This document shows, one piece after another, positions 1-64,000 of a DNA stretch of 64,000 nucleotides; position 1 is the stretch's first letter, and each line of letters opens with the position of its first letter. The stretch covers positions 888,530 to 952,529 of the forward strand of contig CP170456.1 in assembly GCA_047947105.1 (NCBI GenBank), written 5' to 3'. A model generated the notes under the pieces. It ran no database searches. It saw nothing but the letters and a program-made list of their open reading frames with translations, and was not told the DNA's origin. Made by a program: the position numbers and the translations under genes. Source of the DNA: Fluviicola sp. Lineage in GTDB: Bacteria > Bacteroidota > Bacteroidia > Flavobacteriales_D > Crocinitomicaceae.

Positions 1-695
1 TGCGTGTACGGGGTTCTTGAATAGGGTTGTGGCTCTTTCTTCATGGTTCGGCTAGCTTTTACTGGCTGGTACGAAAGTTTCCCGTTCTGTTGAGCGGCTT
101 GAGCTACTGTTTGAGTTGCTGTCAATCCTAACGTAATCGCTTCAACCGCTTCAAGCCCAGCAATACCGAAAAGTCCCGGATTCATCTGCTGGCTATAATC
201 TCCGAGCATTAAGCTTTGACCGCTAGAGGTATTTGCCCAAGAGCCATTCGCGAATTCCCAAAACCAAACAACTTTGTTATCGTAGAAATTATCTCCCATG
301 ACACCATTGTAAATCACGTCGATATGACCAAAGCCTCTATCACCTCCACGATTATCATGCGCAAAATAAATGATACCACTCTTCCCTGCGAAATCGGACA
401 GTTTCCAACGACCAGTTGGATGCGTCATCTTTTGTGGATATTTCAATTCTGTGAACAACCAATCAGCTAAGGCTGCCGCACTGGGCTGATACAATTTGCC
501 ACCCTTTTTTGCCGTTTTTCGGAATTTATCCGATTTTTTCAGTCGTGTCTCAGAAATACCTGATTTGATTAGCGCAAAGCTCAATCGCATTGCGCATTCG
601 TTATTCCCTTCTTTCTTCGGATAATTCGATTTGATTTTTTGAGGTGACGGAAAGGTATTTCCATGTGCTTCTGAGAAAGCTGATTTGTTTCTCAT
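1..695 (-). CDS. Tae4-family peptidoglycan amidase domain (gamma-D-glutamyl-mDAP endopeptidase type) at the N-terminus of a longer protein; the 3' end lies beyond the left window edge
   Basis: Absent from the ORF track because it runs off the window. Hand translation of the minus strand from ATG 695..693 stays open to nt 1 (checked codon by codon, no in-frame stop). Product: MRNKSAFSEAHGNTFPSPQKIKSNYPKKEGNNECAMRLSFALIKSGI...GIIYFAHDNRGGDRGFGHIDVIYNGVMGDNFYDNKVVWFWEF, followed by at least 80 more residues. Cys34 in 'NECAMRLSFAL' (nt 594-596), His124 in 'GHIDVIYNG' (nt 324-326) and Asp135 (nt 291-293, 11 residues after the His) reproduce the Cys-His-Asp core and spacing I recall for Tae4 ('NACPIRMSYVL' and 'GHVTLWNGSICSD'). 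Confidence 0.7.
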   Translation of the reverse strand, partial: MRNKSAFSEAHGNTFPSPQKIKSNYPKKEGNNECAMRLSFALIKSGISETRLKKSDKFRKTAKKGGKLYQPSAAALADWLFTELKYPQKMTHPTGRWKLSDFAGKSGIIYFAHDNRGGDRGFGHIDVIYNGVMGDNFYDNKVVWFWEFANGSWANTSSGQSLMLGDYSQQMNPGLFGIAGLEAVEAITLGLTATQTVAQAAQQNGKLSYQPVKASRTMKKEPQPYSRTPYT

Positions 696-744
696 GACCT
701 TTTGCTCTAAAACGAGAAGTCTGTTATTGTTCATAATGCTTGTA

Positions 745-1302
745 TTAGTGAATCGTAATTTTTGCTATCGCAATTTGCGTAAGTTGATTTTTGCTTGTTA
801 TTTGATATTCGTTTATTCCCAATCGGTGAAAGGCTCCTTTAAATTTTTCGGTTCCCAAAAGGTCCTGCATGGCTCGTTTACCTTCTTGATGATACATAGT
901 GATTGGAATTCTAAAAATTCGGCTTTGACCTCCTACAGAAAGTCGAATTTCACCTTGCTCAATACGCTTTTCATCTTTGGGCTCATAGCGGACGAGTAGC
1001 ATGAAGTGCCCCTTACCATCAGATCTTCGTTCAAAGATTCGTTCCTCTACCCGAATTCGATCTCCCATGTAGTAGGCACCTTCGAATTGAATAGGAATGA
1101 GAGGCAAAGCATTGTTCGTTCCGTCGCGGCAGACAACTCCAACAATGGGAAGGTAACGTACCTTTTCTGGAGGCCTGATGGAACTTCCTTTATTGTTTCT
1201 ACTTTGAAGAACTTCCATCTGATCCGGTGATAATTTAATGCTCGGCGGATCTTGCTGTTTCCGATTTTGTATGCGGCTTTCTATGTCGAGGAGCTTGCTC
1301 AT
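745..1302 (-). CDS. hypothetical protein, 185 aa, beta-rich, no signal peptide; operon member directly upstream of the Tae4-like gene
   Basis: Its ATG overlaps the stop of the upstream gene by 4 nt (1299..1302), indicating translational coupling. No motif recognised. The C-terminal two thirds alternate hydrophobic and polar residues ('GEIRLSVGGQSRIFRIPITMYH'). Confidence 0.6.
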   Translation of the reverse strand: MSKLLDIESRIQNRKQQDPPSIKLSPDQMEVLQSRNNKGSSIRPPEKVRYLPIVGVVCRDGTNNALPLIPIQFEGAYYMGDRIRVEERIFERRSDGKGHFMLLVRYEPKDEKRIEQGEIRLSVGGQSRIFRIPITMYHQEGKRAMQDLLGTEKFKGAFHRLGINEYQITSKNQLTQIAIAKITIH

Positions 1303-2291
1303 TCTTCAGTCGCTGTATTATCCTCTGATTTCACAATAATTTCTTCCTCGATTACTGCGTCTTTTATATCCGAATGGCTATCTGCTGTAGACGTAGTTTT
1401 CTTACTTTCTGCCAATTCATCTTCGGCAATGCTGTCCATTACCTCAAAATCCTCAGCATACTCCATTCCATCCATGGCAACCGATCGTTCATCAATAATA
1501 TCCTCTACTCGATCTTTTGCCAAGGCAACCGAACCTTTCGTTAAATCGCCATCAGCTTCATCAAAAATGGAATTCAATTCTACCTCACCTAGTTGGTAGG
1601 TTGTTAAGTTGTTCCGATCCGCTGCCAGTTGATCAAAAATGGCTTCATCTTTGGCCATTTTCTTTTCCAGCTCCTTTACACGCTCATCAGTATCGTCTGC
1701 TGGAGGATTGTTTTGCGCTGGAGCCACTTGTTGTCCCTCCGAATAATCTGCCAAATTGGCAAGACTTTTCTGCCCACTTAATACCGCCTGTAGATCTTTT
1801 GCGAACTGATCGTCTACCTCCACCTCATCTGCCATGGCGTCCACTTGAGGGGCATTGGATGAAGCGTTTTCTGACTCAGTAAAAATGGCATCATCTGAAG
1901 ACTCAAACACATCCGAGTATTGATTGTTTTCATCAAGTGGTTCCGAATCGTAAGCGTCGTTCATTGCCCTTGCATGCGAAGTAGAAGTATCGTGTAATTC
2001 ATCCGAATTTAAATCATCGGTATCATATGCTTTGGCCATTACGAAAGTTTCGCTAGACAGTCCCATGGTAAAGTCCTCTCCGTGGTCAAAAACTTCATCA
2101 TCAGTCATTTCAAAAGCATCTGTATATTCCAGGTCGGCCTCCATACCGATGCTCATATCATCATTATATGCTTTACCCATACTCATGGCCTCAGACCCCA
2201 CTTGTGTTTCATGTGGGATTTCTAGAGCTATGGCTCCTTTGGAATCGTAATGTGTTTTTCGAACGCCTGAATTTCTGTAATTACTGTTCAT
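1299..2291 (-). CDS. hyper-acidic, probably disordered protein, 330 aa
   Basis: Long ORF in the operon. My hand count gives about 85 D/E against about 23 K/R. There are no hydrophobic stretches. A K/D-A-Y-acidic motif recurs ('GKAYNDD', 'AKAYDTDD', 'NDAYDSE'). A central helical segment reads 'ERVKELEKKMAKDEAIFDQLAADRN'. Confidence 0.6.
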   Translation of the reverse strand: MNSNYRNSGVRKTHYDSKGAIALEIPHETQVGSEAMSMGKAYNDDMSIGMEADLEYTDAFEMTDDEVFDHGEDFTMGLSSETFVMAKAYDTDDLNSDELHDTSTSHARAMNDAYDSEPLDENNQYSDVFESSDDAIFTESENASSNAPQVDAMADEVEVDDQFAKDLQAVLSGQKSLANLADYSEGQQVAPAQNNPPADDTDERVKELEKKMAKDEAIFDQLAADRNNLTTYQLGEVELNSIFDEADGDLTKGSVALAKDRVEDIIDERSVAMDGMEYAEDFEVMDSIAEDELAESKKTTSTADSHSDIKDAVIEEEIIVKSEDNTATEE

Positions 2292-2306
2292 TCTATTCTC
2301 TTTTTC

Positions 2307-3080
2307 CTATTTAAGATTCGATCTTACTTTTATATTGAAGGCAGTATGTTCATCCAATTGTACTGTCAAATCATTCACTTCTTTAATCCTCGCGTTGGAT
2401 AATTCTATGACTAAAAAATCCTTTGAGGCTTCGATGACTTTCATTTCATCGTTATTCAATTTTGCCCGCAAGGCTTGAGATCCATCTATGGCGAGATTCT
2501 CCCCTTGAACGGCTAAAATATTTCGTCCTCGAATGGAACCTAATTGAGCTGCTTTCACGCGCGGTGGATGTTGTCCTCTCTGTGCTTTGTTGATGAGTCC
2601 AGCTAACTTTTTGAAGTCGATTTGTGAACTTCCTTTTTTCCCTTCTTCAGAGGAAGCAACGGGTTTGTTCACTTTCACATTCTTTTCTTTCAACTTCTTG
2701 ATGTCTTCGGCAGAACGAACTCCCATTCGATTCAATTGAATCTTGGTAGATTCATCAATCTCATCAATTTCATCAATGGTAATGTCGTCACCAGAGATGG
2801 GTTTCTTTGTGGTTTCGCGAATCTGCCGATCGGTAATGGACCCTAATGACAAGCTTATTTTAGAAGAACCAGAATCTCCGGTAGCAGCTGTTGTGAACCG
2901 AACGCCTCTTCCGTCATATTCAGGGAAAACGTTCAAGTCTAGGGAAACGTCTTTGACCGCATAAGACAACGGACTGTTTAGCCCTTTCACTGAGAGCGTT
3001 TCGCGAGCTTTATCCAACTCGAATACCAGCGAGTCGATAAAATCCTCCAATTGCCATGACTTGTTATTCTTTTTCGCCAT
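2307..3080 (-). CDS. hypothetical protein, 257 aa, three-part: N-terminal small beta module, acidic/basic linker with an HhH-like segment, C-terminal IPT/TIG-like beta-sandwich pattern
   Basis: The start overlaps the upstream gene by 17 nt. The N-terminus 'WQLEDFIDSLVFELDKARETL...YAVKDVSLDLNVFPEYDGRGVRFTTAATGDSGSSKISLSLGSI' resembles by eye the small trypsin-co-occurring (Trypco2-like) domains of conflict systems. The C-terminus 'PPRVKAAQLGSIRGRNILAVQGENLAIDGSQ...VIEASKDFLVIELSN' has an IPT-like pattern. Both assignments are weak. Confidence 0.55.
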   Translation of the reverse strand: MAKKNNKSWQLEDFIDSLVFELDKARETLSVKGLNSPLSYAVKDVSLDLNVFPEYDGRGVRFTTAATGDSGSSKISLSLGSITDRQIRETTKKPISGDDITIDEIDEIDESTKIQLNRMGVRSAEDIKKLKEKNVKVNKPVASSEEGKKGSSQIDFKKLAGLINKAQRGQHPPRVKAAQLGSIRGRNILAVQGENLAIDGSQALRAKLNNDEMKVIEASKDFLVIELSNARIKEVNDLTVQLDEHTAFNIKVRSNLK

Positions 3081-3369
3081 ACAGTTTGTAGAGCGGAGCT
3101 ACGGTCATTTTTAAGTTTTGTATAACCGGCATAAAGCTGGTTTCTATCTTCTGGGTGGGTGGCGCAGATCCAATGGTTACGCTACCATCGTCTTCGACTA
3201 AAACATCAAGTTCACAGGGAAAATCAAGGCGTAGTTCTTCTACTTTCATCGCTTCCCACAATTCAGAATCATTGGATTCGTTTGTGATCCCAGCGAGCAG
3301 CTCCACCATGAAGGAGAAAGGCGTTAAGGCCTCGTCAATTTCTTGATATTTCTCGTTATTTTCTTCCAA
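3064..3369 (-). CDS. hypothetical small acidic protein, 101 aa
   Basis: The start overlaps the upstream 61-aa gene by 14 nt and the stop overlaps the next gene. 'VEELRLDFPCELDVLVEDDGSVTIGSAPPTQKIETSFMPVIQNLKMTVAP' has the same strand, G/S loop, strand look as the N-terminus of the 257-aa protein. Confidence 0.5.
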   Translation of the reverse strand: MEENNEKYQEIDEALTPFSFMVELLAGITNESNDSELWEAMKVEELRLDFPCELDVLVEDDGSVTIGSAPPTQKIETSFMPVIQNLKMTVAPLYKLYGEKE

Positions 3370-3541
3370 CGACTTTTCGTTTTTTCTTGTAGTCCAAATC
3401 GACAGGGGTAGCGCGGACCTTTTTGTCCATCATCACTTCCATTCCATCGATAATAACACCTGTTTTGATGCCTTCTCCATCACTTGACATTGCTCCTGCA
3501 AGTCGATCTGATAAATCCGGAAATTTCGTTCTGTAACTCAT
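3356..3541 (-). CDS. hypothetical small protein, 61 aa, with a basic C-terminal tail (KKKRKVVGRK)
   Basis: ATGA start/stop overlap with the 692-aa gene (3538..3541). It sits in an otherwise gap-free operon. No homology recognised. Confidence 0.45.
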   Translation of the reverse strand: MSYRTKFPDLSDRLAGAMSSDGEGIKTGVIIDGMEVMMDKKVRATPVDLDYKKKRKVVGRK

Positions 3542-5616
3542 ATCTCATTGTTTGATTGAACTCCCACAAAGTGCGCTAGTTCTGGAATTGGAAACACCAC
3601 TTTTTCTTCTTCAAATCCTGCAATTGTTCCGTAAGGAGTAATGTTTGCAGTTTTTTTCAAAATGATTTCTCGAAGAACCATTTCTGGGTATACCCACAAA
3701 GCAGCTGCTTCTCCATCACGCCCTTTGTACTTTAAACCACTTCGGGCAGCTCGGTGTTGTTGCTTGATGAAGGCATCTGTTTTCAATGCTTCCAACTGAT
3801 CAATACTGAGTGATTCGCCTCCGATTGTCGGGAGCAAATCATTTAACACTTCAGGGCTTAGAATCAAGCCTGATTTCATCTTGCCCTCCATCTTCCTCGG
3901 TCTGGCTGGCTCCAAAAACTCTACCGTTTCCATTTGAGCATTGGCTCTTCGATCTGCTTCAATGGCATAGTAATACTTGCACTCAAATTCATAGCGTACC
4001 GTATCATTTGTGAAATCTGCTTGCCACACTTTGTGCCAGAAGGGACGGTGCAGTTCAATGTCATTTAGCGCCACAACGTGCTTTGATTCACCGATTCGGT
4101 CAAATGCGTATTCTGTAGCAACAGCAATAGGAATATCAATACAACTTCCGAACTTCTTATTGCGCTTTCCTTTCCAAAGCACCGCCAGATATAAATCATA
4201 AGATTCACCCGACACGAGGTCGTCTGCCAAATGCGCTGGAATTGTAGGGTGCATTTCAAAGATTCCTCCTCTTGAGCCTTGATGTCTTTGTCTGTGTCGA
4301 ATCACGACTTCACTCGAATCCTTGCGGCGCACAATAATTTCAAAAATCCCTCTGGGAATGTCTCGCGGTGTGTGGAGTTTTACAGGAATCTTCATCTCAA
4401 TTCCATAGCCATACACATAGTGTGTATCTCCATTCAGGATTGATTTCTCAATTTCTGCAACTTCGATACGAACAAGATTACTCTTCTGAAACTTTATTCG
4501 TTGGAAGTAAGAAGATTCAACCCCCATTTGATTTAGTAATCCCTGTACGTCCTTATCATCAACTCCTGGGTTCAACTTTTGGAGGGCATCTAGCTCATCT
4601 TTGTTGATCTGTGCTCCTATTTTTCCAAGTTTTGCCAAACCATCGGTTACAACACCTACCAATTTCATGATGGCTGTTGGGTCCATCATAGCTCCACTGT
4701 ATTGGAGGACACTCATTTGATTCAGCAGTCCTTGCACATCCTTATCATCAACTCCGGGATTGAGTTTTTGAAGTGCGTCAAGTTCGTCCTTATTGATCTG
4801 AGCCCCTATTTTGCCAAGTTTTGCCAAACCATCAGTAACTGCCCCCACGAGCGCCATTATGGTCATTGGATCCATCATTGCGCCGCTGTAGTTGCCAGAA
4901 CTTAATTGTTGTGCAGAAGCTTGTGTGGGTGTTTCTCCTCCTGAGACTCCCTTTAAAAGATCGATAACTTGCTGAAGTTTCTCTGGATCTGAAATCAAAT
5001 TGAGAATTTGTTGACCCAAACCGCCGCCAGTACCGCCAGAAGTTCCGCTATTAGAACCCGTACCACCGTCCGTTGAAGTTTCGGTTGTTCCACCAGAGCT
5101 CCCACCATTGCCTCCACCGGAAATCAATTGTCCCACGGCAGGCAACACTTTAGGGAGAAATTTCATCACCTTGTCTAGGAACATTGCTTCTGACATTCCT
5201 GACTCCTTGTATTGAAAGGGAACGCTATGTATTTCTTTATTTAACGAATTTGTTTCCATTGCGAATTGAATTGAAGGAAGTGGTTGTGAGGAGACTCCAG
5301 GCATTGTCCTCACTATTGAGGATATTGCAGGCCCGGTTCCGTCTGCCTCACGGTAACTTACAATTTGTACGTATGCGTTTTCAAGAGAGAAGACTTCTTG
5401 CGGAACTCTGAATCGAATGCGTCCCAATTTCGGGGCTGGAATGGGTCCGTACATTTTACTTACGAACGACTTCCGTTCCAGTACGGGAACACCATAACTT
5501 CGATAGGTTCTTCGGTCACCAATCATTATACGGAAGTAAGAGTTGCCCCCTAGATCAGCCTGAAACTCTTGATGACCGTTCGCCGCTCCTTGATATTTCA
5601 AAAACGCTAACGCCAT
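3538..5616 (-). CDS. hypothetical multidomain protein, 692 aa: N-terminal about 160-aa domain, Gly/Ser/Thr linker, two tandem 59-aa helical repeats, about 330-aa C-terminal domain
   Basis: Uninterrupted 2.1 kb ORF whose start lies 6 nt after the upstream stop. The linker 'SGGGNGGSSGGTTETSTDGGTGSNSGTSGGTGGG' maps to about nt 5017-5124. Repeats are described under the repeat feature. No P-loop, signal peptide or known catalytic motif seen. Confidence 0.7.
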   Translation of the reverse strand: MALAFLKYQGAANGHQEFQADLGGNSYFRIMIGDRRTYRSYGVPVLERKSFVSKMYGPIPAPKLGRIRFRVPQEVFSLENAYVQIVSYREADGTGPAISSIVRTMPGVSSQPLPSIQFAMETNSLNKEIHSVPFQYKESGMSEAMFLDKVMKFLPKVLPAVGQLISGGGNGGSSGGTTETSTDGGTGSNSGTSGGTGGGLGQQILNLISDPEKLQQVIDLLKGVSGGETPTQASAQQLSSGNYSGAMMDPMTIMALVGAVTDGLAKLGKIGAQINKDELDALQKLNPGVDDKDVQGLLNQMSVLQYSGAMMDPTAIMKLVGVVTDGLAKLGKIGAQINKDELDALQKLNPGVDDKDVQGLLNQMGVESSYFQRIKFQKSNLVRIEVAEIEKSILNGDTHYVYGYGIEMKIPVKLHTPRDIPRGIFEIIVRRKDSSEVVIRHRQRHQGSRGGIFEMHPTIPAHLADDLVSGESYDLYLAVLWKGKRNKKFGSCIDIPIAVATEYAFDRIGESKHVVALNDIELHRPFWHKVWQADFTNDTVRYEFECKYYYAIEADRRANAQMETVEFLEPARPRKMEGKMKSGLILSPEVLNDLLPTIGGESLSIDQLEALKTDAFIKQQHRAARSGLKYKGRDGEAAALWVYPEMVLREIILKKTANITPYGTIAGFEEEKVVFPIPELAHFVGVQSNNEI
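4525..4890 (-). repeat. in-frame tandem duplication (2 x 59 aa, period 63 aa / 189 nt) inside the 692-aa gene
   Basis: Copy 1 (nt 4714-4890): YSGAMMDPMTIMALVGAVTDGLAKLGKIGAQINKDELDALQKLNPGVDDKDVQGLLNQM. Copy 2 (nt 4525-4701): YSGAMMDPTAIMKLVGVVTDGLAKLGKIGAQINKDELDALQKLNPGVDDKDVQGLLNQM. The copies differ at 4 of 59 residues. The DNA copies differ at many synonymous sites, e.g. attcagcagtccttgcac versus atttagtaatccctgtac. Confidence 0.9.
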
Positions 5617-5622
5617 TCAGAT

Positions 5623-6648
5623 TTACGTTTTTGGTTTTGAACCAGCTGGATTAGACGCATTCGTATGCGTCGCAATTTCCGTTTCGCTTTCGATCTTATA
5701 GATGTCTACGAATTTGTCCAATTCGAAATAATCTGTGGAGAAAATCAACTCGACATTACCCGTAAGTTTTGCTGCGAGTTCATCTTTTGTATTACTCTTC
5801 GCTGAGGATACGCTCACCGAAGTGGACCGTTTAGAACTACTGCGTCCTACCGATGGCCCGCCAAAGATAGAACCAATCAATCCTCCGCTTGCTTTTGCAT
5901 AACCTCCGGATGAACTACTGTTTTTGTTCATTGCCTTGTCCTGGAAGTTCGCATTCGTCTCCGATTTAAAGTCAAACTGAACTCCTGCTTTGATTGTACC
6001 TTTGTCAACCACCATTCGGGTAACTCCCATGAGGATAATGTTCTGCAATGCTTTACGGTGTTCTTTGGCCAATTTCAGTTTCGCATCCATAATTGCGGCT
6101 TTCACTTCGTTGTCCTCCATGTCCACCGGTTCCCCCGTCTTGTTGGTTAATTTTGCACCGTCATCATCGAATGACATATTGAAGTCGTCATTGGAATCTG
6201 CTAGTTCGCCAAAAGCATCTTCGTCCGATACTTGTTTCACAAATTGCGCTACAGATTTCGAAGCTTCCTTCATCAACTTGATATAGTTGTCGGTTTGCTC
6301 CTTCATTACGGCCATATTTGCATCGAAAACGCCACTTACCAAGTCCTTTACAAACTGTGGGAAATTGACCGTATCTGTAAGTTCATCGAAAGCTTCTACT
6401 CCACGACCGATATCGTGTTGGTGTCTTCTTTGATCTATGAGGTCACTCGCTCTGTCTGCAGTCTGAGATCCTCTCTTTTTTCGCTGCTGCTCTGAAAGTC
6501 GCTTGGCGTTGGCAAGTACCATGTCCTTATACGTTGACATTTGATCTGCCTTCGACATTGCCTGGAACGAGCTACTTCTCGCTAAAACCTCTCGAGCTTC
6601 CTCTCGCGCCAGTTGCTTGATTTGCTCGTTTGATAATTCTTCTGCCAT
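5623..6648 (-). CDS. hypothetical protein, 341 aa: N-terminal charged helical region, central helical domain, Ser/Gly-rich segment, short C-terminal beta module
   Basis: Long ORF in the operon. Segments: 'EELSNEQIKQLAREEAREVLA', 'NFPQFVKDLVSGVFDANMAVMKEQTDNYIKLMKEASKSVAQFVKQV', 'SSSSGGYAKASGGLIGSIFGGPSVGRSSSKRSTSVSVSS', 'LTGNVELIFSTDYFELDKF'. No family recognised. Confidence 0.65.
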   Translation of the reverse strand: MAEELSNEQIKQLAREEAREVLARSSSFQAMSKADQMSTYKDMVLANAKRLSEQQRKKRGSQTADRASDLIDQRRHQHDIGRGVEAFDELTDTVNFPQFVKDLVSGVFDANMAVMKEQTDNYIKLMKEASKSVAQFVKQVSDEDAFGELADSNDDFNMSFDDDGAKLTNKTGEPVDMEDNEVKAAIMDAKLKLAKEHRKALQNIILMGVTRMVVDKGTIKAGVQFDFKSETNANFQDKAMNKNSSSSGGYAKASGGLIGSIFGGPSVGRSSSKRSTSVSVSSAKSNTKDELAAKLTGNVELIFSTDYFELDKFVDIYKIESETEIATHTNASNPAGSKPKT

Positions 6649-6704
6649 GTTTCTTAGTTTTTTGTTAGAAATTGAATTTGATTACGTGCCTTTCGGCAGT
6701 GGAA

Positions 6705-8261
6705 TTACATATCCCAATCTTCAAATTCTTCCTCGGCAGCAGCTAATTCAGCTCGGGGTGATACAGGTCCGTCAGATGACTCTTTTGATCCCTCTTGTCC
6801 CAATGCAATGATGTATGCTTCACATTTCACAATGAAGTTCGTGAATTCGGTTTTTGTGATTGTTGATTCGTTAAACGTTGAGATAATTTGGAAGAGGTTA
6901 TATCCTTCTACAGCAGCTGTTTTGTATGCCGTAATATTCGGAGATGTTCCAAATTTAGATTGGTGCAACATATCAATCACTGACCACACGTTTTGTGTTC
7001 TTCCCGGAGCCACTTGATTGATTACGCCTGGCTGACTCATGATTTCAAATGCGTCCTGTAAATGGTTGTACATTTCAGTAGTTTGAATATGCGCCATTCC
7101 TGTAAAGAACGATGTCAGATTGTACTGAATTTCGCGAATCAATTGAACAATTGGCAGTTTGGAAACAAAATCTTGGTTGTTCGAAGTCTCTGTCTTTGTG
7201 ATATAAGCAACCACTTCTTCCATTAGTGCGTGCCACAATCTTGTGAACGAATCGTTTACAATGGTACCTTGAAGTAGCTCTGCGTCCCCAAGGTTCAATA
7301 CACGCTTGTACAACATACCGCGTTCTTCACTGCTTGTTCTTTCTTCCAGTAATTTGTAGTAACGATACATTCTGCTTTCTGCTACTGGATCTGTTATATA
7401 GATACTTCCGCGCGCCCACTCTAATATCAAAGCTTCAGCCAAATCGAATACGCCTAATTGCTCGCCAAGTACATAGATGTAATTTACAGCTCCAGCTCCC
7501 AAAATGTTTTTTGGAAGTATTCCTTGCTCTCCGGCAGAGTCAAATAAGTCCACCGAGAAATCCCAGGTATTCTTACTGCCTTTAACACGAATTTGATCGA
7601 TTGGATCAATTCCTCCTTGATCTACCTTTATCGCGTAATCGAGAGCAAGCGCAAAGTATTCATCAAAATCCTGATCATTGATAGCACTTTCTACATCAAG
7701 TGTTGCTGTTGGAATCGATAAGTTCAAGGATTTCATGTAATCGATCATTGATTCGATCATTTTATCCGAGACACTATCACGATCTACCTCTGCTTTTGTC
7801 TTGTCGAGGTATGCAATGATAAAACGACGGTAAGGACCTTCTTCAGACACTTTATCGTACAGAGCCAAAATTGGAGCCACAGCTTCCCCATCGGTTATTG
7901 GAACAGGAGCATCCATTGCCAATTGAGCAATGTCCTCAACCATATCTGTATCTGAAGAATCAATTCCTTTCGAATCCAATACCTCAACTACCAGGTTTTG
8001 ATAAAACTCTTCTACTAACGTTGCCAAATGGCGTAAAACAGCATTGTAGATACCATTTTCGTCTGTGATGTTTACATTTTCAGTATTGAACGCATAATAC
8101 AAACATGCAGCGTACAATTGCGGGTCTGAAAGTAACTTTCGCTCCAACAGTGAGAGACTCGTTGTGTTCAAACGGTGATTTACATTGGTAATTACACCTG
8201 TTATTCCTTGTTGTGCAATGAAATCTTGAATTTCTTGCTCAATTGTTGTTGTCGTTGACAT
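6705..8261 (-). CDS. hypothetical protein, 518 aa, mostly helical, acidic C-terminal tail (AAAEEEFEDWDM)
   Basis: 1.55 kb ORF in the operon. No signal peptide, TM helix or NTPase motif. No family recognised. Confidence 0.65.
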   Translation of the reverse strand: MSTTTTIEQEIQDFIAQQGITGVITNVNHRLNTTSLSLLERKLLSDPQLYAACLYYAFNTENVNITDENGIYNAVLRHLATLVEEFYQNLVVEVLDSKGIDSSDTDMVEDIAQLAMDAPVPITDGEAVAPILALYDKVSEEGPYRRFIIAYLDKTKAEVDRDSVSDKMIESMIDYMKSLNLSIPTATLDVESAINDQDFDEYFALALDYAIKVDQGGIDPIDQIRVKGSKNTWDFSVDLFDSAGEQGILPKNILGAGAVNYIYVLGEQLGVFDLAEALILEWARGSIYITDPVAESRMYRYYKLLEERTSSEERGMLYKRVLNLGDAELLQGTIVNDSFTRLWHALMEEVVAYITKTETSNNQDFVSKLPIVQLIREIQYNLTSFFTGMAHIQTTEMYNHLQDAFEIMSQPGVINQVAPGRTQNVWSVIDMLHQSKFGTSPNITAYKTAAVEGYNLFQIISTFNESTITKTEFTNFIVKCEAYIIALGQEGSKESSDGPVSPRAELAAAEEEFEDWDM

Positions 8262-8280
8262 CTTCCTTTAATTTTTAAGA

Positions 8281-8553
8281 TTATGAGTTATCTGATCCTG
8301 TTGAGGCTCCACCACCGTACGAATCAATACCTGTGTAGATATTGTCATTGTCATCAGTGACACTTTGCTTTAGTAGCGTGATCGCTTTTTTCGCAAGTGG
8401 ATCAATTTTCTTTGATACTGTATCCAACTGGAGAACATTCGTAGGTCTCGCAAAAATAGATGGATCTAAAATGGTTGGTAAATACTCATTGGCTGCACTC
8501 GTGTATGAGGTAAGGCCGCTAAGATTCGCCGTGCTCGATAAATAATTTGCCAT
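8281..8553 (-). CDS. hypothetical small protein, 90 aa, with a Gly/Ser-rich C-terminus
   Basis: Starts 11 nt after the S8 protease stop and ends 19 nt before the next start. The sequence ends 'GIDSYGGGASTGSDNS'. Confidence 0.5.
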   Translation of the reverse strand: MANYLSSTANLSGLTSYTSAANEYLPTILDPSIFARPTNVLQLDTVSKKIDPLAKKAITLLKQSVTDDNDNIYTGIDSYGGGASTGSDNS

Positions 8554-8564
8554 ATCTGTTTGTT

Positions 8565-9866
8565 TTAATTGTTGAGTTTATATTCGAGTAATTTGATTGC
8601 ATCTTTTAAGTTCACCACTCCGTAGCCCATTTTGAAATCCTTCATGCGAGTCCCTACTTTATCTGAAGTGTGCTTCAGAATATATTTTACGTGGTGATCT
8701 TTTAATTTTCTTCCTTTCTGAAGTGCAAATGATTTGAGCATTGCAACTGCACCGGCAACAAAAGGAGCCGCGTGAGAGGTACCGGTGGAATATGCGTATT
8801 TCCCATCCAGATAAGTGCTGTAAATCTCAGTTCCCGGAGCCACAAAATCCACTTGATCGCCATAGGTTGAGAAGGGTGCTACTTTGTAAAAGGACTGATC
8901 TGTTGCACCCACGCTGATTACATGCGGCAATCCAGACGGAAAATAGATAGAGTTTTTACCATCATTCCCAGTCGCCGCAACAATGGTTACCCCTTTTTCT
9001 TTGGCATAATTGACCACATCCTCATGCGGTAAGCCTCCACCTTCATGGACTATTCCAAGACTCATGTTTATTACGTCTGCTCCATTATCAACAGCCCATT
9101 TGATTCCGGCATTTATGTTTCCTACGAGCCCAGCCCCTACTTTAGATTCGCCCTTCTTCATAGCGCCAAGCACCCGAATAGGAATGATTTTACAATTAGG
9201 AACAACACCTTGTGGCATATTTTTACCTTTCCCACATATGATTCCTGCGACGTGTGTGCCATGTCCTACTTCGTCTTCTGGGTCTGGATCATATCCGAGG
9301 TAATCACCTACGAACTGATTCGCTCCTGAAATGATATTTACAAAATCAAATCCCGGTAGCATACAGTGTTCCAGTTCTGGATGGTTGGTGTCTACACCGG
9401 TATCTAGCACTGCAATTTTTACGTCTGTATGACCCGTTGTTTTTTGAAGCGTTTCGTCCAGACCTATAGCTTTTCTAGCACTGTCCAACCCATGACTACT
9501 TCTACTCTTGGATTCGCTTACTCTCGGAAGATCACTTGAGATAATATGCCCAGGCTTTACAGAAATAATATTCGGCACGAGACGCAGTTTCTGCACAAGA
9601 CCAGAAGGAATTTCTTTGGTGTTCAAGAGAATGAATCTGAAATGAGTATCAAAATTTGCTTTCGTTTCCTCAGGTGTCCATTGCCCTCCCTTTTTTTTGT
9701 ATTCGGTTGTAACACTAAACTCAAGACCATAGTTGTCGAAAATCTCATCCACTTCTGGTGAAAAAGTTTTTACAGCAGCTGCCGAACCAGTTGCGACATC
9801 CCCCCAAAACGGGAGACTTCTAACTGCTTCAGTTGGTTTGCTCTGGACAACGAGATGGTGCTTCAT
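8565..9866 (-). CDS. S8 family subtilisin-like serine protease, apparently cytoplasmic, with an about 140-aa N-terminal extension
   Basis: Asp/His/Ser triad motifs are present in the canonical order: 'VLDTGVDTNHPEL', 'HGTHVAGIICG', 'GTSHAAPFVAGAVAML'. An oxyanion-region 'ATGNDG' is also present. The N-terminus 'MKHHLVVQSKPTEAVRSLPFWGD' is not a signal peptide. It is the first gene of the operon. Confidence 0.9.
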   Translation of the reverse strand: MKHHLVVQSKPTEAVRSLPFWGDVATGSAAAVKTFSPEVDEIFDNYGLEFSVTTEYKKKGGQWTPEETKANFDTHFRFILLNTKEIPSGLVQKLRLVPNIISVKPGHIISSDLPRVSESKSRSSHGLDSARKAIGLDETLQKTTGHTDVKIAVLDTGVDTNHPELEHCMLPGFDFVNIISGANQFVGDYLGYDPDPEDEVGHGTHVAGIICGKGKNMPQGVVPNCKIIPIRVLGAMKKGESKVGAGLVGNINAGIKWAVDNGADVINMSLGIVHEGGGLPHEDVVNYAKEKGVTIVAATGNDGKNSIYFPSGLPHVISVGATDQSFYKVAPFSTYGDQVDFVAPGTEIYSTYLDGKYAYSTGTSHAAPFVAGAVAMLKSFALQKGRKLKDHHVKYILKHTSDKVGTRMKDFKMGYGVVNLKDAIKLLEYKLNN

Positions 9867-9971
9867 TGAATAAGTAGTTATGACCTAAATGATTGATTGG
9901 ATCATACAGGTGCGAAACAATATTACACATCAGCTACAACGGTGTCAATACTGAAGAAAAACGAATGTTAT

Positions 9972-10018
9972 AAATACTTAAAGATTTTAAGTATTTCTAC
10001 TTACCTAAATGGGTAAGT
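9972..10018. promoter_or_regulatory. two adjacent inverted repeats in the 408-bp divergent intergenic region (candidate operator or leader hairpins)
   Basis: IR1 (9972..9996): AAATACTTAAA-gat-TTTAAGTATTT, perfect 11-bp arms. IR2 (9999..10018): ACTTACC-taaatg-GGTAAGT, 7-bp arms, followed by TTTTT on the plus strand. They lie about 105-150 nt upstream of the S8 protease start. Confidence 0.3.
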
Positions 10019-10274
10019 TTTTAGGATGGAATTTCACCCATCGATTTTATAATTTTCAAAATTTATTCCTAAAAATGAATGCCTCCAACTAAAAAAAATA
10101 GCAAAAAATACATTTCAAGTATTTATGCGCAATCTTACTGCACAAAATACCCAATCTTGACGGAAAACACATAAACCACTCACTGTCTTGCACTTACACG
10201 TAGAGCTGTATAAAAATGGAGCTAAACAGTATTTGTTAAGGACCTTACTTCCTCCAGTTTATTAAATTTAGCTC

Positions 10275-11594
10275 ATGAAACAAACCTATCTTATCCTCTG
10301 CGCTTTCTGTTTTGCGATAACAAGTTCTTGCTCCTCTGAATCCTCCGAAATCGAGTCCCAAAAAAATGACACTACCAAAAAAGGGAAAGCAAGTCAACTC
10401 GGCACTCAAACCGTAGCTCCCATCATTAACATGAGTGAGTTTTCCAAAATGTCTAAAGAAGACTTACGATTGGCTAGAAATACCGTTTTCGCTAAGTATG
10501 GACGTGTTTTTAAATCGAAAGATTTGAAAGATCATTTCGCGAAGCAAAGTTGGTATCATGAGAACCCAGCCTTCAAGCAAAGTGACATGAAACAGCAGGA
10601 TATTGACATTGTGAACCTTATCCAGCGATGGGAGGAGAAAACAGAGATTTTACTGCAAGAGCGTGCAGATATAACTGGAAATGGCAGCTACGAGGATTGC
10701 TTTGTGCTCTACAATAAAAACAAAGGTACCTACTCCATCATTGTAAACGATTTCTCACAAGAGTTCGACCACTTTTGGGGACAGGCCGATGATAGCCAAG
10801 GACTTCCGTCGGATTGGATAGAGATTCAAGCCCAAATTATTGATATCGACAGCGAAGACTTTAAACAGGAGATTCTGGTTAGTCAACGCTATGCTGATTG
10901 GGAAGATCCGGGTACACATAACATAATTGTGGCATTCAACGATGGTGTAAAAGTAACAGAACTTAGCAGTACTGATTACGACGCAGGGACTTTAGAGATT
11001 GACGGCGAAGGAACGGTAGTTATGAATTATTCAAATTGTCCTCCGCACACCAAGTATTTCAAACTCAATCGTGGCAAAGTAGAGCAATTTGATGAAAAAA
11101 TAGGCCCGACACCAAAAGGCGGTTGTGCTGCATGCTTTTCTGGCGATGCACAAGTAGCCACTTCAATGACCGACACTAAAGCATTATCGGCCTTACAACG
11201 TGGAGACTTGGTTTTAACCTACAATCCTGTGTCGACAAAATATGAGCAAACAGAAGTAGAACGCATTTTATCAGTATTTCATGATAATCTCTATGAGGTT
11301 AAGGTTGGTAAATCAGTTATTACGGTAACTGAAGACCATCCATTTCTGTCAGAATCAGGTTGGTGTTCGATCGCTCCAGAAAAAACAATGCAGCGATATG
11401 GATATGAAAATGTGCAATTGCTCACGGCAGGATCAAAACTTGTACACATTAATGGCAACTCTGTTTTCGTGGAGTCGATCGAACCAAAATTGGAAGGAAT
11501 AATGACGTATACCATTTCAACCCTTAAAAACGGGCAAAACTTTATCGTTAACGGAGTGGTTGTGGGAACGGAAACAGTTACTCCTTACTTCTAG
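10275..11594 (+). CDS. lipoprotein with a YARHG domain and a C-terminal Hint (intein/hedgehog-type) domain
   Basis: Lipobox 'AITSSC'. YARHG-type segment 'LRLARNTVFAKYGRVFKSKDLKDHFAKQSWYHENP' (about nt 10446-10565). Hint blocks: 'CFSGDAQVAT' (Cys287, nt 11133), 'VTEDHPF' (TxxH) and terminal 'NFIVNGVVVGTE', ending about 7 aa before the stop. Confidence 0.75.
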   Translation: MKQTYLILCAFCFAITSSCSSESSEIESQKNDTTKKGKASQLGTQTVAPIINMSEFSKMSKEDLRLARNTVFAKYGRVFKSKDLKDHFAKQSWYHENPAFKQSDMKQQDIDIVNLIQRWEEKTEILLQERADITGNGSYEDCFVLYNKNKGTYSIIVNDFSQEFDHFWGQADDSQGLPSDWIEIQAQIIDIDSEDFKQEILVSQRYADWEDPGTHNIIVAFNDGVKVTELSSTDYDAGTLEIDGEGTVVMNYSNCPPHTKYFKLNRGKVEQFDEKIGPTPKGGCAACFSGDAQVATSMTDTKALSALQRGDLVLTYNPVSTKYEQTEVERILSVFHDNLYEVKVGKSVITVTEDHPFLSESGWCSIAPEKTMQRYGYENVQLLTAGSKLVHINGNSVFVESIEPKLEGIMTYTISTLKNGQNFIVNGVVVGTETVTPYF

Positions 11595-12205
11595 CGTCTG
11601 GTTGGGATTTGAAATCCCAGGCCAGCAGAAAATATAACTTCGTCCAGCTGTTGCGAACCGTTTGGAAAGCCCCGCACATTCGAGTGAACATACGAGACCT
11701 GTGAGAAGAAGTGAAAATACTTCCAAACGTAATAATCGAACCCTGCTGCAATGCTCACGGATGGCGCCAGAACTCTTGTAAATGAGTCTTGCCCTTCGTC
11801 AATGATCCACCGTGTCCGTTTTACATAGGTAACTCCTGGAAGCAAACCGAACTTCACATCCCAATTTCCGTGTTGTGTATTGTTTAAATGATAAAATGCT
11901 CCAAAGTACGATCGAAACATATCCTCATCGAAAAAAGTAACCAATGGTCGATTCAAAAACAGATAAGAATCGCTTTTCACACTAATTCTGCGTGAAATAT
12001 GGTATTCGGCAAACCCGTGCAAATGATAGCCGTTGAGGCCATCAGCAAGCCCAACGGAGGGAGCGTAGGTGGCAGATGCCGAGAGCAGTCCCGGGGTTCG
12101 CCACTGAGTGGGAAGTTTTTCAATCATGAATCCCGTCTGTTGTTGCGACCATGCATTCATACACAAGCCGATCATCAAAACAAGAATTGACAAACCTTTT
12201 ACCAT
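11591..12205 (-). CDS. putative outer-membrane beta-barrel protein, 204 aa
   Basis: Signal peptide 'LSILVLMIGLCMNAWSQ'. Alternating aromatic/polar strands throughout. Its stop shares the CTAG at 11591-11594 with the convergent gene. Confidence 0.5.
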   Translation of the reverse strand: MVKGLSILVLMIGLCMNAWSQQQTGFMIEKLPTQWRTPGLLSASATYAPSVGLADGLNGYHLHGFAEYHISRRISVKSDSYLFLNRPLVTFFDEDMFRSYFGAFYHLNNTQHGNWDVKFGLLPGVTYVKRTRWIIDEGQDSFTRVLAPSVSIAAGFDYYVWKYFHFFSQVSYVHSNVRGFPNGSQQLDEVIFSAGLGFQIPTRR

Positions 12206-12813
12206 AAATCTGCAATTTTATAATTCAGTCCAACATGGAACAATAAGTGTCCTTCCATGCTGCTCTTTTCTTCATCATGAAAGTGCACATGACCGTCGTG
12301 CTCGTGCGCTCCAACTTCATTTCCCAGGTGCAGCATATACTGACTAACCAATGAAATATCGAATCGATCCGTGAGGTTAAAATGGACACCTAATCCTGCT
12401 TGAGCTGCAGAACTCCAGCGGGCAATGTTATTGGATCGATTGCCATTCTCTGCCATGAAGGTTCTATCAAAACAATGCCCAGCCAAAACATACGGTTGTA
12501 CCTTATTTACGCTTTTCCAAGGGTAATACAGAACACTCCATCCAATATGATAATCTGTACGGGTAGCGTAATCTCCAACGTCACTTTGTATGTAATCGAA
12601 AAACCAATCAGAATTCACCTGGTCTGCGAATTGAAGACGAAACTGACCTCCTACACCAAATCCATTCGATTCGTTATGATGACCATTAAAAGTACTAAGC
12701 GTAGATCGCATTCCTAAAGAAAACAAACCTCCACGATTGTTTTTAATCGGTAATTCTTGTGCGTAGATATTGAATCCAAAGCACATTATGCCGAAGAGCA
12801 GCAACATTCTCAT
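12199..12813 (-). CDS. putative outer-membrane beta-barrel protein, 204 aa, with a His-rich loop
   Basis: Signal peptide 'MRMLLLFGIMCFGFNIYAQ'. C-terminal 'GLNYKIADLW' with a terminal aromatic residue. Loop 'HEHDGHVHFHDEE' at nt 12271-12306. Confidence 0.55.
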   Translation of the reverse strand: MRMLLLFGIMCFGFNIYAQELPIKNNRGGLFSLGMRSTLSTFNGHHNESNGFGVGGQFRLQFADQVNSDWFFDYIQSDVGDYATRTDYHIGWSVLYYPWKSVNKVQPYVLAGHCFDRTFMAENGNRSNNIARWSSAAQAGLGVHFNLTDRFDISLVSQYMLHLGNEVGAHEHDGHVHFHDEEKSSMEGHLLFHVGLNYKIADLW

Positions 12814-12896
12814 ACATATTGTTTTTGGGGATTTCTAATATGACAATTAAAATTGATCCCACCCCTACTCAAGTTGAAATCTTTACAGTTCAGAAC

Positions 12897-12925
12897 AAAA
12901 AAAATGCGACCCAAAAGCCGCATTT
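12897..12925 (-). terminator. rho-independent terminator downstream of fabI
   Basis: Minus strand reads AAATGCGGC-TTTTGG-GTCGCATTTTTTTT: an imperfect GC-containing stem followed by T8, about 20 nt after the fabI stop. Confidence 0.55.
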
Positions 12926-12945
12926 CAAAAGGTATTTTTATTCAA

Positions 12946-13758
12946 TCAGTTTGAGAATTTTTCAATTACTTCTTGTGTGACTCCCGTATTGGAGAAGCCT
13001 CCATCATGGAACAAGTTCTGCATGGTAACGTAGCGTGTCAAATCAGAGAACATTACTATACAGTAATCGGCACAAGCGGCTGCATCAGCATTTCCAAGTG
13101 GAGACATTTTCTCAGAGAAGCTGATAAATTCGTTGAATCCTTTTACCCCACTTCCTGCGGTTGTCATCGTTGGAGACTGAGAAATTGTATTCACACGTAC
13201 CTTATCGGAAACACCGTAATGGTATCCAAAACTTCTCGCAACAGACTCCAGGTAAGATTTGTTATCTGCCATATCATTGTAATCTGGAAAAACGCGCTGT
13301 GCTGCAATGTAACTCAATGCTACGATAGAGCCCCATTCGTTCATGGCATTCAATTTTTTAGAAGTCTGCATTACTTTGTGAAAAGACAAAGCGGACACAT
13401 CCAATCCTTTCAAGGTAAAATCGTAATTCTCATCCGTATAATGGCGCCCTTTACGAACGTTTACTGACATTCCAATTGAGTGCAAAATGAAATCGATTTT
13501 GCCCCCTAAAACTTCCATAGATTCTGAGATCAACTTTTCTAAATCCTCAACACTTGTTGCATCTGCAGGAATTACTTTGCTTCCTGTTTTTTCTGCAAGA
13601 TTATTGATTTCTCCCATACGCATAGCGATAGGCGCATTGGTCAATACAAACGTGGCTCCTTCTTCGTGAGCTCGTTCTGCTACTTTCCAGGCGATGGACT
13701 GCTCGTTCAAAGCTCCAAAAATAATCCCTCGTTTTCCTTTCAATAAGTTGTTTCCCAT
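12946..13758 (-). CDS. fabI: enoyl-[acyl-carrier-protein] reductase (NADH), FabI
   Basis: 'KGKRGIIFGALNEQSIAWKVA' nucleotide-binding N-terminus. Y-x6-K 'YNDMADNKSYLES'. Length of 270 aa is typical. Confidence 0.85.
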   Translation of the reverse strand: MGNNLLKGKRGIIFGALNEQSIAWKVAERAHEEGATFVLTNAPIAMRMGEINNLAEKTGSKVIPADATSVEDLEKLISESMEVLGGKIDFILHSIGMSVNVRKGRHYTDENYDFTLKGLDVSALSFHKVMQTSKKLNAMNEWGSIVALSYIAAQRVFPDYNDMADNKSYLESVARSFGYHYGVSDKVRVNTISQSPTMTTAGSGVKGFNEFISFSEKMSPLGNADAAACADYCIVMFSDLTRYVTMQNLFHDGGFSNTGVTQEVIEKFSN

Positions 13759-13799
13759 GATTCTTTATTTATGAATGCAAATTTAGCAGAATAATGCTT

Positions 13800-14606
13800 T
13801 TAATGATTCAAATCCACTCGAAGTCCATCGTAGGCCACGAAGACATTTTCAGGCAATTCTTTTTCAATTTCGTCATGCTTTCCGAAAAGATGCGAGATAT
13901 GCGTTAGGTAGGCAACCTCAGGATTGATATCCTTGATAAACTCTAATGCTTGTTCCAAATTGAAATGCGAGATATGATCTTCTCGACGCAAGGCATTTAC
14001 CACCAATACTTTTGTTCCTCTAATTTTTGATCTTTCCTCTTCTGCTACCGTTTTGGCGTCAGTTATGTAGGTGAAATCATCGATTCGAAAGGCATGAACA
14101 GGCATTTTGTAGTGCATCACCTCTATCGGAACCACTTTCATGTCATTCACTTGAAACGGTTCCATTCCAATTCGATTTAAGTTTACCGCCGGTACGCCTG
14201 GATATTTGTTGGCAAGAAAAACATAAAAAAACTCTCGTCTCAATGCCTTCTCCACTACTTCCGAGCAATAGATTTCCATGTCTTTCTTTTGCTTGAAATT
14301 AAAAGCACGTACATCATCCATTCCGGCCACATGATCTTTGTGTTCATGCGTAAAAATGAGTGCTTCCAAAGATTGTACATTCGCCCGTAACATTTGCTGA
14401 CGAAAGTCTGGGCCGCTATCAATAACATAATTCTTACCCTGATATTCAATTAGAACAGAACAACGAAGGCGTTTGTCTTTCGGATTTTCAGACAAACAAA
14501 CGTCACAATTACACGCAATAACAGGAACTCCTTGTGAGGTGCCTGTTCCAAGAAATGTTACACGGAAACTTTTGGAATTGCTCGACATTCCCGCAAAAAT
14601 AACCAA
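13800..14606 (-). CDS. MBL-fold metallo-hydrolase (PhnP-like)
   Basis: 'FTHEHKDHVAGMDD' is the HxHxDH motif, and 'FLGTGTSQGVP' lies at the N-terminus. The true start may be the internal Met at 14588 (MSSNSKSF...). Confidence 0.75.
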   Translation of the reverse strand: MVIFAGMSSNSKSFRVTFLGTGTSQGVPVIACNCDVCLSENPKDKRLRCSVLIEYQGKNYVIDSGPDFRQQMLRANVQSLEALIFTHEHKDHVAGMDDVRAFNFKQKKDMEIYCSEVVEKALRREFFYVFLANKYPGVPAVNLNRIGMEPFQVNDMKVVPIEVMHYKMPVHAFRIDDFTYITDAKTVAEEERSKIRGTKVLVVNALRREDHISHFNLEQALEFIKDINPEVAYLTHISHLFGKHDEIEKELPENVFVAYDGLRVDLNH

Positions 14607-14721
14607 TAACGTTAAATGATTTTACAGAATCTTCTAACCAAAAAAACATCTTTGGGTATACTGGTAGGAAAGACGTACACTTCACCAGGAATTTAAGAAA
14701 GTGATAAAGCGATTACGTGGT

Positions 14722-15102
14722 TTAATTCTTCCTGAATAGAGCTACAATTAGAACACACCAGCCCGCAATCATAAGAATTCCGCCAATTGGGGTAATTGGG
14801 CCAAGAAATCTCAAAGAAACACCCAACAACGGCTGCAATGACAATAGAAAAATAGATCCGCTAAAAAGTATCACTCCTGCGAGCTGTAGTCGAAATACCC
14901 AGGTCAATCTCGGCAATCGATAAGCTGAAAGTCCCAAAACTAAAAAAGCCAACCCGTGATACATGGTATAGCGCACACCTGTTTCAAAAGACGCGATCTG
15001 ATCACTATTGAGAACCTTTTCAAGCGCGTGGGCGGCCATTGCACCGAGAATTATACTTATGAGTATTAAAACTACTGCTGTTAGGGTGATTGCTTTATTC
15101 AT
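14722..15102 (-). CDS. DUF423 family small membrane protein
   Basis: Four hydrophobic helices. 'GAMAAHALEK' and 'GVRYTMYHGLAFLVLG' are typical of DUF423. I chose the start at MNKAITL (15102) rather than the track start at 15132, which would overlap the upstream gene by 38 nt. Confidence 0.65.
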   Translation of the reverse strand: MNKAITLTAVVLILISIILGAMAAHALEKVLNSDQIASFETGVRYTMYHGLAFLVLGLSAYRLPRLTWVFRLQLAGVILFSGSIFLLSLQPLLGVSLRFLGPITPIGGILMIAGWCVLIVALFRKN

Positions 15103-16321
15103 GATGCAAAGATAGCGTGTAATCAAGTACATCGCGCCAACCTTTCCAATGATTATACTCTCCTATTGTTTCGTTATGCCATATAAACCGGAAAGTACCT
15201 CCAAATCGCTTCACCTCTTCATATAATGCGTGAATTTGCTTCTTCGCATCCTCAGGAGATAAATGCAAGTATTCGTTTAAAGTGCCATCCATGTAAACAA
15301 AAGGATGAACTGTCAACTCGGTAATTCTTTCTTCCAGCAAGTCGTACCAGGGAAAAGAACGTGCTGTTCCCGCTCGAAAACCTACTCCATCAGCAAAACC
15401 CATTGAGTATTCATGGCGGATTCCTACATTTATTAAGGTGCGGTAGGATTCGGGCAGCTGAAATCGCAAAAAATGCTGGCGGCTACAAGTCACCTCTTTT
15501 CCGATAATGCTTTCTAACGTTCTGAGTTCTTTATCGACGAGGGGTGCAGAACAGTACGATTTGTGTGATGGATGAATTCCAAGTGTAGCCAATTCGGAAA
15601 GGTTACGAATCAAGCTTTGATGCTTGGGCAGACTCACATCTAAATTCCGATCGAATTTGCCATGACTTTCAACCAACCAAAAAACACGCGTTGGAAATTG
15701 TTGAGCAATTTTAGAAATGTCCTCAAACGTGTCATAAGGATCCTTACCTCCATTTTCAACATCTTTGCGCTCCCGAAGGCGCTGCTTGTTATTTTGCACT
15801 CTATCGCGCATTATAGAAAGTTTCCGACGGAAGCCTTTCTTATAGCGGTATGCGTAGGTGTTGTCAATGTCAAATGTTGGTTCCATACTACACGAATTGA
15901 CTGGCGCTTTCAGCCCTATCTGTTCAATAATCTGCTCTGCCCAGCGATCACAAATAGCTTTATCCAAAAGTCCATAAGCGTTTAATTCACTTTGCTCTGC
16001 CGTGAATCTGTCGTGATGATCCCAGGTAGTTGCCGTGTACTCCTCCATTCGCGTTAATACGTAAAAAATGGAAGCCAGAAGGTCTATTTTTTCATCGAAG
16101 ATGTACACTTCCTCGTCCTTATCGAAAGGAGGTCTACGCTCTAAATTTTCGCTATATAAGAGTGTTGACGCCCCGTTATCTAGAGTGTAGACAAAATCTG
16201 CCGACTCCTCGCTTAGAACAAGCTCGTAATCAAAATCGCGCTGCTTAAAGATGAAATCGCACACGTATTTCAATCGCGGCGTAATCTTTTCTACCTTTAT
16301 TTTTATGCTAGCTCTAGACAA
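15095..16321 (-). CDS. hypothetical protein, possibly polysaccharide deacetylase-like
   Basis: The 408-aa ORF resembles Bacteroidota proteins annotated as polysaccharide deacetylase family ('ITPRLKYVCDFIF' N-terminus, 'FRFIWHNETI' C-terminus). This rests on memory only. Confidence 0.4.
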   Translation of the reverse strand: MSRASIKIKVEKITPRLKYVCDFIFKQRDFDYELVLSEESADFVYTLDNGASTLLYSENLERRPPFDKDEEVYIFDEKIDLLASIFYVLTRMEEYTATTWDHHDRFTAEQSELNAYGLLDKAICDRWAEQIIEQIGLKAPVNSCSMEPTFDIDNTYAYRYKKGFRRKLSIMRDRVQNNKQRLRERKDVENGGKDPYDTFEDISKIAQQFPTRVFWLVESHGKFDRNLDVSLPKHQSLIRNLSELATLGIHPSHKSYCSAPLVDKELRTLESIIGKEVTCSRQHFLRFQLPESYRTLINVGIRHEYSMGFADGVGFRAGTARSFPWYDLLEERITELTVHPFVYMDGTLNEYLHLSPEDAKKQIHALYEEVKRFGGTFRFIWHNETIGEYNHWKGWRDVLDYTLSLHHE

Positions 16322-16327
16322 CGTGTT

Positions 16328-17026
16328 TTATAATCTTCCTTCGTCGGCAAAACTAAAGTAATTATTTCCAGCAACGATAATGTGATCTAGAATTTGCACA
16401 TCGATGTACTCTCCGAACTTTTTAAGCGATGATGTAAGTTGAATGTCTGCCATGCTTGGCGAAGCGTTTCCACTCGGATGATTATGGGCCAAAATAATTC
16501 CCGAAGCTTTTGTTTCGAGTCCGTAGTTGAATATGACCTTGCCATCTGCTACAGTGCCTGAGATTCCTCCTTTTGAAATTTGCTTTATGTTCAGAACCCG
16601 ATTGCCTCGACTTAAATAAACGGCATAAAACTCTTCATGATCTAAATCCATGAACAAGGGCGCTATTATTTGGTAAGCATCCCCAGAGCATTTGACGAGT
16701 TCTTTATCGACTGTTTTGCTTTGTTGGCGTCTACGGACGAGTTCCATCACGGCTAAAATTTCTGTTGCCTTGGTTTTCCCAACACCAGGATATTTGATTA
16801 ATTCTCCGATGGATTTCCGTGCCAAACGGTGTAAGTCATTATCCACACTATCCAAGATGGAGCGTGCAATGTCTAGTGCACTCAGTTTTGGTGTTCCGGA
16901 TCGAAGTATAATGGCTAGTAACTCGGCGTTCGTAAGTGATTTCCTACCCTGGCTTTGCAGTTTCTCTCTTGGTTGTTCATCCGATGACCAATCTTTCATG
17001 GGTTTGCGCAATGCAATTTCTTTCAT
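16328..17026 (-). CDS. radC: RadC-family JAB/MPN domain protein
   Basis: HhH region 'LSNAELLAIILRSGT' and JAMM motif 'ILAHNHPSGNASPSMADIQLT'. Confidence 0.85.
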   Translation of the reverse strand: MKEIALRKPMKDWSSDEQPREKLQSQGRKSLTNAELLAIILRSGTPKLSALDIARSILDSVDNDLHRLARKSIGELIKYPGVGKTKATEILAVMELVRRRQQSKTVDKELVKCSGDAYQIIAPLFMDLDHEEFYAVYLSRGNRVLNIKQISKGGISGTVADGKVIFNYGLETKASGIILAHNHPSGNASPSMADIQLTSSLKKFGEYIDVQILDHIIVAGNNYFSFADEGRL

Positions 17027-17108
17027 TCTTCATTTTTTCGACAATTAACCATGGATACTTTCCTGAATATACGTTTTTTCTTTCGGTTTTTCAAACTAAT
17101 TTAACCCC

Positions 17109-18203
17109 ATGCAATACATTTTTACCCTTCTTTTCATCGGTATCAATTTGATAGGTTTTTCTCAAAGTTTTTCACTTGATAACTTTCTATCCAACAATGA
17201 AGAATTAGACAGAAAAGTCGATAGTATTTTCCACAATCTCAATGCTCACGATCGAGTTTCCCAGCTAATCATGCCTGCCGTTGGTCGATATGGATCACCT
17301 GAAGACACCATAAAAGCACTTATCCGAGAGAAAAAAATTGGTGGTGTCTTGCTGCTAAACGGAACGACGGATCAGTTTAAGAATTGGACTTCTGAGTACA
17401 ATGAAATGAACGTTGAGTTGAATGCGTTGCCATTCCTGTATTCAGCTGATGCGGAACCGAGTCTGGTGAACAGAAAAATGATGGGCTCTCGTGCCGTTCC
17501 AAAGGCGAATCAAATTGTTTCTCACGAACAACTTATTGAAACGGCGACAATTATCTCAGAGGACTTGAATGATGTGGGAATCAACTATAATTTCGCGCCA
17601 GTGGTGGATGTTGCAAAAAACAAAACCGTTGGATATCGTGGTTTTGGCAGTAAACCTGAAAATATTCTTCCCTTTTCAGAGGCATTTATACAAACCACGC
17701 AAGAGCATAACATCATCGCAACTGCCAAACATTTTCCGGGTCATGGTTTGGTTTCCGGAGATACGCACAAAAGTCTTCAGGTCATCGATGGGGATTTAAA
17801 AGAACTGGAGAATTATCCCCCGCTTATCGAGGCTGGTGTACTGTCCATCATGGTTGCACACATCGCTATTAAAAACAACGATTCCTATAACACAGAAGGT
17901 TTTCCTGCCACATTATCTGAGTCCGTAGTATCCCATTTGTTGCGTGATAGCTTAGGTTTCGAGGGGCTCATTGTAACCGATGCGCTGAACATGGGCGGCG
18001 TGGTTCATTTCGAAGATGTCTCAATAAAAGCAGTCGATGCTGGATGTGACATTCTTCTGATGCCCGTGAGTGCATCAAAATCTCATGCAGAACTACTCAA
18101 AAAATACAATGAGGAGCAAGGATTTCAAGAAAAAGTCAACACATCTTGTAAACGCATTATTCGTATGAAAGTATGTTTGGGTCTGATAGATTCCGAAGAT
18201 TAA
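17109..18203 (+). CDS. glycoside hydrolase family 3 N-terminal domain protein (NagZ-like beta-N-acetylhexosaminidase), secreted
   Basis: Signal peptide present. 'KHFPGHGLVSGDTH' and 'VTDALNMGG' are GH3 motifs. Confidence 0.75.
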   Translation: MQYIFTLLFIGINLIGFSQSFSLDNFLSNNEELDRKVDSIFHNLNAHDRVSQLIMPAVGRYGSPEDTIKALIREKKIGGVLLLNGTTDQFKNWTSEYNEMNVELNALPFLYSADAEPSLVNRKMMGSRAVPKANQIVSHEQLIETATIISEDLNDVGINYNFAPVVDVAKNKTVGYRGFGSKPENILPFSEAFIQTTQEHNIIATAKHFPGHGLVSGDTHKSLQVIDGDLKELENYPPLIEAGVLSIMVAHIAIKNNDSYNTEGFPATLSESVVSHLLRDSLGFEGLIVTDALNMGGVVHFEDVSIKAVDAGCDILLMPVSASKSHAELLKKYNEEQGFQEKVNTSCKRIIRMKVCLGLIDSED

Positions 18204-18262
18204 TTTCTCTGGAAATTGATCGCTAATTTGCATTTCATCGTTGTAATCGTAACTTTGAGTTA

Positions 18263-19027
18263 ATGTCGACACAACATTTAGATAACATTATAAACGCTTT
18301 CGAACCCATTCATTTAGAAGAAATGAGTGCAACGGAATTGATGAATCGCGTCGACACAAAATTTGTCATTACCCTAAATCAATTGCTACTAGTGCTGCCG
18401 GAATTACAGAGGCACTACAAAATTTTGGAAGTAGAAGGTTTGCGACTTCCTCAGTATGAAAGCGAGTATTATGATAACGATACCTTAGACTTCTACATCG
18501 ACCACCACCGCAAGAAAGTGGATCGCTTCAAGGTTCGTTTTAGGAAATATGTAGAGTCCGACCTTTCTTTTCTGGAAGTAAAACATAAAAGTAAGGGCAG
18601 AACGGACAAACAACGAATCATGGTGCAGGACTTGCCTGGCGTCATGAACAAGGAACACTTCGATTTTGTAAAAAGTACGGGAGTGCAAAAAGAGAACCTG
18701 AATTATATTCTAACCAATAAATTTCACCGCATTACGCTTGTTGGAAAAAATCATGTAGAGCGACTGACATTCGACCTAAACCTCGAGTTCAATGGCAATA
18801 ACACTACAAAAATGATGAACAACCTGGTCATTGCAGAACTAAAACAAGAACGGCTTTCACGGCAGTCGCCATTTTATAAAGTGGTGAAAAGCATGATGAT
18901 CCGCCCGTATCGAATTAGTAAATACTGTATTGGCGTCATAGAACTTTATGGTAAGGAGAACGTAAAATACAATCGATTTAAAAAGAAATTGCTCAAACTA
19001 AATAAACTACAAGCCAATGTTGCTTAA
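18263..19027 (+). CDS. VTC (polyphosphate polymerase-like) domain protein
   Basis: 'RVDTKFVI', 'YYDN', 'RFKVRFRKY' and 'FLEVKHKSKGRTDKQR' match the triphosphate-tunnel VTC domain pattern. Confidence 0.65.
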   Translation: MSTQHLDNIINAFEPIHLEEMSATELMNRVDTKFVITLNQLLLVLPELQRHYKILEVEGLRLPQYESEYYDNDTLDFYIDHHRKKVDRFKVRFRKYVESDLSFLEVKHKSKGRTDKQRIMVQDLPGVMNKEHFDFVKSTGVQKENLNYILTNKFHRITLVGKNHVERLTFDLNLEFNGNNTTKMMNNLVIAELKQERLSRQSPFYKVVKSMMIRPYRISKYCIGVIELYGKENVKYNRFKKKLLKLNKLQANVA

Positions 19028-19679
19028 AGCCGCACCCGAATCGTCGATGGAGGAATTACTAAACATTACCTGGTTCGATGATGACCTTTACAAGTTACTA
19101 TTCAGACTAGGAGTTAACGTTATTTTCCTCACAATAATCATTCGTTACTTGTACTACCCTAGTAAAAGACGAAAGGATTATTTGTTCACCTATTACCTTA
19201 TCGGATTCATTACCTTTTTTCTTTGTTTCGCGCTCAAAAAGTTCAACATTGACACGGGAATGGGACTTGGACTCTTTGCCATTTTTGGAATTATAAGATA
19301 CCGAACCGATGCCATTGAAATTAAGGAGATGACTTATCTCTTCCTGGTGATTGGCGTCAGTGTCGTAAACTCCTTAGCCTCCAACAAAATTAGTATAGCG
19401 GAAATGGCCGTTATCAATATTTTCATTGTAGCAATGACCTTCGGTTTGGAGCGCCTTTGGTTAGTGAAGCACGAAACGCGAAAAACGATTACGTACGAAC
19501 GAATCGATCTTATCCGCCCAGAAAGCTATGAGGAAATGAAGGCAGACCTGGAAGAACGTACAGGACTTTCCATAAACCGTGTGGAAGTTGGTAAAATTAA
19601 CTTCTTGGATGACACCGCTCAGGTAAGAATTTATTACTTTGACGACGATCAGGCTTTTTCTGATTACAGTACTAATTAA
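19017..19679 (+). CDS. DUF4956 domain membrane protein
   Basis: Overlaps the VTC gene by 11 nt. Three or four TM helices followed by a soluble tail. This is the usual partner of bacterial VTC genes. Confidence 0.55.
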   Translation: MLLKAAPESSMEELLNITWFDDDLYKLLFRLGVNVIFLTIIIRYLYYPSKRRKDYLFTYYLIGFITFFLCFALKKFNIDTGMGLGLFAIFGIIRYRTDAIEIKEMTYLFLVIGVSVVNSLASNKISIAEMAVINIFIVAMTFGLERLWLVKHETRKTITYERIDLIRPESYEEMKADLEERTGLSINRVEVGKINFLDDTAQVRIYYFDDDQAFSDYSTN

Positions 19680-19688
19680 TCGTCGCCG

Positions 19689-20720
19689 ATGAAGTCCATT
19701 CGCTGGGCACTTATTCCTTTTGCTTTGCTGTATGGTATTGCTACCAGCTTTAGAAACTGGTTGTTCAATATTGGATGGAAAAAATCATACGAAATTCCCG
19801 GAAAGTCTATCACCGTAGGTAATCTTTCTGTGGGTGGAACAGGGAAGTCGCCATTGGTAAATTACTTAATTGAGCATTTTCTTAAAGAAGAGTTCCCAGT
19901 GGCTACGCTAAGTCGTGGGTATGGCAGAAAAACCAAAGGACTCCTAACCGCTGGAAAAGAAGATACCGCAGCTTCCATTGGGGACGAACCGCTCCAGTAC
20001 TTGCATCGCTATCAAAATCAAATTTCAGTGCACGTTTCCGAAGCACGAAAAGCAGGTGTAGATCACATTCGAAGGACTTTAAACGAAAAAACCATCATAC
20101 TCCTTGATGATGCCTTCCAGCACAGGAAAGTAAAAGCGGGATTGAATATCCTTGTAACAGAATTTCATCGCCCTTACTCTCGTGACTTTCTCTTACCTGT
20201 CGGTAGACTACGAGAATCGAAATCTGGAGCCAACAGGGCTGATCTGATTATTGTCTCCAAATGTCCGGGCAACGTTTCAGAGTCGGAAAAACAGAAGCTT
20301 TCTATGGAATTAGCCCAAAACGAGCAGCCTGTTTTCTTTTCATCTATAAAGTATGGCGCATTGACACAGATTTCAGGAACACAGCCTAATACCGTCAAAA
20401 ACATACTCCTGGTCACTGGAATTGGAAATCCCACCCCACTTTTAGAACACTTGAAATTGAACTATAACGTTATACACGTAAAGTTTCCCGATCACCACGC
20501 GTTTACTAGGGTTGACATCGATACCATTCATCAAAAATTTAATACTTTTGCTAGCCGTGATAAAATCATTGTTACAACCGAAAAAGATTTCATGCGATTG
20601 CAGCAATTCAATGAAATTTCAGAAGGTTCTGTTCCTTGGTTTTATCAACCTATAAATATTATGATCAACGAAGAATCGAAACTTAAGAAGCTACTAAACG
20701 ACTATGTTAGAAAAAATTAA
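19689..20720 (+). CDS. lpxK: tetraacyldisaccharide 4'-kinase
   Basis: 'VGNLSVGGTGKSP' P-loop, 'LSRGYGR' and 'ILLDDAFQH'. Confidence 0.85.
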   Translation: MKSIRWALIPFALLYGIATSFRNWLFNIGWKKSYEIPGKSITVGNLSVGGTGKSPLVNYLIEHFLKEEFPVATLSRGYGRKTKGLLTAGKEDTAASIGDEPLQYLHRYQNQISVHVSEARKAGVDHIRRTLNEKTIILLDDAFQHRKVKAGLNILVTEFHRPYSRDFLLPVGRLRESKSGANRADLIIVSKCPGNVSESEKQKLSMELAQNEQPVFFSSIKYGALTQISGTQPNTVKNILLVTGIGNPTPLLEHLKLNYNVIHVKFPDHHAFTRVDIDTIHQKFNTFASRDKIIVTTEKDFMRLQQFNEISEGSVPWFYQPINIMINEESKLKKLLNDYVRKN

Positions 20721-21516
20721 AGATGCGTACGATTATATCCAGTCGCGAACTTCAGTAAAACCAACTGTTGGAATCATCCTTGGAACAGGATTGGGTGGAT
20801 TGGTAAAAGAAATTGAAATCGTAGATGAAATAGAATACAAAGATATTCCCCACTTTCCACTTTCCACAGTTCAAAGTCATAGCGGGAAATTGATTTTTGG
20901 AAATCTTGGTGGAAAAACGGTAGTTGCCATGCAAGGTCGCTTCCATTTTTATGAAGGTTACACCATGCAAGAGGTTACTTTCCCAGTGAGAGTAATGAAA
21001 TTTTTGGGCATCGAACGCTTGTTTGTAAGCAACGCCTCAGGAGGGGTGAACCCCGATTTCGAGATTGGTGAAATCATGGTCTTGAATGATCATATCAACC
21101 TTTTCCCAGCACATCCTTTGATCGGAAAGAACATTGACGAACTGGGACCACGTTTTCCTGACATGAGTCAACCGTATGATCGTGGTATGATCGCTTTAGC
21201 AGAGGAAATTGCGAAAGAAAAAGATATCAAAATAAGCACTGGTGTATATGCTGGACTTACTGGGCCAACTTTGGAAACGCCAGCAGAATACAAATACGTA
21301 CGCGTCATCGGTGCAGATACCGTAGGAATGTCTACCGTTCCTGAAGTAATTGTTGCGCGTCACATGGACATTCCTTGTTTCGCCATTTCAATCATTACAG
21401 ATTTGGGCGTTCCAGGTCACATTCAAGAAGTAAGCGTGGAAGATGTAATCGCAGTAGCAAATGCCAAAGAGCCTTCCATGACAATAATAATGAGAGAATT
21501 AATTTCAAGAGTCTAA
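20704..21516 (+). CDS. purine nucleoside phosphorylase (PNP/MTAP family)
   Basis: 'GRFHFYEGY', 'NASGGVNP' and 'VGMSTVPEV'. Confidence 0.85.
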   Translation: MLEKIKDAYDYIQSRTSVKPTVGIILGTGLGGLVKEIEIVDEIEYKDIPHFPLSTVQSHSGKLIFGNLGGKTVVAMQGRFHFYEGYTMQEVTFPVRVMKFLGIERLFVSNASGGVNPDFEIGEIMVLNDHINLFPAHPLIGKNIDELGPRFPDMSQPYDRGMIALAEEIAKEKDIKISTGVYAGLTGPTLETPAEYKYVRVIGADTVGMSTVPEVIVARHMDIPCFAISIITDLGVPGHIQEVSVEDVIAVANAKEPSMTIIMRELISRV

Positions 21517-22977
21517 ATGAATCCAGAAACGCGTTCAAAATATCAGGCTGTCATCGGTTTAGAGGTACACGCTCAAATGTTGACCAAAACCAAGGCGTAC
21601 TCAAACGATGTTAATGAATACGGTGCCACTCCAAACACCAATGTGAGTGCAATCACGCTTGGCCATCCAGGAACATTGCCACGTATGAACAAGCAAACCA
21701 TTCAATATGCCATCCGTTTGGGATTGGCGTGTGATTCAAACATTGCAGGGGAGCAACATTTTGCGCGAAAAAATTATTTCTACCCAGATCTTCCTAAAGG
21801 ATATCAGATTACACAAGACACCACCCCTATTTGCACAGGTGGTCGTATCATTATTAAGGATGAACACGGCGAAGAGAAAAGCATCGGCATCACCCGTATT
21901 CACATGGAGGAAGATGCAGGGAAAAGTATGCACGATGTGGATTTGTATGATACACTAGTTGATTTGAATCGTGCTGGGGTTCCCTTGTTAGAAATTGTTT
22001 CTGAGCCTGACATTCGTTCTTCTCAAGAAGCTTACAACTATGTTTCGGAGGTACGTAAACTGGTACGTTATTTGGGGATTTGTGACGGAAACATGGAGGA
22101 AGGATCTTTGCGTTGCGATGCCAATATTTCAGTAATGTTGAAGGACGCCAAAGAGTATGGAACAAAGGTAGAGGTTAAGAACATGAACTCTATTCGGAAT
22201 GTTCAGAAAGCGATAGAATTTGAAATAGCCCGTCAAATTGAAGCCATCGAAGCAGGAGAAACCATTGCACAAGAAACGCGTTCTTTTGATGCTTTAAAAG
22301 GTATCACAATTTCCATGCGATCGAAAGAAGCTGCCAACGATTATCGCTACTTCCCCGAACCGGATTTATTGCCAATTACCGTAAGTCAGGAACAAATTGA
22401 GGCTGTTAAAGGCAACATGCCACCACTTCCCAGAGAATTGTTCGTAAAGTACACGAAAGAATTTGGATTGTCTGAATATGATGCTTATAATCTAACGGAT
22501 AATAAAGACATCGCCTTGTTTTACGAGCAAATCATAGAGCATACGAAAAACTACAAAGGAGCCGCCAATTGGGTTATGGGAGATATCAAATCTTTCTTGA
22601 ACAACCGCGGATTGGAAATTTCAGAGTTCCCGATTCCAGCAAAGAACGTTGCTGCTTTAATTCAAATTATTGATGACAGTAAGATTTCGTCTTCTGCAGC
22701 GTCTCAGAAAGTATTCCCGGCAATGTTGGAAAAACCTCATGCCGAACCTTTGAAAATTGCAGAGGAACTCAATGTGCTCCAGGATTCCAACGAGGATGCT
22801 ATTTTAACGTTTATTGACGAGGTTATTAAGCAACACCCCGAAGAGGTCGCTCGTTATAAAGATGGAGAAAAACAACTGGTTGGATTCTTCATGGGTCAAC
22901 TAATGCGAGCATCCAAAGGACAAGCCGACCCGAAAGTGGCAAACGGCCTGATGCGGAAAAGATTAGAAGAACAATAA
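21517..22977 (+). CDS. gatB: Asp-tRNA(Asn)/Glu-tRNA(Gln) amidotransferase subunit B
   Basis: 'VIGLEVHAQ', 'RKNYFYPDLPKGYQITQ' and 'RCDANISV', plus a C-terminal GatB/YqeY domain. Confidence 0.92.
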   Translation: MNPETRSKYQAVIGLEVHAQMLTKTKAYSNDVNEYGATPNTNVSAITLGHPGTLPRMNKQTIQYAIRLGLACDSNIAGEQHFARKNYFYPDLPKGYQITQDTTPICTGGRIIIKDEHGEEKSIGITRIHMEEDAGKSMHDVDLYDTLVDLNRAGVPLLEIVSEPDIRSSQEAYNYVSEVRKLVRYLGICDGNMEEGSLRCDANISVMLKDAKEYGTKVEVKNMNSIRNVQKAIEFEIARQIEAIEAGETIAQETRSFDALKGITISMRSKEAANDYRYFPEPDLLPITVSQEQIEAVKGNMPPLPRELFVKYTKEFGLSEYDAYNLTDNKDIALFYEQIIEHTKNYKGAANWVMGDIKSFLNNRGLEISEFPIPAKNVAALIQIIDDSKISSSAASQKVFPAMLEKPHAEPLKIAEELNVLQDSNEDAILTFIDEVIKQHPEEVARYKDGEKQLVGFFMGQLMRASKGQADPKVANGLMRKRLEEQ

Positions 22978-24149
22978 TGAAATACGTAATTGCTTTATTT
23001 GTTGGACTGTTTCTGGTTTCATGCGAGACAATGGAGGAGTCTGGAGATACTGAAATGCCGAAGAATGATCTGAAAGATAATTTCTCGATCGCTGGAAAGA
23101 TTCAGAACGGTCAAAACATGACATTCTACCTGGAAGCTCAGTCAAAAAATGGAGTAATTGAAGTTGCCAAGGCCACATCTGATGGTACCGGACGATTTGA
23201 AATGACTGGAAATATTCCTGGATACGGTATTTATAGCCTTCGGATGGGTGAAACCAATGAAAAGGTGATCCCGATGACTTTAGTACCCGACGATGAAGTC
23301 ATGATTGAGGCTTCCTCAGCCTCTTTTAAAACACCTAAAGTAACGGGAACAGACTGGTCCGAGCTCATGACCGAGTACATGAAAATATATCATGAGTTTG
23401 AAAAGGAGAATACACTATTAAAACTGAATCCCGAAAATTTGTCAAAGGAAGAAGTTAACGAAAAGTATCAGGAATTGAGCGGTGAAATTGATAAGTTCAT
23501 CTTTGATAAATTGGACAAAGATCCCGCAAATCCGTTCAATGTAATCTTAATTCCTTCAGCGATTCCGAAACAAGGATTTAACGGCTGGCCCGAAGAAAAT
23601 CTGGTTCGTTTGAAACGTGTAGAACAATCACTTTTAGATCGCTTTCCGAAGTCCAAATACGTGGAGAGTTTAGGATACCAGATTTACCAAATCGAACAGG
23701 AATTTGAAAAATACAAGAATTATCGCTCTGGAACGGTGCCAGCTCCAGATATTGCTTTGCCGAATCCCAAAGGAGAAATAATGCGGTTGTCGGACTTGAA
23801 GGGGCAATATGTTTTGATTGATTTTTGGGCATCTTGGTGCGTTCCATGCCGACAAGAAAATCCTAATGTAGTGCGCCTGTACAACAAATACAAAAACAAA
23901 GGATTCACCATTTATTCTGTTTCGCTTGACAAAGAATTGGAACCTTGGAAAGCTGCCATCGCTTCCGACAATCTAAGTTGGCCCAACCATGTCAGCGATT
24001 TGAAGTATTGGGATTCACCCGTAATTCAACAATATGGATTTTCAGGAATTCCTTTCACTGTCTTACTAAACAAGGAGGGCAATTTTATCGCTGTCAACCT
24101 GCGCGGAGAAGAATTGGAACAGAAATTGGAAGAAATATTCGAAAACTAA
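22977..24149 (+). CDS. TlpA-like thiol-disulfide oxidoreductase lipoprotein (thioredoxin fold)
   Basis: Lipobox 'LFLVSC' and active site 'DFWASWCVPCRQENP'. Confidence 0.8.
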   Translation: MKYVIALFVGLFLVSCETMEESGDTEMPKNDLKDNFSIAGKIQNGQNMTFYLEAQSKNGVIEVAKATSDGTGRFEMTGNIPGYGIYSLRMGETNEKVIPMTLVPDDEVMIEASSASFKTPKVTGTDWSELMTEYMKIYHEFEKENTLLKLNPENLSKEEVNEKYQELSGEIDKFIFDKLDKDPANPFNVILIPSAIPKQGFNGWPEENLVRLKRVEQSLLDRFPKSKYVESLGYQIYQIEQEFEKYKNYRSGTVPAPDIALPNPKGEIMRLSDLKGQYVLIDFWASWCVPCRQENPNVVRLYNKYKNKGFTIYSVSLDKELEPWKAAIASDNLSWPNHVSDLKYWDSPVIQQYGFSGIPFTVLLNKEGNFIAVNLRGEELEQKLEEIFEN

Positions 24150-24157
24150 CGAAAAGT

Positions 24158-25267
24158 ATGAAGTGGATATCACTAGCATTGTTTGTGGGACTTGTTTCAC
24201 TCACAAATGCTCAACAAATAGAAGTAATCGTCTCAGGAAACATTTTTAATTCGGAAGCGGACTCTGTTTTCCTCTCCCAAAAGTCAGGAGATCAATTCAT
24301 CAACATTGAAGGAGCAAAATTCAAGAAAAATGGAGATTTTGAGATCAAAACAAGTGTTCCAAGCCCAGATTTCTATTCTTTACGTTTTGGAGATTCTCAA
24401 ATAAACCTAATTCTAAGAAAAGGTTCAGACATCAAGGTGTATGGTGACGGCGCGAACATCGGTCAGTTCTGTAATATCGTTGGATCTGATGAGTCTGTAA
24501 GCATGAATAACTTCACACGCGAAAAAGATGCCTGGATTGCCTATGTCGATTCGGTAAATGCTGTTATTGCAGCAGATCCTAGTCAACAAGCAGCGCTTCG
24601 ATCTCAATTCCAGCAGAAGCAGCAACAATATCAGGCTGTTGTAAGAGCATTCGTTCAAGCCAATCAAAATTCCGCTGCCTTGTACGCTATTCAATCCATA
24701 ATTGACCCAAAAGTTGATTTTGAAGGGTACGAAAACATCACGAAGCAATTAATGGCAGGATTCAGCGAGTCTCCAACAGTTCAGGCCGAGTACAGTAAAA
24801 TGGAAAAACTGAAGGAAGAGATGCTTGCCAAAGATCCATTGGCACCAGGAAAAATGGCTCCAGACTTTACCGAAGCTATGCCTGATGGTGAAATGTTATC
24901 GCTTTCGGACTTGCGCGGAAATGTTGTTCTGTTAGATTTCTGGGCATCTTGGTGTGGACCTTGTAGACGCGAAAACCCAAATGTGGTAGCGCTTTACGAA
25001 AAATACAAAGACAAAGGTTTTACTGTAATGAGCGTGTCGCTTGATAAAGACAAAAACAAATGGTTGAATGCTATTGAAAAGGACAATCTTTCATGGCCCA
25101 ACCATGTCAGCGATTTACAATTTTGGCAAAGCAAAGCCGCAAAACTTTACGGCGTTTCAGGAATTCCTTTTACCGTTCTAATTGATCAGGAAGGAAAAAT
25201 TATTCGAACAAAACTACGCGGACCTCAATTGGAAGAGGAACTATCTCGTATTTTAGGTGATTCATGA
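24158..25267 (+). CDS. TlpA-like thiol-disulfide oxidoreductase (paralogue of the previous gene)
   Basis: Active site 'DFWASWCGPCRRENP'. I trimmed the start to MKWISLALFVGLVSLTNAQ (24158). The track start at 23945 overlaps the upstream gene by 205 nt and lacks a signal peptide. Confidence 0.8.
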   Translation: MKWISLALFVGLVSLTNAQQIEVIVSGNIFNSEADSVFLSQKSGDQFINIEGAKFKKNGDFEIKTSVPSPDFYSLRFGDSQINLILRKGSDIKVYGDGANIGQFCNIVGSDESVSMNNFTREKDAWIAYVDSVNAVIAADPSQQAALRSQFQQKQQQYQAVVRAFVQANQNSAALYAIQSIIDPKVDFEGYENITKQLMAGFSESPTVQAEYSKMEKLKEEMLAKDPLAPGKMAPDFTEAMPDGEMLSLSDLRGNVVLLDFWASWCGPCRRENPNVVALYEKYKDKGFTVMSVSLDKDKNKWLNAIEKDNLSWPNHVSDLQFWQSKAAKLYGVSGIPFTVLIDQEGKIIRTKLRGPQLEEELSRILGDS

Positions 25268-26016
25268 CAAACACCCCATCGAAAATTTATTTCGCCTCTG
25301 ATTTTCACCTCGGAGCACCCGACTATGATAAAAGTTTGGAGCGTGAGAAAAAAATTGTGGCGTGGTTGGATCATATCAAACAAGATGCAAAGGAAATCTA
25401 TCTTGTTGGAGATATTTTCGATTTTTGGTTCGAGTATAAACGCGCTATTCCCAAAGGATTCGTTCGTTTACAGGGGAAAATAGCAGAGATCACAGACAGC
25501 GGAATTCCAGTCCATATTTTTACGGGAAACCACGATATGTGGATTTTTGATTACATCCCCAAAGAACTTGGCGTTCAATTGCATCGTGAACCCATCACAA
25601 AAGAATTTTTCGGTAAAAAATATTTTATTGGTCATGGGGATGGACTTGGACCTGGAGATAAAGGCTACAAGTTCTTGAAAAAAGTATTTGCGAATAAGTT
25701 TTGTCAGTGGTGTTTCGCCAGACTACATCCAAACTTTGGAATATGGCTTGCGGATAAATCCTCAAAAACAAGTCGGGCCCATACCGGAAATGCCGATGAA
25801 AAATACCACGGTGATGACAAGGAGTGGTTGGTGATATTCTGTAAAGAAATGCTGGAAAAAGAGCATTTCGACTATTTCATTTTCGGTCATCGACATTTGC
25901 CTATTGAGAAAGAGGTTGGCGATAACGCTACTTATTACAACCTGGGGGAATGGATTAACTACTGTACCTATTTAGAGGTAAGTGAGTCTTCTGTTGCAAT
26001 GAAAACCTGGAAATAA
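25264..26016 (+). CDS. UDP-2,3-diacylglucosamine diphosphatase-like metallophosphoesterase
   Basis: 'IYFASDFHLG', 'VGDIFDFW', 'GNHDMW' and 'GHGD'. Confidence 0.75.
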   Translation: MTNTPSKIYFASDFHLGAPDYDKSLEREKKIVAWLDHIKQDAKEIYLVGDIFDFWFEYKRAIPKGFVRLQGKIAEITDSGIPVHIFTGNHDMWIFDYIPKELGVQLHREPITKEFFGKKYFIGHGDGLGPGDKGYKFLKKVFANKFCQWCFARLHPNFGIWLADKSSKTSRAHTGNADEKYHGDDKEWLVIFCKEMLEKEHFDYFIFGHRHLPIEKEVGDNATYYNLGEWINYCTYLEVSESSVAMKTWK

Positions 26017-26042
26017 CCAAATCTTCAAAATTCTGGTCAACG

Positions 26043-26909
26043 CTATTCGAGTACGGCGTTCGTAGTTTTCAAAATAATGGGTGACTCATTCCAGTTTAAC
26101 CGAGTTCCCGTTTGTTGAACCTCTTCAGGACGCAGCACTTCGGTAGAATCCCAAAGTCCCGTCTCCAATGTTTTTGCATAGACTTCAGGCAACTTTGCAT
26201 TGCGCATTTTTTCTTGTGTGGATCGCCAATCGTACGATAAACGATGAAATTTGACCTCAAAGCCTTCTTTGCTCTTATCTATTGTGGTAAACCAAACATC
26301 TTGTGTTCCGTCATTTCCTGGCATTCCAAGTGCCCCTGAATTGATCCAGGCCTTTGATTCTTTTTGATCCAAAAAGGGAACTCCACAATGACCTGCGATC
26401 ATTTTCTGAACATCCAGATAATTCAACCCTTTTTGCTTTTCCTCCCATGGAGATGATAAATACACAAAACGAGACGTTTCGGAAGGCGCACCATGGCAAA
26501 CACCCCACTTCTCCCCTCCAAACTCCAGAATGAGCTGTTCGGGCAAAGTATTCATCCAGTGTAAACGCTCTTCTGTAATTTGCGCTTGAGCATAAGGGTA
26601 CCAGCGCTGGGAATGTAGGTCACAAGATGAATTCTCATTAAAATTACACCCACAGTCTTCTTCCCTATTTCTCAATTGTATCTCTACATTTCCAGCAATG
26701 CAGTGAATTCCCCAATCCGCAACAAGGTCTACGCATGCTTGCGCATCTGCACAGTACGCAACTACATCGCCCGTACACACTATCGAATCTGCACTATAAT
26801 TATTTGTGTCGGCCCAAGCTTTAAGGGCTTGCAACGCTTCATAGTTACTATAAACGCCGCCCATAACGAGCAACCTCTCTCCTACTATTTTTCTTACTTC
26901 GATTTCCAT
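26043..26909 (-). CDS. metallophosphoesterase family protein
   Basis: 'VMGGVYSN', 'CTGDVVAY', 'AGNVE' and 'GHCG' are calcineurin-like phosphoesterase motifs. Overlaps the upstream transporter gene by 16 nt. Confidence 0.55.
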   Translation of the reverse strand: MEIEVRKIVGERLLVMGGVYSNYEALQALKAWADTNNYSADSIVCTGDVVAYCADAQACVDLVADWGIHCIAGNVEIQLRNREEDCGCNFNENSSCDLHSQRWYPYAQAQITEERLHWMNTLPEQLILEFGGEKWGVCHGAPSETSRFVYLSSPWEEKQKGLNYLDVQKMIAGHCGVPFLDQKESKAWINSGALGMPGNDGTQDVWFTTIDKSKEGFEVKFHRLSYDWRSTQEKMRNAKLPEVYAKTLETGLWDSTEVLRPEEVQQTGTRLNWNESPIILKTTNAVLE

Positions 26910-28249
26910 TGCGTTGCAAAATACGGAATTAAAAACGCAGCAAACGCCGCTATTGAGCCTATAACATTGATAAATAAATAATCTGCATATTTACCAGTTG
27001 TCCAAAACCAAGAAGTCGGTATCCAACCTTGAATTAGAACGACTCCGGAGAGTAATCCAATTCCAACAGATAAATAGAACGAAATCCGTGGTGCAGGCAG
27101 TTTCCAAAGAAGAAAAATAGGAGCTAGACCAATTACCATGGTACCGCTGATAGTGGTTGCAGATAAAATTTCAGGGTCTAGAAAAACTGGAATTGTTCCA
27201 ATTACTGCCAGAACAATCATCGCAATGCGCCCAGCTCGAATTGAGATACTGGAATTCTTTCGAATATCTATCACCCATAGCTTAGAGAAACTACTAAATG
27301 CAGAATCTAAGGTAGAAGTCGCGGAGGTCAACATAATTAAATTCATCAGAATCAACAACGGGATTCCGAAGCTGCGAGCAAATCCATTTAAGGCCATTTC
27401 GCTACCATTGACGCGCATGGCAACCCCAACAAGACTGAAAAGAATAATGCAAATTCCTCCAACGAAAGCTGCAATTGTATAGCTTTTGCGCATTTTTTTG
27501 GGATCATTTATAAAGGCTCTGTCCGTCATCACTGGATCGTGGAAGGGGTAACTCAAGCTTTGAACCACTGCCAGAACCAATAAGTTTACTCCGGAATCAA
27601 AAGACCAAACACCCCAGAAGCTGGAATCGAGTGAGTTTCCAGAAAAAGAAGGCAATACCATTACTAATATCACCAGCAGAAAGACGGCAAACAAAAGCAT
27701 TTGAATGACATCCGTGAATAAGGATGCTTTTAAACCACCTTTCAATACGTAAGCAAGCGTTAAAACCGTGAATACAACTATGGAAATGTAGTAACCATTC
27801 GAGCCTACGTCACCAAAAAAGCCCCCGATAACCATCGTGTTCGACCATATTTCATTAAAAAGTCGAATCGCAATGAGCACGGAAAAAATACGTGTTGCTG
27901 TTCTTCCAAATCGATCGTTTAAGAAGGCATGTATGGATGTCCATTTCCCTTTTGTTCTGAGTTGATAAATCACATAACCGGCCACCAGAAAGGAAAGGTA
28001 GTAACCAGCATAGGCAACTCCTCCCAGCAGTCCATAATCATTTCCCAGACCCGCCGCATTCACGATGGATTTGGCAAAAATCCAGGAAATGATTAGACCA
28101 CTTGTAAGGACAAAGACATTGGGCTCTTTCGCGGCATTTTCGCTTCCTTTAAAGAAGTCGCGATTTCCCAGTGCTTTCGGAGAAAACACAAAGAATGCCG
28201 CTAATACAGCAATGAGCAAACCCCATTGAAGATACAGTTCCAATGTCAT
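26894..28249 (-). CDS. sodium:solute symporter family transporter
   Basis: About 12-13 TM helices. N-terminal 'FFKGSE....VLTSGLIISWIFAKSIVNAA' fits an SSS-like pattern. Confidence 0.6.
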   Translation of the reverse strand: MTLELYLQWGLLIAVLAAFFVFSPKALGNRDFFKGSENAAKEPNVFVLTSGLIISWIFAKSIVNAAGLGNDYGLLGGVAYAGYYLSFLVAGYVIYQLRTKGKWTSIHAFLNDRFGRTATRIFSVLIAIRLFNEIWSNTMVIGGFFGDVGSNGYYISIVVFTVLTLAYVLKGGLKASLFTDVIQMLLFAVFLLVILVMVLPSFSGNSLDSSFWGVWSFDSGVNLLVLAVVQSLSYPFHDPVMTDRAFINDPKKMRKSYTIAAFVGGICIILFSLVGVAMRVNGSEMALNGFARSFGIPLLILMNLIMLTSATSTLDSAFSSFSKLWVIDIRKNSSISIRAGRIAMIVLAVIGTIPVFLDPEILSATTISGTMVIGLAPIFLLWKLPAPRISFYLSVGIGLLSGVVLIQGWIPTSWFWTTGKYADYLFINVIGSIAAFAAFLIPYFATQWKSK

Positions 28250-28261
28250 GAATTCATGGAA

Positions 28262-29716
28262 TTAAAATACGTCCCACCAAACTTTAGCGTTTACGCTATT
28301 GCCTGATGTATTTGCCGCTGCTGTTGAGTAGTTACCCGCGTTCAAGGCAATTTCATCTGCTGGGTAAGGCAATCGAACAGGATATGCTCCTCCGTTTAAG
28401 CTGGCAGATACTGGCATCAACTGCGGGAAGCCTGTACGCGTGTACTCAATCCAAGACTCATAAGAGTTGATGGTATTGGCAATCCATTTTTGCGTGATGA
28501 TCTGTTCCAGTCCATTGGTAGCGTTATAAGCAGCATTGCCAGTCGTCAAATAATCCGAAGGCATCGCAACACTCCAATAGGTAAACGCTTGTGCAACTCC
28601 TTCCTCATACAAGGTTTGAGCAGAAGCTGCGATGTACCCTTTCTGTGCGCACTCTGCAAGTAAGAATCGTGTTTCCCAAGAGGTTAGGAAATTGCACTTC
28701 AAAGCACCTGTGTTCTCCCTGAAAATCATTCCTGCGAAAGAGTAATCGGAAAGGGAAATGGTGGTTTGCGAATTATCAATTCCGTTGATCAATCCGTTTA
28801 AAACGTTCGGATCGTTTCCTGTGCCACGGAAAAACAACTCAAATCGAGGGTCGTTTAATTCCATGTAAATCGAATCGGCTGTTTCTGACATTACGTACAG
28901 TCCAAAATCTCCCTGACGTAATTTTTCCATTCTGAAACTATTTGGTTGCGAATCAGAAAACCAGAAAAATGCATCATCCGCTCCAGACATCATGTAATCA
29001 TTGTCGTTGTACAAAATCTGAAGTTCTTGAGCAACATCCAAAGCAATCGAATTGTCACGGTCAGCGATCCGTACCAATGCTTTTATCTTTAAGCTTTTGG
29101 CAAACTTACGCCATTGATTCAAATCGCCACTAAATAGGATGTCTCCTCCCAACGTTTGCACACCAGTATAGTTATCAATCGCCAAAATCGCTTTATCCAA
29201 TTGATCCAGGATTCCGTCTTCACCAGTATAAATAGACTCTTGAGAGTCATACACTGGCGTTGTAGTTCCTTCCAAACCAAGTAATGCTTCGCTGTAAGGA
29301 ATATCACCGTACATATCCGTGAGCATCTGTGTCATGTACGCCTTCATGATGCGCGCTGGCCCCTCGTAGACTTTATACACATCACGTTCCATGGACTTAT
29401 CCAATACAATTTGGTTGTCGCGTAGGTTTTGATACAAAGCTGGCCATGGATTTCCACCCAATTGTGGCTGATTGAGGTTGTGTCGATCAAACAGGTTAAA
29501 ATCGACCATACTAAAATGTTGTCCTAATAGATTTCCGGCTACAAATCCTTCATAAGACATGTTCTCGCCTACATCGTAAAGAACTTGTCGAAACAACAGG
29601 TCTGGCTCCACATCTACGGGATTGTTTACGTTCGTATTGATTTTTTCAAAATCCTTGGTACACGACGCTGCGGTGATTCCAAGAAGTAATAAAAAGATAT
29701 ATTTTAAAGTTTTCAT
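28262..29716 (-). CDS. SusD/RagB family nutrient-binding outer-membrane lipoprotein
   Basis: Lipobox 'ITAASC'. It lies immediately downstream of the SusC-type gene. The C-terminus 'AKVWWDVF' is typical of the SusD-like_2 class. Confidence 0.8.
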   Translation of the reverse strand: MKTLKYIFLLLLGITAASCTKDFEKINTNVNNPVDVEPDLLFRQVLYDVGENMSYEGFVAGNLLGQHFSMVDFNLFDRHNLNQPQLGGNPWPALYQNLRDNQIVLDKSMERDVYKVYEGPARIMKAYMTQMLTDMYGDIPYSEALLGLEGTTTPVYDSQESIYTGEDGILDQLDKAILAIDNYTGVQTLGGDILFSGDLNQWRKFAKSLKIKALVRIADRDNSIALDVAQELQILYNDNDYMMSGADDAFFWFSDSQPNSFRMEKLRQGDFGLYVMSETADSIYMELNDPRFELFFRGTGNDPNVLNGLINGIDNSQTTISLSDYSFAGMIFRENTGALKCNFLTSWETRFLLAECAQKGYIAASAQTLYEEGVAQAFTYWSVAMPSDYLTTGNAAYNATNGLEQIITQKWIANTINSYESWIEYTRTGFPQLMPVSASLNGGAYPVRLPYPADEIALNAGNYSTAAANTSGNSVNAKVWWDVF

Positions 29717-29726
29717 AGTCTAGTTC

Positions 29727-32700
29727 TTAAAAGTTATAACCCAGCTTAATTCCGATGCTTCTCGTAGATGCGTAGGACATATTTTCTACTCCGCGTGTGA
29801 ATTGATTTCCTTGCGTCGCTAGTTGTTCTGGATCAAAATGTGGAATGGACGATATTGCGAATAAATTTCTTCCAATTACTGCTACTCGGAAGGTTCTATG
29901 CGCTGCCACAAATCCTTTTTCCTTTGCTTCATTTCGGAAAGTATAACCAATAGAAAACTGACGCAACTTCAAGAAAGAGGCGTTGTACATGTTATTCTCC
30001 TCATGGTTACGATCGTAATATTGGCGGTAATAAGACTCTGCAGAAATAGCCGTAGTATTTTCTTCATACACAGGATTCTCTTCGGTTCCTACATTCACCA
30101 CTCCATCTACTACAATTCCTTCCTCAGGACGATTTTCGGTTTCGATCAACTGACCTCCAACACCAGCCAACGCTAACGTTCTTGAAATCAAAGATCCACC
30201 TTGCTGCCAATCGAATAAGAAACTAAAGTCAAAGTTCTTATACGAAAGGTCATTCTTCCAGCTTAGTACAAAATCAGGGTTGTAATTCCCTAGCTTTTTC
30301 ACTTCATTATCTACCACAAAGTTTCCATTTGCATCAACGATGAAGCGTCCATCTTCAGTTTTCGCATATCCTGTTCCGTACATGTCACCGATTCTTCCTC
30401 CTTCTTCCACTTGATACCAAACCGTTTGGTTCACATTATCGTAGATTCGATTGTAAGCAAGCGTTATGGTGGTAGCGCCCTCAGGTAATTCTTCAACCGT
30501 TGCTACATTTCGTGAAAAGTTCAAGCCTGTGTTCCAAGAGAAATGTTCCTTTTGAACAGCGTTGATTTGTGCAAACATTTCTAAACCTCTCGTTCTAACC
30601 TTACCTCCATTTACGACCTGCTGCGTGTATCCTGAAGAAATGGCAACTGGCAAAGACAAAATTTGATTTACCGTATAGGCATCGTAGTACGTAACATCAA
30701 ATCGTAGGCGGTTGTCGAAGAGACGAATGTCCGTTCCAAATTCATAGCTCGTCGTTCTTTCCGGCAATAAATTGCTATTTGGAATGGTAGATTGCGCACT
30801 TACCGTCGGTTGATTGTTATATGCTACTTGTGGAATATAGACTCCAACCGTTTGATATGGATCTGTATCATTTCCAACTTGAGCGACACTTGCACGTAGC
30901 TTGACGAAACTGAATGCTTCTGGTAAGTTCACTGTTCGGCTCAAAACGTACGACAATGAAGCCGATGGATAGAAGAATGAAGCATTAGCAGAAGACGTCG
31001 GAGTTGCTAATGCGCTTGACCAGTCGTTTCTTCCAGTAACGTCTAAAAATAAATAGGATTTGTAACGCAAACGTGCAATTCCGTATACACTGTTGATCCG
31101 TTTTTGTGTGCTGTACTCAGCTGTTTCCAATGGAACGGATGAGTTTGATAAGGTGTACGTTCCTGGTTGAGCCAACGCGTTCGCGATTACAAAACTGTTG
31201 TTCGAGCTTTGATCCATTCGGTTGGCACCACCGGAAATTTCTAAACCGAAATTATCCCACTTGTTCGAATACGTGGCCAAAATATCGGTATTCTGCTCAC
31301 GAAAACCAACGGCTTGTTCTGCATAGGCTCCTTGCTGGAATCGATTCGAGCTGTAGGCTCTGCGAAATTCCCTTCCTTCCTGAGAGAAGTCAATCCCTGT
31401 GCGTACACGAACATTCCAATGTGCATTGAACTTGTATTCTGCATTCACACCTCCAATCATTCGATCCCGAGCAAAACTGTTACGGTTTTCATACAAGGTG
31501 AAATATGGGTTATCAAAGTACAAATAGTTGAACGAGTACTGCTGACGCCCTTCCAATCCAGGTTGCCAGTAGTCCTCCATTGCAGAAATATCCAAACTTC
31601 TCGGGCCCCAGGCAACTAAAGAATAATTCAAGTTTTCAGAACCATATCCAGAAGACGGTCGGTTATCACTGCTTGATCTTGCATACTGTAAACTTGAAGT
31701 GATTGACAATTTTTCCGTTGGTTGGAATGACATATTCGCCAATGCGTTGGTGCGGTCGAAGTTAACGCCAGGAATTATCCCTTTTGCTCGTGTATCTGTA
31801 ACCGAAAATCGAACGCTTCCTTTATCGAAAGCATTAGATATAGCTATGTTTTGAATTGATGTGACTCCTGTTTGATAAAAATCCTTCAGGTTGTCTTCGT
31901 AAGAAACCATTTCTGTTGGTGTAATCGGTGCGCCACCGTGCACTGCCACATCTCCTCCTCGAACATAGGTTCCATCGGGCATCAAGACAGGACTGTCGAA
32001 CTGAGTTGTCATTACACCAGCATTCAGTTCTGGCCCCCAGCTGTAGCTAATACCATCATTTACACCTCCGCCGAGTCCGTCTTGAAAAGCGAACTGTCCG
32101 TTGTTTCCTTGTCCGTACGAATTTTGGAATTCCGGCAACGTAAATGCGTCATCAATATAAGTGGTACTGTTAAAAGTAATTCCCAAGCCTTTCTGTCGCT
32201 TTCCTTGTTTTGTGGTGATCACGATCACGCCATTCGAAGCGCGTGTCCCATACAAAGCTGCTGCAGACGGACCTTTCAATACCGTAACAGACTCGATATC
32301 ATCTGGGTTCACATCCATAGCACCGTTACCAAAATCAACGCTCTGAAAACCAGCCGCTGCATCATTTGTCGGGTTGACCACAGAATTGTTGTTAATTATG
32401 ATTCCATCAATGACAAACAAAGGGTTGTTGTTCGTGAAAGACGCTTCTCCCCTAATACTAATTGTAGAGGTAGACCCAACACCCGTTGCTCCTTGCGTTA
32501 CCTGGACACCGGCGATTTGTCCAGCGAGATTATCCAGAACATTGAGAGATTTCACTTCGGAAACTTCATCGCCTTCCAGTGTTTGAACAGTGTACCCCAG
32601 GTCTGTCGTAGATCGCTTTTGAGATAAAGCCGTCACAACGACGTCCTCTACCTCTTGAAAAATGGAAACCAGTGGAATAGAAATGATACTGGTAGCATTG

Positions 32701-32954
32701 CCCACTGTAAGCGTTTTCGGTTCGAATCCGCGAGCAGTGATGGTTAATTGTAAGGAATCTTTCTCTGAACGAATGGTAAACTTCCCTTGGGTGTTAGATA
32801 AGTAGTTGTTCTCGGTGCCTACCTCGGATATTCTTGCTCCGTAGATCGGTTCATTCGTTGAAGCGCTTGTAATAACGCCAGTAAAAGTGTATTCCTGTGC
32901 ATAGGTAACACAAGATACAGCCATGAAGCACATGGCTAGTAAAAGTAGTCTCAT
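29727..32954 (-). CDS. SusC/RagA family TonB-linked outer-membrane transporter
   Basis: N-terminal carboxypeptidase-regulatory-like domain ('FTGVITSASTNEPIYGARI'), plug ('IRGEASFTNNNPLFVIDGI'), a 1075-aa barrel, and a terminal 'GIKLGYNF'. Confidence 0.9.
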   Translation of the reverse strand: MRLLLLAMCFMAVSCVTYAQEYTFTGVITSASTNEPIYGARISEVGTENNYLSNTQGKFTIRSEKDSLQLTITARGFEPKTLTVGNATSIISIPLVSIFQEVEDVVVTALSQKRSTTDLGYTVQTLEGDEVSEVKSLNVLDNLAGQIAGVQVTQGATGVGSTSTISIRGEASFTNNNPLFVIDGIIINNNSVVNPTNDAAAGFQSVDFGNGAMDVNPDDIESVTVLKGPSAAALYGTRASNGVIVITTKQGKRQKGLGITFNSTTYIDDAFTLPEFQNSYGQGNNGQFAFQDGLGGGVNDGISYSWGPELNAGVMTTQFDSPVLMPDGTYVRGGDVAVHGGAPITPTEMVSYEDNLKDFYQTGVTSIQNIAISNAFDKGSVRFSVTDTRAKGIIPGVNFDRTNALANMSFQPTEKLSITSSLQYARSSSDNRPSSGYGSENLNYSLVAWGPRSLDISAMEDYWQPGLEGRQQYSFNYLYFDNPYFTLYENRNSFARDRMIGGVNAEYKFNAHWNVRVRTGIDFSQEGREFRRAYSSNRFQQGAYAEQAVGFREQNTDILATYSNKWDNFGLEISGGANRMDQSSNNSFVIANALAQPGTYTLSNSSVPLETAEYSTQKRINSVYGIARLRYKSYLFLDVTGRNDWSSALATPTSSANASFFYPSASLSYVLSRTVNLPEAFSFVKLRASVAQVGNDTDPYQTVGVYIPQVAYNNQPTVSAQSTIPNSNLLPERTTSYEFGTDIRLFDNRLRFDVTYYDAYTVNQILSLPVAISSGYTQQVVNGGKVRTRGLEMFAQINAVQKEHFSWNTGLNFSRNVATVEELPEGATTITLAYNRIYDNVNQTVWYQVEEGGRIGDMYGTGYAKTEDGRFIVDANGNFVVDNEVKKLGNYNPDFVLSWKNDLSYKNFDFSFLFDWQQGGSLISRTLALAGVGGQLIETENRPEEGIVVDGVVNVGTEENPVYEENTTAISAESYYRQYYDRNHEENNMYNASFLKLRQFSIGYTFRNEAKEKGFVAAHRTFRVAVIGRNLFAISSIPHFDPEQLATQGNQFTRGVENMSYASTRSIGIKLGYNF

Positions 32955-32994
32955 AGTAAGTGTAAAAATTAAAAGTTGTTTTCGTTTTCTTTCA

Positions 32995-33678
32995 TTAAGT
33001 CAAGACTTCAGGAGGCCCACGACGCCATTGAGGCGACAACTTTACATAGGTTGAATTAGGGCTAAGAAACCCCACTTTTAAACTTCCTTTTGAGGAAAGA
33101 AGCGTTCTAATTGTTCTGGAAAATGAAGACTGATTGGTGAGAATAAACTTCCGCAGGTCATGTAGACTGTTGATATCATGCAACCGTCGCAATTCGCAAA
33201 ATTCTGGAAAAGCGAACACACAATCTCTCCATAAGTTTTGTTGTCGCCAGGAAAGCTGCTGGAAGTTGGATTTATTCTTCTCGAAACTATTTCGGTTCAG
33301 TCCTATCAGGTACAACCCGCCACGATAATCTGGTCCAAGAACTATATCTGATTTCTTGATTTGATCACTGGCATTTAAAACATCTGATGCGCTTAGTTCC
33401 ACGCAATCATTACCAACAAGAATCAGCTGGTCATACCCTTGATCGAAACCGTATTGAAAAGCGCCTACAATATTCTCCCCGAATAACTCTGCTTCCTGCA
33501 AATACTCATTGTAGTAAATAATATCAAGACCTGTTTTTCTAAGTGTCTTGAGAGAGCGACTGATAATGGCTGACGTGATCTTCGCATTTACGTAAAAGGA
33601 AGGATCAAAGATTTTACTCTGAGATTCAGATACTTGGGTTCTACTAAAGAAAATGACTGCAGTCTTGTCAGCTCTCAT
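32995..33678 (-). CDS. DUF2064-type glycosyltransferase-like protein
   Basis: 'AVIFFSR' N-terminus and 'LVGNDCVELSASDV' resemble the DUF2064/TIGR04282 pattern. This rests on memory only. Confidence 0.45.
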   Translation of the reverse strand: MRADKTAVIFFSRTQVSESQSKIFDPSFYVNAKITSAIISRSLKTLRKTGLDIIYYNEYLQEAELFGENIVGAFQYGFDQGYDQLILVGNDCVELSASDVLNASDQIKKSDIVLGPDYRGGLYLIGLNRNSFEKNKSNFQQLSWRQQNLWRDCVFAFPEFCELRRLHDINSLHDLRKFILTNQSSFSRTIRTLLSSKGSLKVGFLSPNSTYVKLSPQWRRGPPEVLT

Positions 33679-33785
33679 AAGTTTCGTTTCGTCGCTATAT
33701 TGACGGAGGTAATATTGATTGCTTACAGCAGTCTTTCTATTTTTTTATGCCTTCGTGTAAAAATACTCAAGCAGCGTTTAAAGTA

Positions 33786-35135
33786 TCACATGCCAGGAAA
33801 TCCAGCACCACCACCCTTCATTTGCTTCATCATTTGACGCATATTCTTTGGGTTCGACATCATCTTCATCATTTTCTTGGTGTCACCAAATTGTTTCATC
33901 AACTTGTTCACTTCCTGCATACTAGTACCACTACCCTTTGCAATACGTGACTTTCGTGCACCATTGATGATTTGTGGATTGGCTCTTTCTTGCGGCGTCA
34001 TGGAGTGAATAATTGCCTCGATATGTTTGAACGCGTCGTCTTCGATTTCAACATCCTTCATGGCTTTTCCCATTCCTGGAAGCATTCCCATCAAGTCCTT
34101 CACGTTCCCCATCTTCTTTACTTGTTGAAGTTGGTTTAAGAAGTCATTGAAATCAAACTGGTTTTTCTGAATTTTCTTTTGAAGTTTGCGTGCTTCTTCT
34201 TCGTTGAACTGCTCCTGAGCGCGCTCAACCAAGGAAACCACATCCCCCTTACCAAGGATTCGATCCGCCATACGAGCTGGGTAGAATACATCCAAGGCAT
34301 CCATCTTTTCGCCCGTTCCGACAAACTTGATTGGTTTGTTAACAACCGCCTTGATTGATAAGGCTGCTCCACCTCGGGTATCACCGTCCAACTTAGTTAG
34401 TACAACTCCATCAAAATTGATACGCTCGTTGAAGGTTTTCGCTGTGTTTACCGCATCCTGCCCTGTCATGGCATCCACCACGAACAAGGTTTCTGTGGGC
34501 TTGATCGTATTCTTAACCTCAGCAATTTCGGCCATCATTTGTTCGTCTACGGCCAAACGTCCCGCGGTATCAATAATAACCACGTTGAAGCCTTTGCTCT
34601 TGGCATGTTGAATCGCAGCTTGCGCAATTTTTACGGGATTCTTTTCTTCCTTGTTCGAGAAAACCTCAACATCTAATTGCTCACCAAGAACATGCAACTG
34701 ATCAATCGCCGCTGGACGGTACACGTCGCAGGCTACCAACAAAGGTTTCTTGCCTTTCTTGTTTTTGAGGTAGTTGGCCAGTTTTCCCGAGAAAGTCGTT
34801 TTACCTGAACCTTGAAGTCCCGACATCAAAACTATTCCAGGATTCCCTTTCACGTCAATTTCAACCTCGTTTCCACCCATGAGTTCTTTTAACTCTTCAT
34901 GACAAATCTTAATAAGGAGTTGTCCAGGGGAAATAGCCGTTAATACATTCTGACCTAAAGCCTTTTCTTTAACAGTGTTCGTGAATTCTTTCGCTGTTTT
35001 GAAGTTCACATCGGCATCCAACAAGGCACGACGTACTTCCTTCAAAGTTTCTGCAACGTTGATTTCTGTGATTTGCCCTTGTCCTTTGAGGACTTTAAAG
35101 GCTCTTTCGAACTTATCCGTTAAATTTTCAAACAT
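33786..35135 (-). CDS. ffh: signal recognition particle protein
   Basis: 'GLQGSGKTT', 'DTAGR', 'TKLDGD', and a Met-rich M domain at the C-terminus. Confidence 0.95.
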   Translation of the reverse strand: MFENLTDKFERAFKVLKGQGQITEINVAETLKEVRRALLDADVNFKTAKEFTNTVKEKALGQNVLTAISPGQLLIKICHEELKELMGGNEVEIDVKGNPGIVLMSGLQGSGKTTFSGKLANYLKNKKGKKPLLVACDVYRPAAIDQLHVLGEQLDVEVFSNKEEKNPVKIAQAAIQHAKSKGFNVVIIDTAGRLAVDEQMMAEIAEVKNTIKPTETLFVVDAMTGQDAVNTAKTFNERINFDGVVLTKLDGDTRGGAALSIKAVVNKPIKFVGTGEKMDALDVFYPARMADRILGKGDVVSLVERAQEQFNEEEARKLQKKIQKNQFDFNDFLNQLQQVKKMGNVKDLMGMLPGMGKAMKDVEIEDDAFKHIEAIIHSMTPQERANPQIINGARKSRIAKGSGTSMQEVNKLMKQFGDTKKMMKMMSNPKNMRQMMKQMKGGGAGFPGM

Positions 35136-35200
35136 ATTTTTTCGATTTCAGGAGTACAAAACTAACAAAAACTCAGTGGATACGGGGTGACTAGACGCGC

Positions 35201-36700
35201 CTAATCCTTCTTTTTCGGCTTCAACTTCGCAATTTTGATTCCTACATAGCCGAAAACTACAGTCATGATTGGGCTAATGATATTAAAGAAGCAGTAGACA
35301 AAATAATCGCCTGTCGCAACGCCAAGTACTTTCGACTGTGTAGCGCCACACGTATTCCATGGAATTAGGACAGAGGTCACGGTACCGGAATCCTCTAAAG
35401 TCCTTGAAAGATTTTGTGGTGCCAAACCACGATCTTTGTATGCATCAGCAAACATTCTTCCAGGCACTACAATGGATAAATATTGATCTGAAGCAGTTGT
35501 ATTGAAAAATAAACACGTCCCTGTAGTTGTAGCAATAAGTGAACCTGTAGAGCGCACCATTTTCATCAACTTTTTGGTTATGGCTTGAAGTAAACCACAT
35601 GCCTCCATTATCCCGCCAAAACACATAGCACAAACGATCAACCAAATCGTATTTAGCATTCCGTACATACCGCCAGAAGACAAAAGCTTATTCACACCGG
35701 CATTTTCAGTTTCAATAGAAACGTCAGTTGTCATAGCATCGATAGAGGCCATGTAAGAGGATTGCACGTAATTAGGTGTCCAATGAACCCTGTCACCATC
35801 CATTTGGATGTACTTCGATCCCAAATCCTGAACAATATCTGGCTGAAAAAAGACCGCAACGAGACAACCGGCGATAGTTCCAATGAATAAGGCAGGAAGC
35901 GAAGGTACTTTCTTGATGATCAGAAATACAACTAAAGCTGGCACAAGCAAAAACCAGGGCGATATCACAAAATTCTCCTTGATCAATTTCCCCATTTCCA
36001 ATGCACCCATTTCAGCATTATTCGTAGAAATGGAGAAACCAATGATTAAAAATATGATCAGCGTGATTACAATCGAAGGAACGGTGGTCAAAGTCATGTA
36101 GCGAATATGCGTAAACAAATCTGTTCCTGCCATAGCTGGTGCAAGGTTGGTGGTATCAGAAAGTGGCGACATTTTATCACCGAAATATGCCCCTGAAATA
36201 ATCGCTCCAGCGGACATTGCGGAATCAATTCCCAATGCACCTCCAATTCCAATTAGTGCCACCCCGACAGTAGCAACCGTGCTCCAGGAACTCCCAGTGG
36301 CAATTGCCACAATGGCACTGATTACGCATGCCGCAACCAAGAAAATTGTGGGATTTAAAATTTCCAATCCATAATAAATCATTGTTGGAACGATTCCCGA
36401 AATCAACCAAGCTCCTGAAAGCGCCCCAATCATCAAAAGAATTAAAATTGCTGGCAAAGCTGATTTAATACTCTTCACCATTCCTTTTTCAATATCTTTC
36501 CAAGAAAAGCCTAAGCGCCATCCTACCAAACCTGCAATCACAGCCCCAATTATCAGAGCCATTTGGTTTGCCCCATTCAATGATGAATCTTCGTATAAAT
36601 AAACGCTTAATCCGAGTAACGAAATCAAAATGAGCACAGGGATAAGGGCAAGCCCAAACATTTGATTGGTACTTAGCTTTTTCTTCGAGTCTTTAGTCAT
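35201..36700 (-). CDS. nhaC: Na+/H+ antiporter, NhaC family
   Basis: 499 aa, about 11-12 TM helices. 'GAYFGDKMSPLSDTTNLA' is characteristic of NhaC. Confidence 0.75.
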   Translation of the reverse strand: MTKDSKKKLSTNQMFGLALIPVLILISLLGLSVYLYEDSSLNGANQMALIIGAVIAGLVGWRLGFSWKDIEKGMVKSIKSALPAILILLMIGALSGAWLISGIVPTMIYYGLEILNPTIFLVAACVISAIVAIATGSSWSTVATVGVALIGIGGALGIDSAMSAGAIISGAYFGDKMSPLSDTTNLAPAMAGTDLFTHIRYMTLTTVPSIVITLIIFLIIGFSISTNNAEMGALEMGKLIKENFVISPWFLLVPALVVFLIIKKVPSLPALFIGTIAGCLVAVFFQPDIVQDLGSKYIQMDGDRVHWTPNYVQSSYMASIDAMTTDVSIETENAGVNKLLSSGGMYGMLNTIWLIVCAMCFGGIMEACGLLQAITKKLMKMVRSTGSLIATTTGTCLFFNTTASDQYLSIVVPGRMFADAYKDRGLAPQNLSRTLEDSGTVTSVLIPWNTCGATQSKVLGVATGDYFVYCFFNIISPIMTVVFGYVGIKIAKLKPKKKD

Positions 36701-36736
36701 GAATGCGAACGTTTGAAGTAGTTCAAAAATAATGAT

Positions 36737-39067
36737 TTAACCCACTTTCTTCTTCGGCTTGTAAAAAAGTAATATCAGGACGGGCAGAATCGTTAAATCT
36801 GCAATCAAGGCAACGATGAGTGCCAGACATAGCATAATCCCTAAATAGAAGGTTCCAAGGAAGCTAGAGAAAACCAAAAGCAAAAATCCAGAACAAAGTA
36901 TCAACGTTGTAAGAATCATCGCCTTACCTGTCGTGAAGTAGCTTCTTCGTAGTGCGTACATCACTCCTTTGCCTTTCATTAGCTCGTACTTAAATTTACC
37001 GAGGAGGTGTATGGTATCATCTACCGCAATTCCAAAAGCAATTGTAAAGATAATCGCCGTTGATATTTTTAGATCTACACCCAAGAAGCCCATTGCGCCA
37101 CCAATAAACACAAGCGGGAAGATGTTGGGTACGAGACTAATTAACATCATTGGAATAGAACGGTAAATCAAGCCCATTATTAATGCAACAATCAAGATCG
37201 AGACTGCTAACCCTTTCACGAGACTGGTGGACATATAGCGCAAGTTTTTGTCAACCAAATGCGCCGCTCCCGTTACTTGATACTTTAACTTGCCGTCCAT
37301 TGTTTGCCCCTTCAAGAACTTATCCAAATCCTTGTTCAAGGCCGTTACTTTTTTATTCCCAAGATCTGGAATCGTACCACTGATACGTACAATGGACTCT
37401 GTACTGTCTACCATCGTTCGCAATAACGATCCGTCTTGTGCCGTTTTTAAAATTTGTCGGATTGTTCGCTCCTTACTCTTACGATTCGGCAATGCATAAA
37501 ATTCATCCTTACCCGCATACATTCCACGATTAAGAATCTTCATTGCCGAAACTAGAGACAACTTAATATTTGCACCGTATGAGTCTTTCAAATAGCCTTG
37601 AACCGAATCCAGTGTTTTGAGAACTTCTTTGTCCCAAACCTGAACATTGGTGTCTTTTATAATTACGGCCATCTCAAAAGGACGTGCACCGCCGTAATGT
37701 TTGTCTAAGTAATTAAAGTCTTGTTTTACGGGTTCATCCTCGGCAACGTCGTCAATGAGCATGTTATCGCTTTCCAGTTGAAAAGTCCCAATAACACTTA
37801 CAACAAGCACCAAGGCCCCGATTCCCAAAACAGTTTTCTTCTTTCTACCGATAACTAAAAACCATCTCTCCAACTTCAATCGCCAGAAATGATCTTTCTT
37901 TTTCGCTGTTACATATTTCGGTCCTCCCGTGAGATAAAACAAGGCCGGCAAAACCGCAAATGTGAGCACAAAGGCAATCATTACCCCAACTCCCATCACC
38001 ATACCAAAAACCTGAATGGGTTCCACCCTTACAAAAACCAAGGTAAAGAATCCAATAGCGGTGGTAATGGACGTTAAAAATGTTGCCATTCCGACTTCTC
38101 GCACTGCCAGTTTCGTCGCTTCAAATGAGTTTCCTAATTCTCTCAGACCGTCAAGATATCGGGAGACAAGGTGAATTACATCTGACATGGAAACTACGAA
38201 CATGACCGACGGCAATACCGTCAGAATTACGTTCAATGGTTGACCAGCGATGGACATGCCTCCAATGAGCCATACCATTCCCGAAACAATCACCGCCTGT
38301 GGTATTAAAATCCCCCAAATGGATTTGAAAGCGATCAAAAGAAAAACAATCACCAAAACGGCGCTTAATCCGAGGAACAATGCCATTTCAAAAGACATTT
38401 CGTCTATGTAGTACTTTTGACCTACAGCTCTTCCTCCTGTCCGAATATTATCGAATTTGTACTGCTTCGCCTTTTTCTCAATGGTTGTAATCAGTGCGTC
38501 ACTTCCCTTTTTCGAAAGAAAGTCTTGATGTCGTACAAAAAGACAAACAGAGAGACCGTCCTTTGAAACGAGATTATTTACAATTTCCTCTTTCGTACTA
38601 ATATTCGCTGAATCCCTTTTTAAATCAACATCCTCAAAATTGATGTAGGGGCGCTCGTCCGTAACACCAGTAAAAATGAAATACTCTTTCTGTTCGGTTA
38701 TCGAAATGACATTTTTAACATACTTCGATTTTTGTATGTCTTTGGTGAAACGATCGACCTTCTTTAAAAAGTTCAGATCGTAAATACCTCCTTCATTTTC
38801 TATAGCGATTAGCAGGAAGTCATTATCCGATTCAAATTTTTCCCGATAATCTAAAAAGAACTCAGTTTCAGGGTCATCTGTCGGGTAAAACTTCTCAAAA
38901 TCATAGTCGAACTCAATCTTTACAGCAAAGTAGAGAAAGAACAGAAGGGAGACAAATAAAGCGCAAACGGCTATTACTGAGTACCTTTTAAACCACTTTT
39001 CGCCAACCTTCTTCAATTCTGTTTCGTTTGAGGCACAAAGATAACCCCTTTGTTTAAACGGCGGCAT
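36737..39067 (-). CDS. MMPL/RND-superfamily exporter (two SSD-type 6-TM bundles)
   Basis: Duplicated architecture of TM bundles separated by large loops. I trimmed the start to Met at 39067, because the track start at 39124 would leave only 5 nt to the divergent gene. The exact start is uncertain. Confidence 0.7.
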   Translation of the reverse strand: MPPFKQRGYLCASNETELKKVGEKWFKRYSVIAVCALFVSLLFFLYFAVKIEFDYDFEKFYPTDDPETEFFLDYREKFESDNDFLLIAIENEGGIYDLNFLKKVDRFTKDIQKSKYVKNVISITEQKEYFIFTGVTDERPYINFEDVDLKRDSANISTKEEIVNNLVSKDGLSVCLFVRHQDFLSKKGSDALITTIEKKAKQYKFDNIRTGGRAVGQKYYIDEMSFEMALFLGLSAVLVIVFLLIAFKSIWGILIPQAVIVSGMVWLIGGMSIAGQPLNVILTVLPSVMFVVSMSDVIHLVSRYLDGLRELGNSFEATKLAVREVGMATFLTSITTAIGFFTLVFVRVEPIQVFGMVMGVGVMIAFVLTFAVLPALFYLTGGPKYVTAKKKDHFWRLKLERWFLVIGRKKKTVLGIGALVLVVSVIGTFQLESDNMLIDDVAEDEPVKQDFNYLDKHYGGARPFEMAVIIKDTNVQVWDKEVLKTLDSVQGYLKDSYGANIKLSLVSAMKILNRGMYAGKDEFYALPNRKSKERTIRQILKTAQDGSLLRTMVDSTESIVRISGTIPDLGNKKVTALNKDLDKFLKGQTMDGKLKYQVTGAAHLVDKNLRYMSTSLVKGLAVSILIVALIMGLIYRSIPMMLISLVPNIFPLVFIGGAMGFLGVDLKISTAIIFTIAFGIAVDDTIHLLGKFKYELMKGKGVMYALRRSYFTTGKAMILTTLILCSGFLLLVFSSFLGTFYLGIMLCLALIVALIADLTILPVLILLFYKPKKKVG

Positions 39068-39105
39068 ACAATGATGGGGGACATTGAAGAAATGTCGCAA
39101 TTTTT

Positions 39106-39113
39106 TACTTTTG
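39106..39113 (+). promoter_or_regulatory. Bacteroidota -7 promoter motif (TAnnTTTG) upstream of the 39130 gene
   Basis: TACTTTTG lies 17 nt upstream of the ATG. This is motif match only. Confidence 0.3.
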
Positions 39114-39129
39114 GAGAAAATCAAAAATT

Positions 39130-40158
39130 ATGAGAAAACCTTTACTCTTCACTTTTTTATTAGCAGCTACATTTTCGCAGGCACAGATGACCTCAGCGAA
39201 TGAGCCAACTATTGGAGCATCATCTACTCTTTTCGTGGTAGATTCTTTCGCAACCAATTACGCAGGAACAACTGGAGCTGGAGTTACTTGGGACTATTCT
39301 ACCATTGCGGGATATAACGGTGTTACTCAGGATGTAGAATGTCTCGACCCTGCTACCGACCCGAACGGAGCTAACTTCCCTGGAGCAACGAAAGTACTTT
39401 CCGTTGGAGATATCAAACAGTTCTTCTCATCTTCTGCGACTGAGAGAACATCTCAAGGATTCTACTACACAGAAGCTACTTTTGGAGATATCATCGTGAC
39501 CTACGAAAACGATCCTTCCATTTTGTGTACCTACCCATTTGATCAAGGTGGTGCAACCGTAAACGATAACTACGATGGTTCATTGTCAATGACTTTCAAC
39601 GGTTTCCCAGTGAACGAATCATTGACAGGAACAATTGATGCTTCTATCGATGGATCAGGAACTCTTTTACTTCCAAACAGTGTTTCCCTTTCGAATGTAA
39701 TTCGCTACTACAGCCAAGAGAATGCACAAACGACGCTTCCATTGGTGGGACCTGTTGACGTTATCAAAGATCAGTACGAGTATTACGATTACGCAAACTC
39801 GGACTTGCCAGTTTTCGTTCACTTGACGATTACTATTTTACCACAAGGTGGAGGTACTCCAATTACTGAAACGTCGTTGGTACTTTCTCAAGAAGATGGT
39901 GTTTTTGTTGGTATGGATGAGTTGGAATCTTTCGATTTCACCGTAGCTCCAAACCCGGCAAATGACATTGTAACGGTATTTGGAGATTTTGATGCTTCAG
40001 CAACAGCGCAACTTACAGACGCTAGCGGACGTGTTATCAATTCGTTTGATGTTTCAAACGGACAATCAATTGACGTGTCTAACCTGAACAGTGGTATGTA
40101 CTTGCTATCAATCAACAATGCGGGACAAACAACAACAAAAACAGTCGTGAAGAAGTAA
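39130..40158 (+). CDS. secreted protein with a T9SS type A C-terminal sorting domain
   Basis: Signal peptide 'LLAATFSQAQ'. C-terminus 'VAPNPANDIVTVFGD...SGMYLLSINNAGQTTTKTVVKK'. Confidence 0.8.
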   Translation: MRKPLLFTFLLAATFSQAQMTSANEPTIGASSTLFVVDSFATNYAGTTGAGVTWDYSTIAGYNGVTQDVECLDPATDPNGANFPGATKVLSVGDIKQFFSSSATERTSQGFYYTEATFGDIIVTYENDPSILCTYPFDQGGATVNDNYDGSLSMTFNGFPVNESLTGTIDASIDGSGTLLLPNSVSLSNVIRYYSQENAQTTLPLVGPVDVIKDQYEYYDYANSDLPVFVHLTITILPQGGGTPITETSLVLSQEDGVFVGMDELESFDFTVAPNPANDIVTVFGDFDASATAQLTDASGRVINSFDVSNGQSIDVSNLNSGMYLLSINNAGQTTTKTVVKK

Positions 40159-40180
40159 TTCTTTTCACATAGATAATAAC

Positions 40181-40223
40181 AGCCCCGGTCATCGAGCTTG
40201 TCGAGATGCCGGGGCTTTTTTTT
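40181..40223 (+). terminator. rho-independent terminator
   Basis: AGCCCCGG...CCGGGGCT stem, extended by CATC/GATC-type inner pairs, followed by T8. It lies 23 nt after the stop at 40158. Confidence 0.75.
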
Positions 40224-40280
40224 GATTTCAACTGTTACGAAAGGCGTGTTTCTTTGTTATATTCGTACATCCGATCGTCT

Positions 40281-42563
40281 ATGAAAAAATTCTACCTGTT
40301 AATTGTTCTCTTCGTATCTTTTTCTGCCCAAGCCCAATTAAACGAAGGGTTGACCCCAGAAGAACGCGCCTATCTGTTTCACATTGTAAAAAAGAGCCCC
40401 ATTTTGGACAACAATTTGGGCCGCTACTTCGACTATCAAGGACCTGAAATTACTTTTCCCAACGGAAAGATTAATTACGACTCTGTCGAATTGCTCATTA
40501 TCAACACTCCGGAACACCTGATCATTCGGAAAGACGAAATCAGCAAATCACCCAAGGGACTGTTAGCAGAAGCAGCAAACAAAATGGCCGTTTGGGAACT
40601 CAACAAAGTATTGCTGGCGAAACGGAAAAATCCGAATAACTTGAAGCAATATCAAAACGAGTTTGATGCATTTGAATCGTTTTTAGAAGAAAAATTACCA
40701 GTGGAGGCGTATCGGCCAAAAGACGGAGAACAACGCCCGCATCCCAAAATCTATAACGTTTTAAATCCGAGTCTTTCCTTGGATGATAAAATAGCAATGG
40801 TTGAAACGATGCGTTTTCTGGATACCCAGGAAAAGAAAGAATTGCTTGAAGCGATGAACTACGCTGTGAATAAATACGTGAAAGAAAGAGCTGAAATCGT
40901 ATACAAGCATTTGGGCGGTGAAGTGGAAGAATTCGACAATATTCTGATGGCTGCAGGCGATGGAAGCGGTACTTCAGGATTGTTGGAGGAAAGAGAAAAA
41001 AATGAACGCGGCATGTGGAATCGTGGGTTACCCAAAGCCGTCGGCTTGTTCCCATATGATTTAATGATCGAAAGGATAGAAACGAAGCGAAAAACTACCG
41101 AAAAAATTGAACCTGTTCGATATGCATCGCATGACTTTACTACAGCAGGCAACAATCGATTGACCAATGTACATGTAGATGTTTGGGGATACAATTCTGA
41201 GAAGCAAACCACGGTTGTTATTGAAAAAAATGGAAGACAGTACCTATTGTTCGGATCGAAAGAAACGCGCTTCCTCTCCCCTGACTCTTCATTTTCGGAA
41301 GGAAGTACCATGCAATCCATAATAAACGAACTCGAATTCAAACACATTGCCGATTTAGAGGAAAAAATCTCAGGAAGACGCGGATTTGACTACTGGATAG
41401 ACTACAACACAAAAAAGAAAAATAGTACTGAAATCAAGCTCCAGAAGAAAGAGATGGAGTATTCGAATCTCGGTTATTCGCCAATCACAACGAATAAGAA
41501 AGCGTCAAGAAAGGTCAAACGATCGAAACGAAAAGCCATTAAGGCAAACTCGGGTACTTTTAACGGAGCTCCAACCACCAATTCTCAGCGTTCGCAGCGA
41601 AAGAAATTACAGAACCAAATTGTAGCGTTGCAAGGAGCATATGATGGGTACATCAAAAAAATTAAAGAACTAGAAATTCAAAAACAGGAAGCCATAGATC
41701 GACGGGCGGTGCTTGAATTACGCCTCGATCGATTCAAAGCAATGCTGGGGCAAAACTGGATGGAATACACCGAAAAAGACGGCTTATATCTATTTGAAGA
41801 CTCCAGTACTTTTGACTTCTTTACTCAGGAATTTCAATTTCCACCGAAGCAAGAAGCGGAAGATTTTGAAATTCGTTTGGTCGCCATTCCAGAAAGCAGT
41901 CTCTCAAAAAATGCCGACGAAGTAATGCTTCACGCCAGCATTATGGATGCCAAACCGGATTATGATGCTCGTATTAATTTGGAATTGAACGATGTTTTTG
42001 CCTCCGACCAGTGGGATTTATCACAGTCCTTATTTAAAGACGAGGACTCCGTGGCACTGATGGTATTTTTCGAAAGTTTGATGAATAAAAAAATGGATTT
42101 CACCATTATTTCCAGAGGGCAAGGTGTTGGAAAATGGAACGGAGCGAAGACCGTTAAAAACTACCAGCCCGAAACGTTAGATCGTTATCCTGGAACGCCT
42201 TCGGTAAGTAAAATGGACTCGACATTTTTACGCTTGCGAAAATCTGAAGTTTTGGTTCGCATCGATCGCGACATTACTCTAGAAGTCAATTCATTCACAG
42301 ACCCAGTTCGATCAAGTATTTCCGTTTCGAATGAGACAATTCTGGCAGCCATGAATAAGTACAAACTGTCTAAAAACGATGTTTTATCCGCGTACAGAAC
42401 TGCCACGATTATGAATGCCTTGAAAAAAGAGATCAATACATTAGCAGGAGCTTATTTATCTCGCGAAGATGCAACTGTAGTCATTGACCGCTTCAACAAA
42501 ACCTGGCGCAAAACGCGGATTAGTGTAGGGCCTACCTCGTTCAAACTATCAGAGTTTGAGTAG
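40281..42563 (+). CDS. large secreted hypothetical protein, 760 aa
   Basis: I trimmed the start to MKKFYLLIVLFVSFSAQAQ (signal peptide), because the track start at 40206 lies inside the upstream terminator. The centre has a basic stretch 'KKASRKVKRSKRKAIKAN' followed by a coiled coil. Confidence 0.65.
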   Translation: MKKFYLLIVLFVSFSAQAQLNEGLTPEERAYLFHIVKKSPILDNNLGRYFDYQGPEITFPNGKINYDSVELLIINTPEHLIIRKDEISKSPKGLLAEAANKMAVWELNKVLLAKRKNPNNLKQYQNEFDAFESFLEEKLPVEAYRPKDGEQRPHPKIYNVLNPSLSLDDKIAMVETMRFLDTQEKKELLEAMNYAVNKYVKERAEIVYKHLGGEVEEFDNILMAAGDGSGTSGLLEEREKNERGMWNRGLPKAVGLFPYDLMIERIETKRKTTEKIEPVRYASHDFTTAGNNRLTNVHVDVWGYNSEKQTTVVIEKNGRQYLLFGSKETRFLSPDSSFSEGSTMQSIINELEFKHIADLEEKISGRRGFDYWIDYNTKKKNSTEIKLQKKEMEYSNLGYSPITTNKKASRKVKRSKRKAIKANSGTFNGAPTTNSQRSQRKKLQNQIVALQGAYDGYIKKIKELEIQKQEAIDRRAVLELRLDRFKAMLGQNWMEYTEKDGLYLFEDSSTFDFFTQEFQFPPKQEAEDFEIRLVAIPESSLSKNADEVMLHASIMDAKPDYDARINLELNDVFASDQWDLSQSLFKDEDSVALMVFFESLMNKKMDFTIISRGQGVGKWNGAKTVKNYQPETLDRYPGTPSVSKMDSTFLRLRKSEVLVRIDRDITLEVNSFTDPVRSSISVSNETILAAMNKYKLSKNDVLSAYRTATIMNALKKEINTLAGAYLSREDATVVIDRFNKTWRKTRISVGPTSFKLSEFE

Positions 42564-42691
42564 AGTTCTGACTATTTCGACCGTGATGATGATAGTTTAC
42601 TTCGGACCAAACATTTCCGCGCACTTTAGTTCCGCTCAAAATTCTGTCATTTCTAATCCTCAATTTGTGCTCTAAGCAATGTAAAAACGAA

Positions 42692-44119
42692 CTATTCAAA
42701 AAATGCGTCATCGAAATTAACGAGATACGCTTTGTCCGTCGTACGTGTTAATGCGGTATACAACCAACGATAATAATCGGGACCGAGAATATCCTCGTTT
42801 AAGAATCCTTGATCAATAAAAACGTGTTTCCATTGCCCACCTTGCGATTTATGACAAGTTACGGCGTAGGCATATTTTACCTGTAGCGCATTGAAATAGG
42901 GGTCCTTTAAAATGGCTTCGTACCGATCTTTCTTCACTTTAATATGCGTGTAATCGCGCTCCACTTCATAAAACAACTCTTTCATTCGATCTCGTGGCAA
43001 AGACGGACCTTCTGTCAACAATGTTTCTGTGTGAAGAATCAACTCGACATCCCCTTCCTTCTCGTAATCGACAAAATTTGCCGAAACACGCACAAAATGA
43101 AACCCATAAAGTTCCTCATAGCCTAGAATTCTTCGAATGCGGAATATCTCTCCGTTGGCAATAAACCCCATTTTGGAGTCCTCTCCCATCCAGAAATAAT
43201 TGTTTTTGACCACCATCAAATAATCGCCACCACTCAGTTGTTCCTCGTACCAGAGAATCCTTCCCCGAATTTGCAAATTGTAATTGTTAGCACGCTTATT
43301 CGAACGTGTTACCACGATACACTCCTCCGCCCCATCTGAGTGAATAGCACTGTCCAAAGCATCTTGCAATTCCATTCCATTGATGCGTATCAGATCTCCT
43401 CCTGGAATCAAATCGAACTTGGGGTAATCGACCCACTTCGTATTACGCAGCAAGGTTGCATTCTTGAGCACTTCCGAATCTTCAGCTTGTCGAAGCACTT
43501 CGGTCAATCGAAAACTAAACAAACGCAATTCGGGAAAATGATGCCCAAGGTATTTAAGGCTCAATGCTGGAGAATGGTCACTTCCCACAGGCGGCAACTG
43601 ACCTTCATCCCCCATCAGAATAAGCTTACAGCCTTCGCCTGAATACACATACTCAAATAAGTCTTCTAGCAAATTTCTGGCATTCACCGAACCGTCATTT
43701 TGTAAGGTGTAGTCGCCAATCATCGAGGCCTCATCCACAATAAAAACCGCGTGCTTGGAAAGATTGGGTTGCAAACTTAACGGTGAGCCGAAATCGGTTT
43801 TTGATTTCCTTCTGTAAATCTGCTTGTGTATCGTAAATGCATCAGCACTCGACTTCCCACCAAAGACTTTGGCTGCACGACCTGTTGGCGCTAGCAGCTT
43901 TACCGGGACTTTCACACTCTTCAATGCTTTCACAAAAGCCCCAAGGACCGAAGTTTTTCCTGTACCTGCATAACCGGTTAAAACGAACGCACTTTTTGTC
44001 TCTCTGTAGCGTACAAAGGTCTCCAAAGCCTGAAACAATTCAGACTGATGCGCAGTCGGCGTCAGACCAAATTTCTCAATTAATAACTTTTGAAACGGGG
44101 ATTCTTCCATGGATAACAC
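42692..44119 (-). CDS. RecD-like SF1 DNA helicase
   Basis: Walker A 'GYAGTGKTS', Walker B 'FIVDEASMI', and the C-terminal 'AVTCHKSQGGQW' motif. Confidence 0.8.
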   Translation of the reverse strand: MLSMEESPFQKLLIEKFGLTPTAHQSELFQALETFVRYRETKSAFVLTGYAGTGKTSVLGAFVKALKSVKVPVKLLAPTGRAAKVFGGKSSADAFTIHKQIYRRKSKTDFGSPLSLQPNLSKHAVFIVDEASMIGDYTLQNDGSVNARNLLEDLFEYVYSGEGCKLILMGDEGQLPPVGSDHSPALSLKYLGHHFPELRLFSFRLTEVLRQAEDSEVLKNATLLRNTKWVDYPKFDLIPGGDLIRINGMELQDALDSAIHSDGAEECIVVTRSNKRANNYNLQIRGRILWYEEQLSGGDYLMVVKNNYFWMGEDSKMGFIANGEIFRIRRILGYEELYGFHFVRVSANFVDYEKEGDVELILHTETLLTEGPSLPRDRMKELFYEVERDYTHIKVKKDRYEAILKDPYFNALQVKYAYAVTCHKSQGGQWKHVFIDQGFLNEDILGPDYYRWLYTALTRTTDKAYLVNFDDAFFE

Positions 44120-44236
44120 TGAACAACTAAAGGTATTAAGAAAAGCAAGAATGTACGAAAAGCGGGCAAAAAGTTTTCATTGACTGAACGGTTGAAAAAA
44201 TATATTCACTGGTCTTTCATAGAATTCAAAAAATTG

Positions 44237-44244
44237 TAGTTTTG
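44237..44244 (+). promoter_or_regulatory. Bacteroidota -7 promoter motif (TAnnTTTG)
   Basis: TAGTTTTG lies 33 nt upstream of the ATG at 44277. This is motif match only. Confidence 0.3.
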
Positions 44245-44276
44245 TTAGCGTATAAATTGAATTTAGAAAGAGACGT

Positions 44277-45182
44277 ATGAACAATTTAGGACTGATAGTT
44301 AGAAAGTACTCCGTACCGTTTTTATTTACCGTGATCGGGCTATCTGTGCTGATCTTTGGTTTGATGGAATCTCAAGGAAGTAGATTTCTCATCGCTGCAG
44401 CAATGATTCTAATGGCAGGTGTACTCAGTACTTTATTCAGCCTTGGTAAGCTGAAGCCTAAAATGGTCATGATTATCGGAGGGGCGTTCGGACTAATTGC
44501 TTTCCTTTTGATGTGGTTCTCTTATCGTGAAGTGAATCAATCATTAACCTACCAAAAGAATCGTGACAAATGCATCGAAATTGCAAAGCAAAACATGATT
44601 GACATTCGTTTCTTACAAAAAATTCACAAAGAAAAGTACGGAACTTACATCGATAACTGGGACGATTTGATCGAGTTTGCAAAAACAGGAACAATGCCGT
44701 ACGTATACTCTCGCGGAACGGTTCCAGCTCAAAAAATTACTCCAGAAGAACGTGACTACCTATACGGCGATAACCGAGCAATTGACAACAACATGACGGA
44801 AGAGGAAGCGTACCGATTGTCCAAATGGAAGGAAGGCCCTCGCTACGACACACTTTTCTCTGGTTTCATTCGTGATACACAACAGGTTAGTATCATGAAG
44901 ACAAAATTTGAGAATTCTTCATACGTATCCAATCGTCAAAAGCTTGAAATTTACGCATTCAACGCAGACTCACTCCCTTACATTCCATATACCGGAGGTA
45001 AGAAAAAGTGGACGATCCAAACCAAAGACTCTATTAAAATTGGTGAGGAAGTTGGACCAGCGATTCTCGTAGAAGGTTACTTGCCTTTCGCTAAGCGCGA
45101 AGGTTCAAACAAAAAAATTCACTTCTACTTTGGAAGCATCTCAACGTTTGATCTCGACGGTAGCTGGGAGATAGAAGAATAA
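44277..45182 (+). CDS. hypothetical membrane-anchored protein
   Basis: Three N-terminal TM helices followed by a soluble domain. No family recognised. Confidence 0.55.
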   Translation: MNNLGLIVRKYSVPFLFTVIGLSVLIFGLMESQGSRFLIAAAMILMAGVLSTLFSLGKLKPKMVMIIGGAFGLIAFLLMWFSYREVNQSLTYQKNRDKCIEIAKQNMIDIRFLQKIHKEKYGTYIDNWDDLIEFAKTGTMPYVYSRGTVPAQKITPEERDYLYGDNRAIDNNMTEEEAYRLSKWKEGPRYDTLFSGFIRDTQQVSIMKTKFENSSYVSNRQKLEIYAFNADSLPYIPYTGGKKKWTIQTKDSIKIGEEVGPAILVEGYLPFAKREGSNKKIHFYFGSISTFDLDGSWEIEE

Positions 45183-45186
45183 CAGT

Positions 45187-45951
45187 ATGAGTGGTAAACA
45201 CCTCGGTATCAATTTATCCGAGTCCAATGTGGAGTTTAGCATTCTCTCTGGAGAATCGCACATCTTTCATCATTCTGAAGCTTACCAGGGAAAAACAGAC
45301 CAGGATCGCAAGGAAGCTGTTCGAAAGTTAATCGACAGTCACCCACAACTATCAGGGGATTTTGAAAATGTAACGCTTGCATGGTCGCATGCGCAATCAA
45401 CCCTAGTGCCTGCAGCAGTCTTTTCCGAAACGACACCAAAAGAAATTTTCAAGCTGTGCTTTGGCAATGCGATCGACGCTTCAAATGTGGATCACAATCG
45501 AATATTTGAACTAAGCGTTGTGAACGTGTACGCCATTCCTCACTGGGTTAAATCACTGTTCGTAATTAAGTACCCGCAGATTATCATGCAGCATGCAGGA
45601 ACGCATCAAATTCGCAAAGCTTTGCATGCCGACGCATTCTATACCAAAGCAAGCATCGTTTTAAACAAAGAATACTTTCGAATTACGTTAGTAAAGCACA
45701 ACAAGCTCGAATTCTATTCTTCATTTGACTACCAAACGGCTGAAGACATTATTTATCACTTGAATTTTGTGCTTCAACAGAAAGAGCTTTTAGGCGAGAA
45801 AGGAATCATTGAAATTGGAACAAATGGCGAAGTTGATCGAAAAATCGTTGATGATGCCCTGACAGGTTTGTCAAAAATTCAGCACCTCGATAAAATGAAA
45901 AAAGAATACGTCGAAAAGTATCTCACCAATTCTCAATTGCTTTGCGTATAA
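45187..45951 (+). CDS. DUF3822-like protein
   Basis: Its position upstream of rsmD-coaD and its size match the conserved Bacteroidota DUF3822 gene. This rests on memory only. Confidence 0.45.
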   Translation: MSGKHLGINLSESNVEFSILSGESHIFHHSEAYQGKTDQDRKEAVRKLIDSHPQLSGDFENVTLAWSHAQSTLVPAAVFSETTPKEIFKLCFGNAIDASNVDHNRIFELSVVNVYAIPHWVKSLFVIKYPQIIMQHAGTHQIRKALHADAFYTKASIVLNKEYFRITLVKHNKLEFYSSFDYQTAEDIIYHLNFVLQQKELLGEKGIIEIGTNGEVDRKIVDDALTGLSKIQHLDKMKKEYVEKYLTNSQLLCV

Positions 45952-46487
45952 TTCGGGGACGTTTCAAAACTCGGAGGTACAACGTTCCCAAACGTTTTCC
46001 CTCGCGTCCAACAACAGACTTTGCGAAGGAGGGATTGTTCAACGTTTTGGAAAACAAAATGATTTTAGAAGACTTGCGTATTCTTGACTTGTGCGCAGGT
46101 ACAGGGAATATTTCTATTGAGTTTCTTTCACGCGAAGCTGGAACAGTAGTTGCCGTCGACAAAAACTACCATTGTTATAAATATATCAATCAAGTTTCCC
46201 ATGATCTCGGATGTGAATCAGAAATTCGGGTCATCAAATCGGATATTTTAAAGTTTCTGGATCAAAGTGCAGAACGATTTGACATCATTTTTGCAGATCC
46301 TCCGTATGCATACGAACACCATCAGTCTATTGTTGAAAAGGTTTTCGAACGGAATCTTTTAGCGGAGCAAGGCATATTGGTGGTTGAACATGGTAAGGAA
46401 ACTTCCTTGGAAAGTCTTTCACAATTCCTATTTTCACGTAAATATGGAAATGTGCATTTCAGCTTTTTCCAAAATTCCGAAACATGA
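45942..46487 (+). CDS. rsmD: 16S rRNA (guanine966-N2)-methyltransferase
   Basis: 'RIIRGRFK.R', 'RPTTDFAKEGLFN', 'DLCAGTG' and 'FADPPY'. Confidence 0.85.
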   Translation: MRIIRGRFKTRRYNVPKRFPSRPTTDFAKEGLFNVLENKMILEDLRILDLCAGTGNISIEFLSREAGTVVAVDKNYHCYKYINQVSHDLGCESEIRVIKSDILKFLDQSAERFDIIFADPPYAYEHHQSIVEKVFERNLLAEQGILVVEHGKETSLESLSQFLFSRKYGNVHFSFFQNSET

Positions 46488-46945
46488 AGAAAATTGGATT
46501 ATTCCCAGGTTCGTTTGACCCCTTCACAAAAGGACATGAAATTGTTGTACACAAAAGTTTGGAACTATTTGATGAAGTCGTAATTGGTGTAGGTGTAAAC
46601 AGCAGTAAGGCATACCTTTTCGAATTGGAGCAACGCATGAAACACATCAAAACCCTTTTCAAGGATATTGACAAGGTACGTGTTGAACGTTTTCAGAAAC
46701 TAACAGTTGATTTCTGCAAAGACATCGACGCCAGTCACATCATACGCGGACTTAGAGACTCAAAGGATTTTCAGTACGAGAAGTCAATTGCACATATGAA
46801 CAAATCCATTTCCGGAATTGAGACCGTTTTCTTCCTCACAGACCAGGAATACTCTGCAATAAACGCATCTATCATTCGTGAAATCCATAAAAATGGTGGT
46901 CCCATTGATGCTTTTGTAACCAACCCAGAATTGCTCGTTTCATAA
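46484..46945 (+). CDS. coaD: phosphopantetheine adenylyltransferase
   Basis: 'GSFDPFTKGH', 'RGLR' and 'ISASIIRE'-type motifs. ATGA overlap with rsmD. Confidence 0.9.
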   Translation: MKKIGLFPGSFDPFTKGHEIVVHKSLELFDEVVIGVGVNSSKAYLFELEQRMKHIKTLFKDIDKVRVERFQKLTVDFCKDIDASHIIRGLRDSKDFQYEKSIAHMNKSISGIETVFFLTDQEYSAINASIIREIHKNGGPIDAFVTNPELLVS

Positions 46946-46971
46946 ATAGTGGTACAATTCGTGCTATACTA

Positions 46972-48414
46972 ATGATCAAACAATCGTGTATGAGATACCT
47001 TATTCTCCTTCTTCTTGTACTTAGCGGATTCTCTTTGTCTGCCCAAAAAGTAGTTATCAGTGGTTATGCTCCTGAATATGTTGGTCAGGAAATGAAAGTT
47101 TTCAGAATTAAAGACTACCTCAGCGACCAAACAACACTAATCTCTAGTGCTACTGTAGCCAAAGACAGTACTTTTGAGCTCAGTTTCTTTTCGGAAGAAA
47201 TTGAAAAAGTAATACTTCGATGCGACAACAATCGGTCACATCTTTACATTGAACCTGGAGCAACGTATTCTGTTTTCTTTCCAGAGCGCAACAAATACGA
47301 ACCCAAACTACCCTCTGGAAATACTGTTGAACTCACTTTTTACGATTTGGACAGTTTGGATATCAATTATAAAATTTTGCGCTTTCAGCGTTGGTACGAC
47401 TATTTCGTAGGTGGTACATATCATTTACGTAATGACAAAGAGGCGGTCGAGTTTGCTGCATATCTTGATACGTTTAAGACGAATGTCTACAACTATTATT
47501 TACCTGATACCAGTGAGAATAGTTTCTTCCTAAAGACCTATATCCGCTATTCCATTGCAGGTTTGGATAATATCAATACTCTAGCAGAACGCGGACGCTA
47601 CGAGAAATACGATTTCTATTTGGAAAAGTATCCAGTATGCTACAAGAACGATATCTATATGGATTATATGACTGCGTTTTACGATAAGACCATTCATCAG
47701 CTCCACAGGGTAACAAGCGAAAAATTTTACCAAGGAGTGGTTCAAAGTAGTCCTACCATGATTTATAACGCTTTGGGTGCAGAGTACACGCTCTCAAATA
47801 TGAAGTTACGCGAGCTGGTCATGATTCAGTCGCTGGCAGAGGCCTATTATTCTGATGAATACCCGAAAACAAACATTGAGACAATTTTAGACAGTTTATC
47901 TCAAAATTGTTTGTTCGAAGCGCATGAGGATATTGCAAAAAACGTTTTGGATCGACTGACGGATTTAGTTCCCGGTGGAAAAGCTCCCAATTTTGTGTTA
48001 CATCAGGACGAATCGTCGCCGAAAACCCTTTTGGATTACAAGGACAAACACCTTTATATTCACTTCTTAGACCCTCGTATTGAGAGCAATATGCGTGAGT
48101 TGGAAATTATGAAAGATATGCATACTCGTTACAAGGATTACGTGCAATTCCTCACGATTTATCCGAAGTACGAGAACTCACCGAAGTCCAGTCTGGAAAA
48201 GTTGAAAGAATTGCCGTGGGATTCTTTTGAAGTCGAAAAAGATCATTCGATCCTGGAACGCTATCAGGTGGTCAATTTCGCACAATTCGTGCTTATCGAT
48301 GCCGCGGGAAACATCGTCGCAAGTCCTGCCCCGAAGCCTACACCAGACGGAGAGTACGACACCATTGATCGTACATTTTATTATCTGAAACAGCAAATGG
48401 ATCAAGGGAACTAG
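46972..48414 (+). CDS. secreted thioredoxin-fold (TlpA-like) protein lacking the CxxC active site
   Basis: 'GGKAPNFVLHQDESSPKTLLDYKDKHLYIHFLDPRIESNMRELEIMKDMHTRYKD' aligns by eye with the TlpA paralogues at 22977 and 24158. 'DPRIES' sits in place of 'WASWCxPC'. The start may be MRYLILLL at 46990. Confidence 0.55.
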   Translation: MIKQSCMRYLILLLLVLSGFSLSAQKVVISGYAPEYVGQEMKVFRIKDYLSDQTTLISSATVAKDSTFELSFFSEEIEKVILRCDNNRSHLYIEPGATYSVFFPERNKYEPKLPSGNTVELTFYDLDSLDINYKILRFQRWYDYFVGGTYHLRNDKEAVEFAAYLDTFKTNVYNYYLPDTSENSFFLKTYIRYSIAGLDNINTLAERGRYEKYDFYLEKYPVCYKNDIYMDYMTAFYDKTIHQLHRVTSEKFYQGVVQSSPTMIYNALGAEYTLSNMKLRELVMIQSLAEAYYSDEYPKTNIETILDSLSQNCLFEAHEDIAKNVLDRLTDLVPGGKAPNFVLHQDESSPKTLLDYKDKHLYIHFLDPRIESNMRELEIMKDMHTRYKDYVQFLTIYPKYENSPKSSLEKLKELPWDSFEVEKDHSILERYQVVNFAQFVLIDAAGNIVASPAPKPTPDGEYDTIDRTFYYLKQQMDQGN

Positions 48415-48486
48415 TTCTTCATTCAGATTCTTATTTTCAGCACTTTTGACCAGCATTTTGTGTTATTTTTGCGGGAAAGTAAGGAC

Positions 48487-49074
48487 ATGCGATTCAATTT
48501 ATCAGAAATTAATGAGTTGTTCCGTTCGCGAAGAACGATTTACCCAGAACAATTCACAGAGCGGAAGGTGCATCGAGAGCAGGTGGAGGTTATTTTGAAT
48601 AACGCACAATGGGCCCCTACACATGGAAATACGCAACCGTGGCGATTCAAAGTTTTTATGGAAGATGGCCGCCAACATTTGAGTGATTTCCTGGGCAAGA
48701 CCTATTTGGAACTTACGCCAAAAGAAATGCAAAACGATGCAAAATTGGCAAAGTTGATGGCAAGGCCATTGCGCAGTTCAGTAGTCGTAGCGGTTTGCAT
48801 GGAGCGCCAACCCGAAGAAAAAATTTTGGAAATTGAAGAAGTGGAAGCCGTAGCCTGTGCCATACAAAACATGCACCTTTCTTGCACTGCGTATGGACTT
48901 GGAGGATTTTGGTCGACACCAAAACTCATTTATACCAAGGAAATGAATGATTTTCTGGAGTTGGGTGAAAAAGACAAATGCCTTGGACTCTTTTACATAG
49001 GCTATCCTGCTATAGAATGGCCGAAAGCGCACAGAAAACCCCTGGAATATACTACCAAATGGATAACCCAGTAG
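48487..49074 (+). CDS. nitroreductase family protein
   Basis: 'RRTIYPEQF' and 'AQWAPTHGNTQPWRF'. I trimmed the start to MRFNLSE. Confidence 0.8.
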   Translation: MRFNLSEINELFRSRRTIYPEQFTERKVHREQVEVILNNAQWAPTHGNTQPWRFKVFMEDGRQHLSDFLGKTYLELTPKEMQNDAKLAKLMARPLRSSVVVAVCMERQPEEKILEIEEVEAVACAIQNMHLSCTAYGLGGFWSTPKLIYTKEMNDFLELGEKDKCLGLFYIGYPAIEWPKAHRKPLEYTTKWITQ

Positions 49075-49418
49075 ACCACCCGATTGACCTTGGACTGGTA
49101 AATTATACCAAACACCCATCCGATCCGGATTACGTTGTATTTCGTTTTCCAGATGTGGATCGTGCCAATTCATTTGAAGCGTTTTTGGCCGAAGAGAAAA
49201 TTTGGTTTGAACGCAGTTTTGAATCGCACAAGCAGCGAACATACTACCTATTTGGTTTGCACAAGTCGGATTTCAAACGTGCCGAACGCTTAAATATGAA
49301 AGTAGAAGGAAAGCATAAAAAGCCTATGATTCCCCTTGCAGGACTGCGCTGGTTTATCGTATTATTTGGCATGACTTTAATTACTTTGGCGTTCATTGGT
49401 TACTGCAAACAACATTAA
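49059..49418 (+). CDS. hypothetical protein with a C-terminal TM anchor
   Basis: I trimmed the start to MDNPVDHP, which overlaps the nitroreductase gene by 16 nt. C-terminal helix 'LRWFIVLFGMTLITLAFIGY'. Confidence 0.45.
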   Translation: MDNPVDHPIDLGLVNYTKHPSDPDYVVFRFPDVDRANSFEAFLAEEKIWFERSFESHKQRTYYLFGLHKSDFKRAERLNMKVEGKHKKPMIPLAGLRWFIVLFGMTLITLAFIGYCKQH

Positions 49419-49499
49419 ATACGCCCTTCATAAGTTAATGTGAATCGTTTAATCAATTACCCAATTAAATTGGAATAAAATTCGCTTCTTTACGTTAAT

Positions 49500-50258
49500 A
49501 TGAACATGAAAAAACTGCTTGTGATTGTTTTGTGTCTCTGGACACTTCCAACTTTCTCCCAAGTTCAAAGGATACCTCCTCCGTCCTATTTTGGATTGCA
49601 TGTTCGTACGCTATTCCCTACGCAGTTCATCGGCACAAACACTTTGAATTTACAGGAGTCTGGTTTTTTCTCAACGATACGCCAACGCGTTGGATATTCC
49701 TTTGGTGGAACGGTTCGTGCAGGATTGACCGATTTGATTTCCATTGAAACAGGAATTAATTTCAATCAGCGGTATTACGATATCGACTTCAGCGTTCCTG
49801 ATTCGAACGTTTTTGGAAGTACAGATTTATCTTTTATAGAATATGACATTCCATTAAACGCACTTTTTTACATCCGTCTCTCGGAAAAATGGTACGCCAA
49901 CGCCTCGATGGGATTTGCACTTACTTTCAAGCCGACAAATGTTCAAACTTTTGCGCAGCCAACAGGGCCGCATCGCTTTGTTTACACAGGTTTGTTACGG
50001 CGCAAAGTTGGTTTTGACGCCATGGCCAATTTTGGTTTCGAATACCGAACTGAAAAGAAAGGCTTCTTCTATATTGGTGGCTCGGCACGTGTTCCCTTCT
50101 CCCCTTTGTTTGACATTATTGCCGCATACCAGTGGGAAGGAACGTCAAGAATTACATTTGGTGAAATGGATGGCTCCTACTTGTCCCTCGACTTAAAATA
50201 TTTCTTCCCGAACATTAGAAACAAGGGACCACAGTTTCAAGAAGGGCCGATTGAGTAG
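49500..50258 (+). CDS. putative outer-membrane beta-barrel protein
   Basis: Signal peptide 'LVIVLCLWTLPTFSQ'. Alternating beta-strand pattern with many aromatic-Gly strand ends. Confidence 0.5.
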   Translation: MNMKKLLVIVLCLWTLPTFSQVQRIPPPSYFGLHVRTLFPTQFIGTNTLNLQESGFFSTIRQRVGYSFGGTVRAGLTDLISIETGINFNQRYYDIDFSVPDSNVFGSTDLSFIEYDIPLNALFYIRLSEKWYANASMGFALTFKPTNVQTFAQPTGPHRFVYTGLLRRKVGFDAMANFGFEYRTEKKGFFYIGGSARVPFSPLFDIIAAYQWEGTSRITFGEMDGSYLSLDLKYFFPNIRNKGPQFQEGPIE

Positions 50259-50379
50259 TTTTTCACTCCCAGTTTAGTGAAGTCCGCACGACAAAGCATC
50301 AGAATACTTTGACCGTCGGGCCTGTCAAGACGCTAAAGAATGGAATGGTTTTTGCACATTTGAAAGCAAATTACTCGTT

Positions 50380-50868
50380 ATGAAACAGATGTACCGTGTT
50401 CTTTTCGTTGGACTACTTATTCTCGTTGCAACATCTTGTAAACGTAACCTGGATTCTTTATCCATTAATGAAGCCGAGTCTCGCATTGTTGGAACCTGGA
50501 CGATGAAGGAGGTCAAAAACAACGTCCGCGGGGACGGAAAGTGGGGACGAAACGATGTAACGGGTAGTTTTCAAAATTGGGAAATTACCTTTAATGCAGA
50601 CCGAACTCTGGAAATTTACGTTCCGAAAGAAGACACAAGCTATATAGGCAGCTGGGAGTTGTTTGAGGACTGGTCTACCGATTCAGATGGCGATACAGAA
50701 TGGAACACTTTTCTTTCTATGTATGCTTACAATCCACAGAATCCGGATATTTGGAGACAATTTCTATGGGAAGATATTCGCGTTTCCAGTTCTGAATTCC
50801 GAGCGGAGGAGGAAACTTTTGTTCACGGAGAGCGTGTTTTTTACTTCTATGAGATGGAACGGAAATGA
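50380..50868 (+). CDS. small lipoprotein (lipocalin-like pattern)
   Basis: Lipobox 'LVATSC'. 'IVGTWTMKEV' resembles a lipocalin-like start. Confidence 0.5.
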   Translation: MKQMYRVLFVGLLILVATSCKRNLDSLSINEAESRIVGTWTMKEVKNNVRGDGKWGRNDVTGSFQNWEITFNADRTLEIYVPKEDTSYIGSWELFEDWSTDSDGDTEWNTFLSMYAYNPQNPDIWRQFLWEDIRVSSSEFRAEEETFVHGERVFYFYEMERK

Positions 50869-50908
50869 TGGATATTGGAAAGAAGTCAGAAGTTGCAGAT
50901 AATTTAAT

Positions 50909-52228
50909 CTATTCCCTATTCTTTAAATAATGCTTCACAATCTTCCCTTGATCTGTTTTCCCGACGAAGAGTTCAATTTCCCCTTTGTTTAATTCTGGCC
51001 AAATTGCATAAAGCTGCCCTTTCACGGCGTCAATATTAAGGTAATCTCCGAAGAATAAGTCTGGATCGGGAGTAAATGGACTTTTGGAAATAGGAAGATC
51101 GGTAAAGGTTTCACCGCCGTCCATTGAATACGAAATATAGGTTTCGGTTTCATTCTCCGAAGTACTGCGCCGATCATAATAAACGAAGTACAAATAACCG
51201 GAAGATTGATCCAAAGCCATCCATGTGAAGAACTGATGTCGTTTTGAGTTATCTTGATTGACACGTACTCTCGAACTCCATGTTTCTCCACCATCAGTAG
51301 ATTTCATCAGCCAAACATCTGTATCCTCCTCACCATTCTGCTGATCGCACCAATTCAGGTATAAGGTACCTCGGCTGGTTCCATTGCTCAAGTCACACTT
51401 CAAAATTGGGAGTCCGTTGGCCCGATAAATCCCAGGGATGTCCAACGCCCAACCGCCATACTGTTTCTCAATGATACTTTCTTTCGGCATCCAGGTTTCT
51501 CCGCCATCCAATGACTTCTGGAACACCAATCCTTTCGGTCCTGTCCATGTAACGTAAATCTCGCCATTTGGACCTACAGCAGGAACTGCTCCTTCCACCG
51601 TATTATCTCCGTCCAAGCAATCGCCTGCATAAAACGAAATGCGTTTGGGTGTACTCCATGTTGCTCCTTGATCTGCTGATTTCGAGAAAACGATAATAGT
51701 ACTATCTTCTGCCTCCTTGGAGTTGTACTCATCAAACTGCGTCCAGGTCATGTAGATTTCGTTCGTTTTCTGATTCACAACCGTCCAATGCTTGTCTTGT
51801 ACTTTTGTTCCGTTAGGCTCGGTAAACGTTCCTTCGTCAAACATGTCAGCCCTCAACTCCCCTTCTTCACTGATCTTCGCTTTCTGACACACGATTCTGT
51901 CGAGGTGTGATGTCTTCTTGTAACTAGCTAAATGGAAGTAATACGCCGTATTTTTGGTATCGAACATTAAAACAGGATCCCCCCAAACACCGTACTTACT
52001 GCGCAACGATTCACTCGACCAGGTCTTCCCTCCATCGTTCGTATAATAGAAGTCATTGAGAACAGAACCTGCAATTACTTGATCTGGGTTTTGCGGATTG
52101 ATCGCAATTGACGGTTCAATTTGCGAAGAGGAATACTTCGCATCTGGTGGACATTCTAATTTTTTAATTGCCACTGGCGAGCACCCTACCAGGGTCACAA
52201 TACCAACTAATACTGCCGATTTTTTCAT
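50909..52228 (-). CDS. BNR/Asp-box repeat (sialidase-like) lipoprotein
   Basis: Five Asp-boxes: 'TNDGGKTWS', 'SADQGATWS', 'SLDGGETWM', 'STDGGETWS', 'SMDGGETFT'. I chose the start at MKKSAVLVGIVTLVGC (52228), which forms an ATGA overlap with the upstream M61 stop. Confidence 0.75.
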   Translation of the reverse strand: MKKSAVLVGIVTLVGCSPVAIKKLECPPDAKYSSSQIEPSIAINPQNPDQVIAGSVLNDFYYTNDGGKTWSSESLRSKYGVWGDPVLMFDTKNTAYYFHLASYKKTSHLDRIVCQKAKISEEGELRADMFDEGTFTEPNGTKVQDKHWTVVNQKTNEIYMTWTQFDEYNSKEAEDSTIIVFSKSADQGATWSTPKRISFYAGDCLDGDNTVEGAVPAVGPNGEIYVTWTGPKGLVFQKSLDGGETWMPKESIIEKQYGGWALDIPGIYRANGLPILKCDLSNGTSRGTLYLNWCDQQNGEEDTDVWLMKSTDGGETWSSRVRVNQDNSKRHQFFTWMALDQSSGYLYFVYYDRRSTSENETETYISYSMDGGETFTDLPISKSPFTPDPDLFFGDYLNIDAVKGQLYAIWPELNKGEIELFVGKTDQGKIVKHYLKNRE

Positions 52229-54012
52229 TTCGCTCCTAACCAAAAATCAAATAACTTTTTCGCTTCAGAATTATCGGCAGCAATTTTGAACTCGAATTTC
52301 GGTTGTTCGTAAGCTGTCATGGTAAAGGTTGTGCTATGCAATTCGTCTTCACGAGAGAACAAGATATCCGCCTGGTCCCCCACATCCATACTACTTAAAA
52401 AATTGTCCAGCATTGGTTTGTTCACACGATAATTGTTTACCGCTATGATTTCATCATTTACGCTCAATCCTGCATCCTCTGCTGCCGAACCCGATCGAAT
52501 TCTGCGCACGTACACGTTATCACCTCCGGTGGTTGACAAGCCCGAGCTGGCTTTTTCTTCTCCAACGTACTCCACCTTGACACCCAATGGCTCTAAAAAT
52601 GAATTGTAATCGGGAATTTCTGTACCGTCTATGTATTTCGCATAAAACTCAGTTAAGTCCTTTCCAATAAATTCCTCAAGTTCCATTTTGAATTCTCCCT
52701 CTGTAAATCCGCGGTTTTTCTCTTCGTAATACTTGGAGTACAGGTGACGCATGAAGTGATCCAAACACTTCGTACCATTGCTCTCCTTGATCATCATAGC
52801 ATCAATCATCATGGCTACAACCGAGCCTCTTGAATAATAAGATGCAGTAGTGTTGTGACTGTTTTCGTTTGGACGATAGGCTTTGATCCAGGCGTCAAAA
52901 CTGGCATGTGCTACTGGTTGAACGCGTGCACCAGTTGATCCTTCCACATAATTAAGGCTTCCAAACATTAGTTGCAGAAACTTCTCCTGCGAATAATATC
53001 CAGCTCGCATCAAAATCATTTTTTCGTAGTAGGAGGTAAATCCTTCCATCACCCAAAGCAAGGATGTGTAGTTTTCTGAATCATAATTGAATGGGCCTAA
53101 TTCAATTGGACGAATGCGCTTTACGTTCCATAAATGAAAATATTCGTGCGCTACCAAGTCCAGGAAATCGACATAATCACTACCTGAATATGTCCAACGG
53201 TTCACACTCAGAACGGTTGAATTCTTATGTTCTAATCCCCCTTGTCCATTGACAACGTTGTGTATGATGAACGTATACTCCTCATTCGGATTTTGTCCGA
53301 AAACATCCGTTGCCGCTTCCACCACATTTGCCATGTCTACTTTCAATGCTTCAGGGTTGTGGTTACCAGTACCGTAAATAGCAACGTGGTGTTTCACCCC
53401 AGCGGCGTCAAAATCAAACTCCAACTGGTTTCCTACTTCAATGGGACAGTCGACCAACTGATCGTAATCCTCGAATCTATACGTGCGTTTTCCGTCGCCT
53501 GTAACACCGTCTCCAGATTCTTTCAAAGCAGTAGTAACCCGTTGAAAACTGCTGTGGGGAACAACATGCACCACACCCGACTTGTCCTTGTGACCCTCCA
53601 CATACATGAACACACCTGAGCCAGAAATAAAGCCGTGAGTCATATCTAAAAAGCTAGTACGCACTGTCAATTCGAAAGCGTATACTTCGTAATTCACTTT
53701 TACGCGCTTCGCTTTTCCCTTTTTAATGTTCCAGGTATTTTTGCTTGTCTTTTTGACAGGAAGTTGCTTTCCCTTTTCGTCAGTTGCCGTCACCAAATCA
53801 ACATTTTTCGCGAATTCACGTGCCAAATATGATCCAGGTGCCCAAATCGGCATTTTCACATTCACTTCCTTTTGCTTGAAACCTGAAAGGTCCATTTCAA
53901 CCTGGAAATAATGGTTTTGAGGACGCTCCATGCTTACTGTGTAGGAAATATCCTGCGCTGAGCTAATGAAAATGAGGACGATAAACGCTAGAGAAAAAAG
54001 GTATTTCAACAT
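52225..54012 (-). CDS. M61 family metallopeptidase with a C-terminal PDZ domain
   Basis: Signal peptide present. Zinc motif 'HEYFHLWNVKR'. PDZ-like 'GSAAEDAGLSVNDEIIAVN'. Confidence 0.8.
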   Translation of the reverse strand: MLKYLFSLAFIVLIFISSAQDISYTVSMERPQNHYFQVEMDLSGFKQKEVNVKMPIWAPGSYLAREFAKNVDLVTATDEKGKQLPVKKTSKNTWNIKKGKAKRVKVNYEVYAFELTVRTSFLDMTHGFISGSGVFMYVEGHKDKSGVVHVVPHSSFQRVTTALKESGDGVTGDGKRTYRFEDYDQLVDCPIEVGNQLEFDFDAAGVKHHVAIYGTGNHNPEALKVDMANVVEAATDVFGQNPNEEYTFIIHNVVNGQGGLEHKNSTVLSVNRWTYSGSDYVDFLDLVAHEYFHLWNVKRIRPIELGPFNYDSENYTSLLWVMEGFTSYYEKMILMRAGYYSQEKFLQLMFGSLNYVEGSTGARVQPVAHASFDAWIKAYRPNENSHNTTASYYSRGSVVAMMIDAMMIKESNGTKCLDHFMRHLYSKYYEEKNRGFTEGEFKMELEEFIGKDLTEFYAKYIDGTEIPDYNSFLEPLGVKVEYVGEEKASSGLSTTGGDNVYVRRIRSGSAAEDAGLSVNDEIIAVNNYRVNKPMLDNFLSSMDVGDQADILFSREDELHSTTFTMTAYEQPKFEFKIAADNSEAKKLFDFWLGAK

Positions 54013-54193
54013 GTTTTTATTGCTTTGTTCGCTAAGATAAAAAGAAACTAAGTTTTGGCGCTTGAAGTTGTGAACAACGGTTGAAATCGAAAACAGATCG
54101 AATATCTTCCATGATGTGGATTGGCTGAATAGTTTTAATTGTCTAACACCATCGAAGATTTCAATCGGATAGTTGTACTATTTTAGCCTTTAA

Positions 54194-55507
54194 ATGAACT
54201 TGCTCAGAAAATCATCAAACTGGACCTTGGGGATCTGCATGATCGTCATGACGTTCATTTCCATTAACATGAAATGGAACGGTGAAGATTGGCGCACTGT
54301 CATTGCATCCGACAGTAAAGGCTATTATTCCTATTTGCCAGCAGTATTCATTTACGATGACCCCAACTTTGGTTTCTTCGAAACCATAGAAAAAGAGAAG
54401 TACTACAATGAAAATACCTTTACAGATTATCGGTCGTTAGGTAATGGAAAAATCATCAATAAGTACTACATCGGAACGGCTACTGCGGAATTGCCCTTCT
54501 TTCTAATTGGACATGGAATTGCAAAAAGTACTTCGTGGGACAACGACGGATACAGCAAACCTTATATGCTTGTTTTATGCGTTTCTGCACTGTTTTATCT
54601 TTTCATCGGAGCATTGTTTGTTCAGAAAACCTTGCGGCGCTTTGGTATCGATGAGCGCAGTATCTCCTGGATCACCGTAGCAGGAATATTCGGAACTAAT
54701 TTGTTCTACTATGTGGTTGTCGAGGCCGGTACATCACATGTATATTCCTTTGCCTTTATTTCCATGCTGATCTATTATTATCATTGCTGGGTACATGAAA
54801 AAAAATCCAGGCACTTGTTTCTTCTGGCATTCTTGTTCGGTATGATTTTGATCATTCGCCCTGTCAATGCACTCGTGTTTTTAGCATTACCCTTTGTCGC
54901 GGGAAGTTGGAATTCCTTCCTTACCTCTATTGTGGACATCCTCAAAAAAAAATGGATCGGCGTACTTGCCCTCGTGCTATTTGTGCTGGTTTTGTTCATC
55001 CAACTTGGGTATTACAAATGGGCCGCAGGAAGCTGGTTAGTTTATTCGTACCGAGAAGAAGGTTTTGATTTTACGGATCCTCATTTCTTCGATATGCTTT
55101 TTAGTTACCGAAAGGGATTGTTCCTGTACACACCGATGTACTTGCTCGCATTCATTGGATTGGTTGTTTTATGGAAAAAGCAAGAACATTTTCGAGTATT
55201 TAGTTGGTCTGCTTTCTTTCTTGTCCTAACCTATATCTTGTCTTCCTGGTGGATGTGGTATTATGGCGGAAGTTTCTCATCACGCGTTTACGTGGACTAC
55301 CTTCCTTTCTTTTTGTTGTTGCTTGGCATTGGTTTTCATCATTGGCGGAAAGGTTGGACTGGTTGGACGTTAAGAATTGTGACGGTGCTCCTAATCTTGC
55401 TCTGCCAAATTCAAGTTTACCAGTATCGTTATGGACAAATTCATGTTTCGGATACCACAAAAGAGCAATACTGGAGTAATTTCCTTAGAATTGACAAACT
55501 GATGTAA
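54194..55507 (+). CDS. polytopic membrane protein (possibly GT-C/ArnT-like glycosyltransferase)
   Basis: About 10 or more TM helices with no soluble domain. The family is not securely recognised. Confidence 0.45.
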   Translation: MNLLRKSSNWTLGICMIVMTFISINMKWNGEDWRTVIASDSKGYYSYLPAVFIYDDPNFGFFETIEKEKYYNENTFTDYRSLGNGKIINKYYIGTATAELPFFLIGHGIAKSTSWDNDGYSKPYMLVLCVSALFYLFIGALFVQKTLRRFGIDERSISWITVAGIFGTNLFYYVVVEAGTSHVYSFAFISMLIYYYHCWVHEKKSRHLFLLAFLFGMILIIRPVNALVFLALPFVAGSWNSFLTSIVDILKKKWIGVLALVLFVLVLFIQLGYYKWAAGSWLVYSYREEGFDFTDPHFFDMLFSYRKGLFLYTPMYLLAFIGLVVLWKKQEHFRVFSWSAFFLVLTYILSSWWMWYYGGSFSSRVYVDYLPFFLLLLGIGFHHWRKGWTGWTLRIVTVLLILLCQIQVYQYRYGQIHVSDTTKEQYWSNFLRIDKLM

Positions 55508-55839
55508 GAAAAAACCGCCAGAATTAAATAAATCGGCGGCTTTCTGGTTTTAAACGTACACATCGTTTATGAATCATTGAATTCCAACGTGTTTTCGGTT
55601 TCATTTTCTAGAAATCATTTTTTATATACTATTCATTCTGTTTTCAACAACCGTGCCATTTGCTATGCATGCCTAGTAACTATTATTTCATTTGGAAACA
55701 CAAATAATCACTCATGTGCTACGTTTCCTCGATTCATCAACATGAGATCACTTGAAAATTTGTACTTTCGAAGTGGAAACATTGACGTGGTAATTCGCCC
55801 TACAAGCGAATGAATGCTACGGATTGAAACACAGCACGA

Positions 55840-56697
55840 ATGCAAAAATTACTTCTCCCCCTTTTAATGGGAATCGCCTTATTTTCTTGTCAGCAAAAAG
55901 CTGAAAATGAAAGCGCCAATGTACCTGAAGATAAAGAAAAGGACAACCGAATTGCGCAGTTAGAGTTGGAAAATGCCATGAAAGATTCTGTTATCAATGA
56001 ATCTCTCGCGTATTTCAATGAAATTAAAGCGAACCTCGAGGCCATTGGGATTCGTAGAGACGAAATTCGAGAGCTTTCGGAAAATCCAGAATTAGCGGCA
56101 GAAGATAAAAAGTGGATTTTGGAAGAGATTCGCCGAATCAACTTTCTTCGTGAGGACAATGCACGATTGGTAAAACAACTGAATTCCGAATTGGATAAAA
56201 GCAACCTACAAATAAAGGAGTTAGAAGTGATGGTTGAATCCTTGATGAAAGATATTCAATGGAAGGACGAACAGATTGCGCTACTCCAGGAAGAGTTGGA
56301 TCGACTTGACCATCAATATTCCGTTTTGTTTGATGCGTACCAGGAGCAAGCCGTTGTTGTTGACAACCTACGCGATAAACTGAACACGGTGTACTATGCT
56401 TACGGAACGTCTGAAGAATTGTTAGACAACAAAATTCTTTCGAAGAATAATGGATTCATTGGCATTGGCCGTCGATTGGAAATGCGTAAGGATTTTGATG
56501 CAAGCTACTTCACCAAAACAGACGCGTCGACACAAAAGACTATAAACATCCGTGGAAAAGACGTTCGATTGATGACAGAGCACCCTGGCGATTCCTACAC
56601 ATTGAAGGAAAATGCCATTGGAACGCTTTTGACCATAAAGGATGCTTCAGAATTCTGGAAAATCTCGAAATATCTTGTAGTTTTAGTGGACGCATGA
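55840..56697 (+). CDS. coiled-coil lipoprotein, hypothetical
   Basis: Lipobox 'IALFSC' followed by a long heptad-like region. Confidence 0.55.
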   Translation: MQKLLLPLLMGIALFSCQQKAENESANVPEDKEKDNRIAQLELENAMKDSVINESLAYFNEIKANLEAIGIRRDEIRELSENPELAAEDKKWILEEIRRINFLREDNARLVKQLNSELDKSNLQIKELEVMVESLMKDIQWKDEQIALLQEELDRLDHQYSVLFDAYQEQAVVVDNLRDKLNTVYYAYGTSEELLDNKILSKNNGFIGIGRRLEMRKDFDASYFTKTDASTQKTINIRGKDVRLMTEHPGDSYTLKENAIGTLLTIKDASEFWKISKYLVVLVDA

Positions 56698-57323
56698 TGA
56701 CAGAAGCTGAAAGAGAGGAAAAAGAGCGTGTAAAGCGTGAAAAAATGCGAAAGCTGGAAAGTCCGCTTCCGTTCGTCATTATCTTACGCAACTGGATTTT
56801 TGGAAAAAAGCGACCGGATATTTTCACGCGTTTGACCTTTATCGCCAACCTTGTCATTTGGATTCTTTTTCTTGTCTGGTCCGGCTTTAGCTACTTCGCA
56901 GTCAATTCCCGAGACTGGATTTTAAATCAAAAGGGAATCAATGTCACCAATATTATCAACAACCGCGGAAGAGATTTAGGTTTTGAGCAAGGCGTATTTC
57001 TAGAACGAATGGAAACGGAAAGCTTGTTAGCCATTATCTGCTGGAGTGTCTTTTTTGTTGGATTGGTGCTTTTGTACCGCAAGAAACGCATTTTCGTGTA
57101 CTTCGCCTTGATTCCTTTACTCGCCTATATCGGACTAAACAGCCTCTATCTTGGCTTGGATTACTTTGTGCAGGATGTTACCTTGTTTGATAAAATTCTA
57201 CTTCTTATTTCCCTCGTGAGCCTTTCGATAAGTGCGTTCATGATGAGAAATGGAGGAAGCGAAAATGCAGGCTCGAACTTTTTTGGAATTGCTACGGATG
57301 AAGATGCTCCAGAAACGACATAA
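56694..57323 (+). CDS. hypothetical membrane protein
   Basis: ATGA overlap with the upstream gene. Four TM helices. Confidence 0.5.
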   Translation: MMTEAEREEKERVKREKMRKLESPLPFVIILRNWIFGKKRPDIFTRLTFIANLVIWILFLVWSGFSYFAVNSRDWILNQKGINVTNIINNRGRDLGFEQGVFLERMETESLLAIICWSVFFVGLVLLYRKKRIFVYFALIPLLAYIGLNSLYLGLDYFVQDVTLFDKILLLISLVSLSISAFMMRNGGSENAGSNFFGIATDEDAPETT

Positions 57324-57804
57324 TACCCTCGGGTGTCTGCTCCTCTCTTCCTAAAATCACTTTGGCTTTTTTATAGTACTCTTCTCGCTCCTGAAGTTTC
57401 GAATCGATAAATTCTAGTAATTCATCCTTTTCCAAGCCAGAAATCAGCGGACGTTGTTGTTTCGCATGCGCCAAACGATGTGCTAATTCTTTTGCTGAAC
57501 GTTCCAAATAAAAGGTCGTCCCCACCTTGTTTAGCAAATCCATATTATCACCAAAACACGGCATTCCACCTCCGGTTGCCAGCACAAAATCTACCCGAAG
57601 ATCCAAAGCTTCGATGTACTCGCGTTCCAATTCCCGAAAATGAGATTCGCCATGTTCTGCGAACAACTCTCCTACTGTTTTATTGAAGTGATTTTCAATT
57701 TCCGCATCGGAGTCAATAAAGGGCACGTTCAGTTTGTTGGCTAATTTCTTTCCGAGTGTTGTTTTACCACTCCCCATAAATCCAACAAGTATGACGCGTT
57801 TCAT
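57292..57804 (-). CDS. aroK: shikimate kinase
   Basis: 'ILVGFMGSGKTTLGK' P-loop, 'DSD' and 'ATGGG'. I trimmed the start to MKRVILVG. The 3' end overlaps the convergent gene by 32 nt. Confidence 0.85.
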   Translation of the reverse strand: MKRVILVGFMGSGKTTLGKKLANKLNVPFIDSDAEIENHFNKTVGELFAEHGESHFRELEREYIEALDLRVDFVLATGGGMPCFGDNMDLLNKVGTTFYLERSAKELAHRLAHAKQQRPLISGLEKDELLEFIDSKLQEREEYYKKAKVILGREEQTPEGIMSFLEHLHP

Positions 57805-57980
57805 GGAATACAAGGTACGTATTAATTCTATGACAGAAAATATGCCATTTCTCAAAAAAACTAAATTCCTGTGATTCAGCAGAAGACGCTAAATGATTCA
57901 AAGAAATCCAAAAAAAAATTGTCATTTCAATTGTAATAATGATTGAAGTGCCTATATTTGCACTCCCAAACGGGACAGAT

Positions 57981-58053
57981 GATCTCTTAGCTCAGTTGGT
58001 AGAGCAACGCCCTTTTAAGGCGTGGGCCCTGGGTTCGAGCCCCAGAGGGATCA
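57981..58053 (+). tRNA. tRNA-Lys (anticodon UUU)
   Basis: Hand-folded cloverleaf of 73 nt: acceptor GATCTCT/AGGGATC (one G-U pair), D arm GCTC-AGTTGGTA-GAGC, anticodon arm ACGCC-CTTTTAA-GGCGT, variable loop GGGCC, T arm CTGGG-TTCGAGC-CCCAG, discriminator A. CCA is not encoded. Confidence 0.9.
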
Positions 58054-58057
58054 CGAA

Positions 58058-58085
58058 AAGCCTCTCAGAAATGAGAGGCTTTTTT
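58058..58085 (+). terminator. rho-independent terminator after tRNA-Lys
   Basis: AAGCCTCTC-agaaat-GAGAGGCTT is a perfect 9-bp stem followed by TTTT. Confidence 0.8.
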
Positions 58086-58498
58086 CGTTCATCCTTGCGA
58101 GGTGAGAAGTTTATATTGAGCGCAGTGAAACGAAGTCGAAGTAAGCCCCACGAGAAGAGATCGCGGACCAAAGCGATCGAAGACCGAGGTTCGTCAAATA
58201 CTAATTTGATAAAAAACGAAGGCACTTTATTAAATAGCACTCCCTTTAGTTTTATCCCGGTCGGGTAAAAAAGACGGAGGTACCAAATGTAAAGACACGG
58301 CATCGAAGAAATTATCATTGATTACCGCACTATTTGATTCACAACCAAAATTCAAAGGTTAATTCGGAATACTCCTTGATATGAAAGTGACTCCTTTTTT
58401 ATTTTACACCCATCTCAAAAAATGTCTTTCCCCAACATTTGCAAAAAATAGAATTCACTTTTCGAATTTTCGGTACTTTTGCTTCCCGGTTATAACGC

Positions 58499-59557
58499 AT
58501 GGAAACACGAAAAACAACAAATACGCTACTTTTAATTCTGGTAATTCCAGTGGTTTTCTACTTGCTAAAAGTGCTGGATTTTATCTTTATTCCACTCACC
58601 GCGGCCATGTTCATCACCTTGTTGTTTTTGCCACTAATGCGCTGGTTCAAAAGAAAAAATATCCATAAAGGATTCGCAATTGCAAGTGTAATTCTGATCA
58701 TTTTTGGAGCATTAAAGTTGGCAGGAGAGCTAATTTCCATGTCCAGCGCCGAGATTCTTTCTGCAGACAACTCTTTCTTTGAGCAGGCCGAAACAAAAAT
58801 CAACGATTTGATTTTGACGCTGGAAGGCTTTTTTGGAGTGCAACGCGGACCTGGTGAGAACGTAATGTCCTATTATTTACCGAATGGTGGATCCTTCGAA
58901 AGCCTCGGGGGCACCTTTAAATCAGTGCAAACGACATTATCTGCGACGTTGATGACCATATTCTTTGTCATACTATTGCTGGTGGAATCCATCAATTTTG
59001 AAAGTGTCATGAATCGGGCCATCTTCAAGCACCGCCACTCCTCCATCAAAACCTTTGCACGAATCGAAAAGGACATTATAAAGTTTGTAAAAGTAAAGTT
59101 CATCGTAAGTTTATTAACAGGAATTGGGTTCACTTTGGCTTGTTATGCATTTGATGTGAGTTTCCCAATCTTCTGGGGATTGTTCGCATTCCTGATCAAT
59201 TTTGTTCAGTTTATTGGGTCTGTGATATCCGTTGTGCTCCTCAGTATTTTTGCTTTGGTAGAATTAGACACCAGCGGAACCCTTGCTTTTTTCGTAATCG
59301 TAATTACAGGGGTGCAAGCCGTTTTCGGAGGAGTTATGGAACCTGTACTTATGGGACGAACGTTTTCTGTGAATGTAGTTACCGTTTTGGTAATGCTCAT
59401 GCTTTGGGGCTTCATTTGGGGAATCCCTGGACTTATTATGTCTATTCCAATCACCGTATTCCTGCGCATTATTTTGGACCAGTTCCCACAAACAAAGGTT
59501 ATCTCTGATTTAATGGCTGGACCAGGCAGGAAAAAAGATAAGGTTGTAGCTCAATAA
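58499..59557 (+). CDS. AI-2E family transporter (PerM/UPF0118)
   Basis: 352 aa, about 8 TM helices. The C-terminal 'WGFIWGIPGLIMSIPITV' is typical of AI-2E. Confidence 0.7.
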   Translation: METRKTTNTLLLILVIPVVFYLLKVLDFIFIPLTAAMFITLLFLPLMRWFKRKNIHKGFAIASVILIIFGALKLAGELISMSSAEILSADNSFFEQAETKINDLILTLEGFFGVQRGPGENVMSYYLPNGGSFESLGGTFKSVQTTLSATLMTIFFVILLLVESINFESVMNRAIFKHRHSSIKTFARIEKDIIKFVKVKFIVSLLTGIGFTLACYAFDVSFPIFWGLFAFLINFVQFIGSVISVVLLSIFALVELDTSGTLAFFVIVITGVQAVFGGVMEPVLMGRTFSVNVVTVLVMLMLWGFIWGIPGLIMSIPITVFLRIILDQFPQTKVISDLMAGPGRKKDKVVAQ

Positions 59558-59668
59558 GCACCATTGACATTCAACAAAAGTCATAACTTGCTCAAGTTTA
59601 GCATAGAATAGTTCATTCACTTTTTCCAGCTCCTTTTTTTCGTGTAAATTGCACTCCAAATTGCTGCC

Positions 59669-60682
59669 ATGAAAAAAATACTCCTATTACTGACGCTTCT
59701 GCCAATCGGTGCATTCTCACAAACAATCAATTCGGTACAAAACGGTGACTTCTTCAACCCTTTTACCTGGGATTGTGCGTGTATACCACAAAACGGAATG
59801 ACGGTAAATATCGATCATGATGTGGTCTTAAACCTTGATATAGCCTACACCTCAGGTAGCATTATCATTAACTCTGGAGCCTCTTTGATTGAAGATGCAA
59901 CAGATCGAGCGTTTTGGGTAGATGGAACAGGTACATTGACGAATAATGGAACCTTCACCAGTCACTTACTATTGGTCTCTCCTAATGCAGATATCACCAA
60001 CACAGGTAACATGCCCAACCTCGACAGTGTTTGGGTTCAAGGAACGTTGACCAATTCCGGGTTCATTAGTGCTTTGGATGTATTAAATGATGAAACATCC
60101 AATTTTGATAATCAATCCGAAGTATCCATAGCCAACAATTTTAACAATCAAGGATATTTCTACATAGCACCATCCGCAAGTGTTGAAGTGGGGAACGACT
60201 TCTCTAATTGTAATTTGCAAACCTTGTACGCGTACATGGAAAATGACGGAATCATGTGTATTACGAATGACTTCTCAAACTGTCCAGATGATACATTAGA
60301 CGGTCAAGGAAACTACTACGTAGGAGGATCGAGTTCAAATTTGGGAGTTTTTACAGGCGACTTCACCTTTCACACACCTTCCGGAACCATGGGAGTACCT
60401 GGAACTATTGACCCGTCGGTAACTGTAACATCAGGGACCTGTACCCTTGGCATGACTGAACAAAATGAACAGCAAGTGCAAGTAGCTCCCAATCCAGTGT
60501 CAGACCTTTTGCAGCTGAGTATAGACTCTGGTAAATTCGCATTATTCGATATTACAGGAAAAATGATCTTCTCTGGTTATTTTTATAATGGATCCATTGA
60601 TTTTTCTTCGATCAATTCGGGAATATATCTGCTCAAAATAAACGACAATAAAACGATTCGAATAACCAAGGCGCAGCATTAG
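59669..60682 (+). CDS. secreted protein with a T9SS C-terminal sorting domain
   Basis: Signal peptide present. C-terminus 'VAPNPVSDLLQL...SGIYLLKINDNKTIRITK'. Confidence 0.75.
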   Translation: MKKILLLLTLLPIGAFSQTINSVQNGDFFNPFTWDCACIPQNGMTVNIDHDVVLNLDIAYTSGSIIINSGASLIEDATDRAFWVDGTGTLTNNGTFTSHLLLVSPNADITNTGNMPNLDSVWVQGTLTNSGFISALDVLNDETSNFDNQSEVSIANNFNNQGYFYIAPSASVEVGNDFSNCNLQTLYAYMENDGIMCITNDFSNCPDDTLDGQGNYYVGGSSSNLGVFTGDFTFHTPSGTMGVPGTIDPSVTVTSGTCTLGMTEQNEQQVQVAPNPVSDLLQLSIDSGKFALFDITGKMIFSGYFYNGSIDFSSINSGIYLLKINDNKTIRITKAQH

Positions 60683-60691
60683 TAAGAACTC

Positions 60692-62944
60692 ATGACAAAA
60701 AATTCCTACCGAAAACTAACAGCATTGCTTTGCCTTCTCGTGTTCCCATGGTGTAGCAATGCGCAGTTCGTACTTGAATACAATGATTCTATCCCTGTTC
60801 TTCGTTCGGGAGACACATTGAAAAACGCATGGGCAGGCGGTTTGAATTACATTCAAATGTCTGATTTCGATTATGATCAGGATGGAGACATGGATTTATT
60901 CTGTTTCGACAGAAGTAGTAACAATGTACGGGTTTTCACAAAAGAATGGAATGGCACCAACTTCTACTATGATTATATCCTGGATGCAGAAGATTTCTTC
61001 CCTTCTGACTTGCGTTACAGAGCCCAGCTGGTGGATTACGATCAAGATGGACGAAAAGATCTGTTCACTTGGGGACTAGGCGGTGGACTGAAAGTATACA
61101 GAAACGTTTCTGACCAGGTGAATGGTCTGCAATGGTCTCTTTTTCAAGCAGACGTACATTCAGATTACGCCGTAAATGGATTGCAATCATTATTTATAAG
61201 TGCCGATGACTTGCCAGGATTAGTGGACATTGACGAGGACGGAGATCTGGATATCCTCACTTCGGATGCGTCTGGGCTGCGACTGGAATATCATCAAAAT
61301 CAAAGCATGCAGCTCTATGGCATTCCTGATTCATTAGTATTTGTGCAAAAGAACGAGTGCTGGGGGAAATTTACAGAAGGGGTTACCAACTTTACCATCA
61401 ATCTCAACGACACAACACCGCCCTGTGAGAACGGAAATATTGCCAATCCTGAACGAACGAGTGCAATCGCATCTCAAAAGGAAATGCACGCTGGCACCTC
61501 CATTCTTTGTTTGGATATCGACAGTTCTGGAGTAAAGGACATCATTATGGGAGATGCTGCATTTTCCGGCCTGACTTTGCTAATCAATGGCGGAACAGCT
61601 GTGAATACAGACTCACCCATGACCAGTTTGGACGATGCGTTTCCAATTTACTCAGTCCCGGTGAAATGCCATAACTTTCCTGGAGCTTTTTATGTGGATG
61701 TAGATTTCGACCAGAAACGGGATTTGATTGCTTCCCCTAATACAGAGGTGAATTCACTGGATCGAGAAAGCGTTGTATACTACCAAAACATCGGTACGGA
61801 CAATGTCCCTGTTTTCACACCCATTTCTAATAATTTCCTTCAAGACGAAATGATTGAACATGGAACGGGAAGTATTCCTGTCTTATTCGATTATAATGGT
61901 GATGGACTAGAGGATCTATTGATAGCCAACTTCTACAATTACAAACCTGTTGGAGACAAAGAAAGTTTGATCTCCTTGTATTATAACGTGGGTACTGCTA
62001 CAGAACCTGTCTTCCAATTTGTTGATATGGATGCATTCAACCTAACACAGCAAAATTATGGCCTTCGTTCTGTTCCCACATTTGGAGACATTGACAATGA
62101 TGGCGACAAAGATCTTCTATTAGGTCTGGAGGATGGCACTATTGTTTTTTATGAAAACCTCGCTACTGGACCGATGCCGATTTGGGGCAACCCCGTTATG
62201 AATTACTCCGACGATCAATCCAATCCGATTAGTGTAAGCGCATACGCGCATCCGCAACTATTTGATCTTAACAATGATGGTTTGCTCGACCTGCTCATAG
62301 GAAATCGAGTGGGCAACATTGCTTACTATGAAAATATTGGAACATTAACGAATCCATCATTTCAATTGAACAATGCAATCTTGGGCGAGGTAGACATTTT
62401 GCCAGGCAATCAAAGCTCTAATGCTGCCATCCATTTTTTTGAAGAAAATGGAGAAACGCACTTATTCTGTGGTTCATTCGACGGTAACCTTACGTACTAT
62501 AATGATATTGACGGAAACTTAAATCCTGGCGATTCATTTAACCTAGTTTCAGATATGTACCATGGCATTGACGTCGGTAAACATAGCGCAGTATTTACGC
62601 ATGATTTAGACCTTGATGGTAATCGTAATTTGTTTTTAGGTCAAGATTTGGGTGGGTTATACCACTATAACCTTATGTATGATTCCACTGCATCACTTGT
62701 AGAGACTAGCACCGCCCTTGTCTCTTTGTACCCAAATCCAACGGAAGGAAACTTCACCATTTCAAGTCCTGAACCAATTGAGAACGTCAGAATCCTGGAT
62801 GCGAAAGGAAGATTAATTCAAGAAATAGATCCTACTGATCCTAATATTCAAATTACCTTAGAATCGAATACTACAGGTTTGTATTATGTCATTGTGCAAT
62901 TACAATCAGGGAAGGTATCCACCAAAAAACTGATTCGAGAATAG
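60692..62944 (+). CDS. FG-GAP/VCBS repeat protein with a T9SS C-terminal sorting domain
   Basis: Repeated 'D.D.DGD.DL' calcium-binding loops: 'DYDQDGDMDLF', 'DIDEDGDLDIL', 'DYNGDGLEDLL', 'DIDNDGDKDLL', 'DLNNDGLLDLL'. C-terminus 'LYPNPTEGNFTI...GLYYVIVQLQSGKVSTKKLI'. Confidence 0.8.
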   Translation: MTKNSYRKLTALLCLLVFPWCSNAQFVLEYNDSIPVLRSGDTLKNAWAGGLNYIQMSDFDYDQDGDMDLFCFDRSSNNVRVFTKEWNGTNFYYDYILDAEDFFPSDLRYRAQLVDYDQDGRKDLFTWGLGGGLKVYRNVSDQVNGLQWSLFQADVHSDYAVNGLQSLFISADDLPGLVDIDEDGDLDILTSDASGLRLEYHQNQSMQLYGIPDSLVFVQKNECWGKFTEGVTNFTINLNDTTPPCENGNIANPERTSAIASQKEMHAGTSILCLDIDSSGVKDIIMGDAAFSGLTLLINGGTAVNTDSPMTSLDDAFPIYSVPVKCHNFPGAFYVDVDFDQKRDLIASPNTEVNSLDRESVVYYQNIGTDNVPVFTPISNNFLQDEMIEHGTGSIPVLFDYNGDGLEDLLIANFYNYKPVGDKESLISLYYNVGTATEPVFQFVDMDAFNLTQQNYGLRSVPTFGDIDNDGDKDLLLGLEDGTIVFYENLATGPMPIWGNPVMNYSDDQSNPISVSAYAHPQLFDLNNDGLLDLLIGNRVGNIAYYENIGTLTNPSFQLNNAILGEVDILPGNQSSNAAIHFFEENGETHLFCGSFDGNLTYYNDIDGNLNPGDSFNLVSDMYHGIDVGKHSAVFTHDLDLDGNRNLFLGQDLGGLYHYNLMYDSTASLVETSTALVSLYPNPTEGNFTISSPEPIENVRILDAKGRLIQEIDPTDPNIQITLESNTTGLYYVIVQLQSGKVSTKKLIRE

Positions 62945-62948
62945 CCCC

Positions 62949-64000
62949 ATGAAGGAATTAATTTCCAAATACAAGGAGCATTTAAACGCTCCTGTTTCCC
63001 CAGCCAGCCTTGGATTGTTCAGAATTCTTGTTGGAATTGTACTGATGTTGCAGACAATGTACTTCATGTCAACAGACTTTGTTCAGGTCCATATTTTTGA
63101 TTCTCCCATTGCTTTCAAGTTCCGATACTTTGAATTCTTAGAGCCACTTTCCCCGAGCGGGATGAAGTTCATCATGCTACTGATGCTTCTCTCGACGATT
63201 GGAATCATTTTGGGTCGGCTTTTCAAATTATCCGCAGCAATATATTGTTTAACCTTCACCTACTTCTGGCTCTTGGACATGAGCTACTTCAATAATCACT
63301 ATTACTTCATGTCACTGTTGGCCTTGCTGCTGCTATTTTCTAATGCTGATGGCTGGGGAGCTTTGAAGGGAAAAAACCGAAAGGAATCCATCCCCTACTA
63401 TCAGATTTTTGCCCTAAAAGGACAGATTTTCATCGCCTTTTTCATTGCAGGTGTGAACAAAATAAATTATTACTGGTTGGTCGAAAATCAACCCATGAAA
63501 CACATTCTAGAAACCAAAGCCGAAGTAGCTGGAACACAATGGATCAACAATAGTTTCTTCTACCAATTCTTTTCTTGGTCTGGATTGTTATTCGACCTTT
63601 TCATAGGCTTTCTTCTGTGGATTCCAAAGTTTCGAAAAATTGGAATTATCGCGTTCGTTTTCTTTAACCTGATCAATTTCTGGTTGTTTTACGACATTGG
63701 AGAAATAGGCTTCTTCCCATTCTTACTTTTGGCCTGTATATCCATTTTCCTTGACCCGAAAAAAGTTGCCGAGAAGTTGAGTTGGTTGACCCCAACTAAG
63801 AAATCAGACAAAAAGGTCAGTAACAAAAAAGATACTCCGAAGACATCGTTGCATGTTAGGCCCGTTAAATGGGCTCCGCTGGTTATTACTGTGTATCTAA
63901 TATTTCATTTGGTGTTCCCGTTCCGACATTTATTTTTCCCTGGACATGTGGATTGGAATGGAGCCGGACAGCGTTTTTCTTGGCGAATGAAAATTATGTA
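62949..64000 (+). CDS. HTTM domain (vitamin K-dependent gamma-carboxylase-like) membrane protein; the 3' end lies beyond the right window edge
   Basis: Absent from the track because it has no stop in the window. Hand translation gives 'LGLFRILVGIVLMLQ', 'NNHYYFMSLLALLL' and 'DWNGAGQRFSWRMKIM', all typical of HTTM. Confidence 0.75.
   Translation, partial: MKELISKYKEHLNAPVSPASLGLFRILVGIVLMLQTMYFMSTDFVQVHIFDSPIAFKFRYFEFLEPLSPSGMKFIMLLMLLSTIGIILGRLFKLSAAIYCLTFTYFWLLDMSYFNNHYYFMSLLALLLLFSNADGWGALKGKNRKESIPYYQIFALKGQIFIAFFIAGVNKINYYWLVENQPMKHILETKAEVAGTQWINNSFFYQFFSWSGLLFDLFIGFLLWIPKFRKIGIIAFVFFNLINFWLFYDIGEIGFFPFLLLACISIFLDPKKVAEKLSWLTPTKKSDKKVSNKKDTPKTSLHVRPVKWAPLVITVYLIFHLVFPFRHLFFPGHVDWNGAGQRFSWRMKIM

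Follow-up and report, generated by a model that had tools for sequence, protein, structure and literature searches.

The window, a stretch of 64,000 nucleotides of Fluviicola sp. DNA, begins with a run of genes on the minus strand, and positions 1-9866 are the first eleven genes of a putative operon of roughly 14 genes. The features, starting from the 5' end, are:

9867..10274, no strand: intergenic region 5' of the S8 gene, 408 bp, AT-richer (GC 0.36-0.39)
8565..9866, minus strand: g01, S8 subtilase, 433 aa (Pfam Peptidase_S8, E=4.4e-55)
8281..8553, minus strand: g02, slot-1 protein, 90 aa, minimal occupant of the slot between S8 and g03
6705..8261, minus strand: g03, core protein, 518 aa, all alpha-helical (AlphaFold2)
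5623..6648, minus strand: g04, core protein, 341 aa, the best conserved core member
3538..5616, minus strand: g05, core protein, 692 aa, three-part AlphaFold2 model
3356..3541, minus strand: g06, bare slot-2 module, 61 aa, with the slot-2 motif
3064..3369, minus strand: g07, core protein, 101 aa, probably Pepco/Trypco2-like (hhalign, weak)
2307..3080, minus strand: g08, core protein, 257 aa, Trypco2/Pepco-like N-domain via relatives
1299..2291, minus strand: g09, very acidic protein, 330 aa, first payload-slot gene
745..1302, minus strand: g10, payload-slot protein, 185 aa, leader SKLLDIESRI at 1270-1299
1..734, minus strand: g11, Tae4-type peptidoglycan amidase, cut by the window edge (Pfam Tae4 PF14113, E=5.5e-16)

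Recomputation of the open reading frames reproduced the coordinates of all eleven ORFs, the eleventh of which runs off the left end of the window. The predicted junctions were also recovered from the S8 gene to g10 (+11, +19, +56 and +6 nt, overlaps of 4, 14 and 17 nt, +15 nt, and an overlap of 4 nt), but the last one is +10 nt and not +49 nt, as the start codon of g11 is the ATG at 734 (MNNNRLLVLEQKVMRNKS...). This corrected start restores an N-terminus that is conserved in relatives. The upstream region was confirmed to be AT-rich relative to the operon (GC 0.38-0.47 within), and carries a sigma-70-like match on the minus strand (TTGACA-17-TAATAT, 9948-9919, 10 of 12 positions), which is no more than a match to the consensus, and one from which Bacteroidota promoters deviate. 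One weak terminator-like hairpin was detected on the minus strand within the operon. Three further genes come after the amidase in CP121319, the closest complete relative, although it had been thought to end the operon.

The gene set had been described as an orphan operon, but a genome scan recovered the core S8, g03, g04, g05, g07 and g08, always in this order, in 58 loci that span at least five phyla. The hosts were Bacteroidota, many filamentous cyanobacteria, Planctomycetota, Deinococcota and Proteobacteria, and the system was also found on three mobilizable cyanobacterial plasmids. Its distribution is patchy, it neighbours IS elements, and the flanking genes, which are ordinary chromosomal genes, are not alike even in close relatives. 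Since the genes co-occur beyond this genome, co-occurrence does not speak against the original prediction.

Among the operon products, only the S8 protease and Tae4 were recognised by Pfam, NCBIfam, PADLOC and PHROGs. The remaining nine proteins, which had been called unrecognisable, were so in these collections, but g08 and probably g07 are remote Trypco2/Pepco relatives (see below). The g01 product is a predicted active S8 protease, as the catalytic tetrad (D155, H202, N267 and S364) was invariant in 54 of 54 homologues. Its identity across the 58 loci ranged from 46 to 89%, and a conserved N-terminal extension of approximately 130 aa, lacking a signal peptide, precedes the catalytic domain.

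Profile and structure searches for a known machine returned none for g03, g04 or g05. For g03, 38 homologues were found among 5.8 billion protein clusters; its AlphaFold2 model (pLDDT 79) contains 25 helices, the best Foldseek match in the PDB had E=0.77, and a PDB profile search was empty. The g04 protein shares 80-96% identity inside Bacteroidota and 30-49% between phyla, has a helical N-terminus and a C-terminus that by eye seems beta-rich, and showed no relative in Pfam or the PDB. In the AlphaFold2 model of g05, whose N-terminal MALA is invariant, residues 1-107 form a beta-sandwich and residues 371-689 a beta-rich C-terminal domain; the part between them (108-370) is helical and hydrophobic, was modelled with low confidence and contains a duplicated repeat of approximately 58 aa. 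Foldseek matches of g05, BFVD included, were just generic Ig, FN3, macroglobulin or arrestin-like folds. The earlier suggestion of a self-assembling scaffold is counted as unsupported.

Three gene slots are variable, and a different short motif marks each of them. Slot 1, between S8 and g03, is elsewhere occupied by proteins of 275-850 aa of lectin, LamG, beta-propeller or peptidoglycan-binding type (PG_binding_1/2, Laminin_G_3, SBBP, ricin B, OAA lectin, Toxin_R_bind_N and sialidase N-domain). Of the 54 slot-1 proteins, 34 carried the motif DNWxxIxxLF, which all core, slot-2 and downstream proteins lacked. Slot 2, between g05 and g07, holds toxins with the g06 module (LLNGMKVIFD...PVxL), the motif of which in g06 is VIIDGMEVMMDKKVRATPVDL at 3395-3457. 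Across the 58 loci, the pattern [LIVM][LIVMF][DNE]G[ML][KRE]V... was found solely in this position, either as a bare protein of approximately 60 aa, as part of variable proteins of 246-1178 aa, or fused to the end of g05. Domains of variable-slot proteins also include Ntox11 and Tse2 ADP-ribosyltransferase. In Fluviicola, slots 1 and 2 have shrunk to the bare small proteins g02 (90 aa), which is confined to close Crocinitomicaceae relatives, and g06 (61 aa).

Slot 3, 3' of g08, encodes payloads whose N-terminal part carries a leader (NRLLxLExxL) and, after it, a stretch rich in Ser, Pro and Arg. The leader was detected in 53 of 95 downstream proteins, compared with 0/306 core, 0/54 slot-1 and 0/26 slot-2 proteins. 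It occurred in 9 of 346 outside proteins, eight of which were payload genes missed by the operon walk. The same consensus was the majority consensus of a MAFFT alignment of 65 otherwise unrelated proteins, and positions left free by the search pattern were conserved as well. Within the window, the strict pattern was matched at g11 only (NRLLVLEQKV, 696-725), and a looser form at g10, which is conserved in Crocinitomicaceae, plus once inside an unrelated ORF. The leader of g09 is degenerate here; the g09 family (34 members 3' of g08, 300-1082 aa) includes cyanobacterial members with an NRLLxLE-type leader.

Slot 3 of Fluviicola consists of g09, g10 and the Tae4 amidase, and the closest relative adds more wall hydrolases. 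In that relative the full-length Tae4 protein (409 aa) contained no other Pfam domain, T9SS C-terminal domain included, its C-terminal half being without an assigned domain. The payload domains across loci (Peptidase_C70, five; GH108, three; phage lysozyme, Tae4 and VanY/M15, two each; also Ntox11, patatin, Anthrax_toxA, Amidase_2, PAD, M35 and EndoU) are a polymorphic toxin repertoire.

The g08 protein consists of a Trypco2/Pepco-like N-domain (approximately 5-95), a helix-hairpin-helix segment (approximately 100-145) and an IPT/TIG-like C-domain (approximately 175-257). A phmmer search found 267 relatives among 1.84 billion representatives, and 87 relatives compared with Pfam matched Trypco2 (9/87, best E=2.3e-6), TIG (10/87) and HHH_5 (3/87). 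The Trypco2 stretch lies in the region common to these relatives and g08. Because g08 itself did not match the Pfam Trypco2/Pepco model, the link is transitive, and its N-domain is a remote relative as judged from sequence. For g07 a Pepco/Trypco2-like identity is probable, although the evidence is weak: hhalign against the g08 superfamily profile gave a probability of 40% (E=2.9e-4, g07 10-79 aligned with g08 3-75), and in the g07 family Trypco2 was matched by 2 of 24 members (E=0.066) and Pepco (PF24393) by one (E=0.082). The triad g04-g07-g08, together with paralogues, recurs in two distant variants (L064 and L067); it lies beside S8 in a high-GC variant that is rearranged, and also beside a rhomboid protease where no other core gene is present.

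No signal peptide, membrane segment or ATPase/NTPase was found in any operon component. In agreement with the original prediction, the highest 19-residue hydrophobicity window was 1.52, below membrane-helix level. Membrane-like segments were not seen in the g04, g07 and g08 families; one S8 and two g03 homologues barely passed the cut-off, and ten g05 homologues had stretches of borderline hydrophobicity in their middle part.

Our best reading, to which we give slightly less than an even chance, is that the operon belongs to a horizontally mobile family of effector systems, made of several proteins and not described before, in which S8 would license a Pepco-like pore and free leader-tethered effectors. 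Payloads would be made in the cytoplasm and tethered to the core via the slot motifs until some trigger lets S8 cut. By analogy with Pepco, cleavage would make the g04-g07-g08 module form a pore in the membrane, and the same cleavage would release the payloads. The pore would work like a holin, giving signal-less peptidoglycan hydrolases a way to the wall, and cell lysis would follow. This lysis may be an end in itself (altruistic death, abortive infection), or it may serve to release lectin-tagged toxin complexes against neighbours. Of the functions first proposed, a carrier for a cell-wall effector gained from the common leader, shared by Tae4, and from the toxin repertoire, and a protease-gated lysis module from the Pepco/Trypco2-like g08 and g07 and the invariant S8 residues; both otherwise still stand.

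Several observations count against the best reading, among them the transitive nature of the g08 link and the low hhalign probability of g07. Five genes separate S8 from g07-g08 in this operon, and the system has no STAND NTPase or other sensor that would hint at the trigger. An extracellular target suits the carbohydrate- and peptidoglycan-binding modules better than killing of the producer itself does, and the same holds for the Peptidase_C70/AvrRpt2, Ntox11, Anthrax_toxA and PAD payloads, Ntox11 being known from PVC/eCIS cargo (PMC3482391). One payload protein of 1215 aa carries four or five different wall-cleaving domains, for which the need in a lysis module is not obvious.

A possible, though somewhat less likely, alternative is an extracellular lectin-targeted polymorphic toxin complex with a new delivery route. 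The core would be a soluble carrier on which slot-1 proteins dock via DNW and bind sugars or peptidoglycan of the target cell, toxins would dock by the leader or the g06 module, and S8 would mature the complex. The target membrane would be crossed through a pore made by the g05 hydrophobic middle and/or the Pepco-like g07/g08, and the complex would leave the producer via lysis or an unlinked exporter. Slot-1 domains are indeed typical extracellular binding modules, payloads belong to injected or secreted families (Tae4, Peptidase_C70, Ntox11, patatin, Anthrax_toxA, PAD and Tse2 ADP-ribosyltransferase), and several different toxins occur per locus, with turnover among close relatives. There is precedent for lectins and a polymorphic toxin combined with a protease-family protein (PMC11062931), and also for a diffusible toxin that S8 activates (PMC13556192). 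However, the 58 loci yielded no signal peptides, exporter, ATPase or core membrane protein, and envelopes differ greatly among these phyla. Immunity genes were found neither between payload genes nor after any toxin, even peptidoglycan hydrolases. The Fluviicola version is without any binding domain, and the g03 and g05 structure searches gave no likeness to a known carrier.

A developmental or wall-remodelling role rather than conflict, such as sacrificial-cell death or filament fragmentation, is improbable. The loci lie mostly in filamentous cyanobacteria and other bacteria of complex lifestyle, and peptidoglycan hydrolases and peptidoglycan-binding domains recur, but the patchy distribution, plasmid carriage, IS-element neighbours, fast payload turnover and classic toxins (EndoU, ADP-ribosyltransferase, patatin and C70) are traits that characterise conflict systems rather than housekeeping development.

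In phage T4, capsid-targeting sequences are N-terminal targeting peptides that are cut by a protease. A prophage, tailocin, eCIS or T6SS remnant, with the unknowns as diverged sheath-less tail, baseplate, capsid or ejection proteins and the hydrolases as virion-associated lysins, would account for the likeness of the leaders to such peptides, of the multi-domain proteins (lysozyme, GH108, M15 and amidase) to such lysins, and of S8 to phrog_3677, but is very improbable and largely refuted, given that the nine unknowns had no PHROG match, g04 was absent from 50,697 phage genomes (tblastn) and from IMG/VR viral contigs, no terminase, portal, sheath, tube, baseplate or AAA protein was matched in Pfam/NCBIfam, as originally predicted, the all-alpha g03 model had no structural match and the g05 model just generic beta-sandwich ones, and the flanks are chromosomal and variable.

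An extracellular toxin complex would be similar in its logic to the Streptomyces umbrella particles or Tc toxins. The S8-licensed pore follows Pepco, in which beta-barrels become pores on protease cleavage of a C-terminal tail (bioRxiv 10.1101/2025.11.14.688446); it counts against this reading that g08, in place of a short tail, carries two folded domains after its Pepco-like domain.

The operon of the original prediction was recovered in the ORF listing as ten complete minus-strand ORFs, followed by an eleventh that leaves the left end of the window:

745-9866, minus strand, ten complete ORFs, g01 (the S8 subtilase) to g10
3538-5616, minus strand, g05, a 692-aa protein with a tandem repeat
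1-734, minus strand, g11, fragment of the Tae4 amidase protein

The gene spacings originally listed were recomputed from coordinates and stood except for the last one. Translation of the g11 frame further upstream reached an in-frame ATG at 734, and the resulting longer N-terminus (MNNNRLLVLEQKVMRNKS...) is the version kept in relatives; the g10-g11 gap is therefore 10 nt and not 49 nt. The 408 bp upstream of the operon have the lower GC content that had been described, and contain a single good sigma-70-like match on the correct strand, which is a consensus match only, and promoters of Bacteroidota differ from this consensus. Pfam, NCBIfam, PADLOC and PHROGs recognized only S8 (Pfam E=4.4e-55) and the Tae4 domain (Pfam PF14113, E=5.5e-16 in the window fragment and 1.5e-16 in a full-length relative), and no further family among the ten complete proteins, consistent with the view that the other products were unrecognizable. 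The lack of membrane-like segments was also confirmed for all window proteins (maximum 19-residue hydrophobicity 1.52). Exact-sequence look-ups of window proteins for a leftward extension of the contig found none on record, and the operon beyond the left edge was deduced from the closest complete relative, CP121319 (79-96% identity per protein). The product of a plus-strand gene divergent from the operon (window 10275-11594) is a 439-aa protein whose N-terminus (MKQTYLILCAFCFAITSSC) is lipoprotein-like and whose C-terminal region appears Hint-like by eye.

The operon had been called an orphan, which did not hold, as the ordered core S8-g03-g04-g05-g07-g08 recurs in 58 loci in a scan of one genome per species. 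BLAST of the ORFs found this order in essentially every one of the 58 loci of sufficient length, the relatives' ORFs having been called by a simple script, so that some starts or small genes may be wrong. S8 was present in the operon at 54 of the 58 loci, the remaining four being short or cut contigs. Variable genes occupy slot 1 (between S8 and g03; here g02), slot 2 (between g05 and g07; here g06) and the region after g08, where the payloads lie (here g09 to g11). The hosts are Crocinitomicaceae, Saprospiraceae, about 40 mostly filamentous cyanobacteria and Planctomycetota, with one Trueperaceae MAG, Rhodobacterales and one Pseudomonadales MAG in addition. Among 5.8 billion protein clusters, the 518-aa protein g03 had 38 homologues, many of them cyanobacterial and one, from a Fluviicola sp. 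MAG, 100% identical. In Baaleninema simplex the g03 homologue is flanked by homologues of S8, g04, g05, g06, g07 and g08 in identical order, the g06 homologue being the C-terminus of a larger protein.

The operon is a mobile island. Flanking genes were wholly different in two close relatives, one of which ended at an IS element, and three mobilizable plasmids of ~193 kb, from Tolypothrix and Microchaete, were matched by g04. One plasmid carries the system as follows:

L061 8580-19798, plasmid NZ_CP063787.1 of Tolypothrix sp. PCC 7712

A phage origin was rejected, since no PHROGs match was obtained beyond S8 and g04 had no match among 50,697 phage genomes and none in IMG/VR. The slot-1 and payload genes of the Symploca locus L034 are interspersed with inserted IS605 OrfB/TnpB-like genes (Pfam OrfB_IS605, Cas12f1-like_TNB; L034:6756-8087 and L034:18665-19921), and four SBBP-propeller slot-1 genes of this locus lie in tandem. 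Just upstream of S8, the Tolypothrix plasmid has an alpha/beta hydrolase gene and Baaleninema a metallophosphoesterase gene (L001:6161-7273), both belonging to classes reported as protease-associated effectors. They were rejected as recurrent upstream effectors, because they occur in these two cyanobacterial loci only.

The catalytic Asp, His, Asn and Ser of S8 were invariant in 54 of 54 homologues. The best NCBIfam match of this protein was the T7SS mycosin model (195 bits vs. a cut-off of 279), and its N-terminal extension of ~130 aa had no Pfam match. No sensor (STAND NTPase, vWA-MoxR and similar) was fused to S8 or partnered with it, and no NTPase was found in any examined locus. The most conserved protein was g04 (341 aa), which had no Pfam or PDB relative. 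AlphaFold2 produced a confident all-alpha model of g03, for which Foldseek found no structural neighbour. The model of g05 consisted of two confident beta domains with ~260 low-confidence, partly hydrophobic helical residues between them, and its Foldseek matches (PDB, BFVD) were limited to generic Ig, FN3, macroglobulin or arrestin-like folds; an aerolysin-like match (5zu4, E=9e-4, probability 0.38) was discarded as too weak. Duplicated helical repeats had been proposed for a large protein of the operon. In g05 a duplication was found as a nearly exact tandem of ~58 aa (residues ~243-365, sequence YSGAMMDP...LNPGVDDKDVQGLLNQM), and AlphaFold2 confidence in this region was low. It is present in Crocinitomicaceae and one Saprospiraceae homologue, and single or absent in cyanobacteria. 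A third search for homologues, started from the alignment of g05, yielded the 18 proteins already known and no extra depth.

Profiles of g03, g04 and g08 (257 aa) against PDB sequences gave nothing, or generic HhH and Ig matches, and no match recurred when 58 members of the g03, g04 and g05 families were scanned against Pfam under relaxed settings. The earlier expectation that no known machine would account for the unknown proteins was supported for g03, g04 and g05 by Pfam and PDB profiles, and by structure search of g03 and g05. Sheath, tube, baseplate and AAA+ ATPase components of eCIS, PVC or tailocins had no Pfam, NCBIfam or PHROG match, and the folds of g03 and g05 are unlike such parts. 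An encapsulin-type compartment with targeting peptides would have an HK97-fold shell protein; with g03 all-alpha and g05 composed of beta-sandwich, disordered and beta-rich regions, neither of these two modelled proteins is HK97-like, and there was no Pfam encapsulin match. A hydrophobicity scan detected no membrane-like segment in the families of g04, g07 (101 aa) and g08; the cut-off was just exceeded by one S8 and two g03 homologues, and the g05 central region was borderline in 10 of 53 homologues.

The variable proteins carry three motifs whose positional specificity is strict. Nearly all proteins encoded after g08 start with a leader of the consensus (P)(P/T)(S/N)N-N-R-L-L-A-L-E-Q-E-L, which was found in every phylum of hosts, begins at a median residue of 9 and is followed by a Ser/Pro/Arg/Gln-rich stretch. 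MAFFT alignment of 65 otherwise unrelated sequences returned this leader as the majority consensus. Its strict pattern occurred in 53 of 95 downstream proteins and in no core (0/306), slot-1 (0/54), slot-2 (0/26) or upstream (0/32) protein; eight of the nine occurrences among 346 other proteins were downstream genes missed by the operon walk. In the window the strict leader was confined to the g11 N-terminus, g10 having a looser form, and the one remaining loose match fell within an unrelated ORF near 17769. Fluviicola g09 has a degenerate leader, which is clear in the cyanobacterial homologues. The second motif, DNWxxIxxLF (the DNW motif), was present in 34 of 54 slot-1 proteins and in no core, downstream or slot-2 protein, with one to three copies per bearing protein, mostly C-terminal behind a coiled-coil region; g02 was rejected as a bearer, since it lacks the motif. 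The third, the g06 module (...EPILLNGMKVIFDQ...PVxL), was confined to the g05-g07 interval in the 58 loci. It forms a bare ~60-aa protein in Bacteroidota, whereas cyanobacteria have it at the N-terminus, at the C-terminus or internally in proteins of 246-1178 aa, and one Phaeobacter locus has it fused onto the g05 end. From these sequence patterns we infer that the motifs may dock the variable proteins on the core; a guess for the partner of the leader is g03.

Around 15 different toxin or hydrolase Pfam families were joined to the leader, so that many toxins share one constant addressing element. They include Peptidase_C70, GH108, phage lysozyme, Tae4, VanY/M15, Amidase_2, Ntox11, patatin, Anthrax_toxA, PAD, Aspzincin_M35 and EndoU. 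The slot proteins contained SBBP beta-propellers, PG_binding_1/2, Laminin_G_3, Toxin_R_bind_N, OAA lectin, ricin B, beta/gamma-crystallin, sialidase N-domain, Ntox11 and Tse2-type ADP-ribosyltransferase domains. In the gene maps of relatives, consecutive downstream genes were all leader-bearing with no small genes between them, and no immunity-like genes were interleaved among the payloads. Domains of secretion systems (Sec, T5SS, T6SS, T7SS and PVC routes) had no Pfam or NCBIfam match in core, slot or payload proteins, and on inspection the accessory N-termini lacked the hydrophobicity needed for a signal peptide. In a few payloads from cyanobacteria, one strongly hydrophobic helix lies at the C-terminus (19-residue hydrophobicity 2.1-2.9):

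L013:13766-14425, payload with C-terminal hydrophobic helix
L039:14890-16665, payload with C-terminal hydrophobic helix
L041:16076-17482, payload with C-terminal hydrophobic helix
L023:17217-18764, payload with C-terminal hydrophobic helix
L034:20016-21467, payload with C-terminal hydrophobic helix

These leader-bearing payloads look as if they were tail-anchored or membrane-acting.

Tae4 had been placed last in the operon, and CP121319 showed that it is not the final gene. The gene order in this relative, by protein length, is:

CP121319 operon: S8, 90, 518, 341, 691, 62, 116, 257, 330, 185, 409 (Tae4), 730, 313 and 310 aa

Another leader-bearing hydrolase gene begins 55 nt after the Tae4 gene, and the 730-aa protein combines GH108 and PG_binding_3. 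Fluviicola taffensis has a homologous operon, and after g10 a Fluviicola taffensis-like contig encodes one protein of 1215 aa with VanY/M15_4, phage lysozyme, GH108, PG_binding_3 and Amidase_2 domains. The further or alternative wall-degrading genes in relatives indicate that Tae4 is one of several alternative wall-degrading payloads. The last operon gene of CP121319 (L062:19328-20260) encodes the 310-aa protein, which has a leader-like start (MAQIRNLNLQVEK) and a Lys/Ala/Pro/Thr-rich C-terminal half resembling a histone-H1-like tail.

In the g11 fragment the Tae4 domain is followed by a hydrophobic helix (LFGIAGLEAVEAITLGLTA, hydrophobicity 1.52) at residues ~175-193. A full-length relative (L003:17525-18751) has a ~200-aa C-terminal domain without Pfam match, and a distant relative (L005) consists of the Tae4 domain alone, 182 aa in length. 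TssB/C, Hcp, VgrG and ClpV were absent by Pfam and NCBIfam from the ten complete operon proteins, and T6SS structural genes were absent from the precomputed Pfam annotation of the relatives' loci; a PAAR/VgrG fusion was likewise lacking in these scans. No Tai4-like or other immunity gene was found between or after the payload genes of CP121319 (no signal peptide and no immunity-family Pfam match).

For g08, phmmer detected 267 relatives among 1.84 billion representatives, many of them sharing only residues 5-132. The protein itself had no Pfam match; it contains a conserved LGSIxDxQI segment. Among 87 relatives, Trypco2 was matched by nine (best E=2.3e-6, in the region common to g08), IPT/TIG by ten and HHH_5 by three, and g08 is therefore read as a Trypco2-like domain with a helix-hairpin-helix segment and an IPT/TIG domain. 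The g07 family gave single weak matches to Trypco2 and Pepco, and hhalign aligned g07 with the Trypco2-like part of the g08 superfamily profile (probability 40%, E=2.9e-4). The g07 alignment was obtained with this wider profile only; hhalign among the core families themselves detected no internal paralogy. The Trypco2/Pepco homology suggested by these profiles is remote. In conflict systems, Trypco1/2 were defined by being encoded beside trypsin-like peptidases (Kaur et al. 2020, PMC7159879). Renamed Pepco, they have recently been reported to assemble into 9-10-mer beta-barrels, which turn into pores once the partner protease removes a C-terminal tail (Evans et al. 2025, bioRxiv 10.1101/2025.11.14.688446).

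A sister system was found on metagenome contigs of 72% GC (L064/L065), in the order 718 aa, g04-like, g07-like, g08-like, S8, g03-like, 352 aa, g04-like, 282 aa and g04-like, and the P0131 contig has a matching order. Its S8, directly downstream of the g08-like gene, is 34% identical to g01 over the full length. Three g04 paralogues are present, g05 was not detectable, and the NRLLxLE leader was not found in the first residues of the listed proteins. In L067 (6499-10621) and L068, genes of the g04-like, g07-like and g08-like types form a minimal triad, behind which lies a split gene for a rhomboid protease; TIG, CARDB and SBP_bac_5 domains lengthen the g08-like protein, and S8, g03 and g05 are absent. 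Since the triad occurs with a serine protease in these rearranged and minimal loci, triad plus protease looks like the older unit. By the same comparison of loci, g03 and g05 appear to have been added later, as do the three slots with their address motifs.

The sequence comparisons show the conserved core and its gene order, the three position-specific motifs, the toxin and binding repertoires and the intact protease, together with a Trypco2 link that is remote; signal peptides, core membrane proteins, NTPases and immunity genes were not found. The reading that we prefer, with a confidence somewhat short of even, is a protease-gated pore or lysis platform. Cleavage by S8 would be the switch, and the Pepco-like g04-g07-g08 triad would form a pore, which in Fluviicola would give the signal-less wall hydrolases, including Tae4, access to murein. 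Self-killing, by abortive infection or altruistic lysis, is one explanation of the purpose of such a platform: all components are cytoplasmic, immunity genes are lacking, Pepco provides a precedent, and the system passes readily among phyla with different envelopes. Dedicated extracellular delivery, i.e. a lectin-targeted toxin complex released against neighbours, carries a somewhat lower probability than the preferred platform; its binding modules belong to extracellular types, and injected toxins include several of the payload families. Self-killing and toxin release are compatible, as lysis might itself free the toxin complex. The remaining probability is spread over other rivals and something not yet considered.

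A categorically new delivery or release machine has a substantial, though minority, probability. It would have a three-part code, in which the DNW motif would address target-binding proteins, and the g06 module and the leader two toxin classes, and a core that would be unrelated to known secretion, injection or particle machines and powered by proteolysis instead of an ATPase. If such a machine were real, the leader could be moved to any protein as a loading tag, and new structural families would be founded by g03, g04 and g05.

The protease-gated pore or lysis platform would offer a hypothetical route to the cell wall for signal-less hydrolases of the Tae4 and endolysin types. The observations suggest how the toxins of a changeable arsenal can be stored in a cell and later deployed without ATPase, secretion signal or immunity genes, with short docking motifs that would attach the toxins and a protease that would serve as the switch. 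The Pepco/Trypco2 link would widen the pore module from two-gene defence pairs to a large modular platform, and the leader, the DNW motif and the g06 module provide three directly testable sequence rules. The system also marks a gap in the catalogues: it occurs in at least five phyla, including many bloom- and mat-forming cyanobacteria and freshwater Bacteroidota, and is absent from PADLOC, Pfam, NCBIfam and PHROGs. No description of it was found in the searchable literature by keywords or protein accessions.

Among known systems, T6SS Tae4/Tai4 pairs share with g11 a Tae4-family Cys-His amidase domain, but the operon has neither a T6SS structural gene nor a Tai4-like gene, and its Tae4 protein bears a system-specific leader and an unassigned C-terminal half. 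Holin-endolysin cassettes and lysis-dependent release (tailocins, colicins, type 10 secretion) similarly rely on an inner-membrane pore for signal-less peptidoglycan hydrolases. The candidate pore here, in contrast, is a Pepco-like module, soluble and under protease control, and no small membrane-spanning holin was found, no 19-residue window exceeding 1.52 in any window protein.

The Firmicutes S8-Ntox35 system also encodes an S8 protease with a polymorphic toxin, which S8 activates by removing an N-terminal element (PMC13556192), but it is a secreted two-component Gram-positive system with a BetaH domain, whereas the present system has a seven-protein core, no signal peptides and another N-terminal element. 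The gene clusters of Streptomyces umbrella particles (PMC11062931) likewise encode variable lectins and polymorphic toxins along with a component of a protease family, with specificity expected from the lectins. There is no homology, however, and UmbC-type ALF-repeat/coiled-coil toxins and UmbA lectin-trypsin fusions had no Pfam match in core, slot or payload proteins; ALF repeats and an UmbC-like coiled-coil stalk are lacking, the lectins are on separate proteins, S8 has an intact catalytic site, the components have no secretion signals, and the host phyla differ.

Polymorphic toxin systems (Zhang et al. 2012, PMC3482391) resemble the operon in joining a constant addressing element to many alternative toxin domains, in common families (Ntox11, EndoU, Tae4, C70 and Tse2-type ADP-ribosyltransferase) and in fast payload turnover among relatives. 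Unlike them, the system described here uses a ~10-residue leader and not a trafficking domain, has no Sec, T5SS, T6SS, T7SS or PVC export and no immunity genes, and encodes its toxins as separate proteins and not as C-terminal cassettes of one giant protein. Protease-Pepco modules (PMC7159879; bioRxiv 10.1101/2025.11.14.688446) similarly encode a serine protease with small Pepco/Trypco2-like proteins, all cytoplasmic and without immunity gene, are enriched in cyanobacteria and other multicellular bacteria, share peptidoglycan-binding domains with the operon, and have the same proposed logic, in which cleavage by the protease licenses the pore. They differ in that the protease here is an S8 without fused sensor NTPase, g08 carries HhH and IPT/TIG domains in addition to its Pepco-like domain, the large conserved g03, g04 and g05 have no counterpart, and the toxin and binding-protein arrays would attach via three dedicated motifs, the Pepco homology itself being remote and transitive. 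The system fails defining features of each of its closest known counterparts, and is classed among the protease-gated or polymorphic effector conflict systems.

Follow-up and report, generated by a model that had tools for sequence, protein, structure and literature searches.

Known members of the Tae4 family are stand-alone proteins of ~160 aa that are delivered through the T6SS and have a periplasmic immunity protein (Tai4/Rap) as their partner. How, then, would a Tae4-type amidase domain be deployed that forms the N-terminal part of a larger protein and is encoded in an operon without a T6SS? This question was raised by a minus-strand ORF at the edge of the window, i.e., the 64,000-nucleotide stretch of Fluviicola sp. 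DNA analyzed here. The encoded protein is annotated at NCBI as a T6SS Tae4-family effector. A first-pass annotation of the sequence had described it as an N-terminal Tae4 domain fused to an unknown C-terminal region at the end of a non-T6SS operon.

The ORF Encodes a Tagged Three-Part Protein of 412 Residues

The ORF is uninterrupted from the ATG at position 734 to base 1, where it exits the window (Table 1). The complete protein is represented by P0001 from a Fluviicola MAG, which comprises 412 aa, is 100% identical across the in-window portion and consists, from the N- to the C-terminus, of a tag, the Tae4 amidase domain and a second module. The peptides quoted in the first-pass annotation (NNECAMRLSFALIKSGI, GFGHIDVIYNGVMGD, VVWFWEF and TATQTVAQAAQQNGKLSYQP) were all found in the minus-strand translation, and the ORF was confirmed to continue past the Tae4 domain and to leave the window. 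Two points had to be corrected. The start had been placed at M695 instead of the true start, ATG 734; the 13 additional N-terminal residues (MNNNRLLVLEQKV) are kept in orthologues, and choosing M695 leads to the loss of the conserved N-terminal tag. Moreover, the gene does not end the operon, since three further genes follow the Tae4 gene in orthologous loci. The locus context was drawn from the orthologues P0002, P0003 and P0004; exact-sequence look-ups with p185 and P0001 gave no match. Adjacent genes of the operon overlap or are 6–56 nt apart, and the composition gave no sign of foreign origin, with a GC content of 0.40–0.45 throughout.

Table 1. Coordinates of the Tae4 gene, its parts and the upstream cluster in the window.
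Feature	Position	Strand	Evidence or remark
Three-part cargo ORF, first 244 codons of 412 aa	1..734	(-)	Translation; P0001 100% identical in window part
N-terminal tag NNRLLVLEQKV, residues 3-13	696..728	(-)	Motif common to neighbouring genes
Tae4 (PF14113) papain-like peptidoglycan amidase domain, residues 44-159	258..605	(-)	Pfam; PDB alignments
Catalytic Cys47 codon (Cys34 in the first-pass numbering)	594..596	(-)	Opposite Ssp1 Cys50
Catalytic His137 codon (His124 in the first-pass numbering)	324..326	(-)	GHID aligned with Ssp1 and Tae4 GHID
Asp148 codon, candidate third catalytic residue, 11 residues past His	291..293	(-)	Read from sequence
Second module start, residues 185-244 of about 185-412, including hydrophobic helix LFGIAGLEAVEAITLGLTA (117-179)	3..182	(-)	Relatives share module
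p185, small tagged protein MSKLLDIESRIQ, conserved in Crocinitomicaceae	745..1302	(-)	
p330, very acidic (85 D/E vs 23 K/R), variable slot directly after core	1299..2291	(-)	
p257, core gene 7	2307..3080	(-)	Synteny; weak TIG-like and HhH-like signals (Pfam, 37 members)
p101, core gene 6, start codon uncertain	3064..3369	(-)	Synteny
p61, core gene 5	3356..3541	(-)	Synteny
p692, core gene 4	3538..5616	(-)	373 representative clusters
p341, core gene 3, most conserved cluster protein	5623..6648	(-)	620 homologues
p518, core gene 2, acidic, without known domain	6705..8261	(-)	
p90, small lineage-specific ORF between S8 and p518	8281..8553	(-)	
S8, core gene 1, subtilisin-like serine peptidase, cytoplasmic	8565..9866	(-)	Pfam Peptidase_S8 E 4e-55

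The proposed Tae4 identity was borne out by the Pfam scan, in which PF14113 exceeded its cut-off of 27 bits with a score of 59.1 (E 6.1e-16) and was matched from model position 2 to 125 (of 125). As had been noted, the domain is N-terminal within a larger protein. In phmmer searches against the PDB, Serratia Ssp1 (4BI3) was matched with an E of 8e-7, and the Tae4 proteins of Agrobacterium (6IJF) and of Salmonella and Enterobacter (4J30, 4HFF) were aligned as well. The C50A mutant row of Ssp1 was used for the comparison of the catalytic cysteine. The residues Cys34, His124 and Asp135, counted from M695 in the first-pass annotation, and the 11-residue His-Asp spacing were exact; counted from ATG 734 they become Cys47, His137 and Asp148. 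At Asp148, the PDB alignments either stop short of the residue or place no Asp opposite to it. The domain end, predicted near VVWFWEF, agrees with the stand-alone orthologues, which terminate at ...WFWEYSGGSW (P0004). As judged from its sequence, the ORF product belongs to the papain-like amidases of the Tae4 family, with Cys and His aligned. If it acts as its family members do, the domain would cleave the gamma-D-Glu-mDAP bond of peptidoglycan. Taken alone, the Tae4 domain is an ordinary family member.

The Second Module Is Shared with eCIS-Linked Proteins

The C-terminal region, described as unknown in the first-pass annotation, is not a carrier. It proved to be an independent, rare cargo module, which also occurs alone with its own tag in a 255-aa protein of Rhodonellum, encoded in an operon of this kind (locus L020). 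Further relatives are the stand-alone protein P0009 and the DUF4157 fusions P0006 and P0007, to whose C-terminal parts the module is 55–63% identical. The gene of P0006 (locus L001) adjoins eCIS genes for a tape-measure protein and an AAA ATPase. DUF4157 is reported to be a signature domain at the N-terminus of toxins associated with eCIS; in the example EAT14, the putative toxin domain is located C-terminal to DUF4157 (PMC11297309).

The second module would be a rare beta-rich effector with a hydrophobic helix in front; the Kyte-Doolittle maximum was 1.52. A structural model of P0001 (9-sequence alignment, pLDDT 53) gave no meaningful Foldseek match in the PDB. In the loci L004 and L011, the same operon slot is filled by stand-alone Tae4 orthologues of 181–182 aa, which are tagged. 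Since the tag is the feature common to the neighbouring genes, it is, on sequence grounds, the likely delivery determinant rather than the C-terminal region.

A Common N-Terminal Tag Marks the Genes Downstream of the Cluster

The tag of the Tae4 protein (MNNNRLLVLEQKVMRNK) is amphipathic and about 11–12 residues long. It lies within the 43-residue leader that precedes the Tae4 domain, and has the form of a short amphipathic helix at the N-terminus with a linker behind it. The family consensus is N-R-[F/L]-[L/I]-x-[L/I]-[E/Q]-x-[E/D]-L, to which a basic tract is joined on the C-terminal side. In the loci L002, L003 and L004, the tag was found at the extreme N-termini of the products of four consecutive genes, i.e., p185, the Tae4 protein, a GH108 fusion and p313. 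Outside the Crocinitomicaceae, it is carried by Peptidase_C70 cargo in Gemmatimonadaceae and by the 255-aa protein and an 811-aa cargo protein in Rhodonellum.

Metagenomic loci were searched for the pattern N-R-[F/L/I]-x-x-[L/I/M] in the first 22 residues, which the Tae4 protein matches within the N-terminal extension described above. The tag was present in 30 of the 108 ORFs located at most 6 kb downstream of p257. In comparison, it was absent from all 104 other plus-strand ORFs and all 308 core ORFs of these loci (together 0/412; Fisher p 2e-10 and 9e-23, respectively). Positions that do not anchor the pattern were also conserved, namely Leu at +3 and +9, Leu or Ile at +5 and a K/R tract from +13 to +21. 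The Tae4 gene itself lies in the cargo position, on the same strand and 1.6 kb downstream of p257.

The Core Cluster Combines a Subtilase with Six Genes unlike Anything Described

The tagged genes follow a cluster of seven genes in the order S8-p518-p341-p692-p61-p101-p257. This canonical order was observed in 80/80 metagenomic loci, 29 of which hold the complete set from S8 to p257. In genomes, the cluster was found in nine loci, including that of F. taffensis, as well as in L019 and L020 and on Tolypothrix plasmids. Its distribution is patchy across at least four phyla (Bacteroidota, Gemmatimonadota, Fibrobacterota and Cyanobacteriota) and includes a mobilizable plasmid. The cluster has hundreds of representatives: p341 has 620 homologues, p692 forms 373 clusters at 50% identity, and the metagenomic loci number 179.

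The S8 peptidase, which is first in every cluster, possesses the Asp, His and Ser motifs and lacks a signal peptide. For the non-protease core proteins, single-protein scans of Pfam, PHROGs, NCBIfam and PADLOC revealed nothing above threshold, nor did family scans with the homologue sets of p341, p692, p257 and p518; none of the 620 p341 homologues carries a Pfam domain. PDB profile searches with p341, p518, p692 and p257 gave no match apart from one chance hit of p341. Recurrent matches to Focal_AT, Phasin and TIG were weak and were regarded as noise at the level of composition or helices. Going by sequence, the TIG match at the C-terminus of p257 may be a real beta-sandwich. p692 is made up of a domain at the N-terminus, a linker rich in Gly, a hydrophobic helix that is duplicated and a conserved domain of ~330 aa at the C-terminus; a tandem repeat lies at 4525-4890.

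Among the core proteins, p341 was chosen for structural modelling with AF2 (118 sequences, pLDDT 74, pTM 0.45). The model, which is of moderate confidence, predicts a helical body and one very long 20-residue beta-hairpin with a Gly-zipper tip loop (GGLIGSIFGGP). Foldseek found no significant match, with a best E of 0.17 in the PDB and of 0.04 in BFVD; the weak neighbours were ring and pore formers with long hairpins. None of the core proteins has a segment at the transmembrane hydropathy threshold or a signal-peptide-like N-terminal stretch, and the core contains neither a membrane protein nor an ATPase, which is unusual for an export machine. A description of the cluster or the tag was not found in full-text searches of the literature. 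Six of the seven core genes are unlike anything described, and the cluster is probably a new deployment route for cell-wall-destroying enzymes.

The Cargo Varies between Close Relatives while Tag and Core Are Constant

Nearly all recognisable domains of the tagged proteins are peptidoglycan hydrolases or binders. Among 44 tagged proteins, Peptidase_C70 (11), Phage_lysozyme (9), GH108 (5) and PG_binding_3 (5) were most frequent, followed by Glucosaminidase, M15_3 and VanY (3 each), Amidase_2 (2), NlpC/P60 and GH19. The F. taffensis cargo combines four catalytic domains. A single-sequence PDB search with p313 gave no match. Close relatives differ in the presence of the second module, of M15 and of Tae4, whereas tag and core are constant. 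Tae4 is absent from L013-L016 and in the F. taffensis clade. The position of the Tae4 gene is the same in the window and in L002, L003, L004 and L011. According to the sequence data, the Tae4 protein is one of three or four tagged wall-degrading cargoes encoded directly downstream of the core.

Comparison with Known Effector and Release Systems

The statement that no T6SS is nearby was upheld: none was found in the ORFs of the operon, among the ten largest of the remaining window ORFs or, by precomputed Pfam annotation, within 10 kb on either side of the three orthologous loci L002, L003 and L004. Likewise, the context is indeed atypical for Tae4. The next ORF does not encode a small periplasmic immunity protein, for which the first-pass annotation had proposed to look; its product is a 730-aa tagged muramidase (GH108) fusion, whose gene starts 55 nt downstream of the Tae4 gene in the orthologous loci. 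No small ORF with a signal peptide follows Tae4, and these loci hold no homologue of the putative immunity ORF linked to Rhs (see below). The protein shares with T6SS Tae4 effectors the PF14113 catalytic domain, the aligned Cys and His and the WFWE domain end, but differs from these ~160-aa stand-alone proteins by its 412 aa, with a 43-residue tagged N-terminal extension and a 230-aa second module, and by the lack of an adjacent immunity gene and of T6SS genes.

A Tae4 domain with 54% identity occurs as a swappable toxin cassette in Rhs loci (P0005, L005-L008). There, it belongs to a series of C-terminal Rhs tips that are arrayed on an integrase/primase element, and it is followed by a 161-aa signal-peptide ORF, which encodes a putative immunity protein. 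In contrast, the domain is N-proximal here, the tag takes the place of the Rhs carrier, and Rhs, filamentous and PAAR parts are absent. The exchange of modules between close relatives on a constant element is shared with polymorphic toxins. With eCIS toxins, the protein has in common the second module, which sits behind DUF4157 in eCIS-linked proteins; it differs in that DUF4157 is lacking, no eCIS genes were found in the operon ORFs scanned or nearby, and the N-terminal loading element is a different one.

Comparison of p341 with the pore formers anthrax PA, iota Ib, CDTb and aerolysin is a functional analogy only, drawn from the predicted amphipathic hairpin and not from homology, the stems of these pores being the weak Foldseek neighbours (best E 0.17); the modelled hairpin tip would be Ser/Gly-rich with a hydrophobic stretch. 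LF and EF carry an N-terminal helix and a basic leader for PA, and the N-terminal helix and basic leader of the cargo resemble these. In contrast to the pore formers, p341 has a helical body and no signal peptide, and shows no significant sequence or fold similarity to them. Cargo-loading peptides are known from the T4 capsid-targeting sequence, which is cut by the prohead protease gp21, from the encapsulation peptides of microcompartments and from the N-terminal signal peptides of PVC/eCIS. Similar to these, a short amphipathic N-terminal tag is found here on unrelated cargo beside assembly genes and a dedicated protease, but the tag sequence is distinct and homology to capsids, microcompartment shells or eCIS is lacking. 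Type 10 secretion is a muramidase-dependent release. Holin-endolysin and type 10 systems (Salmonella TtsA) share with the cluster muramidases (GH108 plus PG_binding_3) and M15 peptidases that lack signal peptides; they differ from it since small holin-like or spanin-like membrane proteins are absent here, the core consists of seven genes for soluble proteins, and the hydrolases are very large multi-enzyme proteins with a common tag.

Proposed Mechanism and Alternative Explanations

We give an even chance to the view that the Tae4 protein is a cargo of an undescribed system encoded by the core cluster, in which the tag recruits the cargo, p341 provides a channel and the outcome is antagonism of other bacteria. 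Tae4 would then be cargo of a non-T6SS system. The tag would recruit the cargo to an assembly of the soluble core proteins, and p341 would form oligomers whose long amphipathic hairpins make up a beta-barrel channel, through which the cargo would pass N-terminus first. The S8 protease would mature the apparatus or cut off the tag. Other bacteria would receive the enzymes in their periplasm, perhaps once some of the producer cells have lysed, which would amount to interbacterial antagonism. The apparatus is suggested by context, as none of the core proteins is similar to a component known from secretion, injection or shell systems. The wider proposal, that the cluster is an unrecognised delivery machine of diderm bacteria, made of soluble proteins, which recognises the short N-terminal tag (N-R-Phi-Phi-x-Phi-E-x-E-L) and passes hydrolases via a p341 barrel into the periplasm of competitors, is made tentatively and falls short of an even chance.

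Programmed self-lysis by a giant analogue of holin-endolysin systems is considered rather unlikely. Upon a signal such as phage infection or starvation, S8 would activate p341 and p692, the inner membrane of the producer would be perforated and its own wall digested, leading to abortive infection or to the release of cell contents. It would fit such a function that all cargo proteins are wall hydrolases without secretion signals, that the core proteins are soluble and include a hairpin of predicted pore type, and that the protease always comes first in the cluster, as in the known protease-triggered pore systems; the missing immunity gene suits self-lysis at least as well as antagonism. However, digestion of the own wall needs only one enzyme, and the cargo is strongly polymorphic and multi-enzymatic among close relatives, as in an arms race with foreign targets. 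In addition, one module recurs in DUF4157 proteins linked to eCIS, which as a class are reported to be toxins that are exported, and the subtilase is the only core protein matching PADLOC. A lower probability is assigned to a protein shell or phage-derived particle. The core would form a compartment in the cytoplasm or a particle without a tail, for which the tag would be the encapsulation peptide that loads the hydrolases, with lysis freeing the particles. The form of the tag as a short helix plus linker, the dedicated protease and the solubility of all core proteins are compatible with this, and storage inside a shell would account for the missing immunity genes. On the other hand, the core proteins scanned (all but S8) had no PHROG match, and profile scans revealed no capsid, portal, terminase or shell domain, p341 being the only core protein with a modelled structure. 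p341 had no relative among the 2.9 million viral contigs of IMG/VR or the 50,697 phage genomes of INPHARED, which disfavours a phage origin of the cluster.

It appears improbable that the protein is an orphan effector of a T6SS(iii) or an eCIS encoded elsewhere in the genome and that its position behind the cluster is incidental. The NCBI label, the occurrence of the second module in an eCIS locus and the 54%-identical Tae4 in an Rhs-type toxin cassette array would agree with such an origin. Yet both the position and the N-terminal tag common to the neighbours are kept across loci and phyla, the protein has no PAAR, VgrG, Hcp, DUF4157 or Rhs parts, and neither the window ORFs scanned nor the orthologous flanks hold T6SS or eCIS genes. 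Least probable of all is a housekeeping complex for wall remodelling, e.g., in division, shape change or cyst formation. Such a role would be in line with a cargo of peptidoglycan enzymes; it is opposed by the patchy spread over phyla, including a mobilizable plasmid, by the quick turnover of cargo among close relatives, by the absence of export signals from the enzymes and by their domains (Tae4, Peptidase_C70, GH108, phage lysozyme), which are of the types found in toxins and phage lysins.

Implications

Besides the subtilase, the cluster proteins have no annotated domain although they have hundreds of representatives, and a changing set of wall-degrading enzymes with one common N-terminal tag is always encoded behind the cluster. 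One rare toxin module is used in two delivery contexts, i.e., the S8-p257 cluster and an eCIS, and the label "T6SS effector" on Tae4-family proteins is unsafe in these phyla. Since Fluviicola taffensis DSM 16823 and Rhodonellum are in culture, the idea is directly testable. In the case of a self-lysis system, the cluster would represent a new way for bacteria to undergo programmed death. In the case of a delivery system, it would represent a new class of bacterial weapon with a simple, portable targeting tag, by which other proteins could be loaded as well.

Verification of the Tae4 Domain and Start Codon

The Tae4 gene is open on the minus strand from 734 down to base 1, where it runs out of the window. 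The first-pass annotation had recognized a Tae4-type amidase in it by hand translation, and all of the peptides quoted there were found in the translated ORF. In the hmm search that it proposed, Pfam Tae4 (PF14113) matched residues 44–159 over the whole model (59.1 bits, E 6.1e-16; cut-off 27 bits). In a PDB sequence search, the domain aligned to Serratia Ssp1 (4BI3; E 8e-7), to Agrobacterium Tae4 (6IJF) and more weakly to Salmonella/Enterobacter Tae4 (4J30, 4HFF), with its Cys aligned to Ssp1 Cys50 and its GHID His to the GHID of Ssp1. Cys34, His124 and the His-to-Asp spacing of 11 were exact when numbered from M695. Thus, the observation was confirmed: the finding is real and, judged by sequence, the Tae4 domain itself is of a known kind.

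The start assumed at 695 was 13 codons short. A 412-aa Fluviicola sp. MAG protein (P0001), 100% identical over the window part of the ORF, begins with MNNNRLLVLEQKVMRNK, i.e., at ATG 734. Since this N-terminus is kept with substitutions in orthologues of 83–85% and 56% identity (MYNNRLLVLEQRA, MQNNRLISLEQKL), the stretch 734–695 is coding.

Conserved Core and Variable Tail of the Operon

Two loci of 21 kb, L002 and L003, from genomes of Fluviicola and Crocinitomicaceae were obtained via exact-protein look-ups for two orthologues; a third locus (L004) carries a stand-alone 181-aa Tae4 in the same position. The gene order in these orthologous loci is S8 peptidase, a small ORF, p518, p341, p692, p61, p101, p257, p330, p185 and Tae4, followed directly by a 630–730-aa GH108 + PG_binding_3 fusion (additionally with Peptidase_M15_3 in L003 and L004) and by proteins of about 313 aa and then 310–365 aa. 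The corresponding window genes overlap or lie 6–56 nt apart (Table). The gene order places Tae4 in the middle of a variable tail and not, as previously supposed, at the operon end. The GH108 fusion occupies the position at which a small immunity gene was to be looked for, and no immunity gene was found directly downstream of Tae4 in the orthologous loci. Divergent from the operon lies a gene for a lipoprotein-signal protein with YARHG and Hint/Vint-like domains, also a cluster neighbour in L003 and L004.

Table. Positions of genes and features in the window and in fetched loci.
Feature	Locus	Position	Strand	Basis or remark
Tae4 gene	window	1-734	minus	leaves window
Operon genes	window	745-9866	minus	gene-order match to orthologous loci
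p692 tandem duplication	window	4525-4890	minus	
YARHG, Hint/Vint-like protein	window	10275-11594	plus	lipoprotein signal
FG-GAP repeat protein	window	60692-62944	plus	Por_Secre_tail
p313	L002	13481-14422		
p310	L002	14450-15382		
P0005 (untagged Tae4)	L005	705-1615		example of L005-L008
Tagged 1215-aa cargo	L015, Fluviicola taffensis DSM 16823	17452-21099		
Sigma-54-dependent activator	L019, Gemmatimonadaceae	4833-5969		
Core copy	L102, plasmid NZ_CP063787.1	137197-147368		

The order S8, p518, p341, p692, p61, p101, p257 (the core) was the same in 80 of 80 metagenomic loci retrieved by a p341 profile, with the S8-to-p257 set present in 29 of them. The cluster was also found in nine species-representative genome loci, F. 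taffensis among them, in Gemmatimonadaceae and Rhodonellum, and on 190-kb mobilizable plasmids of Tolypothrix and Microchaete with an IS701 element at the cargo position. On the mobilizable 193-kb plasmid of Tolypothrix sp. PCC 7712, S8 and p518 are separated by a gene for a PG-binding coiled-coil protein, a 436-aa protein ends in the p61 motif, and an IS701 transposase stands where cargo genes were expected. A sigma-54-dependent activator directly upstream of the Gemmatimonadaceae cluster hints at regulated expression. A cluster with 64–82% identity to that of Fluviicola and the same cargo layout was present in a record titled Henriciella pelagia, an alphaproteobacterium (L011, CAXPPC010000005.1); mis-binning or mislabelling of this MAG is the probable explanation.

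The S8 peptidase (E 4e-55) lacks a signal peptide and has the Asp, His and Ser motifs. The other core proteins gave no match as single proteins in Pfam, PHROGs, NCBIfam and PADLOC or in PDB sequence-profile searches, nor did whole homologue sets against Pfam, and in none of the core proteins does a hydrophobic stretch reach the transmembrane threshold. The p692 family comprises 373 representatives at 50% identity. In the window, p692 contains a 189-nt tandem duplication (1.9 copies, 76% DNA identity) encoding two nearly identical 63-aa hydrophobic-helix copies (MMDPxxIMxLVGxVTDGLAKLG...) with few substitutions by eye; purifying selection seems to act on both of them.

The most conserved core protein is p341, with 78–96% identity within Crocinitomicaceae (p518: 58–94%) and 45–50% across phyla. 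Its 620 homologues, all labelled 'hypothetical', extend to Fulvivirga, Sinomicrobium, Saprospiraceae, Chitinophagales and Chitinivibrionales (Fibrobacterota); no relatives were found in IMG/VR or 50,697 phage genomes. AlphaFold2 (118 sequences, pLDDT 74) predicted a helical body and one hairpin of two 21-residue strands with a disordered, Ser/Gly-rich tip loop containing GGLIGSIFGGP, and both hairpin strands show an alternating pattern of conserved hydrophobic residues in the family consensus. Foldseek returned nothing significant for this model; nearly all of its weak neighbours form rings or pores and have long hairpins (stems of iota Ib, CDTb, aerolysin and lysenin; FliF; podovirus tail knobs).

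A Shared N-Terminal Tag Marks the Downstream Cargo

In every Crocinitomicaceae locus, one motif opens the four consecutive genes p185, Tae4, GH108 fusion and p313 (MSKLLDIESRIQ, MNNNRLLVLEQK, ..TNRLLSLESK and MERNRLIAIEQR). The same tag is present on two Peptidase_C70 proteins in the Gemmatimonadaceae genome (MKNRLVSLFQ, MPNRLLDLFN) and on cargo of Rhodonellum (MNRIIALRKEI, MKGNRILMLQENL). Defined as N-[RK]-Phi-x-x-Phi inside the first 22 residues, it occurred in the 80 metagenomic loci in 30 of 108 ORFs that are 120 aa or longer and lie no more than 6 kb downstream of p257, compared to 0 of 104 other plus-strand ORFs (Fisher p 2e-10) and 0 of 308 core ORFs (9e-23). In the loci compared, these counts showed the conserved tag to be confined to genes behind the conserved core. 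Alignment of 50 N-termini anchored at the NR dipeptide revealed strong bias at non-anchor positions (L at +3, L/I at +5, E/Q at +6, E/D at +8, L at +9) and a Lys/Arg-rich tract at +13 to +21. This pattern describes a predicted amphipathic helix with a basic leader behind it, and its conservation at the protein level spans phyla. In L002, p313 carries possible Cys and His motifs (GWLACKDFF, GATGHVRF) and had no match in Pfam, PHROGs, NCBIfam or PDB; p310, untagged and without a Pfam match, has an N-terminal domain and a Lys/Ala/Pro-rich tail and may serve in immunity, as a regulator or otherwise.

A Pfam scan of 44 tagged proteins yielded Peptidase_C70 (11), Phage_lysozyme (9), GH108 and PG_binding_3 (5 each), Glucosaminidase, Peptidase_M15_3 and VanY (3 each), Amidase_2, Peptidase_C92, OmpA and PG_binding_1 (2 each), and Tae4, NlpC/P60, GH19, M15_2 and Extensin-like_C (1 each). 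By these assignments, nearly every recognisable domain would cleave or bind peptidoglycan, and the cargo was shown to be peptidoglycan-directed and to turn over between relatives. The single tagged cargo of F. taffensis (1215 aa) combines VanY/M15_4, phage lysozyme, GH108 + PG_binding_3, LysM and Amidase_2, i.e., four distinct predicted peptidoglycan-cleaving activities on one polypeptide of a cultured strain. Together with the Peptidase_C70 cargo bearing added OmpA or PG_binding_1 domains in Gemmatimonadaceae, this makes multi-enzyme fusions normal in tagged cargo. The cargo proteins lack signal peptides, their extreme N-terminus being taken up by the tag. An FG-GAP repeat protein elsewhere in the window is a type 9 secretion substrate by its C-terminal Por_Secre_tail domain, and thus the host has a T9SS; the tagged cargo has no C-terminal domain of this type.

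The C-Terminal Module of the Tae4 Protein

A search of 5.8 billion proteins with residues 172–412 (module and preceding linker) returned only seven: three Tae4 fusions, P0006 and P0007 with an N-terminal DUF4157/eCIS_core domain, and stand-alone P0008 and P0009. The P0006 gene belongs to a locus of an extracellular contractile injection system (eCIS), directly behind the tape-measure and AAA ATPase genes. According to a published survey, DUF4157 is an N-terminal signature domain of eCIS toxins, with a putative toxin domain C-terminal to it in the EAT14 example (PMC11297309). The Rhodonellum form of the module, a protein of 255 aa aligned over its full length, has an NR tag of its own and is encoded among the cargo genes of the same cluster. 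Given its stand-alone, DUF4157-fused and tagged forms, the module is an independent, rare putative effector domain in two delivery contexts, and a role as carrier for Tae4 was rejected. A hydrophobic helix (LFGIAGLEAVEAITLGLTA; hydropathy 1.52) opens the module, and a predicted beta-rich domain comes next (about residues 225–400; AF2 pLDDT 60–88); no structural neighbour of the modelled module was found. P0001 and its orthologue P0002 share 70% identity in the module and 85% in the first 244 residues (p518: 94%).

Proposed Function and Relation to Known Systems

That the Tae4 protein is tagged cargo of the core cluster is, in our view, highly probable from its N-terminus and position. The tag would dock cargo on an assembly of soluble core proteins, and p341, likened to binary-toxin translocases, may form a beta-barrel channel. 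In substrates of such translocases, an N-terminal helix and charged leader go first. The S8 protease might mature components or cut off the tag, and the cargo enzymes would work in the periplasm of other bacteria; a cargo directed solely at peptidoglycan fits a system that gets no further than the periplasm. Antagonistic delivery by the core cluster has, we estimate, an even chance of being correct. Less probable, yet in keeping with the lack of immunity genes, ATPase and membrane proteins, are a cluster serving lysis of the producer and a storage or particle function of the core. Against self-lysis, the polymorphic, multi-enzyme cargo and the module common to eCIS toxins favour antagonism.

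The protein belongs to the Tae4 family at the domain level but differs from the T6SS Tae4–Tai4 pair, with no T6SS nearby, no immunity gene and no stand-alone form. The atypical context noted earlier was borne out and, with tagged cargo behind a conserved core, is more unusual than supposed. P0005, the untagged Tae4 of closest similarity (54% identity), belongs to a series of Rhs C-terminal tip cassettes carried by an integrase/primase element; the 161-aa signal-peptide ORF after it is probably its immunity protein, and no homologue of this ORF was found in the window or orthologous loci. Tae4 thus also occurs in an Rhs-type array, i.e., one catalytic domain moves between delivery contexts. At the sensitivity used, nothing similar to the core was recognised among the known secretion systems, eCIS, phage modules, defence systems or shells. 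From these comparisons the system carrying Tae4 appears new, although literature coverage was incomplete and an earlier description may exist. The Tae4 domain is the known kind, and the apparent novelty is its carrier system.
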